A stretch of DNA of 64,000 nt from Rebecca billardiae RCC1528 (lineage: Eukaryota; Protista; Haptophyta), in contig OZ251222.1 of assembly GCA_965240325.2 (NCBI GenBank), positions 2,914,001 through 2,978,000 of the forward strand. Reading direction: 5' to 3'. Each line of letters begins with the position of its first letter. The first letter of the stretch is position 1. Under the pieces are notes generated by a model, which worked only from the letters and a program-made list of their open reading frames with translations, ran no database searches and was not told where the DNA came from. A program made the position numbers and the translations under genes. Below, in pieces: positions 1 to 64,000 of this stretch.

Positions 1-254
1 CTGCAGAGGCTACCAGAGTCGGCGACGGGCCGTCGGGGGCCTCCTGTCGGGCTCTCTGAGACGGTGCTACTGGTAACCACATGACTCATGAATGAGTCAC
101 CGCCACTCCGGTGCCGCACTCACTAATAATATGGCCTGGGACGGCCTGGGACGGCCGGCGCGCCACCACTCACTCATCACACCAGAACATCAGTGCTACG
201 CGGCTGCATAATTCCGATACGCGGCTCGGCTGCTTGATAATAATATATAGCTAT

Positions 255-381
255 AGAGAGAGAGAGACTAGTAAGTCAGTGAGCAGAGATGAGAGTCGAT
301 CTGAGTGAGTGAGAGAGAGATTGTGATGAGAGAGCTAGAGAGAGAGGGAGAGAGGGAGAGAGAGTCGAGAGAGAGAGAGAG

Positions 382-418
<37 letters not shown>

Positions 419-425
419 AGAGAGT
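255..425. repeat. (GA)n microsatellite, imperfect
   Basis: Visible run of gagaga with interruptions. Confidence 0.9.
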
Positions 426-1075
426 TAGAATACAGTACCAGCAATTATTATTCGGATTTTAACCATGCGACGGTCTCACGCAGACCGGTACGGCGGGTAC
501 CGGACCCGGTCGACGGTCCCGGTGTTAAATACTAAAACTGAACGTATACTCGCAGCTTATAACGCTGCGTCCATCCGCCTAACTCTTCAATCAGCAAGTC
601 TGATCCGCGGCGGCCGGGCACGGTTCTGACGGTTCAGGCCAACTTGACAATGCTGTTGTGAATGAAACTATATGAAGTGCTGAATCACTCAGCAGGCTCG
701 TCGTGCCCGTGTCCCTCGGGCCCGATCACGCCTGAGCCTCACGGCGGACACGGTCACGGACCCGGCCCCGAAGAATGCGGATCATCGATCACGGATCATT
801 AGTGATAGTCAGTGCCGATTGATTACCCGCGTGAGTCGTAACTCGTATTTCGCGAAATATTTCGGCGGCCGGACGCGAGTACCGCCGCGGGAACACGGCG
901 CGGCACGCGCGGGCCCCGCCACAGGGTCCGGGATGCCGATGATAGCCGACGACGATATACGACATGGATCCAGGTTGTGCCCGGCTAAATCGCGCGCGAC
1001 CGCGAACCGCCGCGACAGGCGAACCGGAATCGCGCGCGTCATTCACGCGTTGGCATTCGTCAGACGACTCAGACG

Positions 1076-2629
1076 TCAGGCCCAGGGCGTGGAGGAGTTG
1101 CGACCCGTCCGGGACCGGCGTCCCGCCCGCGCGAGGCGCCTGACGCCGGCTGGAGGCGTCGGACCATGACGCGCCCTGCGCAGGCACGCGCAGGCACGCG
1201 GGTGCAACTTCATCGTGCTCATTATGTTGCCGCCAAACTTAACGAAGATGGCCTCGTACGGGTCGACGCCGAGCCCGAGGCTCGCCAGCGGGCTAGCCTG
1301 CTCCCACTTCGACTTCGAGCGAGTCGGCAGGCTGTGCTGCTTGCCAACGCAGCCGCGCAGGTCCCAGCCCTGCTGCTCGCGCATCAGCGACGCAATCTGC
1401 GCGCCCTCGCCCAGCACGAGCTGCGACAGGTGGATCTCCGTCTCGTTGACTACACTGAACGAGACCAGCCGCCGCGTCCTCCTCTGGATGGAGCGCCTCT
1501 CGCCCGCGGCAAGGGAAACCTGATGTGGGCCCTCAGCAGACGGGCGCCACGTGACACAAGGCGGCGGCTGCATCGAACGGAGGCGTGGGTCCGCTCGCAT
1601 CGGAATGCCGTGTGCGTCGAAGGCGGCGTCCCGCCTTGAGCACACGCGCTCGAAGATTGCGGGCGGGAAGGGGCGACTGTGCAACGTGCTGATGTGTGCT
1701 GATGCGCCCGGGGCCTCCGCTCGCGCCGCCGAGGACACCTCGCAGATCGCGTCCTGCGGCCACGCGCGCATCAGCACCTCCACGTGGCGCCTCGAGGAGG
1801 CGAGCATGTGGGACTGCACGTGCGCGTTATGCTGCAACGAGAGCGAGGCACCGACCAGAGCCACGTTGCCTGGCCCGTCCAGCCGGCTCGCGAAGGGCGC
1901 GAGCCACAGCGGGCCGTCTCGCTGCTCCGACAGCCACCCGCCAAAAGCGTTCGGGCATCGCTCCAGCGCGTCCGCGCGCACGTAGGGCCCACGTGTGCCA
2001 CAGTTGAGCATGACGAAATGTGAGTAGCGATCAAGCCCGCCCGGCTTCGTAGCCACGTGGCGCAGCACTGCTGCGTGCGCGTGCAGATCGGTGCCCAGGT
2101 TGCAGCGGAGCCGGAGGATCTCAACATTTGCCGACTTTGGAGGTTTCGGTGGCGCCACAGAGTCCCCGATGGCGGTGACGATCACGTCTGTCGTTGCTGC
2201 GCTCAGCCCGTGCGCATAGAAAAAGCGAACGTTCCCGTCGCACATCATCCACGAGTCGTGGAGCGCCTGGGACTCATTTACCGGCGGCGGGGGCTGGGGC
2301 GCACGATAGAAAGCGAGCAGCACGAGCAGGCGTTTGAACTCGCCGCCCCCGCCCCGCTCGAGCACAGGCGGCGGGCAAGCCCGGCAAGGCTGCTGCACAC
2401 GGTCTGGCGCCAGCTCGCCCATCAGGCCCGCGAGGTTCTTGAAGAGGTGGCCCTTGAGCGAGTTGGCCACCTCCTTGACCTGCTGCTTGAGCAGGCCCCT
2501 CATCGCGGCCGAGTCCTGGAGCTGCGAGGGGTCAGAGAGCGCGTCTTTGACCTTCGACTTGTCGATGGACGAGATGTCCCACGCGTTCGCGAGGCCCACG
2601 GCCACGGCGGCCAGGAGGAAGGCGCGCAT
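1076..2629 (-). CDS. Secreted/Golgi protein with RgpF-like (rhamnan-synthesis/glycosyltransferase-like) domain
   Basis: ATG at 2629 starts a signal peptide MRAFLLAAVAVGLANA. Motifs FVMLNCGTRGPY, VALVGASL..HNAHVQSH, ETEIHLSQLVL and DPYEAIFVK resemble an algal RgpF-like family. Probable in-frame GT-AG intron at 1520-1738; true 3' end uncertain. Confidence 0.6.
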   Translation of the reverse strand: MRAFLLAAVAVGLANAWDISSIDKSKVKDALSDPSQLQDSAAMRGLLKQQVKEVANSLKGHLFKNLAGLMGELAPDRVQQPCRACPPPVLERGGGGEFKRLLVLLAFYRAPQPPPPVNESQALHDSWMMCDGNVRFFYAHGLSAATTDVIVTAIGDSVAPPKPPKSANVEILRLRCNLGTDLHAHAAVLRHVATKPGGLDRYSHFVMLNCGTRGPYVRADALERCPNAFGGWLSEQRDGPLWLAPFASRLDGPGNVALVGASLSLQHNAHVQSHMLASSRRHVEVLMRAWPQDAICEVSSAARAEAPGASAHISTLHSRPFPPAIFERVCSRRDAAFDAHGIPMRADPRLRSMQPPPCVTWRPSAEGPHQVSLAAGERRSIQRRTRRLVSFSVVNETEIHLSQLVLGEGAQIASLMREQQGWDLRGCVGKQHSLPTRSKSKWEQASPLASLGLGVDPYEAIFVKFGGNIMSTMKLHPRACACLRRARHGPTPPAGVRRLARAGRRSRTGRNSSTPWA

Positions 2630-2648
2630 CTTGCGCGTACTACTACTA

Positions 2649-3808
2649 CAGGCTGGTCTCACCAAGAACTTCCCGAGGCTTTGGATTTTTTTTTTCAGTC
2701 CCACTGCGTCTGCGGAAAATTCTCGATGGCGCCATTAAATCGGCCGCATCGAGAGCTCTCCGACGAGGGGTCGCACGCCTCTGTCCGCCTCGCCGTTGTC
2801 GAGATTCAAACCCCCACCCCCCTGCAAAAAATGAACGGCGCGCGATCTCGGTCCGTGCGACCCCTAGTGGTGTTGTTCACACGGTTGCCCGTATCCCAAG
2901 CCCCTCTCCTCATCCCCACCCTCGCTGTAGCACTGAAACATTGCGTCGTTGTTCTCGCCCGCAGAAGCCGCCGAGCGTTGCGGGTCAACGTGGGACCTGG
3001 CATGAGTGACAGGTGTCTTCATGTCCCACAGCGCGTCTCTCCCATGCTGTCGAGGTATGTGGGCCTCATCGCGCTCGTTGCAACGTCCTTCCTGCGCCTC
3101 CCCACCTGTATCAGTGCCTGACGATGTTGCTTGGAGCACACTCAACCCGCCTTGCCGCCGCACTGTTCAGGGCGGAACTCCTTCGCAATGTTGAAGCGTG
3201 CGGCTGCCCTTGACAGACGTACGTAGGCTCTCGCACCCCCCGCTTCCACTGCGACAGATTCGAATACCTGCTGCGAGTGAGCCAACTGCGACGAAGTGCA
3301 ATGTGCTCGTCGTGTTCGTTCGGAGCCGTTCGAGCGGCGCGCAAGTGACAAGTGCATCTGGCGAGGTCCCACCAACAGAGGCAGGGGCTTTGGCAGTAAC
3401 CACAGCGATCATGGAACGGCTCGCGCGGGCGCAGTCATCAAGCAGTGCGCCATGCTCCGCCTCCGCGCGGGCCAGGTCCGCGCGTGGCCGACCTCGTGGT
3501 GATGGATGCCGCCTGGGCGTCCGAAGCGGCAGAAGCCCGCCGGTCGGGCGCCGGACTGCGGAAACCCCGACGAAACCTCAGTTCAGCGCCACTTCAGACT
3601 GCTCGGCCCACTGTGAAAACCACTGTGACGGCGCCTCCGCGGCGGAGCGCCGGGCACGAGGTGAGCGACGCGCGCGGCTCCGCGGACAATTTTGTCGGGG
3701 ACTAGACCCACGATGCGAGCGATCGTACTCAGCCGATTCCCCGTGCTCGCCCGCCGCGAACGCGGACACGTCGGCAGCGCTCGGGAAGTTCTTGGTGAGA
3801 CCAGCCTG
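2649..3808. mobile_element. Non-autonomous Tc1/mariner-pogo-type TIR element (1,160 bp)
   Basis: Perfect 29-bp TIR CAGGCTGGTCTCACCAAGAACTTCCCGAG at 2649-2677 and its reverse complement at 3780-3808. TA on both flanks (2647-2648, 3809-3810). No transposase ORF recognised inside. Confidence 0.9.
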
Positions 3809-5117
3809 TACTACTATCGTACTCTGGAACTCGTCGATGGGGAAACTGTATGGGCAAGGTATTACCTATGGATACGTAAAGTAAGTAAGGGGTGGCGCCC
3901 GGCCCGGCCCCCCGCTCCTGACCAGCCCAGACCCCCCACCCCTGTAGAGCAGGCACGACTGCAGCTCCACACCAGCAAGACGACGCTTCGCGCGCACCCG
4001 GCGTGCAGACACAGCCTGCCCGGGAGCAGCCCGCCGGGGCCGACAATGGGCAGCAGCCATACATGCAGGCCAGCATGCGCGGCGGGGTGGCATCAGTGCC
4101 GGCCCCGGCCCGCAAGCGCAAACAGCCGGACGCCCCGGCCCACGCAGCTGGTGAGCCAGCAAACCCTGCTCCGGGCAACAGAACCCTGCCGCCGGCTTTG
4201 AGGCCGACACGCCACACTGGGGCACATATCACCTGTGAGGGCCAGGCCTTCTGTGTGATCAGCTACCCCAGTCATGCCGCTTGATACACACCTTCCCCAA
4301 CCGACAGTGGGGCTCTACATTCCTTGCTACATCCTCATCCTGTCGGCGCGCTGTCGCATCGGCGCCCAGTCGGCGAGTTCGGACGACGACGTTTTGTGGA
4401 CGACGGTGGGGCGAGGACGACGGCCGCTGGCGCGCCGCGAGGCGGCCGCAGCCCTCATCCAGGCCTCGCAGGCGGACGGCTGAACGAATTTTTCCGGTGG
4501 CGCTACCATCGGCGATTCGGCGACGGCTTCATGGGCGGTGACAGTTGGCGGGCGTCAATCTCGCCTGCCTGAGCTGTGTGCGTCTCATATTCTTAGTAAA
4601 CCGTGTACTGTTCCGCGGACTCACTGCCTGCGGTGCACGTTACTAACTATCATAGTCAATGGTAAACTGTATGCTAGCTAGTAGTTCCGGAGGAGACCTG
4701 CGCCAAGGGCCCTGCGCCGTCCTACCTGTGTCGTTATCAATAATCATAGAATGAGTACAAACTCGCGCAGAATAATGGCGCGCTCATAGTAGTAGTCGCG
4801 GCCGCCGAGGTTGATAACCAGCCGAGTATGGCCAATGTATGCGTCGGGCACGGGACGAAATGAGCGCAAGCACGCTCCCCGAGGCCGGCTGGTTGGCCGA
4901 CTGTGGCATCCTTGCGGCACAGGCCGCACAGCATTCGCACTCGGCGTTAGCGAGTGGCACGGTGGCACCCGGCGGCGGGCCCGGGCGGACGCCCGGGAGC
5001 GGGTCCGCCGCCGGGTCGAATTGAAAACTGTGCCCTGGCGGGCGGGGGGGTCGGCGGGCCGTGCCAGTGCTGTCGCAATGTTTCCTCTGCGGGTTCGCGT
5101 CTTTCCACAGCATTCGC

Positions 5118-5800
5118 TCATGGCCGTGGGTGACGGACAGTCGGACCAGTGACACCTGTGAAGTTCTCCCACGTGCGGTACGCGTCCGTGCGCATCAGCG
5201 AGGCCCACACCCACGAGGGAATGTGCAGCACGCGGGGCGGGGCGGGTAGCCCGTTGCTCCGCGCGAGCGCGGGTACGCGTATGTGCCGCATCTCGACCGC
5301 GATGGCGTAATCGAGCGCCTCGCCGCCGACGAAGCCGCCAGAGTAGATCGTGTGCATGTCCTCCTGCCGCCAGCCGAGAGCGGTCGTCGCGAGGATGCTT
5401 GCCGATGTCCGCTCCGGGCATGATGGGCTCGGCGCAGGTCGCGTTGACATCGTACACAGCCGCCACGCTGAGCACGAGCGCGTTGACGTTCACGCAGTCG
5501 TCGCTCTTCGCATCTTCGACAGGTCTGGCGCGCGCGTGTTTGGCGGCACGAGGAGCTGTTAGTTGTGCGTGCGCGCGCGCGCAGCGACAGCGTATGCCAC
5601 TCGCGATTGAGAGTAAGCACGAGCTGCTCACGCAGGCACACGAATCGTAGCGCATCCGTCACCGGCGTGACGACGTCCGCCTCGTCCCGCAGCGCCTGCG
5701 CCATGGACAAGGATGGCGCGTCGATGTTGCATGCTCGACGATTCATCTCTCTGCGGATGGCATCACGGGCTTGTCTGTGTCGCGCTGCGGCGAGGGTCAC
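5118..5800 (-). pseudogene. Frameshifted fragment, possibly a Ulp1/C48 peptidase-like transposon cargo remnant
   Basis: Coding-like text split over three frames. QEDMHTIYSGGFVGGEALDYAI...VLHIPSWVWASL resembles the N-terminal part of Ulp1 peptidases. No catalytic H/D/C region seen. Confidence 0.25.
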
Positions 5801-7569
5801 CAACTCACGAAGACACGGTTGCTGCCACGGCGACAGACCCGGGAGGTGCGTCCGCTGCGCGTCGTACGCCGTTGGCGCTGCGCTTCCGTCGCATTGGTCA
5901 CCGTCGACGCCATGCAGGCCGGACGTGGGCTTTCGGCTGACGGACCGCGACAGACCGTCCGGTGCGAGGATTCCGGCGATCGAGTTCAGAAGGCCGCGCC
6001 AAATCTTGCGTCGTGCGATGGCGCTTCCCGCCCGCGAGACACCTCGTGATGAGGGCCTTTCCGCACCGAGCCCGACGCGCGGCGGTGGATCGCACGAGGT
6101 GGTTGTCGTGCGCAGCGCTTGCTACTATAGCCCGTGCGAGTGCTCGACGTGCAAGTCAGGCGAGGACCGCCCCAGGTCGCACGATCGTGTCGACGCGCCG
6201 AGCGTACCTCGAAACGCGTCGACTTTGGCCCCCGTTCGACCTGCACGCGAGACGACGAGGGCAGCAATCGCGAATCGGGCGAAAACACGTCTCGGGAGTC
6301 CCCGCGCGATGTCCGCGCCGGCGTTGGATTTGGCGCGCGCCGCCCATGCGCTCCGCGCCATCGGCTAACTCTTTTTCGGCCGAGCGTCCCCAGTGGGAGC
6401 TGCGACTCGGGCGCCCGGTACTGTACAGTAGTGAGCGAGGCGATTTTCTTTTCTTGGCAGCAAGGCGATTTTCTTCTTATTATTATTTTTCTTATCTTTT
6501 TCTCGGGCACTACAAGCGGCGGACCTAAGCTACGCCTACGGCCCGCCATATCAATTTACCGAGTCGGAATAACGACAATTCAACGGGTGATCATTACGAC
6601 TACTAATATTATTATTGGCTTATTTAGCAAGTGTTAAGCCTAATTCTAACCGTATCGGCGACGACGTCGACTACCTGTCATGCACTGTTGACTGTACTCA
6701 CACCCGCGGCCAACGCGCTCACACCCTCTGTCTCCAAATCAGTACTACTACAGTTTCGACAGACGAATTGACAGGAGTGACTTAGTGAGCTGCGCCCTCG
6801 TGCAGCCTGTGTAGTGTGTCCGCCATAAATCATAGAATATAGATTAGTATAGTCGTCACTTAAATATTCATATATTGCTTGCCAGCTGACCTGCCCCGCC
6901 CCCGGCTCCGCGGCTCGGGCCTCGGCCCGCACTCGGGCCTGTAACGGTGTGACTCGGTGCCAGTATGAGACTGTAAGCGTGCCCCAGCAGGCTGCACGGG
7001 GCGCCAGACCCAGTGGCCAGTGTGACTGTGACGAGTGAACTCGCGTGGAGTCGTGCGGCCCAGCGGTCCGACGGTCCGCGGCTCGTAAACGCCAACGGCG
7101 GCCGTGACGCGCCGGTCACGTGATTCCGCTGCCGCGGCTGCCGGATGGAACGACGAATCCGCCAGCAGTTACCTATATTAGTATATATGTGTGTGTGTGT
7201 GTGTGTGTGTATGACTTAGAGTTAGACCGTCCTGCACGCCGTCGTGGCACTGCACGTCTGTCATGACGTCTGTCTCGGCACGAGACCGCTGCCAGTCGCT
7301 CCGACTGCGGCCTGTCCTGAGTCCGGGTTCTGTGTCCGCTGTCGACCTGCGGCCCTGGCATCGCCGAGGCAGTAGGTACTCCGTACTGCCGCCGGCAGGA
7401 GCCAGGAGAGCACGGCGGACGGACCCGGTTTGCAAGTGCTGAACAAGCAAGCGAATCACTGATCGTGATCTCGGCTTCGACGTGCTGCGTGCGTGTAGAT
7501 CCGTGGGCCGCTTCACTCCGTCCCGCCGCCGCAGCGGGGCCACGGGCCGCGTCGACACCGGCTGTCGGC

Positions 7570-8966
7570 TCACGGCTGGAGCAAGTCGTCTGATTGGAGG
7601 CCCTTCAAACGCTGCTGGGCCTCGTCCTCCCACGGCGCGCTGCCGCCGGTCTCCTCCGCCTCCTGCTCGACCTTCTCGAGATCCCACACGCTCACCGAGC
7701 CCTTCTCCCACATCAGATCCTGCAGCTCCTGCGGCGTCATGTCCGAGCCGGTGCCAAACTCGCGCGCGACGTCCTCGGCCTCGTTGGCGATCTCCCCCAG
7801 CTTCTCGGTCACCTCGTCGATGTTGCCAAACTGCGACTTGAGCTTGACGAGCGCCGCCGCGAACTTGCGGATCTTGACCTCCGGCTCGGTGCTCTGCGGG
7901 CCCTGGTCGCGCGCCCCCGCGATCAGGATCTGCACCTCCTTGGGCGCGATCTTCTGCTTGAGCAGCTCCTTGCGCGCGTCGCTCGAGTCGATGCGCATCA
8001 GCTCGCGCAGCAGCCGCACCTCCGGCTCGACCTGCTTGTCGATCTCGAGCCGCACCTGCTGCATCAGCCGCGTCATCAGGTTGGCCGCGGGCTCGGCGCC
8101 CGCCTCCTGCGCCTGCTTGATGTTCGCCTCGAGCAGCAGCAGCAGCGGCTCGTCGAGCAGCCCGCGCTGCATGTAGTCCGGGAGCATCCTGAACATCCCG
8201 CCCGGGCCGGCTGCGAGCATCTTCTTCAGCGCCTCGGCCGCGCGGGACATGCGCTGCTGCATCTCGCCGTTGATGAGCTGCTGGATGGCGGTGAGGGAAG
8301 CCTGCGCGGCAGCGAAGGGCGCACGGGCGCCGACGCGCGGGCGCGGCACGTCAGGGGCGCGTCGCTCGTGCGGCCGCCGCTCCCTGCGCCAAGCGCTCGC
8401 GCGCCGCGCAGTGCTTTCAGGCGCGGCCGGCACCTTCTTCTCCTCGGCGGCGGTCTCAATCTCTGTGGCCAGCTTTTGCATGAATGCGTAGTCAATCTTC
8501 TCGTACGACGCCTTCACCATGTCCGACTGCGTCACGTTGATCGTCTCTGCAGCCAGCAGCATCTCCATCAGCGCATTATATCCCCGCTCCCTCTGCTCGG
8601 CATCCATCTGCGGGATCTGCACACGCGCGAGCCGCGCGCACGTGGCAACGGGTCGGCGCGCCAGAACGGGCGTCGGCAAATCGAGCGGTAGGGCTGTCTG
8701 CCGAGACGCGGACGCGAACGGCGCGGCGCCCCGCCCCACACACGCCGCACCTGAGGGGCCTCCGCAGGCTGCCGAGAATCGGACATGCACAGCGCCGCCG
8801 TCCGCTGCACGCTGCTCGAGGTCACCCGGGAGAGCGGCGTGGCACGCTCTGCGTGTGCGCATGATGAGACCCCCCGCGACCCCCGTGCCGACCTCACGGC
8901 ACGCGCCGCGTCGAACGCCGCCGCCTGGGCTGCCACGATGAGCAGGACGGCCACGCGGAATGACAT
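7570..8966 (-). CDS. Predicted plastid-targeted helical hypothetical protein (3 exons)
   Basis: Exons 8966-8751, 8616-8434 and 8301-7570; GT-AG introns 8750-8617 and 8433-8302 keep the frame. N-terminus MSFRVAVLLIVAAQAAAF followed by an R/S/A-rich transit-like peptide. Confidence 0.75.
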
Positions 8967-9898
8967 TTGGAACGTGCTGCCTCGCGCGTGGGTGGGTAAG
9001 TAGTTCGAACTATGAGGTTGACGCTCACAGAACGATCGGAATGCGCCTTTCCATCTAGTAATATCTGTTCGTACCGGACGACGGCGTCTCGAACCCGTCG
9101 TCGTCGTCGTCATCGTCGTCAGCGCCATTAATTTCTGCACGGCCGGCACTGCTTAGTCCTAGACTCCTAACAGTAGTAGACTGAACTCCTTGAGTCTCAG
9201 TGCGCGTACGACGCTGTCGGGAACTTGCCCAGGAGTAGCGTGCGAGCTCGTCCGCATCGACGCTACGTCGTTGGCATCGCTGTCTCAATCTGAAATGACG
9301 AGCGCTTGTTGCCACCCGAGTCACCCGACACATCCGGTCTGCGAGTGCGGCGGCGGCCGCCGCGCAGGAATGTCAGTCAGGCGCCACGCGCGGGCGGGTG
9401 GATGCGCTGGGTGTGGCGCTACTCGTTGGTGGCGCGCGTAGTGGGCGGGTGTGGCTCGCGATAAGTCCCAGGGGGCGCACCGAAAAGGGCATGCGCTCCC
9501 TCCCTTTCGCTGAGCGCACATGCTTTGGCACCGCGTGCAAAATAACTCGCGCACGCGCCCATCGAGCGGGCGGGGGCGAGGCCTAAGCGGTGCGTGCGTG
9601 CAGGCTGGCGATCGTGCGCGTGAACCCTTTGCCGTCGTACCTCGAGGTCGTGCCATGTTGTTGTCGGACAGCTTGTGCTTGCTTACCGATCGCCCATCGG
9701 CCATTCCGATCGTGCGTGTCCGTGTGGCCCCTCTACCGTCGAAGACGACGATGACGAGGTCCGGGGCGCGCACATCGCCGCGGCCGGACGTGCGCGCGCG
9801 CGTGCGGAGCCACTCGCCGCCTTCCTGAGAGCGCGCCAGCGCGGCCCCAAGCCGCAGCCCCCATCCTGTGACGGCCGCGCGCGCCGAGCCTCCGTGGC

Positions 9899-12332
9899 AT
9901 GCAGCCGAATCGCGGGCCTCAGGAGGTGCAGCGGCTGCAGGCGCGACTCGCCGCTGCGGAGAAGCAGCTGCAGACGAGGCAGATGGAGGCCGTTCCGGGC
10001 TACGCGCCGACGGGCGGCGTCCAAGAGCAACGGCTCGTCGTCACCGCGCGCACCGGCGGCGACGCGCAATCGAGCCGGACCGTGGAGGTGCGCTCGGGGG
10101 CGGGCGTCGTCGACGGTGAGCTGCGCGTGAGCATCTCGCGCGACGTGGGTGGGCAGGCCTCCGGCGCGGCGGACCCCCGCCAGGTCTCGCTCGCGCAGCA
10201 GCAGCAGGCGGCCGCGCAACAGCAGTACGCAGGCGGCGCGCCCACGGAGCGGCTGACGGTGCGGATGACGTCGGACGGGCAGGGCGGCACGCAGCGGCAA
10301 GCGCTGTATCAGGCGGGCGGCGGCGCAGTCGACGGCAGAGCGGCCGGCGGTGGCTTTGGCGGGCCCGCGGGGCCCGGCGTGCCGTATGGTATGGGAGCGG
10401 GCGGCAGCGCGCACAGCTCGCACGTGGCGAACGCACACGCCCCCGGGCGGCATCACCGGCAGCAAGGGCCGTACCAGGGCGGGCAGCGCATCCACCAGCA
10501 GCAGCACCAGCAGCGCCAGAACTACGCGCAGCAGCAGCAGCTCATGCAGCAGCAGCAGGCGTACGGTGGCCACGTGCCCGCCGGCCCGCACGGCGCCCAG
10601 CCGCGACGCAAGGGGCCCGTCGCAGCGGGCGGCGCCGGCGGGCGCGGCGCGGCCGGCGCGGGGCGCGGGCGCGGGCAGGGCGGCCCGGTCGGCGCGCCCG
10701 CCGGTGGCGCGGGCCGTGGGCGCGGCGCCGCTGGCGCCGCGCCGGGCGGCACGCCCGAGGCGCGCGGCGCCGGCCGTGGGCGCGGCGGCGGCGCGCCGGC
10801 CGGCAGCGCGAGCGGCGCTGGCCGCGGCGCCGCTCGCGAGCCGCGCGAGCAGCGGCAGGCGTGGAACGCGCAGGACCGCGAGGCGGCGCAGATCGTGAAG
10901 TACGACGTGCACATCCTCGCGCTCAACGCGAACGTGGCGATGCTGCGCGAGGCGCTCTCCCTCTCCGCGCGCAAGGAGGTCAACGCCACGAAGGAGGGCG
11001 GCATGTACCGCTCGTGGACGCCGCTGCACTGCGCGGCCAAGGGCGGCTCGGCCGAGGCGACGCAGCTGCTGCTCGAGCACGGCGCGAGCACGCGGCGCGA
11101 GTCGTCGAAGGGCGAGACGGCGCTGCACATCGCCGCGGGGAAGGGCTCGGACGAGATCGTCGAGATCCTGCTCGACGCGGGCGCCGACCCGCACGCCACC
11201 ACCGCGGCCGGCACCTCGTGCGCCGAGGTCGCGCGCCAGGCTGGCTTTGAGGCGCTGGCCGCCAAGCTCGAGAGCGCGCCCACCGTCGTGCGCCCCGGGG
11301 ACGCGGATGCGGAGGAGGAGGAGGAGGACGAGGACGAGGAGGAGCTCGCCCGGCCCGCGCAGCTCGTCATCGGGCAGTCCGACTCGGAGCACACGCTCGC
11401 CTCCAACCGGCCGGGCACGCCCGAGCCGCTGGGCGGCGCGGGCGCCGAGTCTGACGGCTCGCTGCTCAGCCCGACAGGCACGATGGAGCAGCTGCCCACC
11501 GAGGGCGGCGACGCCGAAGGGGAGGGCGAGGAGGAGGGGCAGGCCACGGAGCCGTCCACGCCCACCTTCAAGTTCGAGGTGACGGCGCCGCTGCCGCCCG
11601 CGCAGCAGCTCGCGCCCGCCGGCGAGCCCTTCGCGTTCATGCTCCCGCCGCCTGCCCCCAACAAGTCAGCAGAGGTGCGTGCGCGCCGCGCGCGTGTGCG
11701 CGCCGCGCGCGCGCGCCGCGGCCCGCGTGCGCGCACCGCGCGCGCGTTGGCAGCGTGGGCGCGCGCACGGCCCAGGAGGGCCCACCCGCGATCTGGCGTG
11801 GCGGCCCCTCCCGCGCGCTGCGTACGCTCGTAGGATCTGCCCGCGGCGCTGGTGGCCGCACCCGCCGTCGAGGGCGCTGTGCTCATGACTGATGCGACAC
11901 CAAGGTGGGTGGCGGCCGCGTGCGCCGCGGCTCGTCTGCGCGCGTGGAGTTGCGCGCGGTGCCCGCGGGCGCGCTGGCTCGACCGGCGCGCAGCGCACGC
12001 GCACCCTGCGAGCCTCGGCACCGCGCTCGACGCGTGCGCCTCTCCCCCCTGCCGGCGCCCCCGCCTCTGCGCGCGCGTGCTGCGCACACAGGCCGACCAG
12101 CCGCAAGATCACGGCGCCCAAGGGGCGGCGCGGCGGCGGCGGTGGCCGGGCGCAGGAGGAGGAGGAGGAGGAGGAGGGCGAGGAGGAGGAGGATGGTGGG
12201 CCGACGGTCGAGGTGGCGCCCCCGCCCACGGGCATGCTCGCCGGCTTCGACGCGTCCAAGTTTGCGCAGCAGTTCAGCACGCTCGGCGGCCTCGGCGGCT
12301 CTGCGCAAGCGGCGCCTGCCGCGAGCTCGTGA
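9899..12332 (+). CDS. Ankyrin-repeat protein with Q-rich/RGG low-complexity N-terminus and acidic C-terminus (3 exons)
   Basis: Ankyrin motifs WTPLHCAAKGG..LLEHGA and GETALHIAAGKG..LLDAGAD. Introns 11675-11833 and 11905-12091 (GT-AG) splice in frame to the stop at 12332. Confidence 0.8.
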
Positions 12333-13194
12333 AGTCGAGCGCACGGCACGCTTGACACGCGTCGCCGCTGGCCGGCGGGCGCCATCGCCTGGCCCCGGCT
12401 TGTTTTCGGCTGCCGAGTGACGGGATGGGCGTGGCGCCCGCGCCGGCTGCGGGCCCTGCGGCACGTCGGCGGCGTGCCGTGGGGTTCGGGCAGCTGGCAT
12501 GCAGCACTTCGCAGTAGCTAAGTGACGAGCCATGGCATGACCCGTTGACCGTGATCCGGGCTCGCGGGTGATTCACATCGGCTCTCAGTCTCACGCCGCG
12601 GTGTCGTGAGGCTGAGGCCGGGCCGAGCCACCGGCTGCATTGCGGCATCGGTGGTGCTAAGTTACCCAGCGTCGCGCAGCGGGTCCGGGTCGGCGGCAGG
12701 GCCACACGTCCCAGGGTGGCATGGTCTTAGACAAGGGAGTCCCTTGGCTTAGCCACTGTTATTTTTAGCGAGAGCGGGACCTCTTCAGAGTTGCGGAGAG
12801 AGCTGAGTCTGAAGAGTCGTCAACCAAGGCCCTTGCGTCAACGTGATCCGGAAAGCCTCCACGGATAAACCGCAGTGAATCCGGACTAAAATCTCCGCCG
12901 CCGGCGAGCGCGCTGATTGGCCAGCCTGAGATCTCAGCCGGTCTGATGACAAATACCGGGCGCAATCACATGTCGAGTTTGCCCCAATAATTGCCGTTTT
13001 CGAGGAAAGGGCATGGAGAGTTCAGATTTTAGATGCGCGAGATCCCAACTGACCGCGGCTTTCCTTCCACGTCCAGCCCCGTTTTGGCGTTTTGGGCGAC
13101 GAAACGGCACCGCTCAAGCCGCTCCTCACCCGGTCCACGCCAAGTCACCTCCCCCCCCCCCTTTGACCAGGCCACCTCCTCCTCCCACAACACC

Positions 13195-13929
13195 ATGTTC
13201 GTCGAACGTGAGCTCCAGCCGTTCTTCGCCGAGGATGCCCCGGCCATCACGCGGTCGGCATCGGCCCCGGCATCCCCCACCGACGCCAAGCTGAACGGCA
13301 AGCGCTCACGCCGGACAAAGAAGAAGACAGACGCGCCTTCCATCTCTCCGCTCGACTCGGCCGGCAAGCCCGCCGAGGCCAAGGAGTCCAGCGTGGCGGC
13401 GGAGCCGTCCGCGACGAGCGGCAAGGCGCAGCAGTCTAAGGTCCAGAAGGGCGCCAAGGCCAAGCCCGCGCAGCCCGAGCAGAACAAAACGGCCACGCCG
13501 AAAACGACAAAGCCCGCCAAGGCGGCAGGCGCCGCGGGCAAGGGCCCAGGCGCAGCTGCGCCAGCAGCGCCGCCGAAGCCGTCGACGCCGAACAAGGCGG
13601 TGTTCGCTGGCGCGGCTTTTGAGCAGTCCCCTGCCCCGAGCAGCCTGCCCAAGCCGCGCTTTGCCGGGAGCCCGCCCGCGGCTGCGGCCGCGCCGCCGGC
13701 AGCCGTCCCCGCGGCACCACTCGGCGCTGCTGCGGGCGATGCCGAGGCGGCACGCGCGCACCTGTGCTCGCTGCTCGGCGTGCAGCCGTCGACGAGCGCG
13801 CCGACGGCCCGCCGCCAGCCCGCTCCGCAGGGCGTCGCACGAGACGTGTCGCCGCACGCGCTCGCGGCCGGCGGCTCGATCACGGCGTCGCAGCAGCTGT
13901 GCTCGATGCTGGGCGTGCGCGCCCACTAG
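13195..13929 (+). CDS. PNRC2/Edc1-like putative mRNA-decapping activator
   Basis: Disordered K/P/A-rich protein with FAGAAFEQSPAPSSLPKPRF, matching the YAGxxF..SPxPxxLPxP PNRC motif. Two C-terminal LCS[LM]LGV helical motifs. Confidence 0.65.
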   Translation: MFVERELQPFFAEDAPAITRSASAPASPTDAKLNGKRSRRTKKKTDAPSISPLDSAGKPAEAKESSVAAEPSATSGKAQQSKVQKGAKAKPAQPEQNKTATPKTTKPAKAAGAAGKGPGAAAPAAPPKPSTPNKAVFAGAAFEQSPAPSSLPKPRFAGSPPAAAAAPPAAVPAAPLGAAAGDAEAARAHLCSLLGVQPSTSAPTARRQPAPQGVARDVSPHALAAGGSITASQQLCSMLGVRAH

Positions 13930-16900
13930 GCGGCACGCAGCCGTGCTCGGCGGGGCCGCGTCGGCGGTGCGCGCGCACGATCTCGTGCGCGTGCGTCGAG
14001 ACGCTCACGCCCCACCGCTCCATCCTGGCCCGCCATCCGGCAACTGATCGCCTGCAAGCCCCACACACGTGGGGCGCGCAGCGCGGGACGCCACCCCACC
14101 CTGTGCGGCCAGACACGGCACGCCGGCGGCTGCACCTGCAGCTCGCAGCGCCGGCGCGACACATCGCGCGAAACCACAGCGCGTCCCGCGCGCTCACGTT
14201 CCACTCGCACCTTTCGTTCTCTTCTTGCTCGCTGCACTCAAGCCAGCCCGCACGCAGCTGCACAGGCGCGCGCACCCTTGCAGGGCGTGCCCCTGTCGGC
14301 TGCGGCTGTGGGCATCACGGCGGCGCTTTTTTTATGAACAGCTGCCGCCGGATCAAGTCCATCTCCTCAGGGCGCTCCTAACGTTTTCCACCTGGAGCCG
14401 TCCGCCCTTACCAACGCCTTCCCCGTGTCTCCACCCAGCCATCTACCATCACTACCCCGCCGACGACGCTCGCGCGCCATCTGGCGCATGCTGCGTCGTC
14501 GGCACTCGCGAGCGCACTCCGCGCGCGCAGGCCGGCGAGACGGAGCGCTCGCGCTCTCGCTCGCTGTCGGCGCACGCCGTGCGCTCGCTGAGCGCAGTGC
14601 TCACTCGGCATCGTCATCGACGTGCTGTCCGACGCTGCTGCTGATGCTCGCTATCCGCAGCAGCGGCGCCTCGCTCCGCTCACGGTCGCGCTGCACGTCA
14701 GCAGCCCCTCCGCTTCCACTCACTACCTGTCACTTCACCTTGTACCACTGCCGAGCTTCTCGCGTGCGCGCCGCCAGTGCTCTCGACCCGCTGGCCGCAG
14801 CGCACACGCGCTGCGGTCTCGGTGACGACGCTCGCTGCTCATGCAGACGCTCGACCTGCTCGGTCTCGCAACTCGAGCAGCTGCACACGGCCCGACGCGA
14901 GCCCCCGAGCTCGCTGAGGCGCTCAGACTTCTGACGACGCCGCTGCTTATCGCGTGCGCTGGTCCAGACATGAATCCTTCACGGATGACACGAGACAAGC
15001 GCACGAGATGACGACGCAGCCTGCCCGTCTCGAGCTGATCTATCAATGATGCTAAGAAACATTTCATTCTGATGATTATATTAGCGCTGGAGTTGCAGCA
15101 GCCCCGGGCCCCGCTGGCGCTGCCCGGGCCACGGCCACTCGGCGCACGCCGCGCACCGCGGGCGCGCACGCCCGGCACGGGCCCCACGGGACCGGCCGGA
15201 CCGCGGGACCGCCCGACCGCCGGACCGCGGGCGCGGGGCGCGGGTCTGAGACTGAGGCCCGGGAGTCGGAACGCCGGGTGCGACTGTCAGGCTCACTCTG
15301 TGAGTCTAGTGCGATGAGCAGTGTCTTGCAAAGTCAACGTGTGCGTCTGTCACCCGCGCCCGCGCGCCCGCGCCGCGCGCGGGCGCGGGCGCGCGGCCGC
15401 GGCCGCGGGCGGGGCGCGGGCGGTGCCCCACTGCCAGCCGCGGCAGGCCCGTGAGGCCGCTGGCCGGGCCGGCGGGGCCGGGGCAGGCCGGCATTGCCCG
15501 CGGCCGCGTGCGGCGTGGCGGCGTGGCCAGCTGCCACCGGGGCTGGGTGCAACCGGTGCGAGCACAGCGCCCATCAGCTGCTCCGTCACCCACCGCCGTC
15601 AGCTGGACGTTGTTTGTACCAGCCGAGCAACTTCCGCGCGCAGCGTGCGCGTGCGCCGGGGATGCCGCCGCGCTCCTGGAAAGAATCGCGGCGGCATCGC
15701 CTGGCGTGCCGCAGCCGCATCTGGGACGCGCAGAATGGGCAGTGGGCACGAACCGTTGAAGGGGCGTGCCACGGTGACGGCCAGGCGGTCGGCCGAGGCG
15801 CAAGTGCCGCGCGCAGTCTGATTCGCAGCGACCGCCCGCAAGATCGCGGCCGCGCCGGCGCCGCTCGGGACCGCGCTCACGCGAGTCAGGCAGCGAGGGG
15901 GGTCCGGCGCGCTCCAGTCCGGTCATGAGCACGAGGATGGAGGCCGCCGCCGCGGCGCTTCCACACGCTCGCTTCCGCCGCGTAGGCGGGCGGTGCCACG
16001 GGCGCGGCCGGCACGGCGCGAGGGCTGGACAGGTCGATCACTGTACAGGCCGCCTCGGCCATCCGGCAGACCAGCACGCGCCTCTCCAGCCCGCCGCCAC
16101 CCCGTCCATCTGCGCACGCGCCGCGCGCTCGCAGTCGACCAGGCGCTGCTCGGGGTGCGCCCGACCACTCTCAGCGCGCGCGCCGTGCTCCAACGCGTGG
16201 CCCAGCGCTCGCAGCGCCGGCTCGCAGCTCAGAGCGCCGCCCTGCGCAATCGTCGCTGCGAGCTTCGTGTGCCGCGGGCGCGGGGCCGACCTGCGACGAT
16301 AAACACGCAGCGCCGCGGGCGCGGGGGCACGCAGATCGGTCAATGGCCTCGGCCGAGCCGAGAGAGCCGTCGGAAGCGGCCGGGCTGATGGGTACGGGGG
16401 ATGGGCGGCTTGGCGCGGCCAACGTTTACTGGCGGCGTCGTCGGGCAGAGGTACGGCCCCATAAAGACTGGCCGATGACGCTCCCATAGCTTTTTCTGAC
16501 GGCCCGAGGTACGAGTGGTCGTTGGCCGCAAAAATATATACACGAAAATAAATATTTTGCCGCGGCCGCTCTGCCGCCGACTTCGCCCGGCCGGTGGCAG
16601 GCGCAGTGGGAGCCCACCACTCGTACCTTCGGCCGTCAGACAGGAGGTCGTCGTGTACCGCCCGCGCGCCACGGCCTCGCACGGCGCGGAGAGGCCGCTC
16701 CAGGGGCGACAGCAGCATGGGCGCGGTCCATCTTGACGGACTCATTGACGCCCTCGAGGGGCCCACAGCGCCGAACGCCCCTGCACGCTTCACCTCGCCG
16801 CGCGCGAGCGCGTTCAAAACGGCCTCCATCCTGAGGTCCGTCCGCGGCCAGGCTCATCGGATGAATCCGATACTACCCAGTACTACCAATTCAAGTAGAG

Positions 16901-17204
16901 CGATTAAGGCGCTTGCAATTGTGTACATATACGCCACGTAGTTAATTGTCATATCATCTTCTGGGTGTTGAAGGGGTATTTCGGGCGCGATTTCCTCGAT
17001 CAGCGACGTCAGTTCGTGGATTGACGTCGGTTCGATGCACTTAGCGGTTCAGCGAATCATGTTTTGCCGGACCCTCTCAAAAATATTCTATGAGTTGCGC
17101 TCTCATAGATCATACATAATGAACGGGTGCCGCCGTGCAGGTCGTCGGGTATCATCTCGCCCGCGGAGAAACAGACAGCGGAGGATACAAAGACACTATG
17201 GATA

Positions 17205-17313
17205 CAGTTCACGAACACCCTTCAATCTCTGGGCTGATACCTTATAATCTCAGGGTTGATACCCTATCATCAGCCCCAGGTATAAGACCAGAGATTGGAG
17301 GGTGCCTGAGCTG
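17205..17313. mobile_element. 109-bp hairpin MITE flanked by TA
   Basis: Left arm CAGTTCACGAACACCCTTCAATCTCTGGGCTGATACCT pairs imperfectly with right arm AGGTATAAGACCAGAGATTGGAGGGTGCCTGAGCTG. TA at 17203-17204 and 17314-17315. Confidence 0.65.
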
Positions 17314-17678
17314 TATGGATAAACTTTCGGCATGTGCGTCTCTTCCCCCTTCTCTACTTACAAACCCGCTGGTCAGAAGGACGCGGACTCGCGCGGAGTT
17401 CGCGACCGCTTTTGGATTCGCCCACCTGAAGAGATGCCCGTTCGTCAGGCGCGTCTGCGCGTGGTTAATTGCTGCACTGGACGTCCGCTGTCACGATGAC
17501 TCGCGACGTCCACGTCGTCGCTGACATCGTGATCGGCGGCGACCAGCGCACCAGCTCCCGCAATCAATTGCCTGGGGACGACCTGCTCCGACACGCTGTG
17601 CAGAGCGCGAAGCGCGCACATTGCAGTGCACACCAGCACAGCACGCGCCGGCCCGCTGCGCATCGTAGCGGGCATCGC

Positions 17679-20600
17679 ATGCCGGCCGCGTTCGTGGGCC
17701 TCGTCGCGCTCGTCGGTGGAGCGGTGGTCACAGAAGCCGCGTTCTCGCGCGCTCCGCTGGGCGCGTCCGAGCCTCGAAATCCGCCCCCGACGCAACGCGA
17801 GAGTGTCGCCTCGCGCGTGCGTGTCGCGCTTCCTCCGTCGATGCGCTTGGTCATGGCGGGACGTGCGCTCGCAGACGTGGGCAACGGGTTGCCGACGTGG
17901 TCAGAGGTGGACGACGACATGCTCAAGTCCTCGTTCATCAGCGTGCCCGGCGATGTCCTCAGCCTCCAGTCGCTCACACCGAGCGCGCGCCCGGCCAAGC
18001 CCGGCGAGCCGGCGGGTTTGTCAGCGCAACTCTCGATGCCTCTCTCGATGCCTCTCTCGATGCCGCTCTCGTTGCCGCCGCTCGTCGTGAGTACCTTCAG
18101 CCTGCCCATCCTCGAACCACTTGAACCACTCGCCTTTGACCTCATGTCCACCGTGCGCCTGGGACCGCCGTTGCCCAGGCCTCCTACGCCCACGCCCGTC
18201 TCGCACATTGGCTCGCACGTCACGTCCTTTGCGCTGTCTGGCACGTCGTTTGGCGGGCTGCCATCGCCAATCGACGTCATGTCCACCGTGCGTCTGGGCC
18301 CGCCGTTGCCCAGGCCTCATACGCCCACGCCCGTCTCGCACATTGGCTCGCACGTCACGTCCTTTGCGCTGTCTGGCACGTCGTTTGGCGGGCTGCCATC
18401 GCCAATCGACGTCATGTCCACCGTGCGTCTGGGCCCGCCGTTGCCCAGGCCTCCTACACCCACGCCCGTCTCGCACATTGGCTCGCACGTCACGTCCTTT
18501 GCGCTGTCTGCGCCGACATCGCTGCCCGCAATGCTGGGCACATCGTTTGGCGGGCTGCTCAACCCGCCGGCGCCGCCATCGCCGCCGGCGCCGCCAGCAG
18601 TGCCCGCGGTGCGCGTACCGCCGTTCGCGCCGCCGCCGCCATCGCCGCGCGCGCCGCCGCCGCCGCCACCATCGCCGCCCGTACCGCCATCGCCGCAGAG
18701 CTTGTGGCCGTTCGCGGCGACTGCGTATGACGGCTACCTCTCGGGCTGCGCGCTCGGCCTCGACCTCGACGGCGACGGCGTGCCGGGCGGCGAGAACGCA
18801 TCAGAGCTGCTCGCAACCACGGACGTGCGAGGCCGCGCCGATCTGCGCTCGGAGGCCGAGGCGCGCGGGCTGAGCGCAGCGCGCGTGGGCACCGTACTGA
18901 GTGCCGCTGCCGCCGCGCCAATCGTGCCGAACGCGGTTGCCACCTCGCCGTCGGCAGCGGCGGCTGCGCGCGGCGCGCCGCTGCTGATACTCTCGCCCGA
19001 CGGATCGTCCTGCATTGACGTGTACACGGGCCTCGAGCACAGCGCTGAGCTGTACGCACCCGCGGCCGTCGGCCGAGAGCACGTCCTCGTCTCGTCTCTG
19101 TCCACGCTGCTCGTCCTCGTGCGTGCGCTTGACGCTGCCGCTGCCGCCGCTTCCGCCGCCGACGCGGGCGACATGGAGGCGGCGCTCGCGCCGGGCGCGG
19201 CAGTGCCGCGCGCCGAGGACGGCGAGGTGGAAGCAGAGGCGCTCTCGCGCCTCGGCGCGCGCCTAGCCACGTGGTACGGCTGGCCCACGACGACCAGTGG
19301 CGGCGGCGACGCTGAGGGCGCCGACGCAGCGTGGGCCACCCTGGACCAAGACCCTCTCGCGGCCATCTGGCGCGCTGACGCCAACATGGAGGCGGCCGTG
19401 GCCGTGCTCTACTCGGCGACAGAGCTCGTCGTGCTCGGCGCCATTCTCGACGCCCTCTTCCCGCCGCCGACGAGCGATGGCGGCGCCTCCACGCTCGTCG
19501 CGCCCGGCACGCCCACAATGCGCTCAGCCCTCGATTCCAGAGAGCGCTCGCAGTGGGTGCTGGCGCAGTGGGCGCGCGCGCACATGGCGAACGCGTCAGC
19601 AAGCGCGCCCGACCTGACGAGCTCGGACGAGGCCACCTCGTGGCTGTACGAGGTCGGCACCCTCTCGCCGCTGGGCTCGTCGCCGAACGCGAGCGCGCTC
19701 CTCGGCGTCACGCCGCTGGTCAACGCCGTTGGTGCCGCGATCTCCACCGGCCTCACGGCGCTCTCGACTGCGCTGGCCGAGCTGCGCGACGGATTGGGCG
19801 CGGTGTCGACGTCGTCGACATCGTCTGGATCGCACGTAGCACGCGGACGGCGGCGGCTCGCGCGCAGCGGCCACCGCCAGCTGCAGGATACGAGCAGCCT
19901 GCTTGCCGCGGTAGCGCAAGTGCAGCGTGCGCTCCAAGGATCCCTGCAGAGTGCTGTCAAGGCCGTCGCCGCCGCCGCGGCAAAGGATGTGGCCAGTGGC
20001 GGCGACGGCGGTGGTGCCGGCGTGAGTGCTCAACTCGCAGACCTCGTGAGCAACTTTGGCTCGAGCGATGGCCTCGCCGCCATCATTGCAGAGCAGGTGG
20101 TGCCCCCCATCGCCTCGCCCTTTCTATCGCCGCCGCCGCCGCCGTCGCCACCCCCTGGCGCGGCAGGGGGCGCCACCGGCGGCGAGAGCAACACTGGCGG
20201 TGGCAGCGGCGGCGGTGGCGACGATGACGACGACGATGGCAGCGACCCATCGGGCGATACTCAGGCGACCGCCGCGCAGGCGGACGAGGCGCTCGTGGCT
20301 GGTCTGTCAGCAGGCGGCGCAGCGCTGCTGTGCTGCTGCGTCGGCGCTGCCGTTTACGCGTACATGCGCGCACGGAACAAGCCAGCCGACGGCTCGAGAC
20401 CCAGCGGCCAGGGCGAAGGCGATGGGCGATGGTGGCTGCCAAGAAGGACCCCCGCGCGCACACCGCCCGGCGGGATTGGCCCGCGAGCGTCGACTCCTCC
20501 CGCTGCATACGCGGTGGTGGAGATCGAGGGGCGCGAGGGCGTCGAGCAGCACGGCCGAGCCGACGCGACAGAGGTGGGTCGCGACGCGGAGCCTGCGCGT

Positions 20601-20858
20601 GCTGGATCGGACGGCGGCGGCGGCGCAGGAGGGGGAGTCGGCGATGACGTCGCAGCAGCAGCGGCGCTGCCAACTCCGCGAGGCCCGCCACCGTCGAATG
20701 AGGACTCGACTCCGAGGCCGTCCGTGCCGCAGCTACCACCACCGCGCGCAGGGCGCGTGATCGCCACGCCGCGTGGCGCCGCCGAGCCAGAAGTTTCAGA
20801 TGCGGCCGCGGCTGGTGGTGCCAGCAGCACCGGCAACACGACTCCTTTAGTCGCATGA
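17679..20858 (+). CDS. Type I membrane/cell-surface protein, Pro-rich
   Basis: Signal peptide MPAAFVGLVALVGGAVVTEA; internal 45-aa repeats; poly-Pro tracts; a YDGYLSGC.LGLDLDGDG motif; C-terminal TM helix LVAGLSAGGAALLCCCVGAAVYAYM followed by basic residues. Confidence 0.75.
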   Translation: MPAAFVGLVALVGGAVVTEAAFSRAPLGASEPRNPPPTQRESVASRVRVALPPSMRLVMAGRALADVGNGLPTWSEVDDDMLKSSFISVPGDVLSLQSLTPSARPAKPGEPAGLSAQLSMPLSMPLSMPLSLPPLVVSTFSLPILEPLEPLAFDLMSTVRLGPPLPRPPTPTPVSHIGSHVTSFALSGTSFGGLPSPIDVMSTVRLGPPLPRPHTPTPVSHIGSHVTSFALSGTSFGGLPSPIDVMSTVRLGPPLPRPPTPTPVSHIGSHVTSFALSAPTSLPAMLGTSFGGLLNPPAPPSPPAPPAVPAVRVPPFAPPPPSPRAPPPPPPSPPVPPSPQSLWPFAATAYDGYLSGCALGLDLDGDGVPGGENASELLATTDVRGRADLRSEAEARGLSAARVGTVLSAAAAAPIVPNAVATSPSAAAAARGAPLLILSPDGSSCIDVYTGLEHSAELYAPAAVGREHVLVSSLSTLLVLVRALDAAAAAASAADAGDMEAALAPGAAVPRAEDGEVEAEALSRLGARLATWYGWPTTTSGGGDAEGADAAWATLDQDPLAAIWRADANMEAAVAVLYSATELVVLGAILDALFPPPTSDGGASTLVAPGTPTMRSALDSRERSQWVLAQWARAHMANASASAPDLTSSDEATSWLYEVGTLSPLGSSPNASALLGVTPLVNAVGAAISTGLTALSTALAELRDGLGAVSTSSTSSGSHVARGRRRLARSGHRQLQDTSSLLAAVAQVQRALQGSLQSAVKAVAAAAAKDVASGGDGGGAGVSAQLADLVSNFGSSDGLAAIIAEQVVPPIASPFLSPPPPPSPPPGAAGGATGGESNTGGGSGGGGDDDDDDGSDPSGDTQATAAQADEALVAGLSAGGAALLCCCVGAAVYAYMRARNKPADGSRPSGQGEGDGRWWLPRRTPARTPPGGIGPRASTPPAAYAVVEIEGREGVEQHGRADATEVGRDAEPARAGSDGGGGAGGGVGDDVAAAAALPTPRGPPPSNEDSTPRPSVPQLPPPRAGRVIATPRGAAEPEVSDAAAAGGASSTGNTTPLVA
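18138..18556 (+). repeat. 135-bp coding tandem repeat, about 3 copies
   Basis: DVMSTVRLGPPLPRPPTPTPVSHIGSHVTSFALSGTSFGGLPSPI repeated with near-identical DNA. Confidence 0.9.
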
Positions 20859-20932
20859 CGAGTGTAGTATGATATGATGATGACGATCGAGAACAAATAA
20901 TAATGATATGATGCGCGACTACGCGACGCGAT

Positions 20933-20934
<2 letters not shown>

Positions 20935-21001
<67 letters not shown>
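20935..21001. repeat. (TA)n microsatellite
   Basis: Direct observation. Confidence 0.95.
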
Positions 21002-21005
<4 letters not shown>

Positions 21006-21215
21006 GTAATACTGTAATCGGCGCGCGCGCAGATCTAGACAGTATAGTTCCGAGTCCGTATGACTCACTCAGTGACTCTACCGTAGAGCGCGTGCCGGCA
21101 GCCGCCGCATAAATTTATAATATATATATATATATAAGTGCGCTGATGCTGATGAAGTATGTCGTCGTGACCGCGCCGCGTTCTGCGCGGGACTGCTCCT
21201 TTTCGTCATCCGCCG

Positions 21216-21217
<2 letters not shown>

Positions 21218-21251
<34 letters not shown>

Positions 21252-21330
21252 GAGAGAGAGAGCCAGAGTCAGAGAGAGAGAGAGAGAGAGAGAGTAGAGA
21301 CGAGAGAGACGGACGAGAGAGAGAGAGAGT
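21218..21330. repeat. (GA)n microsatellite, imperfect
   Basis: Direct observation. Confidence 0.9.
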
Positions 21331-21662
21331 AGCACGCAGCTTATAAGTTATATATCGATTAATCGAACTGACGATGAAGCCTGGTCACTACAGTACCGGT
21401 CCAGTTTCGCGGGGCCCGCCGGTGGCAGTGCACCCTCCGTCGCAGTCGTCTATTGGCGACCAGTTGCATGCTCGTAAGCTTGTATTATAAAGTCTAGCAC
21501 ATCTGCAGCGCAGCCGGGCATCAACGGTCCGCAGCACGCGACCGAGCAGTGAGTCGCGACCAGTCCTCGGGTCCAAGGTCCACCGCACCGCCCCTGGTAT
21601 CAGGTGGCGCATGGGCACACTGACTGCTGACCCTGCAACTCCGCGGCGGCTCGCCGGGTGCC

Positions 21663-23232
21663 TTAGCTGCCAAGATCGATGGCAGCCGAGACCGGCTTGC
21701 CGTTCGTCGTGTTGCAGCGAGCGAACACCTCGCTGATGCGGTCCAGCGCGTCGTTGAGCTGGTCCTCGGTGATGACCAGCGGTGGCGCGAAGCGGATGAT
21801 GTGCTCGTGCGTCGGTTTGGCGAGTACGCCAGCCTCGGCGAGGCGCGTGCACACCTGCATCGCGCTCACCGAGTGCGCCTTGTCGATCACGATCGCGTTG
21901 AGAAGCCCGCGGCCGCGCACCTTCTCCACCCACGGGTGGCGCGCCTCGAGCTCGCCGCAGCGCGCGCGGAAGATCTTGCCGAGCGCCTCGGCGCGCTCCG
22001 CCAGGTTCTCATCGCGGATCACGCTGAGAGCCTCGACTGCCACGCGGCACGCCAGCGGGTTCCCGCCGTACGTCGAGCCGTGCGTCCCAGGCGTGATCAC
22101 AGACATGATGTGCTCGTCGGCGAGCACCGCAGACACCGGCACCACGCCGCCAGACAGCGCCTTGCCCAGCACGAGGACGTCCGGGCGCACGTTCTCGTGG
22201 TCGCAGCAGAGCAGCTTGCCCGTGCGGCCGAGACCCGTCTGGATCTCGTCGGCGATGAAGAGCACCCCGTGCTTCGCGCAGAGTGCCCTGCACTGCGACA
22301 AGTAGCCTGCAGCCGAGCGGGCCGCGCGATGGGCCGTGGCAGCGGGTGGGCGGCGCCGACGGTGAGGAGACCGGGGCACGCGCACGTCCGGTCGCGAGCG
22401 GGCGCAGCGCGCGCGCACCGTCGGCCGGCACGACCACGCCCGCCTCGCCCTGGATCGGCTCGACGTAGAAGGCGGCGATGTTCGGGTCCTTCTCGAGCTG
22501 CGCGCGCAGGGCGTCCACGTCGTCGTACGGGATCAGCTCAAAGCCCGGCGTGAACGGGCCGTAGTGCTGGTAGCAGTCCGGGTCGGTGGACGAGCTGCAC
22601 GCGGCGATGGACCTGCCCCAGAAGTTGGCACGCGCCATCAGCACCTTCGCGCGGTTCGCGGCCACGCCCTTCTTCACGTACGCCCACTTGCGCGCAATCT
22701 TGATCGCCGTCTCGGCCGCCTCGACGCCCGAGTTCATCGGCAGCACCTTGTCGTAGCCGAAGTACGCGGTGATGAAGCGCGCGAACTCGCCGAGCTGGTC
22801 GTTGTAGAACGCGCGCGACGTGAGCGTGAGCGTCTTCGCCTGGTCGATCAGCGCGCCCACGATGCGCGGGTGCGAGTGCCCCTGGTTGACAGCCGAGTAC
22901 GCGGAGAGAAAATCGTAGTACTTCTTGCCGGAGACGTCCCACACGCACGCGCCTTCCCCGCGCGACAGCACCACGGGGAGTGGGTGGTAGTTGTGTGCGC
23001 CGTACCGGTCCTCGAGCTCCATCAGCCGCTTCGCCGCGCACGTCCCCGACAACGGCTCTGCGCCCAGCTGCTCGCGCGAAAGCAGGCATGCGGCCGCGAC
23101 CGTGGCGACGATCATGCTCAGGAGGAATAGAGAGAGCAGGATCGGCGCATCGAGGGTGGGTGCGGGGACCTCGGGGGCCTTCGAGCGAGCACCCAGCGCT
23201 GCGAGCTGGAGCGCGATGCCCACGAGCGCCAT
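21663..23232 (-). CDS. OAT: Ornithine aminotransferase (class III PLP enzyme), 2 exons
   Basis: Motifs [68 protein letters not shown] and IRFAPPL. Intron 22418-22307 (GT-AG) restores ADG|YL. Start codon uncertain. Confidence 0.93.
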
Positions 23233-23667
23233 GGGTGGCGGAGGAAGGCGACGCGCGCAGTGTCCTCGGTTCGGCAAACGTCAGCGCGACGAAGCGGGCC
23301 GACGCGACCGGTGGGCAGGGGAGGATTTCGTCGCAACAAAAAACTCTTGCAGAGAAAACTCATCGTTGTCAGCAGCGCATCATTTCGTGTCATCTCGACG
23401 CCGGACGCGAGCGAATTTCACCGGAATAGCAAGGTCTGCAAGCGGCCGTAAGCCCGGAACGGACGCCGGAGTGAGTGGCGGCCGATTTACTACCCAGGGA
23501 TTGTGCTGCCTGGCCAACCATGATCTGCATACTAGTATGCTGATTGTAGCCATCCGACGGAGCCGTCAGAGTCACGACATCATCTGCGAGAGCGCAGCAG
23601 ATGGGCCGTGTCGCACAGTAAGCACAAGCACTAGCAGTCGGAAAACACTCGGACGGACACGAGCGTT

Positions 23668-25203
23668 TCACATCATGGGCTTCTCTTCCTTGGTGTCGTC
23701 CAGCTGTGCCCATCGCTCCGCGCAGTCGCGCGCCGTGACCTTCGGCCCGCCAGAGACGGCGCGCAGGCTCTGCGCGACGCACACCCAGTTGAAGTGGCAC
23801 GCAGCCGCCTCGCGCATGAGCACGCGGTCCCAGGCGGGCCGCCATTCCACCTCCTTGCCGTCCACGGAGTCCGCCATGGTGCCGCTCGTCGCGCTGGCCT
23901 GGGCGGCGGCCGCGGCGTCGGGCGGGGCCGACGCGCGTCTCGCGGGCTCCGAAGGGCTCGCAGCGGACGAGGACGAGGCCGCATCCGCGCTCGACGAGCC
24001 CGCGCCGCCGCGGCCGTTCACCCTCGCCGCGGCGGCCTGCATCGCGGCCGTGCTCGCCGCCGCCGCCTCGGACGCGCGCCGCTTGCTGAGCGCGTTCTCC
24101 TTCAGCCGCATCATGTACTCCGTGTTGCGCCGCACCTTGTCCTGCCGCTCGGTCTGGAAGCGCTCGCGCACCGCCTTCTCCCCCGCGTCGCCGCCCTCGG
24201 CCCACGCCTCGGCCGCGCGGCGCTCGTGCGCGCTCACCGGCTGGTCGTCCAGGTAGGAGAGCTGGCCAAAGCGCACGATCAGCCGCTTGCGGTACGAGCC
24301 CTGCGACGCGCTCACCTGCTCGACGAGCGGGTTGCGCCGGAGGTAGAGGACGCGCAGGCGCGCGGAGAGCGCGCCGATCGGCTCGAGCGCGTTCGACGGC
24401 AGCTGGTTGCTCGACAGGTCGAGCACGTCGAGCGTGCTCGCGCACTCGCGCAGCGCGTCGACCGCCGCCGCGCTCGCCAGCCGGTTGTGCGACACGTTGA
24501 GCGTCTGCAGGCTGGGCAGCAGCTCGACACCCTGCAGGTCGGTGAGCAGGTTATGCGCGAGGTCGAGGCGGACGAGCGCGCTGAGCCCGCGCATCGCGTC
24601 GCCGAGCTGCTGCACCTGGTTGTGGTGCGCGATCAGCGAGACGAGCTGCGGCAGCTCGAGCCCGCCCAGCCCGCGCAGCAGGTTGGTCTCGAGCCGCAGC
24701 ATCCGCAGCCCGCTCAGCTCGTTCAGGCACGGGTCGAGCGCCTCGAGGCCGGTGCACGAGAGATCGAGCTTCGAGTTGAGCGCGAGCGTGCGGTAGCCGC
24801 CCTGCTCGCGGATGGCGTTGAGCATGAGCTCGCGCACCGGGTTCGTCTCCACCGCCTCGGTGGCTTCGCGCTGCGGCACGTCCGAGTCCTTGCGCCGCTT
24901 CTCCTCGTAGTCGTGCCCGTACTGCAGCACCACGAGCCGCGCGAGCGCAGGGCTCGTCTCGAGCCGGGTAATGGTCGTACGGCACACCGGGCACTCCGCG
25001 CGGTGGTCCTCCGCGTACAGATCCGGCGGGCAGGCGGCGCGCAGGATGCAGTGCCGGCAGAAGGAGTGCTGGCAAGGCTTTGTGATCACCGGCTCAAGGT
25101 ACGGCTGCAGGCAGATGGGGCACTCCACGTCGTCGGTCGGCGGCACCTTCTCGCCGCTCCGCTGCTCCTCCACGTCGATTGGCTCGACGATCTGGATGCG
25201 CAT
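23668..25203 (-). CDS. RING finger + DNAAF1/ODA7-like LRR + C-terminal Myb/SANT-like protein
   Basis: C3HC4 RING CPICLQ..PCQHSFCRHCI..CPVCR. The LRR block (YRTLALNSKLDL..., YRKRLIVRFGQLSYLDDQPV..ERRAAEAWAEGG) resembles LRRC50/ODA7. W-spaced C-terminal helical module. Confidence 0.8.
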   Translation of the reverse strand: MRIQIVEPIDVEEQRSGEKVPPTDDVECPICLQPYLEPVITKPCQHSFCRHCILRAACPPDLYAEDHRAECPVCRTTITRLETSPALARLVVLQYGHDYEEKRRKDSDVPQREATEAVETNPVRELMLNAIREQGGYRTLALNSKLDLSCTGLEALDPCLNELSGLRMLRLETNLLRGLGGLELPQLVSLIAHHNQVQQLGDAMRGLSALVRLDLAHNLLTDLQGVELLPSLQTLNVSHNRLASAAAVDALRECASTLDVLDLSSNQLPSNALEPIGALSARLRVLYLRRNPLVEQVSASQGSYRKRLIVRFGQLSYLDDQPVSAHERRAAEAWAEGGDAGEKAVRERFQTERQDKVRRNTEYMMRLKENALSKRRASEAAAASTAAMQAAAARVNGRGGAGSSSADAASSSSAASPSEPARRASAPPDAAAAAQASATSGTMADSVDGKEVEWRPAWDRVLMREAAACHFNWVCVAQSLRAVSGGPKVTARDCAERWAQLDDTKEEKPMM

Positions 25204-25372
25204 GCCTCCGGTCTCGCGCGTGGGGCGCCGACGCGGAGTGGAAGCCAAGTGACCCCCTCGATCGCGCGCGCGATGTTTCCGAGCCCAAACCCCATCGGCC
25301 GGGCGGCCGGAGATCGTATTCGAGATGACGAGATCGCGACGCGCGAGACCGGATCCCATCTCCGCCTCTTCG

Positions 25373-25627
25373 ATGGCGGCGGGAGCGTCGTCGACGCCCG
25401 CGGAAGCTGATGTGAGCGGCGTGCACGACTGCACGCAGTGCAAGCTGATCGGCGGTGGGACGATGCTAGCTGTCGGTGGCTATTTCATCACGCAGGCCGC
25501 CATGCTCAGACGCAAGCCGACAGAGCTCGGGAACGCCCGCTTCCACGGCCTGCTTGGCGCACTCTTCACGTCTATGGGTGTGTACAGGCTGGCAATGCCG
25601 CTGCGTCCAGAGAATAGGGGCGTATAG
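25373..25627 (+). CDS. Small DUF4536/DMAC1-like membrane protein
   Basis: DCTQCKLIGG motif followed by two hydrophobic helices. Divergent from the RING-LRR gene across about 170 bp. Confidence 0.6.
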   Translation: MAAGASSTPAEADVSGVHDCTQCKLIGGGTMLAVGGYFITQAAMLRRKPTELGNARFHGLLGALFTSMGVYRLAMPLRPENRGV

Positions 25628-26199
25628 CCATCTGGGCGCTGAGCAGTGCATGCAGCCCTCGTGCAGCCATCGCATGAAACGTGGAAGTATCGCTTCGCCT
25701 TCTGTGCCGCTCCAGGCACGCGGCCCTTGATGCACGCGGATGTGAGGGTGCACATCATCATGACTCCGAGTGGCAGCCGATCTGTAACTCCAGAGTACAA
25801 GATGAGGCGAATAGTCCGGTACCATCGTACCGACGCCAGGCGACAACCTCGACCTCGTCGGACCGGCGGCGGACCCAACCGGCGGAACCCAAGCCGCACG
25901 AGCTGTGCCTGACTACTGCCTCGGAGGCCTGCCGCCGCACAGCGGCACACCCCGGCACAGGCAGACTAGCCACTAGGGATTATTCGTCATCCGCAGGCCG
26001 TTCTGCACTTTTGCAGCGCTCGCCGCACTTACATATATCTAGTATAGATGAATATTACTGCGCCACCAGGCGCACCCAGCTGTCAGACTAAATTCAGATA
26101 ACGGCAGTATACTACTAATTCGGATGATTATAGGCGGGCCCAATATATGTGGGGTTAATAATATTATATTGGCACATATCAATTATATATATAATGGTT

Positions 26200-29013
26200 T
26201 CAGATGGCGATTTGATGCTGAGAGAGTGTTCGCATTGTCGTCGGGCATGATGCGCGACTCCGTCCCACTCGGCACCACCGCCACGTCGGGTGGGCGACTG
26301 TGGTGTAGCACCACGCCCAGGAGGCGCCGACTGCGCGGCAGTAGTTGTGATCGCCGAGCCCGCTGTCCGGGTAGTTGGCGGGGGTAAACGAGTGCGCGTG
26401 CGGCGACTGCGCCGTCCAGCGCATGCACGCATGTCCATCGTACGTGTGGTTCACGTGCCCGCGGTAGTCGGAGAGGTCGTGACGCGTGTAGCACTCAAAG
26501 TCCGGCGGGATGGGCGGTGGTGGGCTCGGCGGTGGCAGTGGCGGTGGGTATGGCGGCGCCGGCGGCGCCGAGGGCGAGGGAGGCGATGAAGGTGGCGCGA
26601 ATGGCGGCGGTGGCTGATGCGGTGACGGCGAGGGGGGGGGCGTGGCAGGCGGCGGCGGAGGCTGTCGCGGCGGGAGCGGCGGCTCCGACGGTGGCGGCTG
26701 CGGGCGAGGGCTCGGCGGCATCGAGGGCGGCTGGAGCGGTGCGCCCGGCGGCAGCGGCGGAGGTGGGGGGCGCAGCTCGGGTAGCCCACCGTCGAACCAC
26801 AGGGCGCAGTTGGCCGCGGGGCTGAACGCCCAGTACTCGGCGGTCAGGCAGCCTGAAGCCCGGCCGCACGCGGCGGAGCAGTGCGCGTGCGACAACGGCC
26901 GGCTGAAGGCCAGCCGGTGGTACGCCGAATACGGCTCGGATGAGGGCGGCGCTGGCTCCACCCGCAGGCAGAGCGGCGTGCGCCCCGCGCCATCGGCCAC
27001 GGGCGGCGCGAGCGCGCGCGGCATGCGCTCCCACAGCTCGCACCGCGCGGCGTCGTACCGCCCGCTCGCCGGGTCGGCTGGTGGCGTGTACTCGATGGCC
27101 GCGCATGACGCGAGCGCCAGGCACGCGCGCTCACACCGCCGCAGGCCGTGCTGCGCCGAGCGCAGGCGGCCAAGGCGCACCGAGCGGAAGTACGCGCTGG
27201 ATGTGTCGTTGGCGTCCTGCCCGCGGCAACCGCCCATCGTCGCGCTGCCCACGACGCTCAGCCCAGAGGGCGCACCGCCGCGCACGAGCGGCGCAAAGAC
27301 AAAACGCGCGCGATCCCCGCCGCTGACTCGGACGGCCGCGTCGCCGAGCGTCGCCTGCGGGGACTCGCTGTCCGCGCCCGTCGTGTCGCCGACGAGGTGT
27401 GCGACGAAGAGCACGCAGTCCTGCATCACGAGCTCGTTGTCCAGCGCGCTCCGAGTCGCCGCGCCGGGTGCGGACGTCTCGTTGAGCGAGTAGGACAGGG
27501 CGACGCCGACCAGGCACGCCGAGCCAGCGGCCGCGTCGCGGACGTACGCGCGCGCGCCTTCGGGCAGCAGCGTCGAGAGCGGCAGCGCCAGCTGGACGCG
27601 CTGGAGCAACCGCTGCAGCAGGCAGCGCGAGCCCGCAACCGGTGACTCCGCCTCGCCCTGCAGCTGCGCGAGCGCGCGCTTGGCCGCTGCTTCCGCCGCT
27701 GGGCCGGTGTGCTTGCTGCCCAGCGTGCGCGCCGCTCGCAGCGCCTCTCCATCGGTCGAGCCTCGGACAACGAGCGCGCCGCCGCGGCTCACCAGCTCCG
27801 CGAAATGCAGAGGCGCGAGCATGTCCTCCCCCGCGCCTGTCGGCCGCTCCTCGTCCGGCGGGGGCGCGCCGCTGTCGCCGAGGGCTCCCAAACCGTATGC
27901 CACGACTGCGGAGAGCTCGACCATGCTGGCGGCGCCGCCGCCGACGGTGAAGGGCAGCGACGAGGCCGTGCCCGCGCACGCGCTCGTTGGCGTGCTGGCG
28001 TTCGCGAGCGCGTAGCCCAGAGACTGCGACCGCACCGGCCCCAGCTCGCCACCCACTGCCCCGCCGCTCGGCTCGTCGGCATCCTCCGCGGCCGCCTGTG
28101 CGCACACGCGCACGCTGAGCGGAGGCACGCGCGCGATCACCGGCCCGCTCAGGCTGAGCCCAACGCCGGCGTCGGCACGCGTCCGCCGCGCTGAGAGCTC
28201 GGGCACGCGCAGGCCCTCCCACCTCGCCGTGCTGACCCGCAGCGGATCGGCGTGGAACTCGAGGCCCCCGCCCCTCGCCGCGCACCCGCCGAGCGAGCGC
28301 GCGCGGTAGATCATCGAGTGCATGCGCGCGCGCGCATCCGCGTTGAGGTGGAGCGCTGACTCCACGCGCCTGTTCACCCGCGCGTGCGCGGGCCAGATTG
28401 GCACGCTGGCGTCCACGCGCATCGAGATGGCGAGCTGGAGCCCCTCGAGCAGCTGCAGCACCTGCGTCGAGCAGTTTGGGGGCGCGGAGAGATCGGAGGC
28501 GGCCGCAGCCATGCAGATGGCGCGGTCCGCGATCAGCTGCGCCAGGTGGGCGAGCGCGTCTTCGTCGGCGACGGCCGCTTGGATACTCAGGTCGTGCACG
28601 GTAGTACCATGCGCGATCGTGTGCGACCCCTCGACGGAGACCTCGACCAGCGCGGTCGCGTTGCCTCCCAGTGTGGCTCCCAGCACAAGCTCGTCGAATG
28701 TGACGCTCGCGTGGCTCGAGCTCGACACGCGAACTCGCGCTGAGAGCTGCACGGGATTTGTGCACAGATCGTCTATGCGGACGAGGTCGAGCTCCAGCGC
28801 GGCGCACGACAGCGAGAGTGCATCCCGCGCCGCGCCGACCGCGATCGACACACCCAACACGAGCAGCACGATGGTCACCACGCAGCAGGTCAGGGCCACC
28901 CTTGCGGCACCAGCACGTCCGCTGGGCTTGGGCGGTAGGAGAGCTACCGTGTCACGCTCGCCCGCCTCCACCGCACCGTCGTCAGCGGGAGCCGCCACTG
29001 CCGGCGCCCACAT
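26200..29013 (-). CDS. Type II membrane protein: TM + LEA2-like region + PAN/apple-like Cys modules + Pro-rich linker + kringle
   Basis: N-terminal TM VALTCCVVTIVLLVLGVSIAVG. Cys modules CERACLALASCAAIEY..CELW and CSAACGRASGC..EY..CALW. Kringle CY..DYRG..T.DGHACMRW..PH.H..NYCR..WCYT. Confidence 0.8.
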   Translation of the reverse strand: MWAPAVAAPADDGAVEAGERDTVALLPPKPSGRAGAARVALTCCVVTIVLLVLGVSIAVGAARDALSLSCAALELDLVRIDDLCTNPVQLSARVRVSSSSHASVTFDELVLGATLGGNATALVEVSVEGSHTIAHGTTVHDLSIQAAVADEDALAHLAQLIADRAICMAAAASDLSAPPNCSTQVLQLLEGLQLAISMRVDASVPIWPAHARVNRRVESALHLNADARARMHSMIYRARSLGGCAARGGGLEFHADPLRVSTARWEGLRVPELSARRTRADAGVGLSLSGPVIARVPPLSVRVCAQAAAEDADEPSGGAVGGELGPVRSQSLGYALANASTPTSACAGTASSLPFTVGGGAASMVELSAVVAYGLGALGDSGAPPPDEERPTGAGEDMLAPLHFAELVSRGGALVVRGSTDGEALRAARTLGSKHTGPAAEAAAKRALAQLQGEAESPVAGSRCLLQRLLQRVQLALPLSTLLPEGARAYVRDAAAGSACLVGVALSYSLNETSAPGAATRSALDNELVMQDCVLFVAHLVGDTTGADSESPQATLGDAAVRVSGGDRARFVFAPLVRGGAPSGLSVVGSATMGGCRGQDANDTSSAYFRSVRLGRLRSAQHGLRRCERACLALASCAAIEYTPPADPASGRYDAARCELWERMPRALAPPVADGAGRTPLCLRVEPAPPSSEPYSAYHRLAFSRPLSHAHCSAACGRASGCLTAEYWAFSPAANCALWFDGGLPELRPPPPPLPPGAPLQPPSMPPSPRPQPPPSEPPLPPRQPPPPPATPPPSPSPHQPPPPFAPPSSPPSPSAPPAPPYPPPLPPPSPPPPIPPDFECYTRHDLSDYRGHVNHTYDGHACMRWTAQSPHAHSFTPANYPDSGLGDHNYCRAVGASWAWCYTTVAHPTWRWCRVGRSRASCPTTMRTLSQHQIAI

Positions 29014-29153
29014 GGCCGCGCAGGAAGAGCGGCGGATTTGGGCGCGCGAGGTCCAGCCCGGTTTCAAGGATGCAGGCTCATGCAGCTGCCGCCTTCCGGC
29101 TTTGCAATATCAGTCCGGGGGGCCGTGGCCTGTGGGCGCTGAGCCGGACAGCG

Positions 29154-29651
29154 ATGGCGGCGGCTGGGCCGCGTCGCGTGCACATCGCGGTGCAAGGCGC
29201 GTCCGAATGCGTGCCCGTCACGCTGCATGGTGACGAGCTCGAGGACGCCGCGCTCGAAGAAGTCCTCTCCATCCTTTACGAGCATCTGCCCAGGCATCTC
29301 GATTCATCGAAGCCGAGCCAGCCCGAGATCGTCGCAGGCCGCACCGTGCAGATGTGCTTCAAGGTCGTGAAGAACGATGCGGACTATCGCGTGCTTGTGC
29401 CACAGGAGGAGCGCTCGGGTGCGTACAATGCCCTTAGGCCGCTCAAAATGCGAGCCGTCTGCCGTGTGGAACGACTGGACTCGGATCAGCCGGAGATGCG
29501 CAGCACGTTTACCGGCGCGGTGCAGCACCACGCTCATGGGCCACTGCCGGGCAGAACACAACAGCTGGTGCTGGCACCACGCGGAACTCTCGCGCCGCCC
29601 GGCGCGCCCGCAGCCGCAGATGCTGCCCCGAGCACTACAGACCAACTATGA
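29154..29651 (+). CDS. Hypothetical protein (~165 aa)
   Basis: Globular-looking sequence with coding-like codon usage; no family recognised. Confidence 0.5.
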   Translation: MAAAGPRRVHIAVQGASECVPVTLHGDELEDAALEEVLSILYEHLPRHLDSSKPSQPEIVAGRTVQMCFKVVKNDADYRVLVPQEERSGAYNALRPLKMRAVCRVERLDSDQPEMRSTFTGAVQHHAHGPLPGRTQQLVLAPRGTLAPPGAPAAADAAPSTTDQL

Positions 29652-30164
29652 CTGCGCTCAGGCCCTGCATCTGTGATGACTGTGCTACCGATGATGCGCA
29701 CGCGCGGCGGCCGATACGGGCTGATCTGTCAGCGGACGCGGTCACGGAGTGACGGACACCGCGGCAGACGGGTCTACAAGCGCAGCGCCGAACGTTATTA
29801 GATTGAACGGACGTTCCAGCAGTCGCGTGACCATTCCACGCGACCTAGTTGCGTCAATGATCTCGCCTGCCTCTAGTGCCTGAGCTGTCACTACGGTACT
29901 ACGGTATCGTTAGTTGAACAGCGCCTCTCTACTCTCTAGTCTCTTCACATCGTATCGCGGAAGCCTCTTCGTTCAACTACTGTACTATGTAACTACTGCG
30001 CTATGATACAGTTTCAGAAGAGCAGCTGGCTCAGACGCTCAGGACTTCAGTCTTCAGGAGCCAATTCAGATGGCAACGCTAACAGACTATGATGCGCAGT
30101 CCTACCGAAACGGCTAATACTGAAAGTCTGATGATAAACGGCTGCGAGTGCCTGTGCGGGACGG

Positions 30165-31043
30165 TCAGACCTCACGTGGCAGAGGCTGGCGGGTGTTCGG
30201 GTCGTACCCGAGACTCTCGACCATCTTTCCCATGCGCTCGAGCATCTCAAAGCGCAGCGACGGCGTATACAGGCGCTGGCCCTCCGGCACGGGCACCGGC
30301 TTGCCAACCGCGTAGAGGATGCCGAGCAGAGCGCCGAGTCCGTTCGAGTTGCCCACGCGCTTGTCAATCGTGTAGCCGACGGTGAGGGTGTAGGCGCGGC
30401 CATCCTCGTTGAAGAGCATGCTCGATGCCTGTGGCGCCGCCTCGATACGCTTGCCCGTCGGCGCGATCGTTGTCCCACCAAACCGCAGCGGCCCCGTGTG
30501 CGTGCCAGTCGGCCGCGAGAAGAACCACACGCGGTTGGGCTCGAGGGGGTCGACGCGGAACCAGGCGTTATCCCGAATGTCCGGCACGGCATCTTTCAGC
30601 TTGAACGAGCCGAACGCGCGCACAAACTCCGCTCGCGACAGCGGGCCGATGATGGGTGCGACAAACTGGAAGTCGTCTGCGAGGTAGGCGGACGCGTCAT
30701 CCGAGGCACGCGTGCCGAACTCCGCGGCGAGGATCTCCTTGGCGCGCGCGACCAGGGTGTCGGGCTTGATGGGAAAGGTGCTCTTCGCGAGAGTCGCCGC
30801 CTCGTCCAGCTCGCCGTAGCCCTCAGACGCGAGCGGGCCTGACGTGGCCAGGACGGGCTCCGTGGTGCAGCGCGGGGCGTGCCACGGGACCTTCTTGCGC
30901 GCGGTGTTCTTGCCCGACCCGCACACGAAGTCAATCAAGTCGATGAGCTTGTACGCGATGTAGCTGGTAATGCTCACTGACACATCCGCGCCGAAGAGGA
31001 TGAGCGCTGTCGCCAGGTTGCCTGCCGCGGCGAGGATCGGCAT
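30165..31043 (-). CDS. SnoaL/NTF2-like fold algal conserved protein
   Basis: LADDFQFVAPIIGPLSRAEF..FRVDPLEPNRVWF..GTHTG motifs; hydrophobic N-terminus. Confidence 0.7.
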   Translation of the reverse strand: MPILAAAGNLATALILFGADVSVSITSYIAYKLIDLIDFVCGSGKNTARKKVPWHAPRCTTEPVLATSGPLASEGYGELDEAATLAKSTFPIKPDTLVARAKEILAAEFGTRASDDASAYLADDFQFVAPIIGPLSRAEFVRAFGSFKLKDAVPDIRDNAWFRVDPLEPNRVWFFSRPTGTHTGPLRFGGTTIAPTGKRIEAAPQASSMLFNEDGRAYTLTVGYTIDKRVGNSNGLGALLGILYAVGKPVPVPEGQRLYTPSLRFEMLERMGKMVESLGYDPNTRQPLPREV

Positions 31044-31196
31044 GGTGCGGGAGGAGGCTGGGGCTCCGACACGCACGGACCGATATGGAAGCTTCGCGAT
31101 TCGTTCACGCGCAAACGGCGACTGGATCTCGGATCCCCGGTCCGGAACGAGCGACCGCCGCCGGCCGACGACGTGTTCGTCGGTCCCTTTCTCCGC

Positions 31197-32596
31197 GATC
31201 TGCTGATGATGAACATCTCGAAGGACAAGAACGCGTTGGACGCGCTGATGACGGCGTTGCTGACGCACTACGAGATGCAGGGCGCGGACTGCCTGAGCAA
31301 GTTCCTTGGCGCCGAATTTAAGACCACGGTGGACGGACTTTTTACCCACCTGAACCAGTACATCGGTGATGTGTGCGAGCGCTTCCACCTGAGTGGAGAG
31401 CGCCACCCACCGACCCCGAGTGCAGCGAGACGCGCGAGATCCCCCGCCCGCTGCAAGCCCTCCTGCTGCGCGCTGACCGCCAGCACTACCAGGAGATGAC
31501 CGGTGCCCTCATGTACTGCATGACGACGTGTCGCCCCGACATCGCACACGCCGTGAACATGCTGGCACGCCGGATGTCCAATCCCCGGCTCTACGACTTG
31601 ACCGCCGCGAAGCGCACGCTCCGATACTTGCTCGGCACGCGTCGGCGCGGCATCCTGTTCCGGCACGCGACGCACGCACAACACCCTGATTTGGTGGCGT
31701 ACGCGGACTCGGACTGGGCGAACGATCGTGAAGATCGACGTTCTACGACGGGATACCTTGTTATGTACAACGGGGTCCCGATCTCGTGGCACAGCGGACT
31801 GCAGAGCGTGGTCGCGTTGTCTACGTGCGAGGCGGAGTACATCGCGCTGAGCGAGTGCTGCCGCGAGGTGATCTACCTGCGCGACCTGGTCACGTTTTTG
31901 AACGAGCCGGTCGTGGAGCCCACGACGGTGATCTACGAGGATAATCAGGGCACGATCGATTTGACGAACAACCCGGTGCACCACAAGCGCACCAAGCACA
32001 TTGACTTGAAGTACCATTTCACGCGGCGCGCGCAAGCCGACGGCGCCGTGCTGATCCAGAAGGTGCCGACCGACGACAACCGGTCCGACATCATGACCAA
32101 GGCTACCGCGACGAGTACTTTTCTCAAGCACGTCGTGGCGATACTGCATGCTGTTCCACCACCTCCGCCGCCTTCGGCATGATGTCGAGGGGGGGTGTTG
32201 TATTAATCCCGAATTTCCTCCGTGCACGATTTCTTTTCCTCTCCAGCAGGCGCTTGGATCCAACCGCCAGGAGAGGTCGAGTCCCAGGTACTATCGCTGT
32301 CGTACCTGCCCTCCCTGAACCGGCACGAGCGCGCTCGGCCCCTAATCCTATTGCTTTCGCCGCTGTCCGCAGGCGAACGCAAGCCGCCGGGTACGTATGT
32401 CCGTTTTCCCCCGGCGCTATTGGTCTTTAACGACCTATCAGTTTACTGGACCTGGTGCCGTTTCCTTCTGCACCTGTGTGGGACGACTCCCGCACCGCCC
32501 GCTCGTCCGCACGGACGACGCTGCTGACGACGTCCGCAGGGACACTGTGATAAGCCCCTGCGTGACCGGGGAACTGGTAAGGCGGAATAAACATCA
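31197..32596 (+). mobile_element. 5'-truncated Ty1/Copia LTR retrotransposon (RT C-terminus, RNase H, PPT, 3' LTR)
   Basis: RT residues DLLMM..FLG.EF..QYI, then a frameshift near 31415, then YQEMTGALMY..RPDIAHAV. RNase H motifs YADSDWA..RRSTTGY, VALSTCEAEY, EDNQG, HKRTKHID. Polypurine tract GAGGGGGGG directly before the LTR. Confidence 0.92.
32196..32596 (+). repeat. Copia 3' LTR (~401 bp)
   Basis: Starts TGTTG immediately after the PPT and ends AATAAACATCA before a TA tract. Confidence 0.75.
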
Positions 32597-32633
32597 TATA
32601 CATATATATACATATATGTATATATATATATAC

Positions 32634-32688
<55 letters not shown>
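32597..32688. repeat. (TA)n/(CATA)n microsatellite
   Basis: Direct observation. Confidence 0.95.
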
Positions 32689-32689
<1 letters not shown>

Positions 32690-32784
32690 GGATACGCTGT
32701 GTATAAGACAATGGCGAATGGGTGTGCTGTCGTCACAGTGCGCATGCTGACAATGCTGCTGAGGACCCATCGGTAGTCAGCTCA

Positions 32785-34849
32785 TCAAATTCGAGTGCTA
32801 TATTCTAGGCAATATATGCCGTGCTTCTTCCGCTTGTGCGCCTGCGCATCCGGCGCGAGCGGCGCGCGGCATCGCGCGCGCCGCAGGCGGGGCGCCGCGC
32901 GCACGCTCAGTCAGCCAGCTCCGCGGCCGCGCTCGCGCGCTGCCAGCCGCCGCGGCCGCGCGCGCCCTGCGCCGCCCCATGGACTACCTTCAGGGCAACT
33001 TCCGACTGGTACTCGTGGTTGGAGGGGCACCCCGGGAAGTCGCACTTGAGCTTCTCAACGCCCCCAACGGGGTGCTTCTGCCGCTTGTGCGCCTGCGCAT
33101 CCGGCGCGAGCGGCGCGCGGCATCGCGCGCGCCGCAGGCGGGGCGCCGCGCGCACGCTCAGTCAGCCAGCTCCGCGGCCGCGCTCGCGCGCTGCCAGCCG
33201 CCGCGGCCGCGCGCGCCCTGCGCCGCCCCATGGACTACCTTCAGGGCATCTTCCGTCTGGTACTCGTGGTTGGAGGGGCACCCCGGGACGTCGCACTTGA
33301 ACGTCTTAACGCCCCCAACGGGGTGCTTCTTCCGCTTGTGCGCCTGCGCATCCGGCGCGAGCGGCGCGCGGCATCGCGCGCGCCGCAGGCGGGGCGCCGC
33401 GCGCACGCTCAGTCAGCCAGCTCCGCGGCCGCGCTCGCGCGCTGCCAGCCGCCGCGGCCGCGCGCGCCCTGCGCCGCCCCATGGACTACCTTCAGGGCAT
33501 CTTCCGACTGGTACTCGTGGTTGGAGGGGCACCCCGGGAAGTCGCACTTGAACGTCTTAACGCCCCCAACGGGGTGCTTCTGCCGCTTGTGCGCCTGCGC
33601 ATCCGGCGCGAGCGGCGCGCGGCATCGCGCGCGCCGCAGGCGGGGCGCCGCGCGCACGCTCAGTCAGCCAGCTCCGCGGCCGCGCTCGCGCGCTGCCAGC
33701 CGCCGCGGCCGCGCGCGCCCTGCGCCGCCCCATGGACTACCTTCAGGGCAACTTCCGACTGGTACTCGTGGTTGGAGGGGCACCCCGGGAAGTCGCACTT
33801 GAGCTTCTCAACGCCCCCAACGGGGTGCTTCTGCCGCTTGTGCGCCTGCGCATCCGGCGCGAGCGGCGCGCGGCATCGCGCGCGCCGCAGGCGGGGCGCC
33901 GCGCGCACGCTCAGTCAGCCAGCTCCGCGGCCGCGCTCGCGCGCTGCCAGCCGCCGCGGCCGCGCGCGCCCTGCGCCGCCCCATGGACTACCTTCAGGGC
34001 AACTTCCGACTGGTACTCGTGGTTGGAGGGGCACCCCGGGAAGTCGCACTTGAGCTTCTCAACGCCCCCAACGGGGTGCTTCTGCCGCTTGTGCGCCTGC
34101 GCATCCGGCGCGAGCGGCGCGCGGCATCGCGCGCGCCGCAGGCGGGGCGCCGCGCGCACGCTCAGTCAGCCAGCTCCGCGGCCGCGCTCGCGCGCTGCCA
34201 GCCGCCGCGGCCGCGCGCGCCCTGCGCCGCCCCATGGACTACCTTCAGGGCATCTTCCGTCTGGTACTCGTGGTTGGAGGGGCACCCCGGGACGTCGCAC
34301 TTGAACGTCTTAACGCCCCCAACGGGGTGCTTCTTCCGCTTGTGCGCCTGCGCATCCGGCGCGAGCGGCGCGCGGCATCGCGCGCGCCGCAGGCGGGGCG
34401 CCGCGCGCACGCTCAGTCAGCCAGCTCCGCGGCCGCGCTCGCGCGCTGCCAGCCGCCGCGGCCGCGCGCGCCCTGCGCCGCCCCATGGACTACCTTCAGG
34501 GCATCTTCCGTCTGGTACTCGTGGTTGGAGGGGCACCCCGGGAAGTCGCACTTGAACGTCTTAACGCCCCCAACGGGGTGCTTCTGCCGCTTGTGCGCCT
34601 GCGCATCCGGCGCGAGCGGCGCGCGGCATCGCGCGCGCCGCAGGCGGGGCGCCGCGCGCACGCTCAGTCAGCCAGCTCCGCGGCCGCGCTCGCGCGCTGC
34701 CAGCCGCCGCGGCCGCGCGCGCCCTGCGCCGCCCCATGGACTACCTTCAGGGCAACTTCCGACTGGTACTCGTGGTTGGAGGGGCACCCCGGGAAGTCGC
34801 ACTTGAGCTTCTCAACGCCCCCAACGGGGTGCTTCTGCCGCTTGTGCGC
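32785..34849 (-). CDS. Tandem C2H2 zinc-finger array gene, one exon-intron unit per finger (5' exon(s) uncertain)
   Basis: Eight 105-nt phase-0 exons (34849-34745, 34598-34494, 34347-34243, 34096-33992, 33845-33741, 33594-33490, 33343-33239, 33092-32988) separated by 146-nt GTAGTC...CTGAC...GCGCAG introns. Terminal exon 32841-32785 reads AHKRKKHGIYCLEYSTRI*. Spliced repeat is KCD[FV]PGCPSNHEYQ[ST]E[VD]ALK|AHKR[QK]KH = C-x4-C-x14-H-x4-H with Y-x5-L-x2-H. Confidence 0.8.
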
Positions 34850-34962
34850 CTGCGCATCCGGCGCGAGCGGCGCGCGGCATCGCGCGCGCCGCAGGCGGGG
34901 CGCCGCGCGCACGCTCAGTCAGCCAGCTCCGCGGCCGCGCTCGCGCGCTGCCAGCCGCCGCG
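32821..34962. repeat. 251-bp tandem repeat, about 8.5 copies
   Basis: ATGGACTACC recurs at 32979, 33230, 33481, 33732, 33983, 34234, 34485 and 34736. Confidence 0.97.
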
Positions 34963-35541
34963 CCATCACGCGCGCCGCACAGGCATGGGGCGCCGATGGT
35001 GACCGTGACTGGTCCCCGCGCGCTCGTTTGCAAGCTGGGTGCACCCGTCGGCGGGCGCGGGGAGGATAGATCGGACGCGAAGGTCCACAGCACCTGCGGC
35101 CAAGCTCGTCCCGTCGTTCTCGTCCCGCGATCATTCACGATGCGCTCAGCCAATGCCACCACCCTATCGGGGACGGCCGACGGCGCGGCCGCAGGCGTGT
35201 CGCGCCGAGAAGCCGAGAGAGGGCCGAATATGCGTTGTTGGACAATGTCGCCGAAGCGGTCCCAACCGGCGGCGTCCGTCGAGGGTTGCCCGGGCCCTGT
35301 GGCGCCCCGTTTCATGGACATCCAGGCACGGCGTCTGTAGCCTGCCCGCCGGCAGCGGCGAGGGCGGTCGTGCGTGCGGCTGTCGGGTGAACCAAGGGTG
35401 GTCGGTGAACAATACGGTAGGGCGCCGGACGCAATACTGCATGGGTTCAAACCCCCAGTTTCCAGGTCTCTCTTCGGAGAGCGTGCGATGAAGGATGGCG
35501 CGGCAACCTGCCACCGTGAGCCTTACGCACGTTAAAACAAA

Positions 35542-36030
35542 GGGAAAACCCCGGAAGTCCGACGAGGACCGACCGAGCAACCAGAACTCCGACAAACCTC
35601 CGCATCTCAGCACGGCGATTTCCGGACTGGCACCCCCGCCAGTTTTCCGACGGCCAGAAGCTTCGGGAGCGAGCAAATGGCGCCGCTCGCCCGCAACGCG
35701 GAAGATACCGCTCGCGGCGAACCGGCGCGAACGCCCGCCTTGTATTCGGGCGGAGTACCCTAATGAGCGGGGGTGGGTACTTTCGTATTGCGCGCAGCCT
35801 GACGCCCACCCGCGACGAAACGACGCCGTCGACTCCTCCCGCCCGGACCGCCGCCGGAACGTTGCTCGTCAATTAGTTAGAGAAATGCGACGCCGGGGGG
35901 CGCGCCGCAAAACTTGCTCCCGAGCTCGCCACGAGGGACGATCGATGCCTCGCACGACGTTAAGGGGGTACGCCTGCCACGCGCGCGGGCGTCGTGCGCG
36001 CGCCGCGTGGTCGCGCGCGGCGCATCGCGC
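35542..36030 (+). repeat. MULE left TIR
   Basis: Reverse complement of 52841-53329 except 3 mismatches in the first 9 bp, a 13-nt divergent patch (35939-35951) and a few single differences seen by eye. Confidence 0.95.
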
Positions 36031-39000
36031 GCGCGTGTGTCTTCGTTCGCGCGCGCGGCGTGCGCTCGCGCATGTCGTCACGCCGTGCGTTCTGCGTCGT
36101 TGCGCGGCGTCGTGCCCGTGTGCCGCGCGCAGGCCGCCGCCGCCTGCGGGGACGACTCCGACTGCGACGAGCTTCGCGAACGGGGCTGCTGTGGACGTGG
36201 TGTACGAGCAGGGTGCACCGGCAGTCCGTGCTGTGGTCGCGGCGCTTGGGGTCGGCGCACACGGGCGAGTGCAGACGTACGTCCTCCGGGCTGCCGAGGG
36301 AGTGTCTGCTCATGCGTGGGCTGCGGTCCCTGGCGACACCGTCGGTGCGTCCGCGGATGGAACAGTCGAGGGCGCAGGCTCGTTGAAGAGGGTGCCAGCG
36401 GCGCACGTGCGTGCGCCGCCCGCCGGCGAGCAGTGCGCCGAGCAGGGGCAGGGCGCCGAGCAGGGCGCCGAGCAGGGCGCCCTGCTCGGCGCCCTGCTCG
36501 GCGCCGAGCCGGGCGCCGAGCAGGGCAAGCAGGCCGCCGAGCAGGGCGCCGAGCCGGGCGCCGAGCCGGGCGCCGAGCAGGGCGCCGAGCAGGGCGCCCA
36601 GCCGGGCGCCGGGCAGGGCGCCGGGCAGGGCAAGCAGGCCGCCGAGCAGGGCGCCGAGCCGGGCGCCGAGCAGGGCGCCGAGCAGGGCAAGCAGGGCGCC
36701 CAGCCGGGCGCCGGGCCGGGCGCCGAGCCGGGCGCCGAGCAGGGCAAGCAGGCCGCCGAGCAGGGCGCCGAGCCGGGCGCCGAGCAGGGCGCCGAGCAGG
36801 GCGCCCAGCCGGGCGCCGGGCAGGGCGCCGGGCCGGGCGCCGGGCCGGGCGCCGAGCAGGGCAAGCAGGGCGCCGAGCAGGGCGCCGAGCAGGGCGCCGA
36901 GCAGGGCGCCGAGCAGGGCGCCCAGCCGGGCGCCGGGCATGGCAAGCAGGCCGCCGAGCAGGGCACCGAGCCGGGCGCCGAGCAGGGCGCCGAGCAGGGC
37001 GCCCAGCCGGGCGCCGAGCAGGGCGCCGAGCAGGGCGCCGACGGCCGGCCGGCCCGCCACGGCAGCACGCGCGTGGGCGGCGGCAGCTACGCCGCCCAGG
37101 GCATCCAGCAGGAGGCTGCGGGGCAGCGCGGCGCGCAGGGGGCGGCTCACCACAACGGGCGCGGCGGCGTGCGGACGCGGGCCATGCGCCGCCAGCCGCC
37201 ACGTGCGCCACCCGCCGAAGCGCTGCCCGGCGTCACCTCGGCGCCGACGGCGCCGCCGTCGGCGCCGACGGCGGTCGCAGGCGTCACGGCGGCGCCGGCG
37301 GCGCCGCCTGCGGCCGCCGGCGGCCCCGCGACAAGCGACGAACGCGCCGAGCCGCCACGCGCACCCGTCGCAACGCTGGCGCCGGCGCCGGCGCCGCCGC
37401 CGGCGCCGACGGCGGTCGCCGGCGTCACGGCGGCGCCGGCGGCGCCGCCTTCGGCCGCCGGCGGCCCCGCGACAAGCGACGAACGCGCCGAGCCGCCACG
37501 CGCACCCGTCGAAACGCTGGCGGGTGCCACCGGCGTCACCGCGGCGGCGCCGGCGCCGCCGCCTGCGGCCGCCGGCGGCCCCGCGACGCGCGCCGAACGC
37601 GCCGAGCCGCCACGCGCACCCGCCGAGGCGCCGGCGGCTGCCACCGGCGTCACCGCGGCGGCGCCGGCGCCGCCGGCGCCGGCTGCGGCCGCCGACGGCC
37701 CCGCGGGCGTCAACTCAGATGACTCCGGTGGTGCTGCCTCGGGCGAGGTGGCACGGGCGGCGACGGCGTCGACCGCGACGCGCGCCGAACGCGCCGAGCC
37801 GCCACGCGCACCCGCCGAGGCGCCGGCGGCTGCCACCGGCGTCACCGCGGCGGCGCCGGCGCCGCCGGCGCCGGCTGCGGCCGCCGACGGCCCCGCGGGC
37901 GTCAACTCAGATGACTCCGGTGGTGCTGCCTCGGGCGAGGTGGCACGGGCGGCGACGGCGTCGATGGGTGGAGCGGCGGCTGGCGCAGCGGGGTCGCACT
38001 CCCATGCACCACAGCAGGCGCCCGCCGCCGCGCAACCCGGCGGTGGCGGCCACGCGGACGACGGCGGCGGCGTCTACGGCAGCGGCGACGGCGGCTCACG
38101 CGAGCTGTTCGCGATGAGCGATGTCTTGCAGCACGTGGATCATTTCTTCAGCGGCATCTTCGGGAAACGCCGGAGGTTCGGCGGAGACACGCCCGCCGCG
38201 CCGGCGCAGGCGCACGCGCACGTGCTGGTGCGCCCCAGCGCGGTGGCGGATGCGGACGCGCGGACGACGAAGCACGGGCCGCAACCGAACAACGGCCGAT
38301 TGGTGCCGGCCATCCTCAGGTTCAACCGCGCGTTCGCGTCACGGCATCTCGGCGGCGGCGGCGGCACGGTCCGCGTGGTGAACGTGGTGTGCGATGCCAC
38401 GAACAACAAGCACTTCGGCGTGCTCACGGATGCCGACGCTGTGCGCGAGCTGTGCGCCTCGGGCGCCTTGCACACGCGCAGCGAGGTGGACGATGCGGTG
38501 CGCGAGTTCTACGCCGGCGCCGCCGCGAGCGTCGGCGGCGGCTCTGTCTCTGAGCTCGCCCTGCGCGCAGCAGGCGAGCACTTCGGTGTGCACGGCCCGT
38601 TGCCCTACGTCCTCGACGCGGACGTGCGAGTCGCCTTAGCGGACGCTGAGGCCGACGACGATGGCGTCGCAGGCGGCGACGCGCCCTGGGTTCACCGGGC
38701 GCTTGCGTTGCCCTCGATGCGGCGCTCGGGACAGGCGGTGTTCGGCCTCCCCGCCGTGGTTGCACAGGCGCCCTCCTGGTGCGCGCTTGTGCCCACGCCG
38801 CTGCGGGCGCCCGCTGAGCAGGGGACGTCGCCTTTGCTGCACGCCGCCGTGGCCGTGGTGGACTACCGGTCCGTGGACACCGACGACACCGACGAGTCGG
38901 AGCCCGTCGTCGGCGCGCACGCGTACGCCATCCGCTTCGAGGAGGGCTGGCGCCTCCTCACCTTCGCCACGCGGCCGCCCAGTGGTGCGGCGGGCGCGAT

Positions 39001-41665
39001 GACGGCTGCGACGTGCACGGACCTCACGGTCGGAGCCTTCGCCGCCGCCGTCAGCCGGCGTGAGGTTGCTGCGTGCGAGCTGCAGTCAGCGCCGCGGGCC
39101 ATGGCGCCCCCCGTCCAGCACGCCGCCCCCGCGCTCCACGACCCGCCGCCCAGCCCGGACGAGACGGACGCGTTGCCGCCCCGCCCGCGCCGGGACGTGG
39201 TCCCGACGTCCACGGACGTGCTCATGGGCGCCTCCGCGGTGTGCAGCGCGCTCGGCATCGGGCCATGCCATTGGGCGCCCGATGGCGACCCGCCCGGGCT
39301 CATGACGAACGCCGCGGCCATCGCGGAGGCGGCGCTCACGTACGTGCAGTCGAACTACGACGTGATTGGGGGCACGGCGGCGTCGGCGGACCTGCTGCAC
39401 ACGCTCCACCAGATCATGGTCGCCGGCCGCCCGCAGCGCTCGTTTGACAGGCCTCTCCCCCGGCCGGGCGGTGGGACGCGCGTGCGCGTCGCAGGCGTCG
39501 TCGGCGAGCTGCCCGTCCATGAACAAGAGCTGATGCTCGCCTCGAAGCACACGTGCGTCGCGGCGGCCATCGCGTGCGCCTCGGCGCTCGTGCTGCGCGT
39601 CAAGGCGGCACACCTGCGATACGACGCCCTCGCCGACGTCAGCGTGGGCGATGGTGCGTCCTTCGAGGCGGCGGACTACCTCACCAAGGTGCGCATCGTC
39701 AGCGCACGGCTCGTCGCGCCCGAGCGGAAGAAGCGGCTCACCTTCGAGCTCCTCGCCGTCTCCGAGGATAACGCCGGTGCTTACGACCGCGTGCTCAACG
39801 CCGACACGAGCTCGCGGGCACTCCACCGGGACGAGGTGCTCGAGTTCACCTACGTGCCTTCGAAGACGCGCTCGTGGAAGTCGACGGAGGCGCTGTCAAC
39901 GCACAGCCGCGCGGCGGCCGGCGACGACGCCGACGCCGGCAACTTCGGCACGCTGTTCTTCGTCCCGCACATGCGCGACCCCGTGAAGGCAGCCGCCCTG
40001 GCGCGCCCGCCGCCTGCCGGGACGCCACCTGCCGCGCCGCCCGTGGGTGCGATTGTGGACTTTCGCCCCTTGTGCATCAGCGTGTGGGCTGACATCGTCC
40101 CGTTCTGCCAGGATCGGCTCTGGACGCACCCGGCGGACCCAGTCACCGGCAAAAGCAGCGGCGTGGACGCGCCGAAGATGTACGCCGCCGCGCTCCACAG
40201 GCGCGCGCCCTCGCTGGCGCGGCACGTACAGGCGGCGCCAGCGCGCAAGCGTCGCCTGAACGAACGCGGCGCCGACGCGGGCGGCGCGGGCGGCGCCGCC
40301 GGTGGGCGTGTGGTGGCGCGCCGGCCGGCCGGCGACCCGGGCCGCGTCGCCGTCACACGGCCATCCGCCGTCGCGCGCGCACCCGGGCCACCCGAACAGG
40401 CGACGCGCATGTGCACCGAGCTCGCTGCGGCCCACGCGGCCCACGCCCAGCTCGCTGAGATGGTGCACGGCATCCCCAACGCAATGGCACAAGCGATCGG
40501 ACAACTCGCTGCGAACGACGCCAAGCGCCAGAAGGAGTACGAGGCCTGGCGCGCGGCGGACGACGAGCGGCGCCGGCTGGAGCGCGCGGCGGACGAGGCC
40601 TGGCGCCAGCAGGAGCGCGCGGAGGCGGCGCGCCGACGCGACGAGGATCGCGCGGCCGCAATGAAACGTGACGAGATCGCGAGCGCGATGGTGGCGTCTA
40701 TGCAGGCGTTGACGCAGTTCATGATGGACCGCAGCGCAGGTGGCGCACAGCCCGGCCCGCACGCGTCGGCGCACGCGGCGTGCGTCCAGCTGCCAACAGG
40801 CGAAGCACCGCACGGCGCGCACGCCCCGGCTGCGGGCCCGTCGGTGAGCGCTGCGTCCGCTGCGCCCACGTCGCGCGCACCCACGGCACGGCGTGGCGCG
40901 CCGCCGCCGGTCGCATTCGGCCAGCGCGCGCGGCGCCGAGTGCCGCCCCCTGACTCGCGTGTGCCCGCCAGGCCGCTGCACTGTCGCTCCGTGCGCCGGC
41001 CGCGCAGGCCGACGAAGCCCCCGCGGGCCAGCCCCCGCCGGCCGCGCAGTAGACGCCGACCCACAAGGGCGCGTCCTGACGTGCCCACGCGCCGCCCACA
41101 GGTGCGCGCACACACCACATCGGGCGGCGCCAGCCGTGCGCACGCCGAGCGGCGTGTACGCGCAGCCCTGGCTCAGTCGCGCCCGACCGCCCCCGTGCGC
41201 GCGCGCGCGTCGCGGTGGCGTGCACAGGCTGCGCGCCACCCGGGGCGGCCACGCGGGTGGCCGCCACCGCTGGCAGCATCTGGCCACGAGCTCGGCACCC
41301 GGGGTGCCGGCGGAGTGGCTCGTCGGGATCGCCGTGGCCTGAGCCCGATTCTCCGAGCACACGGCCACAGGCACCCCCCCGGCCAGCGCCTCTGCGCCAC
41401 TCGCAGTGACGGCGCCACAAGGGCCTACGGCGGGGCCCGCCGAGAAGGTCTTAGCGCAGGTCTTAGCGGGATGCAAGCAGCGCCACGCGCGACAACACTG
41501 ATACACGCCGCCGGGGGCCCACACTGTGCCGGCCCGTGCTATGTCGTCGTCAGCTCGGACGCAGGCCGGCCGGCCGGTGCCGAGTCGGCGCCTGTCGTTC
41601 TGTTAGCTGGCACCTGGCGTGCTCAGGCGGCGTGGTGCGCACTCAACGTACTCCTGCAAGGGTGA
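35945..41665 (+). CDS. MULE second gene (mudrB-position), large orphan protein
   Basis: Uninterrupted ORF. Candidate ATG at 35945 with an in-frame intron 35968-36132. Possible Tudor/SH3-like N-terminus, [QP]GAE repeats, A/P-rich repeats, a ~700-aa globular-looking middle and a coiled coil. The 3' part after about 40850 probably needs further splicing. Confidence 0.7.
36436..37040 (+). repeat. 12-bp coding minisatellite (GCCGAGCAGGGC; [11 protein letters not shown])
   Basis: Direct observation. Confidence 0.95.
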
Positions 41666-44600
41666 TGTAGCTCGCATGAAGTGCGCCAGACGCCCCTCGT
41701 TGTTGTCGCGCGCCGAACGCGCCTCCAGGGGCGCCGTCGCCGACACCACCGCGCCGAAGTGGCAACGGCCGTCGTACACCACGGCCATCCACGTCGTGCC
41801 CAACTGCGTGACGTCCAGACGCTGCAAGGCGCGCCGCGTGCGCTCGTCACGCAGGCGCAGGTGCGCATGCGTGCTCACTGCGACGCTGCCCTTGCGCCCG
41901 CCGTCGTCAGTCCGCCGCCAGCGAAGGCCCGGCCGCGTCTGCACGGGGTAGAACCAGACGTTGTCGGTGAACGCGCGCCACGCCGCCTCCTCCGGCGTAG
42001 CCCCGCCGCGCAGCTCAAGGACCACCAGCGGCAGGCCCGTGGCGCGCGCCGTCGCGACGTGCGAGCCCCACGCCGACCACGCACCAGCGCGCGCCGCATG
42101 CGCGCCAGCGCCGTCGCCCGTGTACCGGGCGCCGCGCGCGTACGCGCGCGCCGCTGCTCCCAGCGTCCGCACGCCTCCAGTATGTCGCAGTGGCAGTGGC
42201 AGCACCTCCTGCCAGTCCTCGTCCTGCACTTCGAGTCCTTGGCCGGTGCGGGCCCGGGGGATGGATGCTGGCTTGACGCCAAGCATGCCGAGCGCGCTTG
42301 CCGCCGACGCCGTGGCCGACGCCGTGCCGAGCGTCTCGCCCGGTCCGTGCTCGTCCTCCCACGACGCGATGTACGAGCACACGCCGTCGCGCAGCGTCTG
42401 CGCGCGCGCGTTGGCGGCGGGCAGGTCGGCCCGCACGCCACGCGTGTCGTGCGCGAGCCACGCGTGAAAGTAGCAGTCGCCATCGCCGGGAACGTCCTGC
42501 ACGCTCGTGCCGCCGCCGAAGAGCTCGCGGATGGCCGCGGCGACGTTGCCGTCGCCATCCACGCCGCCGGGTGCTCCGGTCTGTGCACCAGCCCGCGCCT
42601 CGGGCGGCAACGCCGGCGGCAGGGGCAGCACGGGGAAGCCCAGGCGCTCGAGCAGGACCGCGGCGTCGTCCACCGGCGCGTGCACGTGTGCGGCGGCCGC
42701 CGGAGCCACCGCAGCCGGCGCAGCCCCGTGCCCGGCGGGCGCCGGCGCCGCCGCACCCGCGTCCACGGTGGCGTCCGTCGCCGCCGCGGCGCGCGGCGCG
42801 GCTGCGCCGCGTGGCGCGGCATCACCCGCCGTCACGTCAGCGCGGCATCGCTCCGCCGTCACGTCAGCGGCGGTCTCGCCCAAGGCCAGGCGCAGCCCCA
42901 AGCCCACGTCGCACCGCCATGCCCCGTCGGAGCCGTCGAGAGGGACCACCTCGGTGCCGAACGCGCTCGGGTCCAGCGCATCCACCTCGCACCCGCGCCG
43001 CCTGGACGCCAGCCTCACGTGCGCGTCCGCAGCCGGCTGGAACGCACTCCAGCGCGACGCCGGCAACACCCCGTGCGCGCGCGGGGTGGCCTGCGGCGCA
43101 ACCACTGCGTAGAACTGCCGGCGAGGACACACGTTGCGCACGATGGCCACCCAGCCGGTGCCCATCGCCCCGACGTCGAGCGTGCGCAGGACGCGTGCGT
43201 GCGTCTCGCGTCCCAGGCTCAGGCGCGCTTCGCACAGCGGACGTGCGTCCGCGTGCGCGGCGCCTGCGTCGGGCGTGTCGGCGCGCCGGCGCTTCGCGCC
43301 GGCGCCCCCGCGAGCGCGTGGCGCCGCCGGCGCCGGCGGCACGCGCACTGCCGTCGGAGGATACCACCGCACGTGCTCACGCATGGCGACGCCGTGCACG
43401 TCGCGAGCTCGGCGTGCGTAGGCCATGTCGAAGACGAGGAGGTGCACGCCGGCGGCGCGAGCGACTGCCGCGTACCACTCAGGGCCATCGCACGTGTTGC
43501 CCGGGCTGCTGACGTACCCGTCGCACGTGTACTCCGCCGCTCGCACTGCCAGCGTCACTGCGTCGTCCAGATCGCGCACGCCCTGGCCGGGGGTGTGCCA
43601 CGACGACGAGTCGTCGGGGGCCACCATGCGCAGAGCCCGCAAACGCGCCTGCCCAGCTTCGTCGCCACCTGCGCTCTCCGGGGGAAGTGCGCGCACGTCA
43701 GCGCCGCACAAGCCGATGAAGCGCGCCTGCGCTCGCAGGTCCTCTGCCGACTCGGCCGGGCCCAGCGCGCCACCCCAGCCGACGGAGTGCTCGGTGGGCG
43801 TGGCATGCGCGTGCGCGGCCAGCCACGACGCGGCCGCCGCGCGCAGGCGCCGCGCGCAGCACGCCCACCACAGGGCCTCAAGCGTGCTGGGCGGACGCGC
43901 CCGCGCGTGCGCGTGCGCGAGCACCGCGTGCAGCACGTCGTCACCGTCGGCTGGCACGGGCAACGGCTGTGCGGCGCCCGCGCCCCAGAGGTCGTCGAGC
44001 ACTGCCTGGGCGCAGCAGAGCCGTAATCGGGCGAATTCGGCGTCGTGGTCGTCTGCGCCGGCGGCGGCGTCGGCGGCGTGGAACAGGCGCACCGGCGCGT
44101 GGCGGTCATCGCCCGCGGCGCGCGCTCCAGCGTCGCGCACCGGCAGACCAGTGCGCGCCAAGTGGGCGACCGCGTCGTCCGCGGTGGCGACGGCTGTGTC
44201 GTCCGCGGCACCAGACGTGCCACGCGCCGTCCCCAGCAGGTCGGCGCCTGCGCGCGTTGGGCCCGGCGTCGGCACCGACCGCGCCGCCGACGATGGCCCC
44301 GCCGTGGACGCGCGGGCGCCCGCCGCCTGGCGCGAAGCCGGCGGCAGGCGCCCATCCGCGGCCGCACCGCCCGCGTCGTCGGCGGCGGCCGCAGTCCGAG
44401 GGCGCTTGGGCGCGCACGGCGCAGACGCGGCCCCCGCGCCCGCGCGGGAGGTGCCAGCCGCGGCGCCCGCCTGGCCTGCGGCGCCTGCGCCCGCGCCGCC
44501 GCCGCCAGCCAGGACGTCCGCCAGGCCCGCCGCCGCCGCCGCGACGTCGTGTGCGCCTGCGTGCGCCCACACGTGGGAGGCCGCGTTCGGAGCGGCGCCG

Positions 44601-47600
44601 CCCGAGCCCCTCGCGCCGCCACTGCCCTCGGCGGGCACGGCGGGCGACGCGTGCGCGCGCGCCAGCTCGGCGGGGGCGGCGGCGGCGCGCGCAAACTGTG
44701 CCAGCACCTTGCCCGTCGTCGCGCTGGACGCGCCGAATGCGTCACCGGCCGTCTCGCTGAGCGTGGGCCACGGTGCTGACAGGCCGCGACTGCACATGAA
44801 CATGGCTGCCCTGCCCCGACCGATGCCAGGTATGCGCTGCAACGCCGCGAGCACTGCGGCGCTGTCGTCAGCGAGGCGCGCGTACGCCGACTCGGACTCC
44901 GCCGCCTCCGCCGGTGGCTCTGCCGCGCCCGCGCGCGCCCGAGGGACTCGCGCACCCGGTGGCGGTGGCGCGTGGGCGCCGGGCCACGGGGGGCGGAAGG
45001 GATGCTCAGTCGCCGCCAGCGGTACTGTGTCGCCCGTGGCCGGCAGCGGCTCCGCGGCGTGCGCGCGCGCGCGCGCGGCGGGCGTCGTGCCGGCGTCCGC
45101 GCCACTGCGCGGGCCCGTCGTGCCCTCAGGCGGTGCGGCCGGCCGCTGCGTGGCGGCGTTTGGCATCGGTGCCGTCGCGAAGCCCATGCGTACGCCGGTG
45201 CCGCCAAGTGCCTGCGAGGCGATCGCGCGCGCGCAGTGCCGGCGCGGGCCGCCGCGCGCGCCCGCGCCCGCCGCGGCGGCGCCGTCGCGCGTCTGGGCGG
45301 CCGCCGGCTGCGCGCGCCCGGGCGCGGGCGCCGCCGCGCCGCGGCCCCCGCGGCCGCCTGCGCGGCCCCCGCGCGCGCCTGCGGTGCGCGCGGGGTCGCC
45401 GCGCGCGGCCCCACCGCCGTGCTGTCCGCGCATACGGTGGTATGGCACGTCCTCCGGCCTCGCGCCGCGCGGCCCGTCGGGCGCCGCCGCCTCGCCCGCC
45501 GCGGCTGCGCGCGCTTCGCGCAGGCGCTTCCACGCCCCCGCGACGAGCAGGAAGTAGCAGCACGTGCACATGTACAGCCCGCTGTCCAGCGCGCCGAGGT
45601 GCCACACATACTTGCACTGCGCGGGCGAGTGGATGAAGCAGGCGCAGCCCTGGCACGCCAGTCGGGGGTCGATCGGCGGCGAGTCCGCCGGCCACGCCGC
45701 GCTGAGGTCCGCGGCCTCGGGGTCGAAACACGCGCAGCAGCGCAGTTGCGCGGCGGCGGTCGTGCCGGCCGTGTACGTGGCAAAGTGGCGACGTCGCTGG
45801 TTCGCAACCACACCCTCGCGGAGCGGGCCGGCCACGCGCACGAGCACGTTAGTGTCGTCGAGCACGTGCGTGTGCGCGATGCCGTACAGGTGCTCCGGCA
45901 GCCCCTCGAGCACACGCGCGAGCTCGTCGCGGTGCGCTTCGCGCACGCGCCGGGCGAAGTCGCCGTCCGGGGCTTGCTCCCTCAAGGGGCGCACGTACGA
46001 CGCCGCGGATTTGCCCAACTGCACGCGCGGCGCGCGCGCGCGCGGTGCGCGCGGGTGGCGCGCCCCGGCGCGGCCCTCCCAGAACGCCAGCCGTCGCGCC
46101 GAGGACGCGGGCCTGCCCACGCGCGCGGGCACCGCTGGCATGGCCACGTACTTTTCGAGCAGGGCGCGCTTGGCGAGAGCGGGCAGCAGCAGAGCCGCAA
46201 TGGCGTCCTCCAGGCGCTGGGGCGGTGTGATGACGTCGAGCTTGGTGATGGCCACGACGCGCCCGAGCGTGTCCACCCGGGTGTCGTTGGCGTCGCGCTC
46301 GACCCGAAGGCCCACCTGCGCGAACCACGTCTCGCAGCGCAGGTCCTGGGGCAAGCACGTGCCCATGGCACGGCCGACGGAGGTCGCCACGCGGCAGAAG
46401 TGCATGCACGGCAGGCGCTTGCGGCGCAGCAACGCGCAGCACCGGAACTCGTCGAGGTACACGTGGCGCGGCGCCGAGCCGTCCGTGGTGTTGAGCATGC
46501 GCAGGGCACCTGCGTGCGGCCCGTCGAGGACACGGTGCACTTCCACCTGAGAGAGCGTGCGCGCCGTGCTCACCTGCTGGCGCACGTATTCCAGGTGCCG
46601 TGGCGGCAACCCGTGCACCTCATCATCGGCGTCGGGCTTCAGGGCGTGGCGCACGGCGACGCTGCGGTGCGTCGCGTAGAGGCGAAAGAGGTTGTCGTGC
46701 AGGTCGAGCAGCATCCACACCGGGCCCTGCGCCTTGCGCACCGGCAGCAGCCAGTGCATGAAGGACTCCGCCGGCGCGGACGTCACGTAGCCGCGCAGGG
46801 ACACCGGCGCGAAGCACGGGAAGAGCTCCTCGCGGGGGATGACGTCGAGGATGCGCTTGGCCGACTCTGGCATCTCCACCCAGGCGGCCTCCCACACCTC
46901 CTCGGTCAACGCGTCCACGCACGCGTCGAACACGCGCAGGATGGTGGGCACCTCGTTCGCCGAGTGTGCGTAGCCCGTGATGAAGGTCTGGCGCTTGTGG
47001 AACGTGCACAGGAAGAGGTGCCTGCGCGGGCACAGCAGCTTCCACGCGCCGCGCAGGCCCTTCTGGCCGTCCGAGATGGTGACGCCGTTGGGGTCGTCCC
47101 ACACAGCCGCCCCGCCGAGGTGCTGCATGAGGTATCCGACGTGCGCGCACCACGAGTCCAGGCACTCCACGTCGACGATGTACGACACGCACAAGACGAA
47201 CAGCTGCCGGTTGGCGTTCACGGCCAGCGTGACGAAGAGCATGCCTGCGTCGCGCGCGTGCGTGCGCGCGGGCAGGTCAGACGGGCGGGCGCTGAGGCGG
47301 CACGGACGCACGCGGCGTCGCGAGGGCGTGCCCGGGTGCGGCGGGCGCGCGCACCCGCGCGCTTCGCGCCACCGCTGGCGGGGCGGTGCAGGAAGCACGC
47401 GTCGCTGAACGCGGCCGTGTTGCCCTTCGCGTGAAAGTGCTCGCGGTAAAGCGCCTTGGCCTGCTTGGGCACGTAGTGGAAGCCACCCACTGCCTTCTTG
47501 CCGCGCACGTCAGCCAGCGCCTTCTGCACCTCCGCCGCGTCGGGGTTGAAGGCCGCGCGCTGCGCGCCCGCCGGCAGCCCCTGCTGCACCTCGTCGTGCA

Positions 47601-50600
47601 CGCGGCCGAACATGGCCAGCAGCGCGTCCTCGACCGAGTTCTCGTGGAAGATGATGGGCGCGACCTCGTTGCCCTCCTGCGACAGCGACGCGCACACGGC
47701 CACGAGGTCGCGCGACATGGCCGTGTCGTCCCCGTAGATCTCGGCGCGCGCTTCTTTGTGCGCTCGCGCGATGAGCGATTCACCCATGGGGAGCTCTGCG
47801 TCCAGCTGGCGCGCGACCTCTCGTGCTTGCTGCGGGCCGTAGCACAGCTGCGCGTGCGTGGTCCCGCGCCGGGCCAAGCGCGCCTTCCAGTCCTCGACGA
47901 TCGCCCGCCCGAGCTCGTGTTGGGAGTACGGCGTCGTGCGCACGCCCGGCTGGTTGGTCGGGCGCGGCAGCGAGCCGATGGGGTGTTCCTCGGACCCCTT
48001 GCCCATGCGCAGGTTGCGGCACATGGAGCCGTGCGCGACCGAGCGTTGCACGGCCCACGGCGGCGCGCCAAACGTGTCCACGTACTTCGACGGGCCCACC
48101 ACCACCACGGACGGGCACCCGGGCGTGGGGCATCCGATCGTCAGCTTGGCGCGGTCGACGCGCCGCGTCGGCGGCATGGCCCCCCGGTGCAGCGCGCACT
48201 CCGAGGCGTGCGTGAGCGCGTCGGCGAGGCGCGGGTACACCTGGCGCACCATCGGGGGCTCGAGCAGGGTGGCGTCCGCCTTCACCTGGGAGTACGGGCG
48301 CGGCGCCCGCAAGCCCATTTTCCTCCACAGTGCCAGGGGCCGGAGCTCGAGGCGGTGCGCTGCCGCCGACGTGCTCGCCGAGGTGCTCGACGGCGCGGAG
48401 TAGCGGAAGTACCCGGCGTCACCGCCGTGGTGCAGCGACTCCGGCGCAACAAGCCGGGCGCCGGCCTGGCCGGCGCGGGGCTCGGCGGGACCGGTGGAGG
48501 GCGGCTGCGCGCGAGCGACGATGGGTGGACACGGCATGAGGGCAGCCAGCGGGTCGCGCGCGCGAGCGGCGTCGCTGTCGGCGGACTCGTCCGCCTGCAG
48601 TGCCGCCTGCGCCGCGCGCGCGCGGGCGTCCGCGCAGTCGTCGTCCGCGATGCCCTCCTCCCAGTCGCGCACGTCGATGGCGGCACTGGCGGGATCGGCG
48701 TCCGTGACGAGCGGCTCGCCGCGGGCGTCGGACTCGCCGACGCGCATCGTCGGCCAGTCCGCGCTCAGGGCGAACAGCGGCGCGTTGCCGCGGGCGGCCG
48801 CCGTCGTGTGCGTCCTATGGCCCACGGACGCGTCGACGAGGGGCACTCCACCGCGCGCCCATGCGGGCGCCGACTTCTCCGTCGCCAACGCGTCGGCAAG
48901 GTGGCCACCGAGGTGGGCACGCTGGCCGGCGTGCAGGGCCAGGGCGAGGTCCCCGCCGGACAAGAGGCCACCTGCGTGCGGCAGCGCAGGGAGGGCCCTC
49001 AGCCGCGCGTCGTCGTCGTCATTGCCGCCGTCGCCACCGGAGGCGCCGCGCGGCTGCGGCGGCGCGCGCGAGGCGCAGCCGGGCGGCTGCGCGATCACCG
49101 CGCGCGCGCTGCTGCTGTCGAGGGGCGGCCCCGCCGGGTGGAGTGGCGGGCGCGCCGTCGCGGCGCACACAGCAGCGCCGGGCACCGTCACCGCGACGCA
49201 GGGCACGGCGTCGCCCGCAGCGCAGGGTGCGCCCGGCGCTGGCGTTGCCACGCGAGCGGGCGAAGAGTGCCCATCGCCAGGCCGCGGCGACGCGGGCTCG
49301 TGCGCGCCCGGCGCGTCCGAGCTCGAGCTTTGGCGGGCGCCGGTGTGCCGCAGCGGGGCGGACGCTGCGTCGGGGCGACGCACGGCCGTGGGCGCGCGCG
49401 GCCCGACAGCCGGGTCGTCAACGCCATCGGCGCGTGGGGGCCGCGCGCCCTCGTCAAAGGGGGCGCCCACGTGCGCGCCCGTGCCGTGCGCGGCCGCGGC
49501 GGTGGGCGCGCGCCCACCGCCGTCGGCGTGAGGCGCGGGGTGGCCGCCCGCAAGCCCCACGACGTGGGGCACGGCAGGCGCCGCTGCGCGCTCATGTGCG
49601 AGCTGCGCGCCGTCGGCAGCGCACACGGGCAGCGCCAGCTGCAGCGCCGACTGCGCCCAGGCCCGCTGCTCGTGGTCCGACGGCGCCTGCTGGCCGTGCG
49701 CCGCGGTCGGCAGGTCGACCACCAGGCGGGAGACGTACTCGTGGTGCGCAGGCGAGCCGAGCCGGAAGCGGGCGTCAGCGCCAGCGCGCGTGGGCTCAGC
49801 CCCCCAGCGCAGCCTGGTCTCAAACGAGTGCTGGAGCCCGCGCTCGAGGGCGGGCACGAGCCGATACGGCGTGGGAGGCGGGTCGGAGCGCGCCGCGCAC
49901 GGCGTGGCGGCGGGGCGAGGCGCGCTCGGCGGCGGCGTGAACGAAGCGCGGAATGTGTCCGCGAGGCCCCGCCCCCCGAATGAGAACACAGCCTTCAGGA
50001 CGAGCGCGTCCGCCGCACCCTGACGCGTAGGCCTCTTGCGCGAGGACGACGGCACGGACCCCGAGGACGCGGCGCGCGCACTGGGGGCCGAGCGGTGATG
50101 CCACATGGCGGGGAAGATGTGCACTGCACCTGCGCTTTCCTGCAGGGCAACGTCGCCGTGCAGCGGCACGGCGTCGGCGCGCGCACCGGGGGGGCGCGCG
50201 CCGACCGTCTGCAGCGGGAAGGGATTGGTGGGCACACTTTGCGGCAAGTGCAAGAGGACCACTGCCGTCCACAGATGGTCCTCGTCGGTCGTGCCGTCGA
50301 CGTGCCACCCGTACGTCGTGACGTCGCCGTCGTCGCACGTGCCGCGGCCCCCGTCGGGCGGACGCATCGGCCGCCCGAAGACATGCCAGGCCGTGAGGTC
50401 GAGCGCGTCGAGGCCGCGGACACCGTCAGAGGCGTCGCCGCGGAACAACGAGCTCACGACGCCCTTCAGCGCCGCCACCACGCGCTCAAAGGCGCGGCAC
50501 CCCAGCACCGAGCGCGCAGAGGAGCCGTGGTCGCCCACCCCCCAGCGCCGCTGCGCGGCCGCCTCGCCGCCCGCGTCCGCGGACTGGTACGCGTGCACCG

Positions 50601-52509
50601 TGCGCAGGAGGCCGCCACCCTCATCCAGCAAGGGCATGGACGCATCGCCGTCCCCGCCGAGGCCTGCGTGCTGCAGCACGTACTCGCGCAACGGGCCAAC
50701 CAGCACGCCCATGTCCATGTCCAAACGCTGCGGTGCCGCAGCGGCGGCACCAAACGCGGCCTGCAGCGCGCGCCCAACCGCGGCGTTATGCGCGAGCATG
50801 TCGTCGAGGCTGGGCGCGGGCGCCGCCGCAGGCGTCGGCGCCAGCGCGTCGCCCAGCGGCGGCTCGCCTGCAGGCGGCAGCGCGCGCGGCACCACCACGG
50901 CGGAGGCAGGGCGCATCGCGCCCGACGCCGCGCTCGTCACCTCGTCGCGCCACGGCGCAGCGGCGCCCACGACAGCGTGCGCACCGCACAGCGTCAGCAC
51001 CAGCGTCACTGGCGGCTGCGAGACGGCCGCGCCGGCCACGAGGGCCTGCGCGAAGGTGGCGTCGAGCAAGGGGTGCAGACGCGCGCCCTCGCCGACGTGC
51101 ACCAGCGCGGGCGCGAGCGGGATGACCACTGCCCACACGGTGCGCTCGGCGATGGTGGAGGCGGCCCGCAGCAACGGCCGCGCCAGCCACCCTTCGCGCA
51201 GCGAGCCGTCCTCGCACGCGGCCACAAAGGCCGCAAGACCGGCGTGGCCGTCGGCGACCACGGCAGCACGCAGCCTGACGGCGGCTGCGCGCACGGCGGC
51301 GTCACGTCCAGCGGCGGCGCCGGACGTGGCAGCGCGCGGCGCTCCATCTGCCGCCACCCCTTCGCCGGCCCCCACGACGGCCTGCGAGACGGCGCCGAGC
51401 CACGCCAAGCGGGCGCTCTCGAGTTCCGCACGCAGCTGCTGGTCGCGCCAGCGTGCCTGCTCAGCCGACGCGGGAACGAACGCGCGCGGCTGCGCCGGCA
51501 CGGGCGCGCAGAGCGCGCGTACGGCAGCGTACGCCTGCGTGCGCAGCTCCGCCGCTCGCGCACGCAGCGCGTCCGCGCAGAGGCTGCTGCGGCCTGCTGG
51601 CCACGACGCCACGCGCTCGAAGGCGACGAACAGAGGCTCGGACTGGCCAGCGTCCGCGCCGAAGACGGCGCGCGCGTAGTACATCACCGCCTCGGACGGG
51701 CATGACAGCGGCGGGCACGGGGGGGGCGCGCCCGTCCAAGCGCCCGACGGCGCCGCCGCCGCCGCCGTCGTCGCCGGGAGCACGTCGTCGACGCCTCCGC
51801 CAGTCCCAGCACCTGGGCGGGCATCCGGACGGGGGGCGCACAACGCCGCCAGAGCCAGCTTCGTCCGGAACGGAGCGGCGGCCCAGGCCGCACGCACTGC
51901 CCACGCGCATGCGCCCTGCGCGTGCTCAGCGGCGCGTGCGTGCTGCCCTGGGGTCGGCGCCGAGGACGACGGCGACAGCGACTCCGCGCCACCCGAGCGG
52001 CGCGCGTGGGACGTGCCTGCGGGCGGCGGCGCCGGTTTCCCTCCGAGCGCCGCTGCGGACGCCGTCAGTCGCGCCGTCTCCGCGAAACTGCCCTCCTCCG
52101 CCAGAGCCCCGTCGGCGGAAGCACCACAGGCAGCGCGCACGGCGATCTGCGCGACGGCCCTGAACCAAAGGGCCGCCGCGCACACGCGCGCCACCGAGTC
52201 CGCGCGCTCACGCAGCGCGTCCGGGTGCGAAGCCAACAACTCCGCACACTCCACCACAGTGAGCAGCGCGTCGGCGCCGCTGCCACCCCATACGCGCGGC
52301 ACTGTGACCTGCGCGGCGGCGGCGCCAAGGCCCACGTCGGTGCTGTGGACCACGCCGAGGGTGCACAGCACCAGACCAAAGGTGAACGTCCACGGGGCTG
52401 CTGCCGAGGAGAACTGCAGCGTGCACAACGCGTCGTCAGCCGCTGCGATCACCGCGTCCACGAGCAGCAGGTCGTCCTGACTGCTGGGGCCGGCGGACAC
52501 ATGCCGCAT
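41603..52509 (-). CDS. ~3,600-aa MULE transposase polyprotein (2OG-Fe(II) oxygenase-like, MuDR/FAR1-type DBD, DDE, SWIM, PHD-like, HhH, pseudo-OTU, OTU)
   Basis: ORFs 47218-52575 and 41603-47398 are joined by a phase-1 intron 47354-47245 (GTGCGC...GCAG), giving FSDACFL...G|MLFVTLAVNANRQLF...TISDGQKGLRGAWKLLCP..HLFLCTFH...TSAPAESF. DBD GCPTPGCP..WAV..HGSMC; SWIM RCC..LPCMH; other motifs are detailed under findings. Start codon uncertain. Confidence 0.88.
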
Positions 52510-52840
52510 GCCCGCCTGCGCGGTACGTGCCAGCACGTGCGGCGGAGAGGCAAACGCAGGCGCGCGCGAGCACACACACGGGGCACATCGTCAGACAGGG
52601 GACGGGGGCGCATGGGAGTGGTGCGGTGTGCGCGCGCGCGGCGGCGCACGCCACCAACATCGCTGCCGACCACACACACCCGCCCCGGCCCACCGCGACC
52701 TCGCACCATTCACGAATCACGAGTGCGACTTGCCTGCTCGTCGCGGCCGGCGACCGTCGACGCCTCAGACCGACTCGGATGCGAGAAGGGGGAACTCCTG
52801 CGAGGGGAGGCCGCAGGGAACAAGAACGGTCGGTGCGTGT

Positions 52841-53329
52841 GCGCGATGCGCCGCGCGCGACCGCGCGGCGCGCGCACGACGCCCGCGCGCGTGGAAGGCG
52901 TACCCCCTTAACGTCGTGCTCACGCCCAGCCCTCCCTCGTGGCGAGCTCGGGAGCAAGTTTTGCGGCGCGCCCCCCGGCGTCGCATTTCTCTAACTAATT
53001 GACGAGCAACGTTCCGGCGGCGGTCCGGGCGGGAGGAGTCGACGGCGTCGTTTCGTCGCGGGTGGGCGTCAGGCTGCGCGCAATACGAAAGTACCCACCC
53101 CCGCTCATTAGGGTACTCCGCCCGAATACAAGGCGGGCGTTCGCGCCGGTTCGCCGCGAGCGGTATCTTCCGCGTTGCGGGCGAGCGGCGCCATTTGCTC
53201 GCTCCCGAAGCTTCTGGCCGTCGGAAAACTGGCGGGGGTGCCAGTCCGGAAATCGCCGTGCTGAGATGCGGAGGTTTGTCGGAGTTCTGGTTGCTCGGTC
53301 GGTCCTCGTCGGACTTCCGGAGGATTCCC
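52841..53329 (-). repeat. MULE right TIR
   Basis: Inverted copy of 35542-36030. Confidence 0.95.
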
Positions 53330-53347
53330 TAAAACAAATAAACTGTA

Positions 53348-53414
53348 GGGAAGTGACGTCTGTGGGGTCACTTCCGCTGTGCGCACGAAAGTGAGGCCCC
53401 AGAGGTCACTTCCC
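53348..53414. other. Nested palindrome (double hairpin/cruciform)
   Basis: GGGAAGTGAC-GTCTGTGGG-GTCACTTCC ... GAAAGTGAGGCCCCAGAGGTCACTTCCC. The two halves are inverted copies of each other and each half is itself self-complementary. Confidence 0.75.
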
Positions 53415-54904
53415 TTCCCCCTCTTATTGGGGCATTTCTTCTAAGTAGCAAAGTCCGGACGCCCAGCTGGCGACCGGTGGCCACGATGGCGGCCACGCCC
53501 GCCACGTGGTGTGGGCGGGACCTTGCAAGATCAATCAAGGCGGATACAAGTGGCGGAGACTTTGATCATCGGCTAGCCCCCGTGCAGTGTGCTCTTAGCT
53601 ACACACTTATCAGAGCTGGCTCGTCTCCTCCCTCAAGACCCGCTGCTCTGTCTAGATTCTGGGTGAGCATTGCAGCATTCGCCTGATCCTCATGCGAGGG
53701 ACGACGACAACTGGCGAGCCGCTAGGCTGCTCAACGGTGACGAAGGCAGCAGTCGAGCTGCCAAGCAAAGGTCGACGCAGTGTACCTGTGCATGCGATGC
53801 GCGGGGCAGCGCGCGCCATCGTATCGCCCGTCGCCGTCGGCCACGCAGCTGCTACCGGCCAGCTGACATGATGACGCAGGGCCAGCTGAGCAGCTGCTGT
53901 GCCGAGGATCACATGGGTGCCAAGGGCTGGCAGGTGGCGTCATCACGGCGTATGCTGCGTGTGCTGCTCTCACTTACCGTGGTTGACCGGCTGCTCTGCC
54001 AGCGCGTGCCCGTGGCTGTTGCTGGGCAGGCAACGGCGCTCCTCCAGCCCGAGACAGGCTGCGCGCGTGCTGGTGAGCAGCCAACCTGCAGCTGATGTAC
54101 AGGCGGCCGCAAGCTGGCATGGCCGAGGGCACGCGGTGGCATGGTGTCTATATTAACCCACGAGCTGCCGGCCGCGCTCGCACACGCCGTGCAATCGCCT
54201 GCCGCTGCCGGGTTTGGGCACACTCGCGGGGGGGGGGCGCTCACCAGGCATTGGTCACACGCCCTCGGCGCCTCTGCCTAGCTAGCACTTGCAGACACAC
54301 CGTGCGGCAGCCCAGCGGCCACCATCCGCAGCGGTGGCTGCGAACTGGCCGAAGCTACGGGCGCGCGGCTGCATACTCTCCTTATTGGAACGTGCGCTGT
54401 CAAGTGTGATCGAGCTGACGGCGGACACGCCGGTCGGTGCTGTGTTCTTGCGCTCTCGGGGCCGGTGGTCATCAGGCGGTGGATACGCAGCGCGCCGCCA
54501 CGGTGCGCCAGCGCCGCAGCCGACGACTGCGGCTGCGACCAGTGTCGCGCAGCGGCGGCTGAGGGCTGTCGCGGCGGATGCGGCGACGGCGGCGGCGGCG
54601 GCGTGGTCTGGGCATGGGCTGCCGACGCCACGCGCGCACGCTGAGCGCGTGCAGCTCAGGCACAGCGACTTCGCGCGCTTATGACCGGCTGTCACCAGGC
54701 GGTGGACACGCGGCGCGCCGCCACTGTGCGCCGGCGCGGCCGCAACCGACTGCGGCCGCCGACTGCGGCCGCGACCAGCGTCGCGCAGCGGCGGCTGAGG
54801 GCTGTCGGGGCGGAGCGCGCGTGGCTGCGCGGCGGCGTAGTCTGGGCATGGGCTGCCGACGCTGCGTGCGCACAGGCGTGCGCACCCAGACCGGCGACGC
54901 TGAT

Positions 54905-55735
54905 CGACGCGCCCATCGCGCTGGAGCCGCTGTCATCCGACGCTGCTGTGCCCGCGCCCAGCAGCGCTCGACTCCGCGCCCAGTGCGGCGGCAGCAGCAG
55001 GGATGGTGCCACGGCGGGCGGCGGGCGCTGATGCAGCTGACGGCTCGGCTGTGCGCGCCCGAGGGGCCTGGGCGACGGGCGCGCCGAGCGCGGTGACGCC
55101 TCTCGCCTCGCCCGTCGCGCTGGAGCCGCTGCCATCCGACGCTGCTGCGCCCGCGCCCAGCTTGGGCAGCAGCGACTGCGCTCGACTCCGCGCCGCGCGC
55201 GGCGGCAGCAGCAGGGATGGTGCCACGGCGGGCGGCGGCGGTCGACGGAGCTGCCAGCTCGGCGGTGCGCGCCCGAGGGGCCTGGGCGCTGGACGCACCG
55301 AGCGCGGTGCCGCCTCTCGCCTCGCCCATCGCGCTGGAGCCGCTGCCATTCGACGCTGCTGCGCCCGCGCCCAGCTTGGGCAGCAGCGGCTGCGCTCGAC
55401 TCCGCGCCGCGTGCGGCGGCAGCAGCAGGGATGGTGCCACGGCGGGCGACGGGCGCTGATGCAGCTGGCGGCTCGGCGGTGCGCGCCCGAGGGGCCTGGG
55501 CGACGGGCGCGCCGAGCGCGGTGACGCCTCTCGCCTCGCCCATCGCGCTGGAGCCGCTGTCATCCGACGCTGCTGTGCCCGCGCCCAGCTTGGGCAGCAG
55601 CAGCAGCGCTCGACTCCGCGCCGCGTGCGGCGGCAGCAGCAGGGATGGTGCCACGGCGGGCGACGGGCGCTGATGCAGCTGGCGGCTCGGCGGTGCGCGC
55701 CCGAGGGGCCTGGGCGACGGACGCGCCGAGGGCGA
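54905..55735. repeat. ~214-bp GC-rich tandem repeat, about 4 copies
   Basis: GGATGGTGCCACGGCGGGCG recurs with ATG at 55003, 55217, 55431 and about 55644. A more degenerate ~225-bp duplication precedes it (54460-54870). Confidence 0.85.
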
Positions 55736-55846
55736 TGACGCCGCCTGCTTCGCCCAGCGCGCCGAGGAGCAGCTGCTGCCGTTACTCTGACTGACGTCTA
55801 CGTCTACTGAGATGATGCCGATGGCGTCTTGCAGTACGACAGCATC

Positions 55847-55864
55847 ATATATATACATACATAC

Positions 55865-55926
<62 letters not shown>

Positions 55927-55932
55927 ATACAC

Positions 55933-55991
<59 letters not shown>
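55847..55991. repeat. (TA)n/(CATA)n microsatellite
   Basis: Direct observation. Confidence 0.95.
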
Positions 55992-55994
<3 letters not shown>

Positions 55995-58619
55995 TGCAGG
56001 ATTGGAATTTTCCGTGACGCTTCGGACGGTCCGCAGCTCGAGTCAGCGAATCCGGTCTCGGCCGGACAGTGGAACTCGGGTGGAAGCCGCGACTTCGCGG
56101 CGGACGGAGCCTCAAACGAGCGGTGCCTCGGCTCGCGGCGCGATCTACTCGGCGAAGACCGACGAGGCTGCTCGCGGGCCCGACTATGCGTCGACGCGGG
56201 CTGGGGTCGTCTTCCGCGTGGCGCTGGGCAAGTTCCTCGCCGCCCTGACGGGTGCTCTCCTTTCGCCCTCACGGCGCGCGCGGTGCGTTTCGCGAGCTTC
56301 TTGCATGCGCCGCCCGCGGTTGCGCCCGAGCCTGATGCTTCAGTCGACACGGCAGGTGGCTCGCGCAGGGTGGGATTGTGTGCGGGTGCCGCTGGCGGTG
56401 CGTCTCACCCTCCTGAAATTGTGTGGGAGGCTGTGACATTGCACGCGTACACCCCGCCACGCCCGCGGCCCGCCCGCGCAAACGCCGCGCCGCGCAGTTG
56501 TCTTTGACCTCGAGCGAGCCTGAGGCGTGGAGGCGACCGACGGCGGGGTGCGACTTGCCCACCGACCCGAGCCGCATCACCCAGCGCAGCCTCGCCCGCG
56601 ACGACGCTTCGCCTGGCTGCCACTGCTCAGCCGCGTGCAAGGCGGGCTGGGCGACGTCTTTGCGAGCGCGGCTGCAGCGCAGCACGCGAGAGGCTGGAGC
56701 GCCATGACGCGGATGGCGGAGCGGGCTTTGGGCTGGCTGGCATGAGCCGCCAGGCTGTACCGTCCGCGCAGATCGCGCTCGGCCCGGCCGCAGCCCTCCT
56801 GAGCGCGCGCCTCAGAGCTGAGACTGATCACGTGCACGCGCACAAGCCACACTGCCGTGGCTGTGTCGAGCAGCTGCGTGTGCTCGAGGCGCGGCGCTCG
56901 CACGGGCCACGCGGGCGCAGCGGGTGCGCGCAGCTGGCGCACGCAGTGCCACGTCCTGCCGCGCCAGTTTGGCGGCCGTCCGCCCCCCCGAGCTCGAGTT
57001 CTGCGCGCTTTGCGACGGCGCGGCCGGCCGCGCCCATCTTCATGCTTGGGCACGCCAGCATGGCCGCCGCCGGGCCTGCTGCGCGCGCCGAAGCTGGAGG
57101 GCGGAGGAGGGCGCTGGGCTGCTCCTACGGCGTGCTGCAGCCCGGGCAGGCTTTTCCGCGGCGCGGCGAGGCCGTCGCGCCTGCTCGCCGCCGTCGAGTC
57201 GCCCGTGCTGAGTGACCGTCGGCCGCATGTGCTCGGCGGCACCGCAGGCAGGCGTCCCATACCAGTGTGCTCGAGCCGCTGCGCGCACCCAAGGCGAGCT
57301 GCTCGAGCGGGCTAGGTGGGCCCACGGAGTGCGCGCAGCTGGCGCACGCAGCCCCGCGTCATGGGGTGTCGGTTTGACGGTCGCCAGCCCCCGTGGGCTC
57401 GAGCTCTGTGCGCTTCACCACGGAGGTGCCGACGGCGCCCCGCGGCGCGCAACGGCGTGGCAGCATGGCCGCCGCCGGCGCCGCCGCACATGCCGCCGCT
57501 TACGGGCAGTCGAGAGCTTGGGGCAGCACCTACGGCATGCTGCAGCTCGGGCGGGCTCTGCCAGCCTGCTGTGGCGTGATCGCGCATTTTCCAGACCGTC
57601 GACTCGCCCGCGCTGCATATTTGTTTGCCGCGCGTGCTCGACGGCGCTGCTGCCGCCGCTACGGCCGCGCGTTGCTGCGTCGCGAGCGAGCCCGATTCGA
57701 GCTGAACGGCGGCGTGCTCATCGCTGCTGGCGCAGATGGGCGCGTCATGGTGGCCACGCACGGTGCTGAGTGCTCGCGCGTGCCAGACGAGGCGCGTGCT
57801 CGCGCTGTGGCTCAATGTCCGGCAGTGCGCGTGGCAGGCCGCAGCTGCTCGACAACAGAACCAGCGGGCAGTGATCGGGCTGCGCGCGCGCAGCTGATGG
57901 CGGCGAACGAGCGAGCCCGCACCGCCGCGCAAGGGCTGGGCGACTGGCGCCGAGGTGGCGCGCACGTCGTCCGCTGCCGTTGGCATCGCGGCGGACGCTT
58001 CAAGCTCGTTCGGCCGGCGTGTTTTCTCCGACGCCCACCTGCGAGCGCTGCCGGCACCGTGCTCGGGCGTCAGTATCGGTGGGCTCGAGCACGCGTGGTG
58101 AGGCGCTCGGAGCGGTCGACGGCCATGATGGGGCAGCGCACGGTGGGCGCAGGCCACGCGCACGCCAGCGCCCCGCGTGGCGTGGCTTCACGGGGCGCAG
58201 CCACCAGGAGACTGTGCTGCGACGAGCTCGGGCGCGCTCGGGCGCCGCTGCTCTGCATTTTCCCGAAAAATCGGTTTTCGTGCCCTCGACCGGCGGCATG
58301 CCGCCGGGGTGGCCGCAGCTGCGCTCGGAGCAGCGCGCACGGGCACCGCCGTGTGCGCCCGCCCGCTTTCGCCGCCGCCGAGCTCGAGCACAGCGCTGCG
58401 CGGGGCTGCGTAATGCCAACGGCGCATGATTTTTTGCCCGCGCCGAGCGCGCGTCGGCGCGCGCAGCGCGCTCAGGTGTGGCCTGCTACCAAGGTCTGTG
58501 CCACGATTCGACGCGCCTATGGTGCGCCGAATTTAGGCGCACCGCTTCAGAATTGTCCGATGATTCGACTAGTGGTGCGGACAACTTAAAACGTCACCCT
58601 GAGCAGTTTTCCGGCACTG
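55992..58619. mobile_element. Non-autonomous TIR element (2,628 bp) with CAGTG ends in TA tracts
   Basis: Gapless imperfect 53-bp inverted repeat with conserved blocks CAGTGC.GGA / GTGACG.TT / GTCCGCA.C.C.AGTC. Internal degenerate ~405-bp duplication (about 56920 vs 57325). No recognisable protein. Confidence 0.65.
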
Positions 58620-58969
58620 TGTATATATATGCTGATAGATATATAGCTAGTGATGCGCGCAGAGTTCTGAGCAGCTCATGCCGCTGCCCAATGACTCTCA
58701 GATCCGCGCTGCCGGGCCAAGGATATGATGATGCGCGGCCTGCGGCTGCTGATCGGAGGCGATGACGCGCCGATGCTGACGATGACGTGCGCCCGGCCTG
58801 TCGATACTCGATGGCGGATCGGACGTCCGAGTCATCATATCGCGATCGACATCATAATAATTAATAATGACGCGATGCTGACACGGCTGACTGCTATCAT
58901 CAGCATATCGATCAGCATCGTCAGGATGACGAACATATCATTCAGTGACAGCAAGTGGCCTGCTGTGCT

Positions 58970-59002
58970 CATATATATATATATATATATACTATAGCTC
59001 TC

Positions 59003-59058
<56 letters not shown>

Positions 59059-59078
59059 GTCTCTCTCTCTCTCTCTCT
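58970..59078. repeat. (TA)n + (TC)n microsatellites
   Basis: Direct observation. Confidence 0.9.
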
Positions 59079-59362
59079 GGTAAGTATGCACCAGTCGACT
59101 GACTGCTAGCTGCTGATGATGATGACGACGGTCGTCGTCAGCAGATGTCATCAGCTGCAGCTATTAGTATATACGTACCAGTACAGTATTAGATTTAGTG
59201 CCGTCTCGGGGACGCACCGCTCCGCCGTGTGATCCGAGGACCGATCCAGACCGTCAGTGGCGACGCGCGCGAGTCAGTAGCTGCGCGCGCGCGCCTACGT
59301 GCGCTATACTAGCTGGCTGAGTCTCAGTGTCGTCAGTCAGCAGCATATATACTGCTCGCGCC

Positions 59363-59365
<3 letters not shown>

Positions 59366-59447
<82 letters not shown>
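59366..59447. repeat. (GA)n microsatellite
   Basis: Direct observation. Confidence 0.95.
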
Positions 59448-59451
<4 letters not shown>

Positions 59452-59970
59452 TGCGTGTCATTGATGCTCGCGCAGAGCTCATGGTCGTGGCTCGGTCACG
59501 CGATGCAGCACATTGCGCTGGTGCCAGGCCGCCACGCGCATGGCCGGACATGGCAACGCGTTGTACCATGAGTGCACTCGACTGCACAAAGGAGCAGCGG
59601 GCCCAGAACCCTACGCATAGCGAGCATGCACGCGCGCGCAGTCATGATGGTGGGAACTGAATGAACAAGATGAGTGGGCATGAGGCGACGCGGCACTGAA
59701 CATCACGGATGGCGAAGACGTTCTGATACAACTACTAGTAGCAGTCCTCTGTCGGTCGGTTGCGATGACAGGCTTGGCGCGGCGATCACCCCCGGACTCC
59801 AATCGTGGCAATCGTCGCCTCGTGAGGCCGTGAGCCGCCGAGCAGATGGTGCGAGCCGCAACTACTAACTAGGACTGCGCGCATGCGCACATCCCTGAGC
59901 ACAGCCGCTCAATCCAGCTCGTGCGGCATGCACAGCGAACAGAACGCGACGCAAGCGGTATGAGACGGCA

Positions 59971-61014
59971 TCAAGCGCGGTTCGACGCGCGTGCCTGAGC
60001 CATGCAGTCGTAGCCCGCGGCCGCGAGCTGCTCTTCCGTTGCGGACCACAGCGCCTTGCGCAGCGAGCCGTCCTCATCCCGCCCGGCGGTGGATGGCACC
60101 TTCACCTCGCAGTCGGCGAGGTACGCGCCCGCATAGTCCGGCCGTCCGCACTCGGGCGACAAGCACGCGTATACAGTCGTGGCCGCGCCCTGCTCCACGC
60201 TCTTGTCCGTCAGGAAGAGCGAGAGCAACGCCCCGCCGACCGCGTTGCTTGCCGGCGTGTTTCTCCACAGCGGCGTGCGGATGACGCCCGGGTGGACCGA
60301 GAGCGCCGTGATCGGGCTATCCGCCGAGCGGTCGGCGACCGACTTGGCGAACAGCAGGTTCGCCAGCTTGGACTGCCCATACGCGTCCCACGCCGCGTAC
60401 TGCCGCTTGCGGTAGTGCAGATCCTTCGGGTCGAGCGTGCCCATCGTGTGCGCGATGCTCGAGAGGCAGACCACGCGGCACTGATGCTTCTGCGCGCGCA
60501 GCTTGGGCTCGAGGAGGCAGTAGAGGTAGAAGTGGCCAAAGTGGTTGACGCCGATCTGCTTCTCAAAGCCGTCCGCCGTGTACTCCGCCTGCGGCAGCGC
60601 CATGATCCCCGCGTTCAGCACGAGCAGGTCGATGGTCTCGCCGACGAGCCCGTCCGCAAGCGCGCGCACAGACGCGAGGTCCGCCAGGTCCACCATGCGA
60701 TGTTCGATCACGGCGTCGGGCACGGTGTACGAGCCCTGCTGCTTGATGGCTTTCTCGCACGCAGGCGCGTACTTGGTCGGGTTGCGGCTCGCGATGATCA
60801 CCTTGCAGCCAGCGAGCGCGAGCGCCTTGGCCGTCTCGAGGCCGATGCCACTGGCCCCGCCCGTGATCACAGCCGTCTTGCCGGCAAAGGCGGCAGGGCC
60901 ACCGAACGCACTGACGACCTCGCGCGCAGTGCTCCGTGCTCCAAGGCGAGTGGGGGGCTTTGCACAGCTCGCCACCCCCGGCAGCATCGCGAGGACGAGT
61001 TGCAACTTGCCCAT
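59971..61014 (-). CDS. Short-chain dehydrogenase/reductase, retinol dehydrogenase/WWOX/Tic32-like
   Basis: Motifs TGGASGIG, DLADLASVR, LVLNAGIM, VNHFGHF, YGQSKLAN and VHPGVI; signal-peptide-like N-terminus. Confidence 0.92.
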   Translation of the reverse strand: MGKLQLVLAMLPGVASCAKPPTRLGARSTAREVVSAFGGPAAFAGKTAVITGGASGIGLETAKALALAGCKVIIASRNPTKYAPACEKAIKQQGSYTVPDAVIEHRMVDLADLASVRALADGLVGETIDLLVLNAGIMALPQAEYTADGFEKQIGVNHFGHFYLYCLLEPKLRAQKHQCRVVCLSSIAHTMGTLDPKDLHYRKRQYAAWDAYGQSKLANLLFAKSVADRSADSPITALSVHPGVIRTPLWRNTPASNAVGGALLSLFLTDKSVEQGAATTVYACLSPECGRPDYAGAYLADCEVKVPSTAGRDEDGSLRKALWSATEEQLAAAGYDCMAQARASNRA

Positions 61015-61301
61015 CTCAACGCGTCGTTCGCGGGCGGAAGCGGATGGCGAGCTTGATGCGCACGCTGATGCGGCGAGCAGCGTCGGCGAAGGTGTGAGCG
61101 ACCGACCGGTAGGTAAGCAACAGTACCTTGGTAGCCCGTACTACTCGAAAGTTCCATGCAGGACTCGTTGTCCGGGTGTAAATGGATAGATCTTTAGTTC
61201 TTTACCGTTGGCGCGCCGGCCATTCGTTCGTGAGTCGGGGCGTGAGGCGTGAGCAGTGAGCAGCGGCGCCGCGGCGGTCATCGCGTGCAGGCTCGGGGCC
61301 C

Positions 61302-62921
61302 ATGCGCGGCGAGTCACCGGTCATCGCCCTGTCGAGCGTGCGCTCGGAGGAGCGGGAGCGGCTCAAGCGGCTGATTCTCGACTCCCGCGAGCGCTTGCCG
61401 GCGGAGCTAGACGAGACGCCCTTCGGCGAGCGCTGCACTCACCTCGTCCTCGCGCAGCCGCGGCGGACACTCAAGGCGCTGTTTGCCATCGCGCGTGGCG
61501 CTCACATTGTCTCCGTGCCGTGGGTCGAGGCGTCCACGCGCGAGGGTGCGTGGGCGGGCGAGGGCTCGTACGAGCTGATCGGTCTCCCCGGCGCGCAGCG
61601 TGCGCGCGCCGCCGTGGGCGATCCGCCGCTGTTCGCGCACGCGCGCGTACACGTCGCACCTGGCACGCGCGCCCCTCGGTCTGCGCTCGAGCAGCTGCTG
61701 ACACTGCTCGGGGCAGCGGTGGAGGCGGAGGAGAGTGCGCGGCGGACGGATGTCGTTCTCATCCTCGGCGACGACGCGCCCTCGCCACTCCCCCCGACGA
61801 GGCGAGTCCTCCGCGAGAACGCGCTGCTCTCCGCCATCGAGCGCTATGAGCGCCCGGCCGCCCTCGGCAGCCCGCCGCCTCGAGGCCCGGCGCAGCCCGA
61901 GGCCCACGCGCAGAGCCCAGCGCCCAGCGCCGAGGTCTCTGCGCCCGCTCTCGACCCTGACGCTCCGCGCTGGCTTCAGCCCGCCTCGCGCGCCGTGGCA
62001 TCGCGCGTGCGCCTGGGCAAGGCCGCCGAGAGCGAGCACGCGCCACAGCCCAAGCCGCAGCGCACGCGCGTGATGCCCAAGCGCGGCGCCAGCGCTCAGG
62101 GCCCGTCCTCGCGCGCGCCGGTGGCGCCTACGGCCTGCGGCGCGTGGGGCGTCGGCGGCGGGCTGAGCGTGCGCATCGTGCGCGGCCAGGGCGCGCACGT
62201 CGCCGACTACTTTGTGATGGACGACGTGCTCGAAATCTACCGCGACCGGTTGCCGCGGTGCAACGTCGACTACCACGCGCGGGGCGGGGCGCACAACGTG
62301 GACGCGGGCAGTCCAGAAGGCGCGGACGAGCACGACGAGGACGACTTTGCGTTCACGTCGGATGCGCGCTCGTCCAAGCGCCGCGCCCACCCGCGCGCGG
62401 CCCCCGCCCCGAGCGGCGCTGCGAGCAAGCGCGCCAAGCGGCCGGTGGACTTCCTCGGCGACCTGATCGGCGGCGGCAGCGCGCCGTCGCCGCGGCCGGC
62501 GCGTGGCTCCGGCGCGCACTCGGGCCGATTGACGCTGGCGCTCGTGCTCGACGATGGCGGTTTGCCTCTGGCGGCGCTCACGCTCCACGTGCACGCGCGG
62601 CTGGGCGTGGGCGAGATCCTGCTCTGCGCCGTGCGCAAGCAGCGCTCCCGCCGTGGGCTGGGAGGCGCCCTGGTGGAGTGCACGCTCGAGGTGCTCCGCG
62701 ACATCAGCGGGCTGCACACGGCCGTGTGCATCGCGAGCAAGGACTCGGTCGGGTTTTGGGAGAAGATGGGCTTCAGCGCGGATGTGAGCCTCGGGAGCGA
62801 CGCGTGGGCGTCGCTGATCGACCCCTTCGACGATAGTGTCGTGATGCAGCTGCAGCTGCACAACGCGGAGCCTCATCGGCCTTTGGCCACGGGCACGGTC
62901 CGCGCGTCAAGCGCCGGATAG
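61302..62921 (+). CDS. BRCT-repeat + GNAT acetyltransferase protein
   Basis: BRCT motif CTHLV..PRRTLKALFAIARGAHIVSVPWVEAS..W..E..Y plus a second degenerate BRCT. GNAT motif EILLCAVRKQRSRRGLGGALV..SVGFWEKMGF. Start uncertain. Confidence 0.8.
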   Translation: MRGESPVIALSSVRSEERERLKRLILDSRERLPAELDETPFGERCTHLVLAQPRRTLKALFAIARGAHIVSVPWVEASTREGAWAGEGSYELIGLPGAQRARAAVGDPPLFAHARVHVAPGTRAPRSALEQLLTLLGAAVEAEESARRTDVVLILGDDAPSPLPPTRRVLRENALLSAIERYERPAALGSPPPRGPAQPEAHAQSPAPSAEVSAPALDPDAPRWLQPASRAVASRVRLGKAAESEHAPQPKPQRTRVMPKRGASAQGPSSRAPVAPTACGAWGVGGGLSVRIVRGQGAHVADYFVMDDVLEIYRDRLPRCNVDYHARGGAHNVDAGSPEGADEHDEDDFAFTSDARSSKRRAHPRAAPAPSGAASKRAKRPVDFLGDLIGGGSAPSPRPARGSGAHSGRLTLALVLDDGGLPLAALTLHVHARLGVGEILLCAVRKQRSRRGLGGALVECTLEVLRDISGLHTAVCIASKDSVGFWEKMGFSADVSLGSDAWASLIDPFDDSVVMQLQLHNAEPHRPLATGTVRASSAG

Positions 62922-63378
62922 ACTATAGAGCGTCAGCCAGAGACTAGTGCTAGGACTGGGCCAGCTGGAGGCGTCACACCAGCAGCGCAAGCTGCCAATC
63001 CGTGTGAGTACTGTAGCTACTGCGCGTCGTCATTACAACTACCGGCGGCGGCTGTCAGTATTGTTACCAGCCAGCGAGAAGGCCGCGGTAGGCCGCCATT
63101 TGGCATTTGGCGGCCACCGCGGCCAGCATTATCGTCGCGGGAGCAGTTCTGTACGGTCAGTGAGTTCTGCCTGCATGCAGCCTGAGAAGTTGAAGTGCTC
63201 ATTTGGTGCCGCTTCACCGTCGGCTTTTGTCTTTTGAGCCATCTGGTAGCAGCAGCTAGCTACTCCGTAACTACTCGTCGGTGACTCATATTCATCATCA
63301 GACGACATTGTCATCACTAATAGTAATACTACTCATCATCAGCTGAGTGAATCAGCACCAGCCAAGCAGAGCTTGGAC

Positions 63379-64000
63379 CTAAGGTGGTGCAGCAGCGGGT
63401 GCGGCCGTTTCCATCGGCGGCGCCTCTTCTTCGGCGAGGCTGACGCCCGGAGGCACCACCGCGCGCATGCCCTCCTCGTCGTTGAGCACTTGGCGCCACA
63501 CAAACTCCTCGGCGTAGTGCGTGCCGACGGCCGCACCACGCGCATCGCCTCCTGCGCCGCCGGCCCCCGCACTCCCGGCCGCGCCGCCGTCCTGCGGCTG
63601 CGCGCGAGGCTCGCAGCTCGCCTGGCAAGTGTACACGGCCAGGGTGCCCCAATCCAGGGAGTCGGCGTCAAGCATATCGAGCTGCAGGTGGTTGAGCAGC
63701 TGCGGCATCACCTGGAACTCGAAGCAGCGCGGGGCGCCGCAGCGCGCGCACGGCGGCACGGCATCGCCAGGCTGGCCCTTGCGGCTGACCCACAGCGGCG
63801 ACGCGCGCGCGTGGCGGCAGTACCGGAGGCACTGCTCGGGCTCGACGGAGATGCGGCGCTGGAAGTCGAGAAACGCTTCGTCTTGCAGCTGCTCGAGGTC
63901 CTCGCCGTCGCCCAGGTCGTCGTCCTCCTCGGCGCCGCCCTCGGCGCCCATCGTGCCGCCCTCTGCCGACGAGCCCGCCTGCTCGCGCTGCTCCGCGCGG
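63379..64000 (-). CDS. PDCD2: PDCD2/TSR4-family protein, C-terminal domain (5' end outside window)
   Basis: FQRRIS.EPEQCLRY..PLWVS..PPCARCGAPRCFEFQVMPQLL..DWGTLAVYTC..SC..EEFVWRQ. Confidence 0.88.
   Translation of the reverse strand, partial: RAEQREQAGSSAEGGTMGAEGGAEEDDDLGDGEDLEQLQDEAFLDFQRRISVEPEQCLRYCRHARASPLWVSRKGQPGDAVPPCARCGAPRCFEFQVMPQLLNHLQLDMLDADSLDWGTLAVYTCQASCEPRAQPQDGGAAGSAGAGGAGGDARGAAVGTHYAEEFVWRQVLNDEEGMRAVVPPGVSLAEEEAPPMETAAPAAAPP

Follow-up and report, generated by a model that had tools for sequence, protein, structure and literature searches.

A structurally intact 17.8-kb Mutator-like element with putative OTU and oxygenase modules in the haptophyte Rebecca billardiae

Mutator-like elements with additional genes

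The maize transposon MuDR has a length of about 5 kb. It is bounded by long terminal inverted repeats (TIRs) starting with G, is flanked by a 9-bp target site duplication (TSD), and encodes a transposase with DDE and SWIM motifs; a further gene is located on the other strand (PMC6446971; PMC5499845). Long TIRs and a TSD of 8-11 bp are among the criteria for Mutator-like elements (MULEs) (PMC5499845; PMC6446971), whose transposases exhibit the motif order DDE with CxxH and Trp (PMC5499845). Proteases of ubiquitin-like modifiers, sometimes in the orientation of the transposase, have been described on MULEs, as in the case of the Ulp1 of KAONASHI/VANDAL and the grapevine ULP-MULEs (PMC2528002; PMC13317346), and an OTU domain is listed for MuDR-6_HM from Hydra (PMC6446971). 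A SET domain is found on Phytophthora MuDR and a PHD on Rehavkus elements (PMC6446971), and VANC and KIU represent transposon-borne silencing modifiers (PMC13317346). TET/JBP enzymes are carried by fungal KDZ, hAT, Harbinger, EnSpm, Plavaka, IS3EU, and Helitron elements, with no MULE among the carriers listed there (PMC12730594).

The element described here lies in a window of 64,000 nucleotides of R. billardiae RCC1528 (contig OZ251222.1), to which all positions refer. It is 17.8 kb long, is structurally intact, and holds two head-on genes, A and B. With MuDR and the two-ORF MULEs (Mutyl, PMD-antisense groups), it has in common the TIRs, the TSD, the DDE core with a SWIM-like motif, and the opposite-strand gene. 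However, it is ~3.5 times longer than MuDR, its transposase core is placed mid-chain in a 3,595-aa protein, and gene B, with about 1,590 aa, differs from the PMD-antisense groups in showing no PMD or other Pfam match. Like the protease-carrying MULEs, it has a putative protease of ubiquitin-like modifiers aboard, but here as a dead and a live OTU copy fused C-terminally; its TIRs are long, whereas those of VANDAL and KAONASHI are short or absent, and no similarity to VANC or Ulp1 was detected in the element. Like the Phytophthora SET MULEs and the PHD-bearing Rehavkus, it is Mutator-related and carries a candidate domain of the chromatin type, although here SET is missing and the PHD-like finger is a motif-level assignment. 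Similarly, the fungal TET/JBP transposons also place a 2OG-Fe(II) dioxygenase on a DNA transposon, while in this case the putative domain resembles 2OG-FeII_Oxy_3, not TET/JBP, and is in frame with the transposase.

The sequence-only reading had proposed a MULE lineage several-fold larger than canonical and the best candidate for an undescribed system. Neither a size outside that of known MULEs nor an undescribed system is supported in this form, since grapevine Mutavine-1 measures 17.7 kb (PMC2528002), and MULEs carrying proteases and chromatin enzymes have already been published. Most oddities of the element have a precedent, as its length is matched by the grapevine element and other MULEs are known with OTU, Ulp1, or SET cargo and with antisense second genes; a new kind of element is not shown. 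In the literature searched, no precedent was found for the oxygenase fusion and the central position of the transposase.

Boundaries, age, and reading frames

The element is delimited by two TIRs of 489 bp (left, 35542-36030, plus strand; right, 52841-53329, minus strand). Sequence comparison revealed directly outside them the 9-bp TSD TAAAACAAA (left, 35533-35541; right, 53330-53338), which occurs only at these two places on both strands of the window. The TIRs align without gaps and are identical at 473 of 489 positions: three mismatches are found at nt 6, 7, and 9, nt 10 to 397 are perfect, and a divergent patch of 13 nt (nt 398-410) is followed by two single changes. An ATG at 35945 is present in the left TIR only, within the mismatch patch. 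Both TIRs hold a GT donor (at 35968 in the left one), which in the right TIR probably opens a 5' UTR intron of gene A.

The lengths of the TIRs and the TSD are those of Mutator elements (TIRs typically >100 bp; TSD 8-11 bp). The near-identical TIRs and the perfect TSD reported earlier have been confirmed, and the proposed MULE identity, with a convergent MuDR-like layout and extra domains, is supported by the TIRs, the TSD, the DDE motifs, and the reading frames. It is virtually certain that the element is a real MULE. A hAT or KDZ identity was rejected on the basis of the 9-bp TSD, the Pfam MULE match, and the SWIM-like motif after the core. The youth attributed to the element is also probable: 388 perfectly matched TIR bases, a perfect TSD, and the lack of disablements, with both genes stop-free in their modelled frames, point to a young insertion, and recent mobility is very likely. 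The insertion site is AT-rich and located ~210 bp upstream of what is probably the start of a host gene. The host runs ERR14847148 and ERR14847151 agree with the window at 100%. The CpG o/e of the element is 1.27, equal to that of the flanks. Loose contig ends were observed near 49491 and at 51744-51777, in single contigs each.

Three large exons are open over 1,879, 1,714, and 1,570 codons. As open frames are cheap in DNA with 76% GC (one antisense frame has just 2 stops in 1,714 codons), codon bias was tested. With cross-trained models, the modelled frame scored highest in 90% of the 60-codon windows of gene A and in 85% of those of gene B, and a codon model trained on the host again ranked the modelled frames of both genes best. 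GC3 is 0.88 in host and element, and the bias covers domains and linkers alike, extending in gene A over a continuous frame of 10.8 kb. Long antisense and off-frame ORFs without this bias were rejected as genes.

The splice models of both genes were inferred from motifs and codon bias; they served for length, motif positions, and codon scores, while the searches were run with single exons. In the case of gene B, the plus-strand frame is open to 41665, yet 40844-41662 scores as non-coding, so the gene most likely ends at 41052; an end at 41665 was discarded because the last ~800 bp of the open frame are non-coding by codon score, and a start at 35495 because it falls outside the element. Of the two head-on ORF systems originally proposed, both are stop-free and codon-biased, but the plus-strand gene ends earlier, leaving a gap of ~550 bp (41053-41602) which, according to codon scoring, is probably a shared 3' non-coding region.

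Modules of the two predicted proteins

Gene A (41603-52709, minus strand) is modelled with three exons (52709-52707, 52515-47373, and 47244-41603) and introns of 191 and 128 nt, and would encode a protein of about 3,595 aa; an alternative in-frame ATG is present at 52506. The MULE catalytic core (46766-47403, minus strand) is split by the second intron (47245-47372, GT-AG); once this is spliced out, the frame is continuous again and the motifs follow the order typical of MULEs, with D1706, D1774, C1795/H1798, Trp residues, and E1875. The (C/D)xxH motif is located 21 residues past the second D (range 15-45), and a Trp in the sequence EEVWEAAW precedes E1875. Pfam MULE is the top match on the exon-3 part of the core (E 0.0095, under the curated cut-off). 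Upstream of the first Asp, a Cys/His cluster (47959-48261, minus strand) is, by position and motif, likely a TIR-binding zinc knuckle, and a motif at 46331-46528 (minus strand) corresponds to a SWIM-like zinc finger in which the first CxC reads CC. The profile search gave no Pfam match for these two segments, and their Cys/His clusters are found at the expected places. The transposase core comprises the central 580 residues, ~16% of protein A, and is flanked by long linkers rich in Ala, Gly, Pro, and Arg. Neither alone nor within the long exon did it reveal relatives in the databases searched; the MULE core of gene A is diverged.

An OTU-like cysteine protease is predicted at 41732-42538 (minus strand), with Asp3303, Cys3306, and His3544 present. 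The Cys loop (D-x-x-C) and the distal His provide motif-level support, Pfam OTU is the top match of this segment (E 0.11), and all three PDB matches fall at the Cys loop (best E 0.006). This loop matches only OTUs, the best PDB matches being OTU-type domains of viral polyproteins. Protein A holds what is quite probably an active OTU-type protease. A pseudo-OTU duplicate, in which Cys is replaced by Asp and His by Gln (43088-44005, minus strand), matches the first copy with an E of 5e-12 and an alignment score of 164, against a shuffle maximum of 76; the duplication is old (~30% identity) and still in frame. The same protein shows a helix-hairpin-helix (HhH) motif (44711-44893, minus strand; Pfam HHH E 0.038) and a PHD-like C4HC3 zinc finger defined by motif (45521-45778, minus strand), for which Pfam searches yielded no profile match. 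The extra-domain cargo previously claimed is present, but as none of the OTU, MULE, and HhH matches reaches the curated Pfam cut-off, the identities of these modules are moderately supported.

The segment at 49939-50541 (minus strand; H739, D741, H808, and K842) probably encodes a 2OG-Fe(II) oxygenase of the prolyl-hydroxylase type. ESM Atlas features indicate 2OG-FeII_Oxy_3 (score 0.94, 25/30 hits, recognition 2703), and the ten best Atlas families all belong to the P4H-like family or clan. The HxD...H iron ligands and the basic 2OG ligand appear in the motif order of PF13640. This ordered motif, which 49 of the 72 phage P4H-like proteins also contain, is found at this place alone among 1,012 six-frame windows and in 0 of 50,000 shuffles, a shuffle test that is optimistic because the query was known when the pattern was composed. 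A first pattern was discarded, as it fitted 0/72 controls. Against a profile of the 72 phage oxygenases the segment scores 0.5 bits, a value reached by 10 of 2,000 shuffles, and ranks third in the window; hhalign gave <1%, the His-to-Lys spacing is 34 versus ~10 in the phage set, and the single-sequence fold (pLDDT 34) was unusable. No Pfam match and no relatives in the sequence databases searched were obtained for this segment. Tet_JBP was absent from the Pfam search at E up to 10, JmjC and AlkB were also without match, and a TET/JBP identity was rejected on account of the missing Tet_JBP match and the P4H-like Atlas families. The oxygenase fold is likely to be real, with moderate support for its identity from the language-model features and the ordered motif. 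Since it resembles protein hydroxylases and not TET/JBP, the idea of a chromatin toolkit is weakened.

Gene B (35945-41052, plus strand; exons 35945-35967, 36133-40843, and 41008-41052) has GT-AG introns of 165 and 164 nt and would encode an orphan protein of about 1,592 aa. A small five-strand beta domain (36161-36409, plus strand) is possibly an SH3/Tudor-like barrel, a weak call from a predicted model (pLDDT 48.5, structure match with Z about 4). It is followed by an Ala/Pro/Gly-rich linker of in-frame repeats (36427-37964, plus strand; a 12-bp unit x53, then 141-, 114-, and 192-bp units), a codon-biased globular core (38102-40204, plus strand), and a charged, coiled-coil-like segment seen by sequence inspection (40352-40774, plus strand). 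The core has no relative among 1.84 billion representative proteins, nor in the ESM Atlas. Gene B gave no match in Pfam, PHROGs, or NCBIfam, and neither Pfam nor the 1.84 billion proteins linked it to VANC or to the Ulp1-bearing KIU gene. Regarding the whole element, no relatives of its proteins or TIR pattern were found in metagenome, viral, and prokaryote contigs or in a plasmid search, and the ORFs of the element and its flanks had no match in exact look-ups.

Proposed mechanism and alternative explanations

The best explanation overall, which we consider reasonably probable, is that the element is a transposon of the Mutator superfamily which is autonomous, has moved recently, and comes from a highly diverged lineage of algal elements, with kept protein-acting cargo. 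Each TIR would function as an inward promoter with a first exon, genes A and B being made head-on as in MuDR. Within protein A, TIR binding and excision by means of the DDE core would fall to the central 580 residues, which would also join the element to a new site with a 9-bp stagger, by a chemistry modelled on that of Muta1. The flanking modules would be kept cargo acting on proteins, not on DNA bases. The OTU family consists of isopeptidases that act on ubiquitin-like tags; the OTU of protein A would most likely strip ubiquitin from the transposase or from chromatin nearby, and the dead copy may be its binding partner. For the oxygenase, the most likely reaction would be the hydroxylation of a protein side chain. 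The HhH motif and the PHD-like finger may help to keep the complex on chromatin, and gene B, in the mudrB position, would encode a helper specific to this element. The chances are slightly in favour of this cargo serving transposition or the protection of the element.

The same modules could instead form an anti-silencing kit, analogous to VANDAL/VANC or fungal TET, in which the OTU and the oxygenase would be recruited to silenced copies by PHD- and Tudor-like readers and would erase histone or DNA marks there. Reader-like and eraser-like modules do appear together in this element, and VANC, KIU, the SET of Phytophthora MuDR, and the TET/JBP of fungal transposons are precedents. Nevertheless, this is unlikely, as the oxygenase groups with prolyl-hydroxylase-like proteins and has no TET/JBP, JmjC, or AlkB match in Pfam, the PHD and Tudor calls are weak, a VANC-style array of short motifs was not found in the 3' non-coding region or the TIR, and the element shows no CpG loss with respect to its flanks. 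Just as doubtful is that reader modules aim the live OTU, its dead twin, and the hydroxylase at the element's own copies against silencing, with gene B as a sequence-specific guide. If true, the element would counter silencing independently of both VANC and TET, in the first such system to employ a prolyl-hydroxylase-type enzyme.

It is less likely still that protein A is a polyprotein, from which the OTU-fold protease would free a transposase of normal size while the other modules act separately. The small share of the chain taken by the core, its long bounding linkers, and the viral polyproteins matched by the Cys loop would fit such processing, but the OTU family acts on ubiquitin-like tags, no repeated cleavage motif was identified in protein A, and the dead tandem OTU would be left unexplained. 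Host-fragment capture by MULEs has also been published (PMC5499845; PMC13317346), and the extra sequence might be neutral host DNA recently captured in Pack-MULE style, as stops are rare in this composition and profile scores are weak. The long continuous frame of gene A, with its bias over domains and linkers, the lack of close relatives, which freshly captured conserved host genes would have, and an old OTU duplication that is still in frame make this very improbable. Finally, an assembly artefact or a segmental duplication instead of transposition is extremely improbable: although none of the low-depth Logan contigs (one run) spans a junction or an empty site, these contigs agree at ~100% with the right TIR and with parts of the interior, nearby host DNA matches at 100% in two independent run assemblies, and the unique 9-bp direct repeat lies exactly outside both TIR ends.

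Understood as an autonomous transposon with protein-acting cargo, this element extends a known pattern, the recruitment of ubiquitin-like-tag and chromatin enzymes by DNA transposons, to a lineage in which hardly any MULEs have been described. It also adds a cargo of which the literature searched holds no example, namely an oxygenase, probably of the prolyl-hydroxylase type, that shares its reading frame with a MULE transposase. Being intact, it makes the role of transposon-borne OTU/Ulp1 proteases, that of the gene in the mudrB position, and the moving of 17.8 kb testable, and it may be of use as a native large-cargo transposon in algal genetics.

Ends and surroundings of the element

The Mutator-like element (MULE) occupies 17,788 bp (35542-53329) and, on the features tested, is a real and intact member of the Mutator superfamily. 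Its 489-bp terminal inverted repeats (TIRs) are identical at 473 of 489 positions: three of the mismatches fall among bases 1-9, bases 10-397 match perfectly, and beyond them come a divergent patch of 13 bases and two later changes. The target-site duplication (TSD), the 9-mer TAAAACAAA, adjoins the element at either end and is absent from the rest of the window on both strands. The near-identical TIRs and perfect TSD described in the sequence-only reading are borne out. The GC content of the element is 76%, against 67-68% in the flanks, and no similarity to the remainder of the window was found. Near-perfect TIRs, a perfect TSD and the lack of disablements together indicate a recent insertion.

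Low-depth contigs of one sequencing run match pieces of the interior and the right TIR, stopping short of the junction. Nearby host genes are matched at 100% by Logan contigs from the runs ERR14847148 and ERR14847151. At 49491 and 51744-51777, single low-depth contigs diverge from the element into unrelated GC-rich tails; these may be chance matches or deleted derivatives.

The element sits in an AT-rich target, upstream of a minus-strand zinc-finger-repeat gene and about 210 bp from where that gene probably starts, a distance that follows from a plausible first exon beginning near 35322. In this region, a 251-bp array of 8.5 copies (32821-34962, minus) can be read as a succession of exon-intron units that carry a Cys/His finger. 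On the other side, the target site lies 8 bp from a 69-bp imperfect hairpin (53347-53415, 80% paired, starting to the right of the TSD), which may form the terminus of a different element, and a 214-bp tandem array (54964-55762; 3.7 copies, 92% matches) lies further right. Long TA runs, both preceded by CATC, enclose the MULE together with 5.4 kb of flanking DNA (32596-32688 and 55847-55991); a TA-targeting host element between them is possible, and no convincing inverted repeat was seen at their inner ends. Host frames at 23671-25443 (minus), 26203-29067 (minus) and 9899-11830 (plus) hold RING plus LRR, Kringle and ankyrin domains. A BRCT plus GNAT acetyltransferase gene without introns (61302-62918, plus) is divergent to a short-chain dehydrogenase gene (59974-61014, minus), and both are found in the Logan contigs of ERR14847148 and ERR14847151.

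Two convergent genes

Gene A, on the minus strand, is modelled as two long frames separated by a 128-nt GT-AG intron (47372-47245), the excision of which restores the frame and places the first catalytic Asp ahead of the other residues of the MULE motif. Given a probable first exon that ends in the ATG at 52709, the predicted product is a stop-free chain of 3,595 aa. The most likely model of gene B, on the plus strand, begins with the ATG at 35945, includes two introns (35968-36132 and 40844-41007) and ends with a stop at 41052, for a predicted product of 1,592 aa.

Since long open frames are cheap at the GC content of the element, codon use was scored. Models trained on one gene and applied to the other favoured the modelled frame (90% and 85% of windows), and a model from two host genes only gave the same frame outcome, in domains and linkers alike. 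Two head-on gene systems without obvious disablements, as first proposed, are upheld by intact frames and favourable codon use. The earlier end of gene B at 41665 is probably too long, because 40844-41662 scores as non-coding with the host-trained model, as do the proposed introns. The same GT donor is present in both TIRs; of their ATGs, only that of gene B, within the divergent patch, is not shared. These features suggest that promoter and first exon may be supplied by each TIR, and that the patch may have been kept different as the holder of the gene B start.

Domains of the two products

The best Pfam match of gene A exon 3 is MULE (E 0.0095, short of the curated cut-off), and D1706, D1774, C1795/H1798, a Trp in the next helix and E1875 agree with the published MULE signature (PMC5499845). 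This core (about residues 1430-2010) represents about 16% of the chain, is preceded by a Cys/His cluster and followed by a SWIM-like motif (both from motif only), and has no relatives in any collection searched. The first 580 residues (52515-50776, minus) show coding bias and helical-looking segments; no match was obtained for them, and they may hold further unrecognised domains.

Residues 660-860 are a probable 2OG-Fe(II) oxygenase, whose fold is quite probably real. An ESM Atlas feature search returned prolyl-hydroxylase-like 2OG-FeII_Oxy_3 clusters (score 0.94, 25 of 30 hits, recognition value above the threshold). An ordered motif, composed with the query in view, fits 49 of the 72 phage proteins from that family that served as controls; of 1,012 six-frame windows it matches this segment only, and 50,000 shuffles gave no match. 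A profile of the controls scored the segment weakly (0.5 bits, equalled by 10 of 2,000 shuffles), hhalign gave <1%, and the distal His-to-Lys spacing is 34 residues versus about 10 in the controls. A TET/JBP identity was rejected, as no evidence points there.

Further along are a PHD-like C4HC3 pattern (residues 2218-2278, motif only), an HhH (about residue 2520, Pfam E 0.038) and a probable OTU domain (residues 3285-3553). The Cys loop of the latter has OTU as its top Pfam match (E 0.11) and three PDB matches (best E 0.006), with His3544 near the end. A second copy (residues 2796-3101) can be aligned with it over the full length (score 164 versus a shuffle maximum of 76; C-terminal half E 5e-12), its catalytic Cys replaced by Asp and its His by Gln.

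The 700-residue core of gene B, bordered by a long linker built of repeats and by a charged coil, gave no match in the Atlas or Pfam and no relatives in a set of 1.84 billion representatives. The first domain of the gene B product (83 residues) is modelled from a single sequence as five strands (pLDDT 48.5), with structural neighbours that for the most part are SH3-like barrels, Tudor and chromo among them (Z ~4), and no significant Foldseek match. A barrel is a weak lead, and these results give no evidence that histones are read.

Proposed mechanism and place in the superfamily

Beneath the mechanism that we moderately favour lie the observed ends, TSD, intact frames and catalytic motifs. Transcription would run inward from both TIRs, and the central core of protein A would bind the TIRs and carry out cut-and-paste transposition, by analogy to Muta1. 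The OTU would strip ubiquitin, shielding the transposase or opening nearby chromatin, with its dead twin as a binding module; the oxygenase would hydroxylate a protein, and gene B would have a helper role. VANC and KIU are the known anti-silencing cases (PMC13317346), but a dedicated kit of this sort is unlikely here: the oxygenase resembles enzymes that hydroxylate proteins, the reader-domain assignments are weak, a look for short-motif arrays gave none, and CpG is not depleted in the element compared with the flanks. Self-processing of protein A as a polyprotein is more doubtful still, neutral captured DNA is very improbable, and an artefact can practically be dismissed.

No description was found, in mostly open-access literature without Repbase, of a MULE transposase that shares its frame with a prolyl-hydroxylase-type oxygenase, of a dead-plus-live OTU pair on a MULE, or of a MULE core buried in a 3,600-residue chain. 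Many fungal DNA transposons carry dioxygenases (PMC12730594), but these are TET/JBP enzymes with no MULE among the carriers listed, whereas here the type is probably prolyl-hydroxylase and the carrier a MULE. The size, two-gene layout and protease cargo are each precedented. A survey has reported MULE TIRs as long as 640 bp, second ORFs in antisense orientation, SET domains on Phytophthora MULEs, PHD fingers on Rehavkus and an OTU on MuDR-6_HM (PMC6446971); a grapevine MULE reaches 17.7 kb, close to the 17,788 bp found here, and Ulp1 domains occur in either orientation (PMC2528002). The element is a variant within the Mutator superfamily and not a new kind.

Follow-up and report, generated by a model that had tools for sequence, protein, structure and literature searches.

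The front half of the transposase encoded by a Mutator-like element (MULE) of the haptophyte alga Rebecca billardiae holds, with a probability that we put at about 65%, a highly diverged Fe(II)/2-oxoglutarate (2OG) oxygenase domain. The element was read in a 64,000-nt stretch of contig OZ251222.1 (the window, to which all coordinates refer). Judged from its sequence, the segment appears to be a conserved, selected domain that shares a gene with the MULE transposase, to which it is joined by way of a conserved predicted intron, and it is at present best read as a DSBH 2OG-oxygenase fold. We consider it probable that this conserved domain of the transposase of about 3,592 aa is a diverged, protein-hydroxylating DSBH Fe(II)/2OG oxygenase of the P4H type.

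The element and its giant transposase gene

As read in the window, the element is a MULE of 17,788 bp (35542..53329, unstranded) whose TIRs measure 398 nt and whose TSD measures 9 bp. Its ends are defined by the TIRs together with the two identical 9-bp flanks, read directly as TAAAACAAA on the left (35533..35541) and TAAAACAAA on the right (53330..53338). The left TIR lies at 35542..35938 on the plus strand (computed arm 35541-35938, 398 nt) and the right TIR at 52933..53329 on the minus strand (computed arm 52933-53330, 398 nt); these arms are 99% complementary, and a second arm pair of 84 nt is 95% complementary. MULEs are recognised by a TSD of 9-11 bp together with long TIRs, and the element has both. 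Ten copies, differing by 0-2 nt across 3.8 kb, were found in the very GC-rich host genome, and a profile search of this genome for more distant copies returned the same 14 places and nothing further. The element is an autonomous Mutator-like element that was very recently active, and since the ten intact copies are near-identical, it is probably active now.

The preliminary description had placed the oxygenase-like motifs and the first catalytic Asp of the transposase in one ORF, and this was correct: the minus-strand ORF 52575..47218 runs uninterrupted for 1785 aa and contains both. With the first Met (ORF aa 23) assumed as the start codon, exon 1 extends to the splice donor (47373..52509, minus strand) and comprises the conserved blocks of the N-terminus, the oxygenase-like domain, a long linker rich in Pro and Ala, a region presumed to bind DNA and the first catalytic Asp of the MULE core, which was read directly in FSDACF within AAFSDACFLHRPASG (47401..47403, minus strand) and assigned by pattern only. 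A predicted GT..AG intron of 128 nt (47245..47372, minus strand; donor G/GTGGCG, acceptor GCAG/GC, with the slash at the splice site) links this ORF to a second giant ORF (47398..41603), in which exon 2 (41603..47244, minus strand; stop codon TAA at 41603-41605) contains the remainder of the MULE catalytic core and a C-terminal region with the OTU-like motif DGDCYFHA. In a sister family, introns of 174 and 182 nt occupy the same position, and excision restores the frame in all three copies compared. The predicted spliced product is a single protein, 42% identical to the sister family over 1798 columns in exon 1 and 53% identical over 954 columns in exon 2. The MULE profile PF10551 was searched against the exons apart, its first positions falling across the intron, and gave a sub-threshold match at 46997..47239 on the minus strand (profile positions 17-95 of 99; 17.5 bits, E 0.0056, cut-off 27.6). 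The sister copy scored 19.3 bits against the same cut-off, and the two copies together cover profile positions 14-95 of 99.

Purifying selection acts on the frame. Codon positions 1/2/3 of the ORF have a GC content of 0.76/0.56/0.87 (GC3 > GC1 > GC2), and identity to the sister family, which is 50% identical, is 0.65/0.68/0.49, the third positions being the least conserved; dN/dS between the two is about 0.46, similar to that of the transposase core. Within exon 1, conservation is highest in a block (aa 441-560; 50896..51255, minus strand) that has 62-82% identity to the sister family and lies directly upstream of the oxygenase-like domain. Pfam gave no match for this block, the N-terminus or the linker.

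Motifs and conservation of the oxygenase-like domain

The oxygenase-like domain, a putative DSBH of the P4H type, was placed at ORF aa 596-875 (49951..50790, minus strand) from conservation blocks, ESM-atlas neighbours, hhalign and an MSA-guided model that is circular. The motifs named in the preliminary description were found where it had located them: the minus-strand translation of 49900-50700 reads ...TTYGWHVDGTTDEDHLWTAVVLLHLP...AGAVHIFPAMWHHRSAP...LVLKAVFSFGG, and the ORF carries, in this order, YGWHVD, WTAVVLL, VHIFPAMWHHRS with H827, and LKAVFSF with K861. YGWHVD (50296..50313, minus strand) contains the proposed Fe(II) ligands H758 (codon 50302-50304) and D760 (codon 50296-50298), with a Tyr at -3; it is invariant in both families, and one host domain (L044) has FGWHFD. 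T770 in HLWTAVVLL (50266..50268, minus strand) is invariant in the element and aligned to the conserved Thr of the family motif RxxT, a column that is T in 24/30 host domains. The proposed distal Fe(II) ligand, H827 in WHHRS (50095..50097, minus strand), is also invariant and was aligned by hhalign to the invariant His of the host domains, at 67 residues from D760, a C-P4H-like spacing. K861 in LVLKAVFSF (49993..49995, minus strand), the proposed ligand of the 2OG C5-carboxylate, is invariant in both families, and its position in the last strand comes only from the MSA-guided model. It is placed 34 residues past H827, against about 10 expected for the superfamily, because of an intervening low-complexity loop of about 24 residues, which is an unusual feature.

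Conservation of H-D-H across copies had been proposed as a check, and the result was positive: H758, D760, H827 and likewise K861, with their surrounding blocks, are invariant between the element and the sister family. The blocks kept are TTYGWHVD, VHIFP, HRSA and KAVF, and the putative ligands fall within the most conserved blocks of the segment. Since HxD...H alone is not beyond chance in a 280-aa segment with 12 His and 22 Asp, and since long ORFs occur in other frames too at 76% GC, the weight rests on conservation and not on the motif or the ORF length.

Compared with the host P4H domains, to which it is 11-21% identical, the domain keeps the Thr and the Gly before the strand that are typical of PF13640, and several near-invariant positions are replaced: the Arg of RxxT by a His/Trp context, the Tyr of YLN by Leu, Gly-Gly by Thr-Asn, and the Pro of VxPxxG by Glu. 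The conservation profiles of the element and host domains correlated with rho 0.12, a value reached by 12/143 shifts and not significant. Lys is the 2OG ligand of collagen-type prolyl 4-hydroxylases, and the 2OG-ligand column of the 30 host PF13640 domains has Lys in 17 and Arg in 13. Because Lys is a normal ligand in such enzymes, it marks no new subfamily, and the earlier suggestion of a distinct one was dropped.

Homology searches, structure prediction and alternative readings

With whole ORFs, the domain or the domain core as query, Pfam gave no 2OG family at E <= 10 for either family. PHROGs and NCBIfam at E <= 10 returned nothing relevant for the domain, PDB searches by sequence and by profile returned no match, and a scan of metagenome contigs returned 98 pattern matches, 0 of them confirmed. 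Exhaustive HMMER with the two-family profile against 1.84 billion cluster representatives gave 0 matches, which cannot be read as absence of the element from public data, because the library may be without the source genome's own records. Genome scans with PF13640 (E <= 10), PF13532 (AlkB-like) and PF02373 (JmjC) found 64, 11 and 14 places, respectively, none of them within the element; the scan with PF05721 (PhyH) did not match the element, and the scan with PF12851 (Tet_JBP) gave 0 matches, being silent in every control genome as well.

In the ESM atlas, the nearest clusters of both families were 2OG-FeII_Oxy_3/P4H (PF13640) and 2OG-FeII_Oxy_5 (PF13759), at 0.93-0.94, and 2OG-Fe(II) oxygenase clusters made up 22/30 matches in one set; shared-feature counts were 160-166, under the 170 typical for same-family matches. 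When aligned by hhalign to the 30 host PF13640 domains, the domain scored 22.3 (P 0.008; 2/200 column shuffles reach this score), in an alignment that brings HxD, WTAV, the G-x-V-x-I-F strand and the distal His into register. Significance varies with the choice of target profile: subgroup profiles gave P 0.12-0.16, and deeper profiles of K-type P4H gave 0.049 and 0.39. One of the deeper profiles favours H806 (PLHGD) as the distal His; this candidate was rejected, as it leaves no room for the strand preceding the distal His. The 30 host P4H domains have just three invariant columns, and MAFFT set H, D and H of the element domain beneath them; we withdrew this register as good evidence because it arises by chance in controls (1/19 other gene segments and 7/30 shuffles, i.e. 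5-23%).

AlphaFold followed by Foldseek had been named beforehand as a way to examine the fold, and it was not informative. The unbiased prediction (3-row alignment) failed with a pLDDT of 36.9; Foldseek matched it to MHC class I and similar structures, which is meaningless noise. An MSA-guided model reached a pTM of 0.72, with P4H, PHD2 and PBCV-1 vCPH as best matches (Z 11-12, rmsd 3.1-3.8); it is circular because its alignment contained 30 P4H domains, and that alignment is weak evidence because the MAFFT H/D/H register arises by chance. In this model the N-terminal helices and the last strand have pLDDT 84-90 without homologous host columns there, and the K861 strand has pLDDT 84-86 with the host rows unaligned there. 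What stood of the 2OG-oxygenase domain as originally proposed was a conserved, selected segment for which this is the best reading; its fold was not established by profile match, by unbiased AlphaFold or by hhalign (P 0.008-0.39).

The segment might instead have another, unrecognised fold, or be a partly disordered beta-rich region in which HxD...H...K is a coincidence of a His/Asp-rich sequence. We regard this as unlikely, with a chance that still has to be taken seriously: the domain is recognised by no profile or structure library searched, unbiased AlphaFold failed, chance H/D/H registers occurred in 5-23% of control trials, hhalign was non-significant with several target profiles, and several family-invariant residues of PF13640 are missing. 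These observations are set against the fact that two 50%-identical sequences both fall among 2OG-Fe(II) oxygenase clusters, a family proposed beforehand, and against an hhalign P of about 0.01 in the register expected from the strand order. The location of the putative ligands inside the most conserved blocks and the HxD-to-His spacing of 67, which fits C-P4H, also argue for the oxygenase fold. A different doubt is whether the domain belongs to the mature transposase: further splicing could remove it, an internal start could yield it as a product of its own, or it could be an inactive relic. Such a separation is improbable, although an open frame at 76% GC is weak evidence for continuous coding and conservation is low in the linker that leads from the domain to the DNA-binding region (23-47% identity to the sister family), as the 1785-aa frame is open in 10/10 copies, the open frames of the sister family reach 2046 and 3254 aa, and the codon-position signature extends through the linker (identity 0.55/0.55/0.45). 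An inactive relic is disfavoured because the putative ligands are conserved.

The preliminary description had proposed a DSBH oxygenase with nucleic acid or methyl marks as its substrate (TET/JBP, AlkB or JmjC-like), which would counter silencing of the element. The RxxxxxR motif is a feature of the AlkB family and a long insert a feature of TET, and direct reading of the domain sequence found neither. Its nearest neighbours are P4H-type (PF13640/PF13759), not PF12851, PF13532 or PF02373; the AlkB, JmjC and PhyH scans miss the element, as does the Tet_JBP scan, which was silent in control genomes too; and both the Lys ligand and the spacing resemble those of P4H. Nothing found supports TET, AlkB or JmjC, and we consider such an activity very improbable, even though an oxygenase tethered to a transposase would reach DNA, TET/JBP genes are carried by fungal DNA transposons (PMC12730594), and the AlkB-like 2OG-FeII_Oxy_2 has been captured by Helitron-like elements (PMC11417382).

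Proposed function and comparison with known systems

In a diverged P4H-type oxygenase, H758, D760 and H827 would bind iron, and K861, together with T770 and Y755, would bind 2OG. The domain looks like the protein (prolyl) hydroxylases, not like the DNA demethylases; within the transposase polypeptide it would hydroxylate protein rather than demethylate DNA, and candidate targets are a host factor and the Pro-rich linkers of the transposase itself. A further proposal, which we hold to be doubtful, is that of an active Mutator transposase with its own protein hydroxylase and a C-terminal OTU-type deubiquitinase, in which a modification dependent on oxygen, iron and 2OG would couple transposition or escape from silencing to metabolism. 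The targets would then be a host chromatin or ubiquitin-pathway protein or, again, the proline-rich linkers. We know of no DNA transposon for which a mechanism of this kind has been described.

Transposons with chromatin- or protein-modifying enzymes reveal how mobile DNA manipulates its host, and the known transposon-borne modifiers include TET/JBP, SET, Ulp1, OTU and VANC. If the reading is true, a P4H-type oxygenase in a Mutator transposase would be a new enzyme class for that list, in haptophytes, whose transposons are to our knowledge almost unstudied; no P4H-type domain in a Mutator transposase turned up in our literature searches. Should the domain prove active, its substrate would reveal which host pathway restricts transposition in these algae. 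Should the fold assignment fail, a giant transposase with a conserved orphan domain remains, which would be of modest interest.

Among known systems, the P4H/PHD-type 2OG-Fe(II) oxygenases (PF13640, 2OG-FeII_Oxy_3), such as collagen P4H, PBCV-1 vCPH, P. putida P4H and PHD2, are among the closest. Like these enzymes, the element domain has the order Y-x-x-H-x-D ... T ... G-x-hydrophobic strand ... H ... K, with 67 residues from Asp to distal His and a candidate Lys 2OG ligand as in 17/30 host PF13640 domains; they are also its nearest feature-space clusters and the best structural matches (Z 11-12) of the guided, circular model. Unlike them, it is without a Pfam match, shares 11-21% identity with the host P4H domains, lacks the near-invariant Arg, Tyr, Gly-Gly and Pro, and has a loop of about 24 residues that splits the distal His from the Lys strand. 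It also differs from P4H in being embedded in a transposase, neither a free-standing nor an ER-type enzyme.

The fungal TET/JBP examples known to us are separate genes near the transposase gene. KDZ and other DNA transposons of fungi carry TET/JBP dioxygenase genes (PMC12730594), and the words "fused" and "fusion" are absent from the text of that paper. Both there and, on the present reading, here a DNA transposon is accompanied by a 2OG oxygenase that presumably serves the element in an accessory role; the difference is that here the putative oxygenase belongs to another family and lies within the reading frame of a haptophyte MULE transposase. Helitron-like elements capture 2OG-FeII_Oxy_2, OTU and Ulp1/C48 domains (PMC11417382), and a SET domain in Phytophthora MuDR is cited in PMC12730594. 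The oxygenase of the Helitron-like captures is AlkB-like and those elements are rolling-circle, unlike the present one. As in these elements and in MULEs with captured domains, a large DNA transposon here encodes putative modifying enzymes for protein or nucleic acid beside its transposase, and the OTU-like motif occurs here too.

Reading frame, motifs and predicted intron of the transposase gene

Translation of 49900-50700 showed the 2OG-Fe(II) dioxygenase-like motifs of the preliminary description where it had listed them, all on the minus strand: YGWHVD, carrying H758 (50302-50304) and D760 (50296-50298, coordinates checked); HLWTAVVLLHLP; AGAVHIFPAMWHHRSAP with H827 (50095-50097); and LVLKAVFSFGG with K861 (49993-49995), preceded by a loop rich in Ser and Arg. 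As also claimed there, they share one ORF with the first Asp of the MULE core (47401-47403, minus strand), since the ORF listing of the window places them in a 1785-aa ORF (52575..47218, minus strand) ending in ...AAFSDACFLHRPASG. The oxygenase-like domain (aa 596-875, 280 aa; 49951..50790, minus strand) was compared with that of a sister MULE family, about 50% identical. H827 and the K861 strand are separated by a loop of about 24 residues, which is the unusual feature of the domain; its length is conserved between the two families, and its core reads K-[KR]-P-x-R.

The region has a GC content of 76-78% and contains long ORFs in several frames, so ORF length is little proof of coding. The frame is supported by the codon-level signals: GC at codon positions 1/2/3 of the domain was 0.76/0.56/0.87, and identity to the sister family was 0.65/0.68/0.49 with a dN/dS of ~0.46, comparable to the DNA-binding/MULE part. 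The frame is further supported by conservation along exon 1, which peaked at aa 441-560 (62-82%), 641-680, 721-760 and 801-840; the proposed ligands fall in the last two peaks. The first (50896-51255, minus strand; ...EGWLARPLL...TVWAVVIPLAPALVHVGEGARLHPLLDATF...) is more conserved than any other stretch of exon 1 and sits a short way upstream of the oxygenase-like domain. No Pfam family match was found for it; it could form an unknown domain of its own or belong to one module with the oxygenase-like domain.

The 1785-aa ORF overlaps, in a different frame, the next ORF (47398..41603, 1931 aa), which holds the remaining MULE core (MLFVTLAVNANRQLFVL...ISDGQKGL...) and an OTU-like motif. Excision of a 128-nt GT..AG interval (47372-47245, minus strand), a predicted intron, fuses both ORFs in frame as ...HRPAS-G-MLFVTL.... 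The sister family shares this donor (G|GTGGC) and acceptor (CAG|GC), which enclose 174 nt in the copy on contig C27 and 182 nt in that on C13; the difference is an indel of 8 nt within a C-tract. The C27 copy (994199-1003960, L015/L017) happens to read through its interval, which yields one ORF of 3254 aa that includes a Pro-rich insert of 60 aa. The interval of the C13 copy (L016/L018) breaks the frame. Both copies are in frame once the interval is excised, and the comparison gives good support for a probable intron. The predicted product has 3,592 aa, counted from the first Met as assumed start. The Pfam MULE match stayed under the 27.6-bit cut-off both for window exon 2 (17.5 bits, exons searched separately) and for the read-through sister copy (19.3 bits). 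The exon 2 C-terminus (41603-44000, minus strand) carries an OTU-like cysteine-protease motif, VQDVPGDGDCYFHAWLAHD, retained by the sister family as VPGDGDCFFHAILAHD; a search of the whole exon 2 ORF gave no Pfam match to the OTU family at E <= 1.

Fold of the oxygenase-like domain

In the ESM-atlas feature search, the nearest clusters to the window domain were prolyl 4-hydroxylase (P4H)/PF13640 (score 0.94; 22/30 hits in one set), and those to the sister domain were phage 2OG-Fe(II) oxygenases (PF13759/PF13640; 0.93-0.94). Alignment of the two families by hhalign against 30 PF13640 domains of the same genome scored 22.3 (P 0.008), matched by 2/200 column shuffles; the register set YGWHVD on Y..H.D, WTAV on R..T, AGAVHIFP on G.a.lF and H827 on the invariant His. 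Significance fell to P 0.12-0.16 against Lys-type or Arg-type host subgroups; when 120 collagen-type P4H homologues were added to the profiles, P was 0.049 and 0.39. These neighbours and the first hhalign result favour the 2OG oxygenase reading of the preliminary description; against it stand the weaker hhalign values with the other profiles and the searches with the domain, which gave nothing in Pfam, PHROGs and NCBIfam (E <= 10), in PDB (sequence and profile searches) or among 1.84 billion representatives searched exhaustively (0 matches). With collagen-type P4H the domain shares a Tyr at -3, a Lys with an aromatic five residues later and a matching Asp-to-His spacing (67, and 69 in collagen-type P4H). 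It lacks the near-invariant Arg, Tyr, Gly-Gly and Pro of the host PF13640 family.

Structure prediction, also proposed earlier, was unsuccessful when AlphaFold was given the natural 3-row alignment (pLDDT 36.9), only the strand order being DSBH-like. A guided, and hence circular, model was built on a MAFFT alignment of the element rows with the 30 host domains, in which exactly three columns, H758, D760 and H827, were invariant. It reached pLDDT 68.5 and pTM 0.72; its best Foldseek matches were P. putida P4H and PHD2 (E 3e-5), and VIA-align, covering model residues 14-280, gave Z 11-12 and rmsd 3.1-3.8 over 161-181 residues with PHD2, PBCV-1 collagen prolyl hydroxylase and others. H, D and H fell under the same columns for 1/19 other 280-aa segments of the gene and 7/30 shuffles of the domain, so the register is weak evidence. 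Only the N-terminal helices (pLDDT ~90) and the K861 strand (84-86), which have no homologous host columns, are partly independent of the host rows in this model. Taken together, the segment is best read as a diverged DSBH domain of P4H type, with a probability of about 0.6-0.65, but this is unproven.

Hydroxylase or demethylase, and relation to host genes

The preliminary description had suggested a demethylase. All named ESM-atlas neighbours were P4H-type, and genome scans with AlkB-like, JmjC and PhyH models left the element untouched; the TET/JBP scan was uninformative because its model matched nowhere. Lys at the 2OG position, which the preliminary description took to suggest a distinct subfamily, proved ordinary (17/30 host domains). 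We therefore favour a protein hydroxylase over a demethylase for the putative oxygenase.

The PF13640 scan of the genome found 64 places, of which at least 50 score above the cut-off; Lys and Arg types both occur. Host domains were just 11-21% identical to that of the element, none close, so nothing suggests that the element recently acquired its domain from a host gene. For one host P4H, the best named relative was from Pavlovales sp. CCMP2436. DNA transposons with 2OG oxygenases are already known, with TET/JBP genes carried by fungal elements (PMC12730594) and AlkB-like domains in Helitron-like elements (PMC11417382); no report of a P4H-type domain in a Mutator transposase was found in the literature searched.

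The element and its copies

Terminal inverted repeats of 398 nt (35541-35938 and 52933-53330; 99% complementary) are flanked by an identical 9-mer, TAAAACAAA (35533-35541 and 53330-53338), a target-site duplication of the kind usual for Mutator-like elements. The complete element is therefore 35542-53329 (17,788 bp). A second giant ORF (2056 aa; 35495-41665, plus strand) lies inside it, convergent with the transposase gene; a GC-rich area with an internal repeat and palindromes falls within this ORF at ~36450-37040. Outside the element, within 55600-56000, a long TA/CA-type microsatellite adjoins palindromic repeats (55847-55991).

In the 72-Mb genome (41 contigs), ten copies keep the ORF open and differ from one another by 0-2 nt across 3.8 kb, which points to a very recent burst. 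The sister family has three copies, intact on C13 and C27 and frameshifted on C24. Two identical element copies lie in the same orientation ~19.8 kb apart on contig C22 (462485-463285 and 482244-483044), and could reflect local transposition or segmental duplication.
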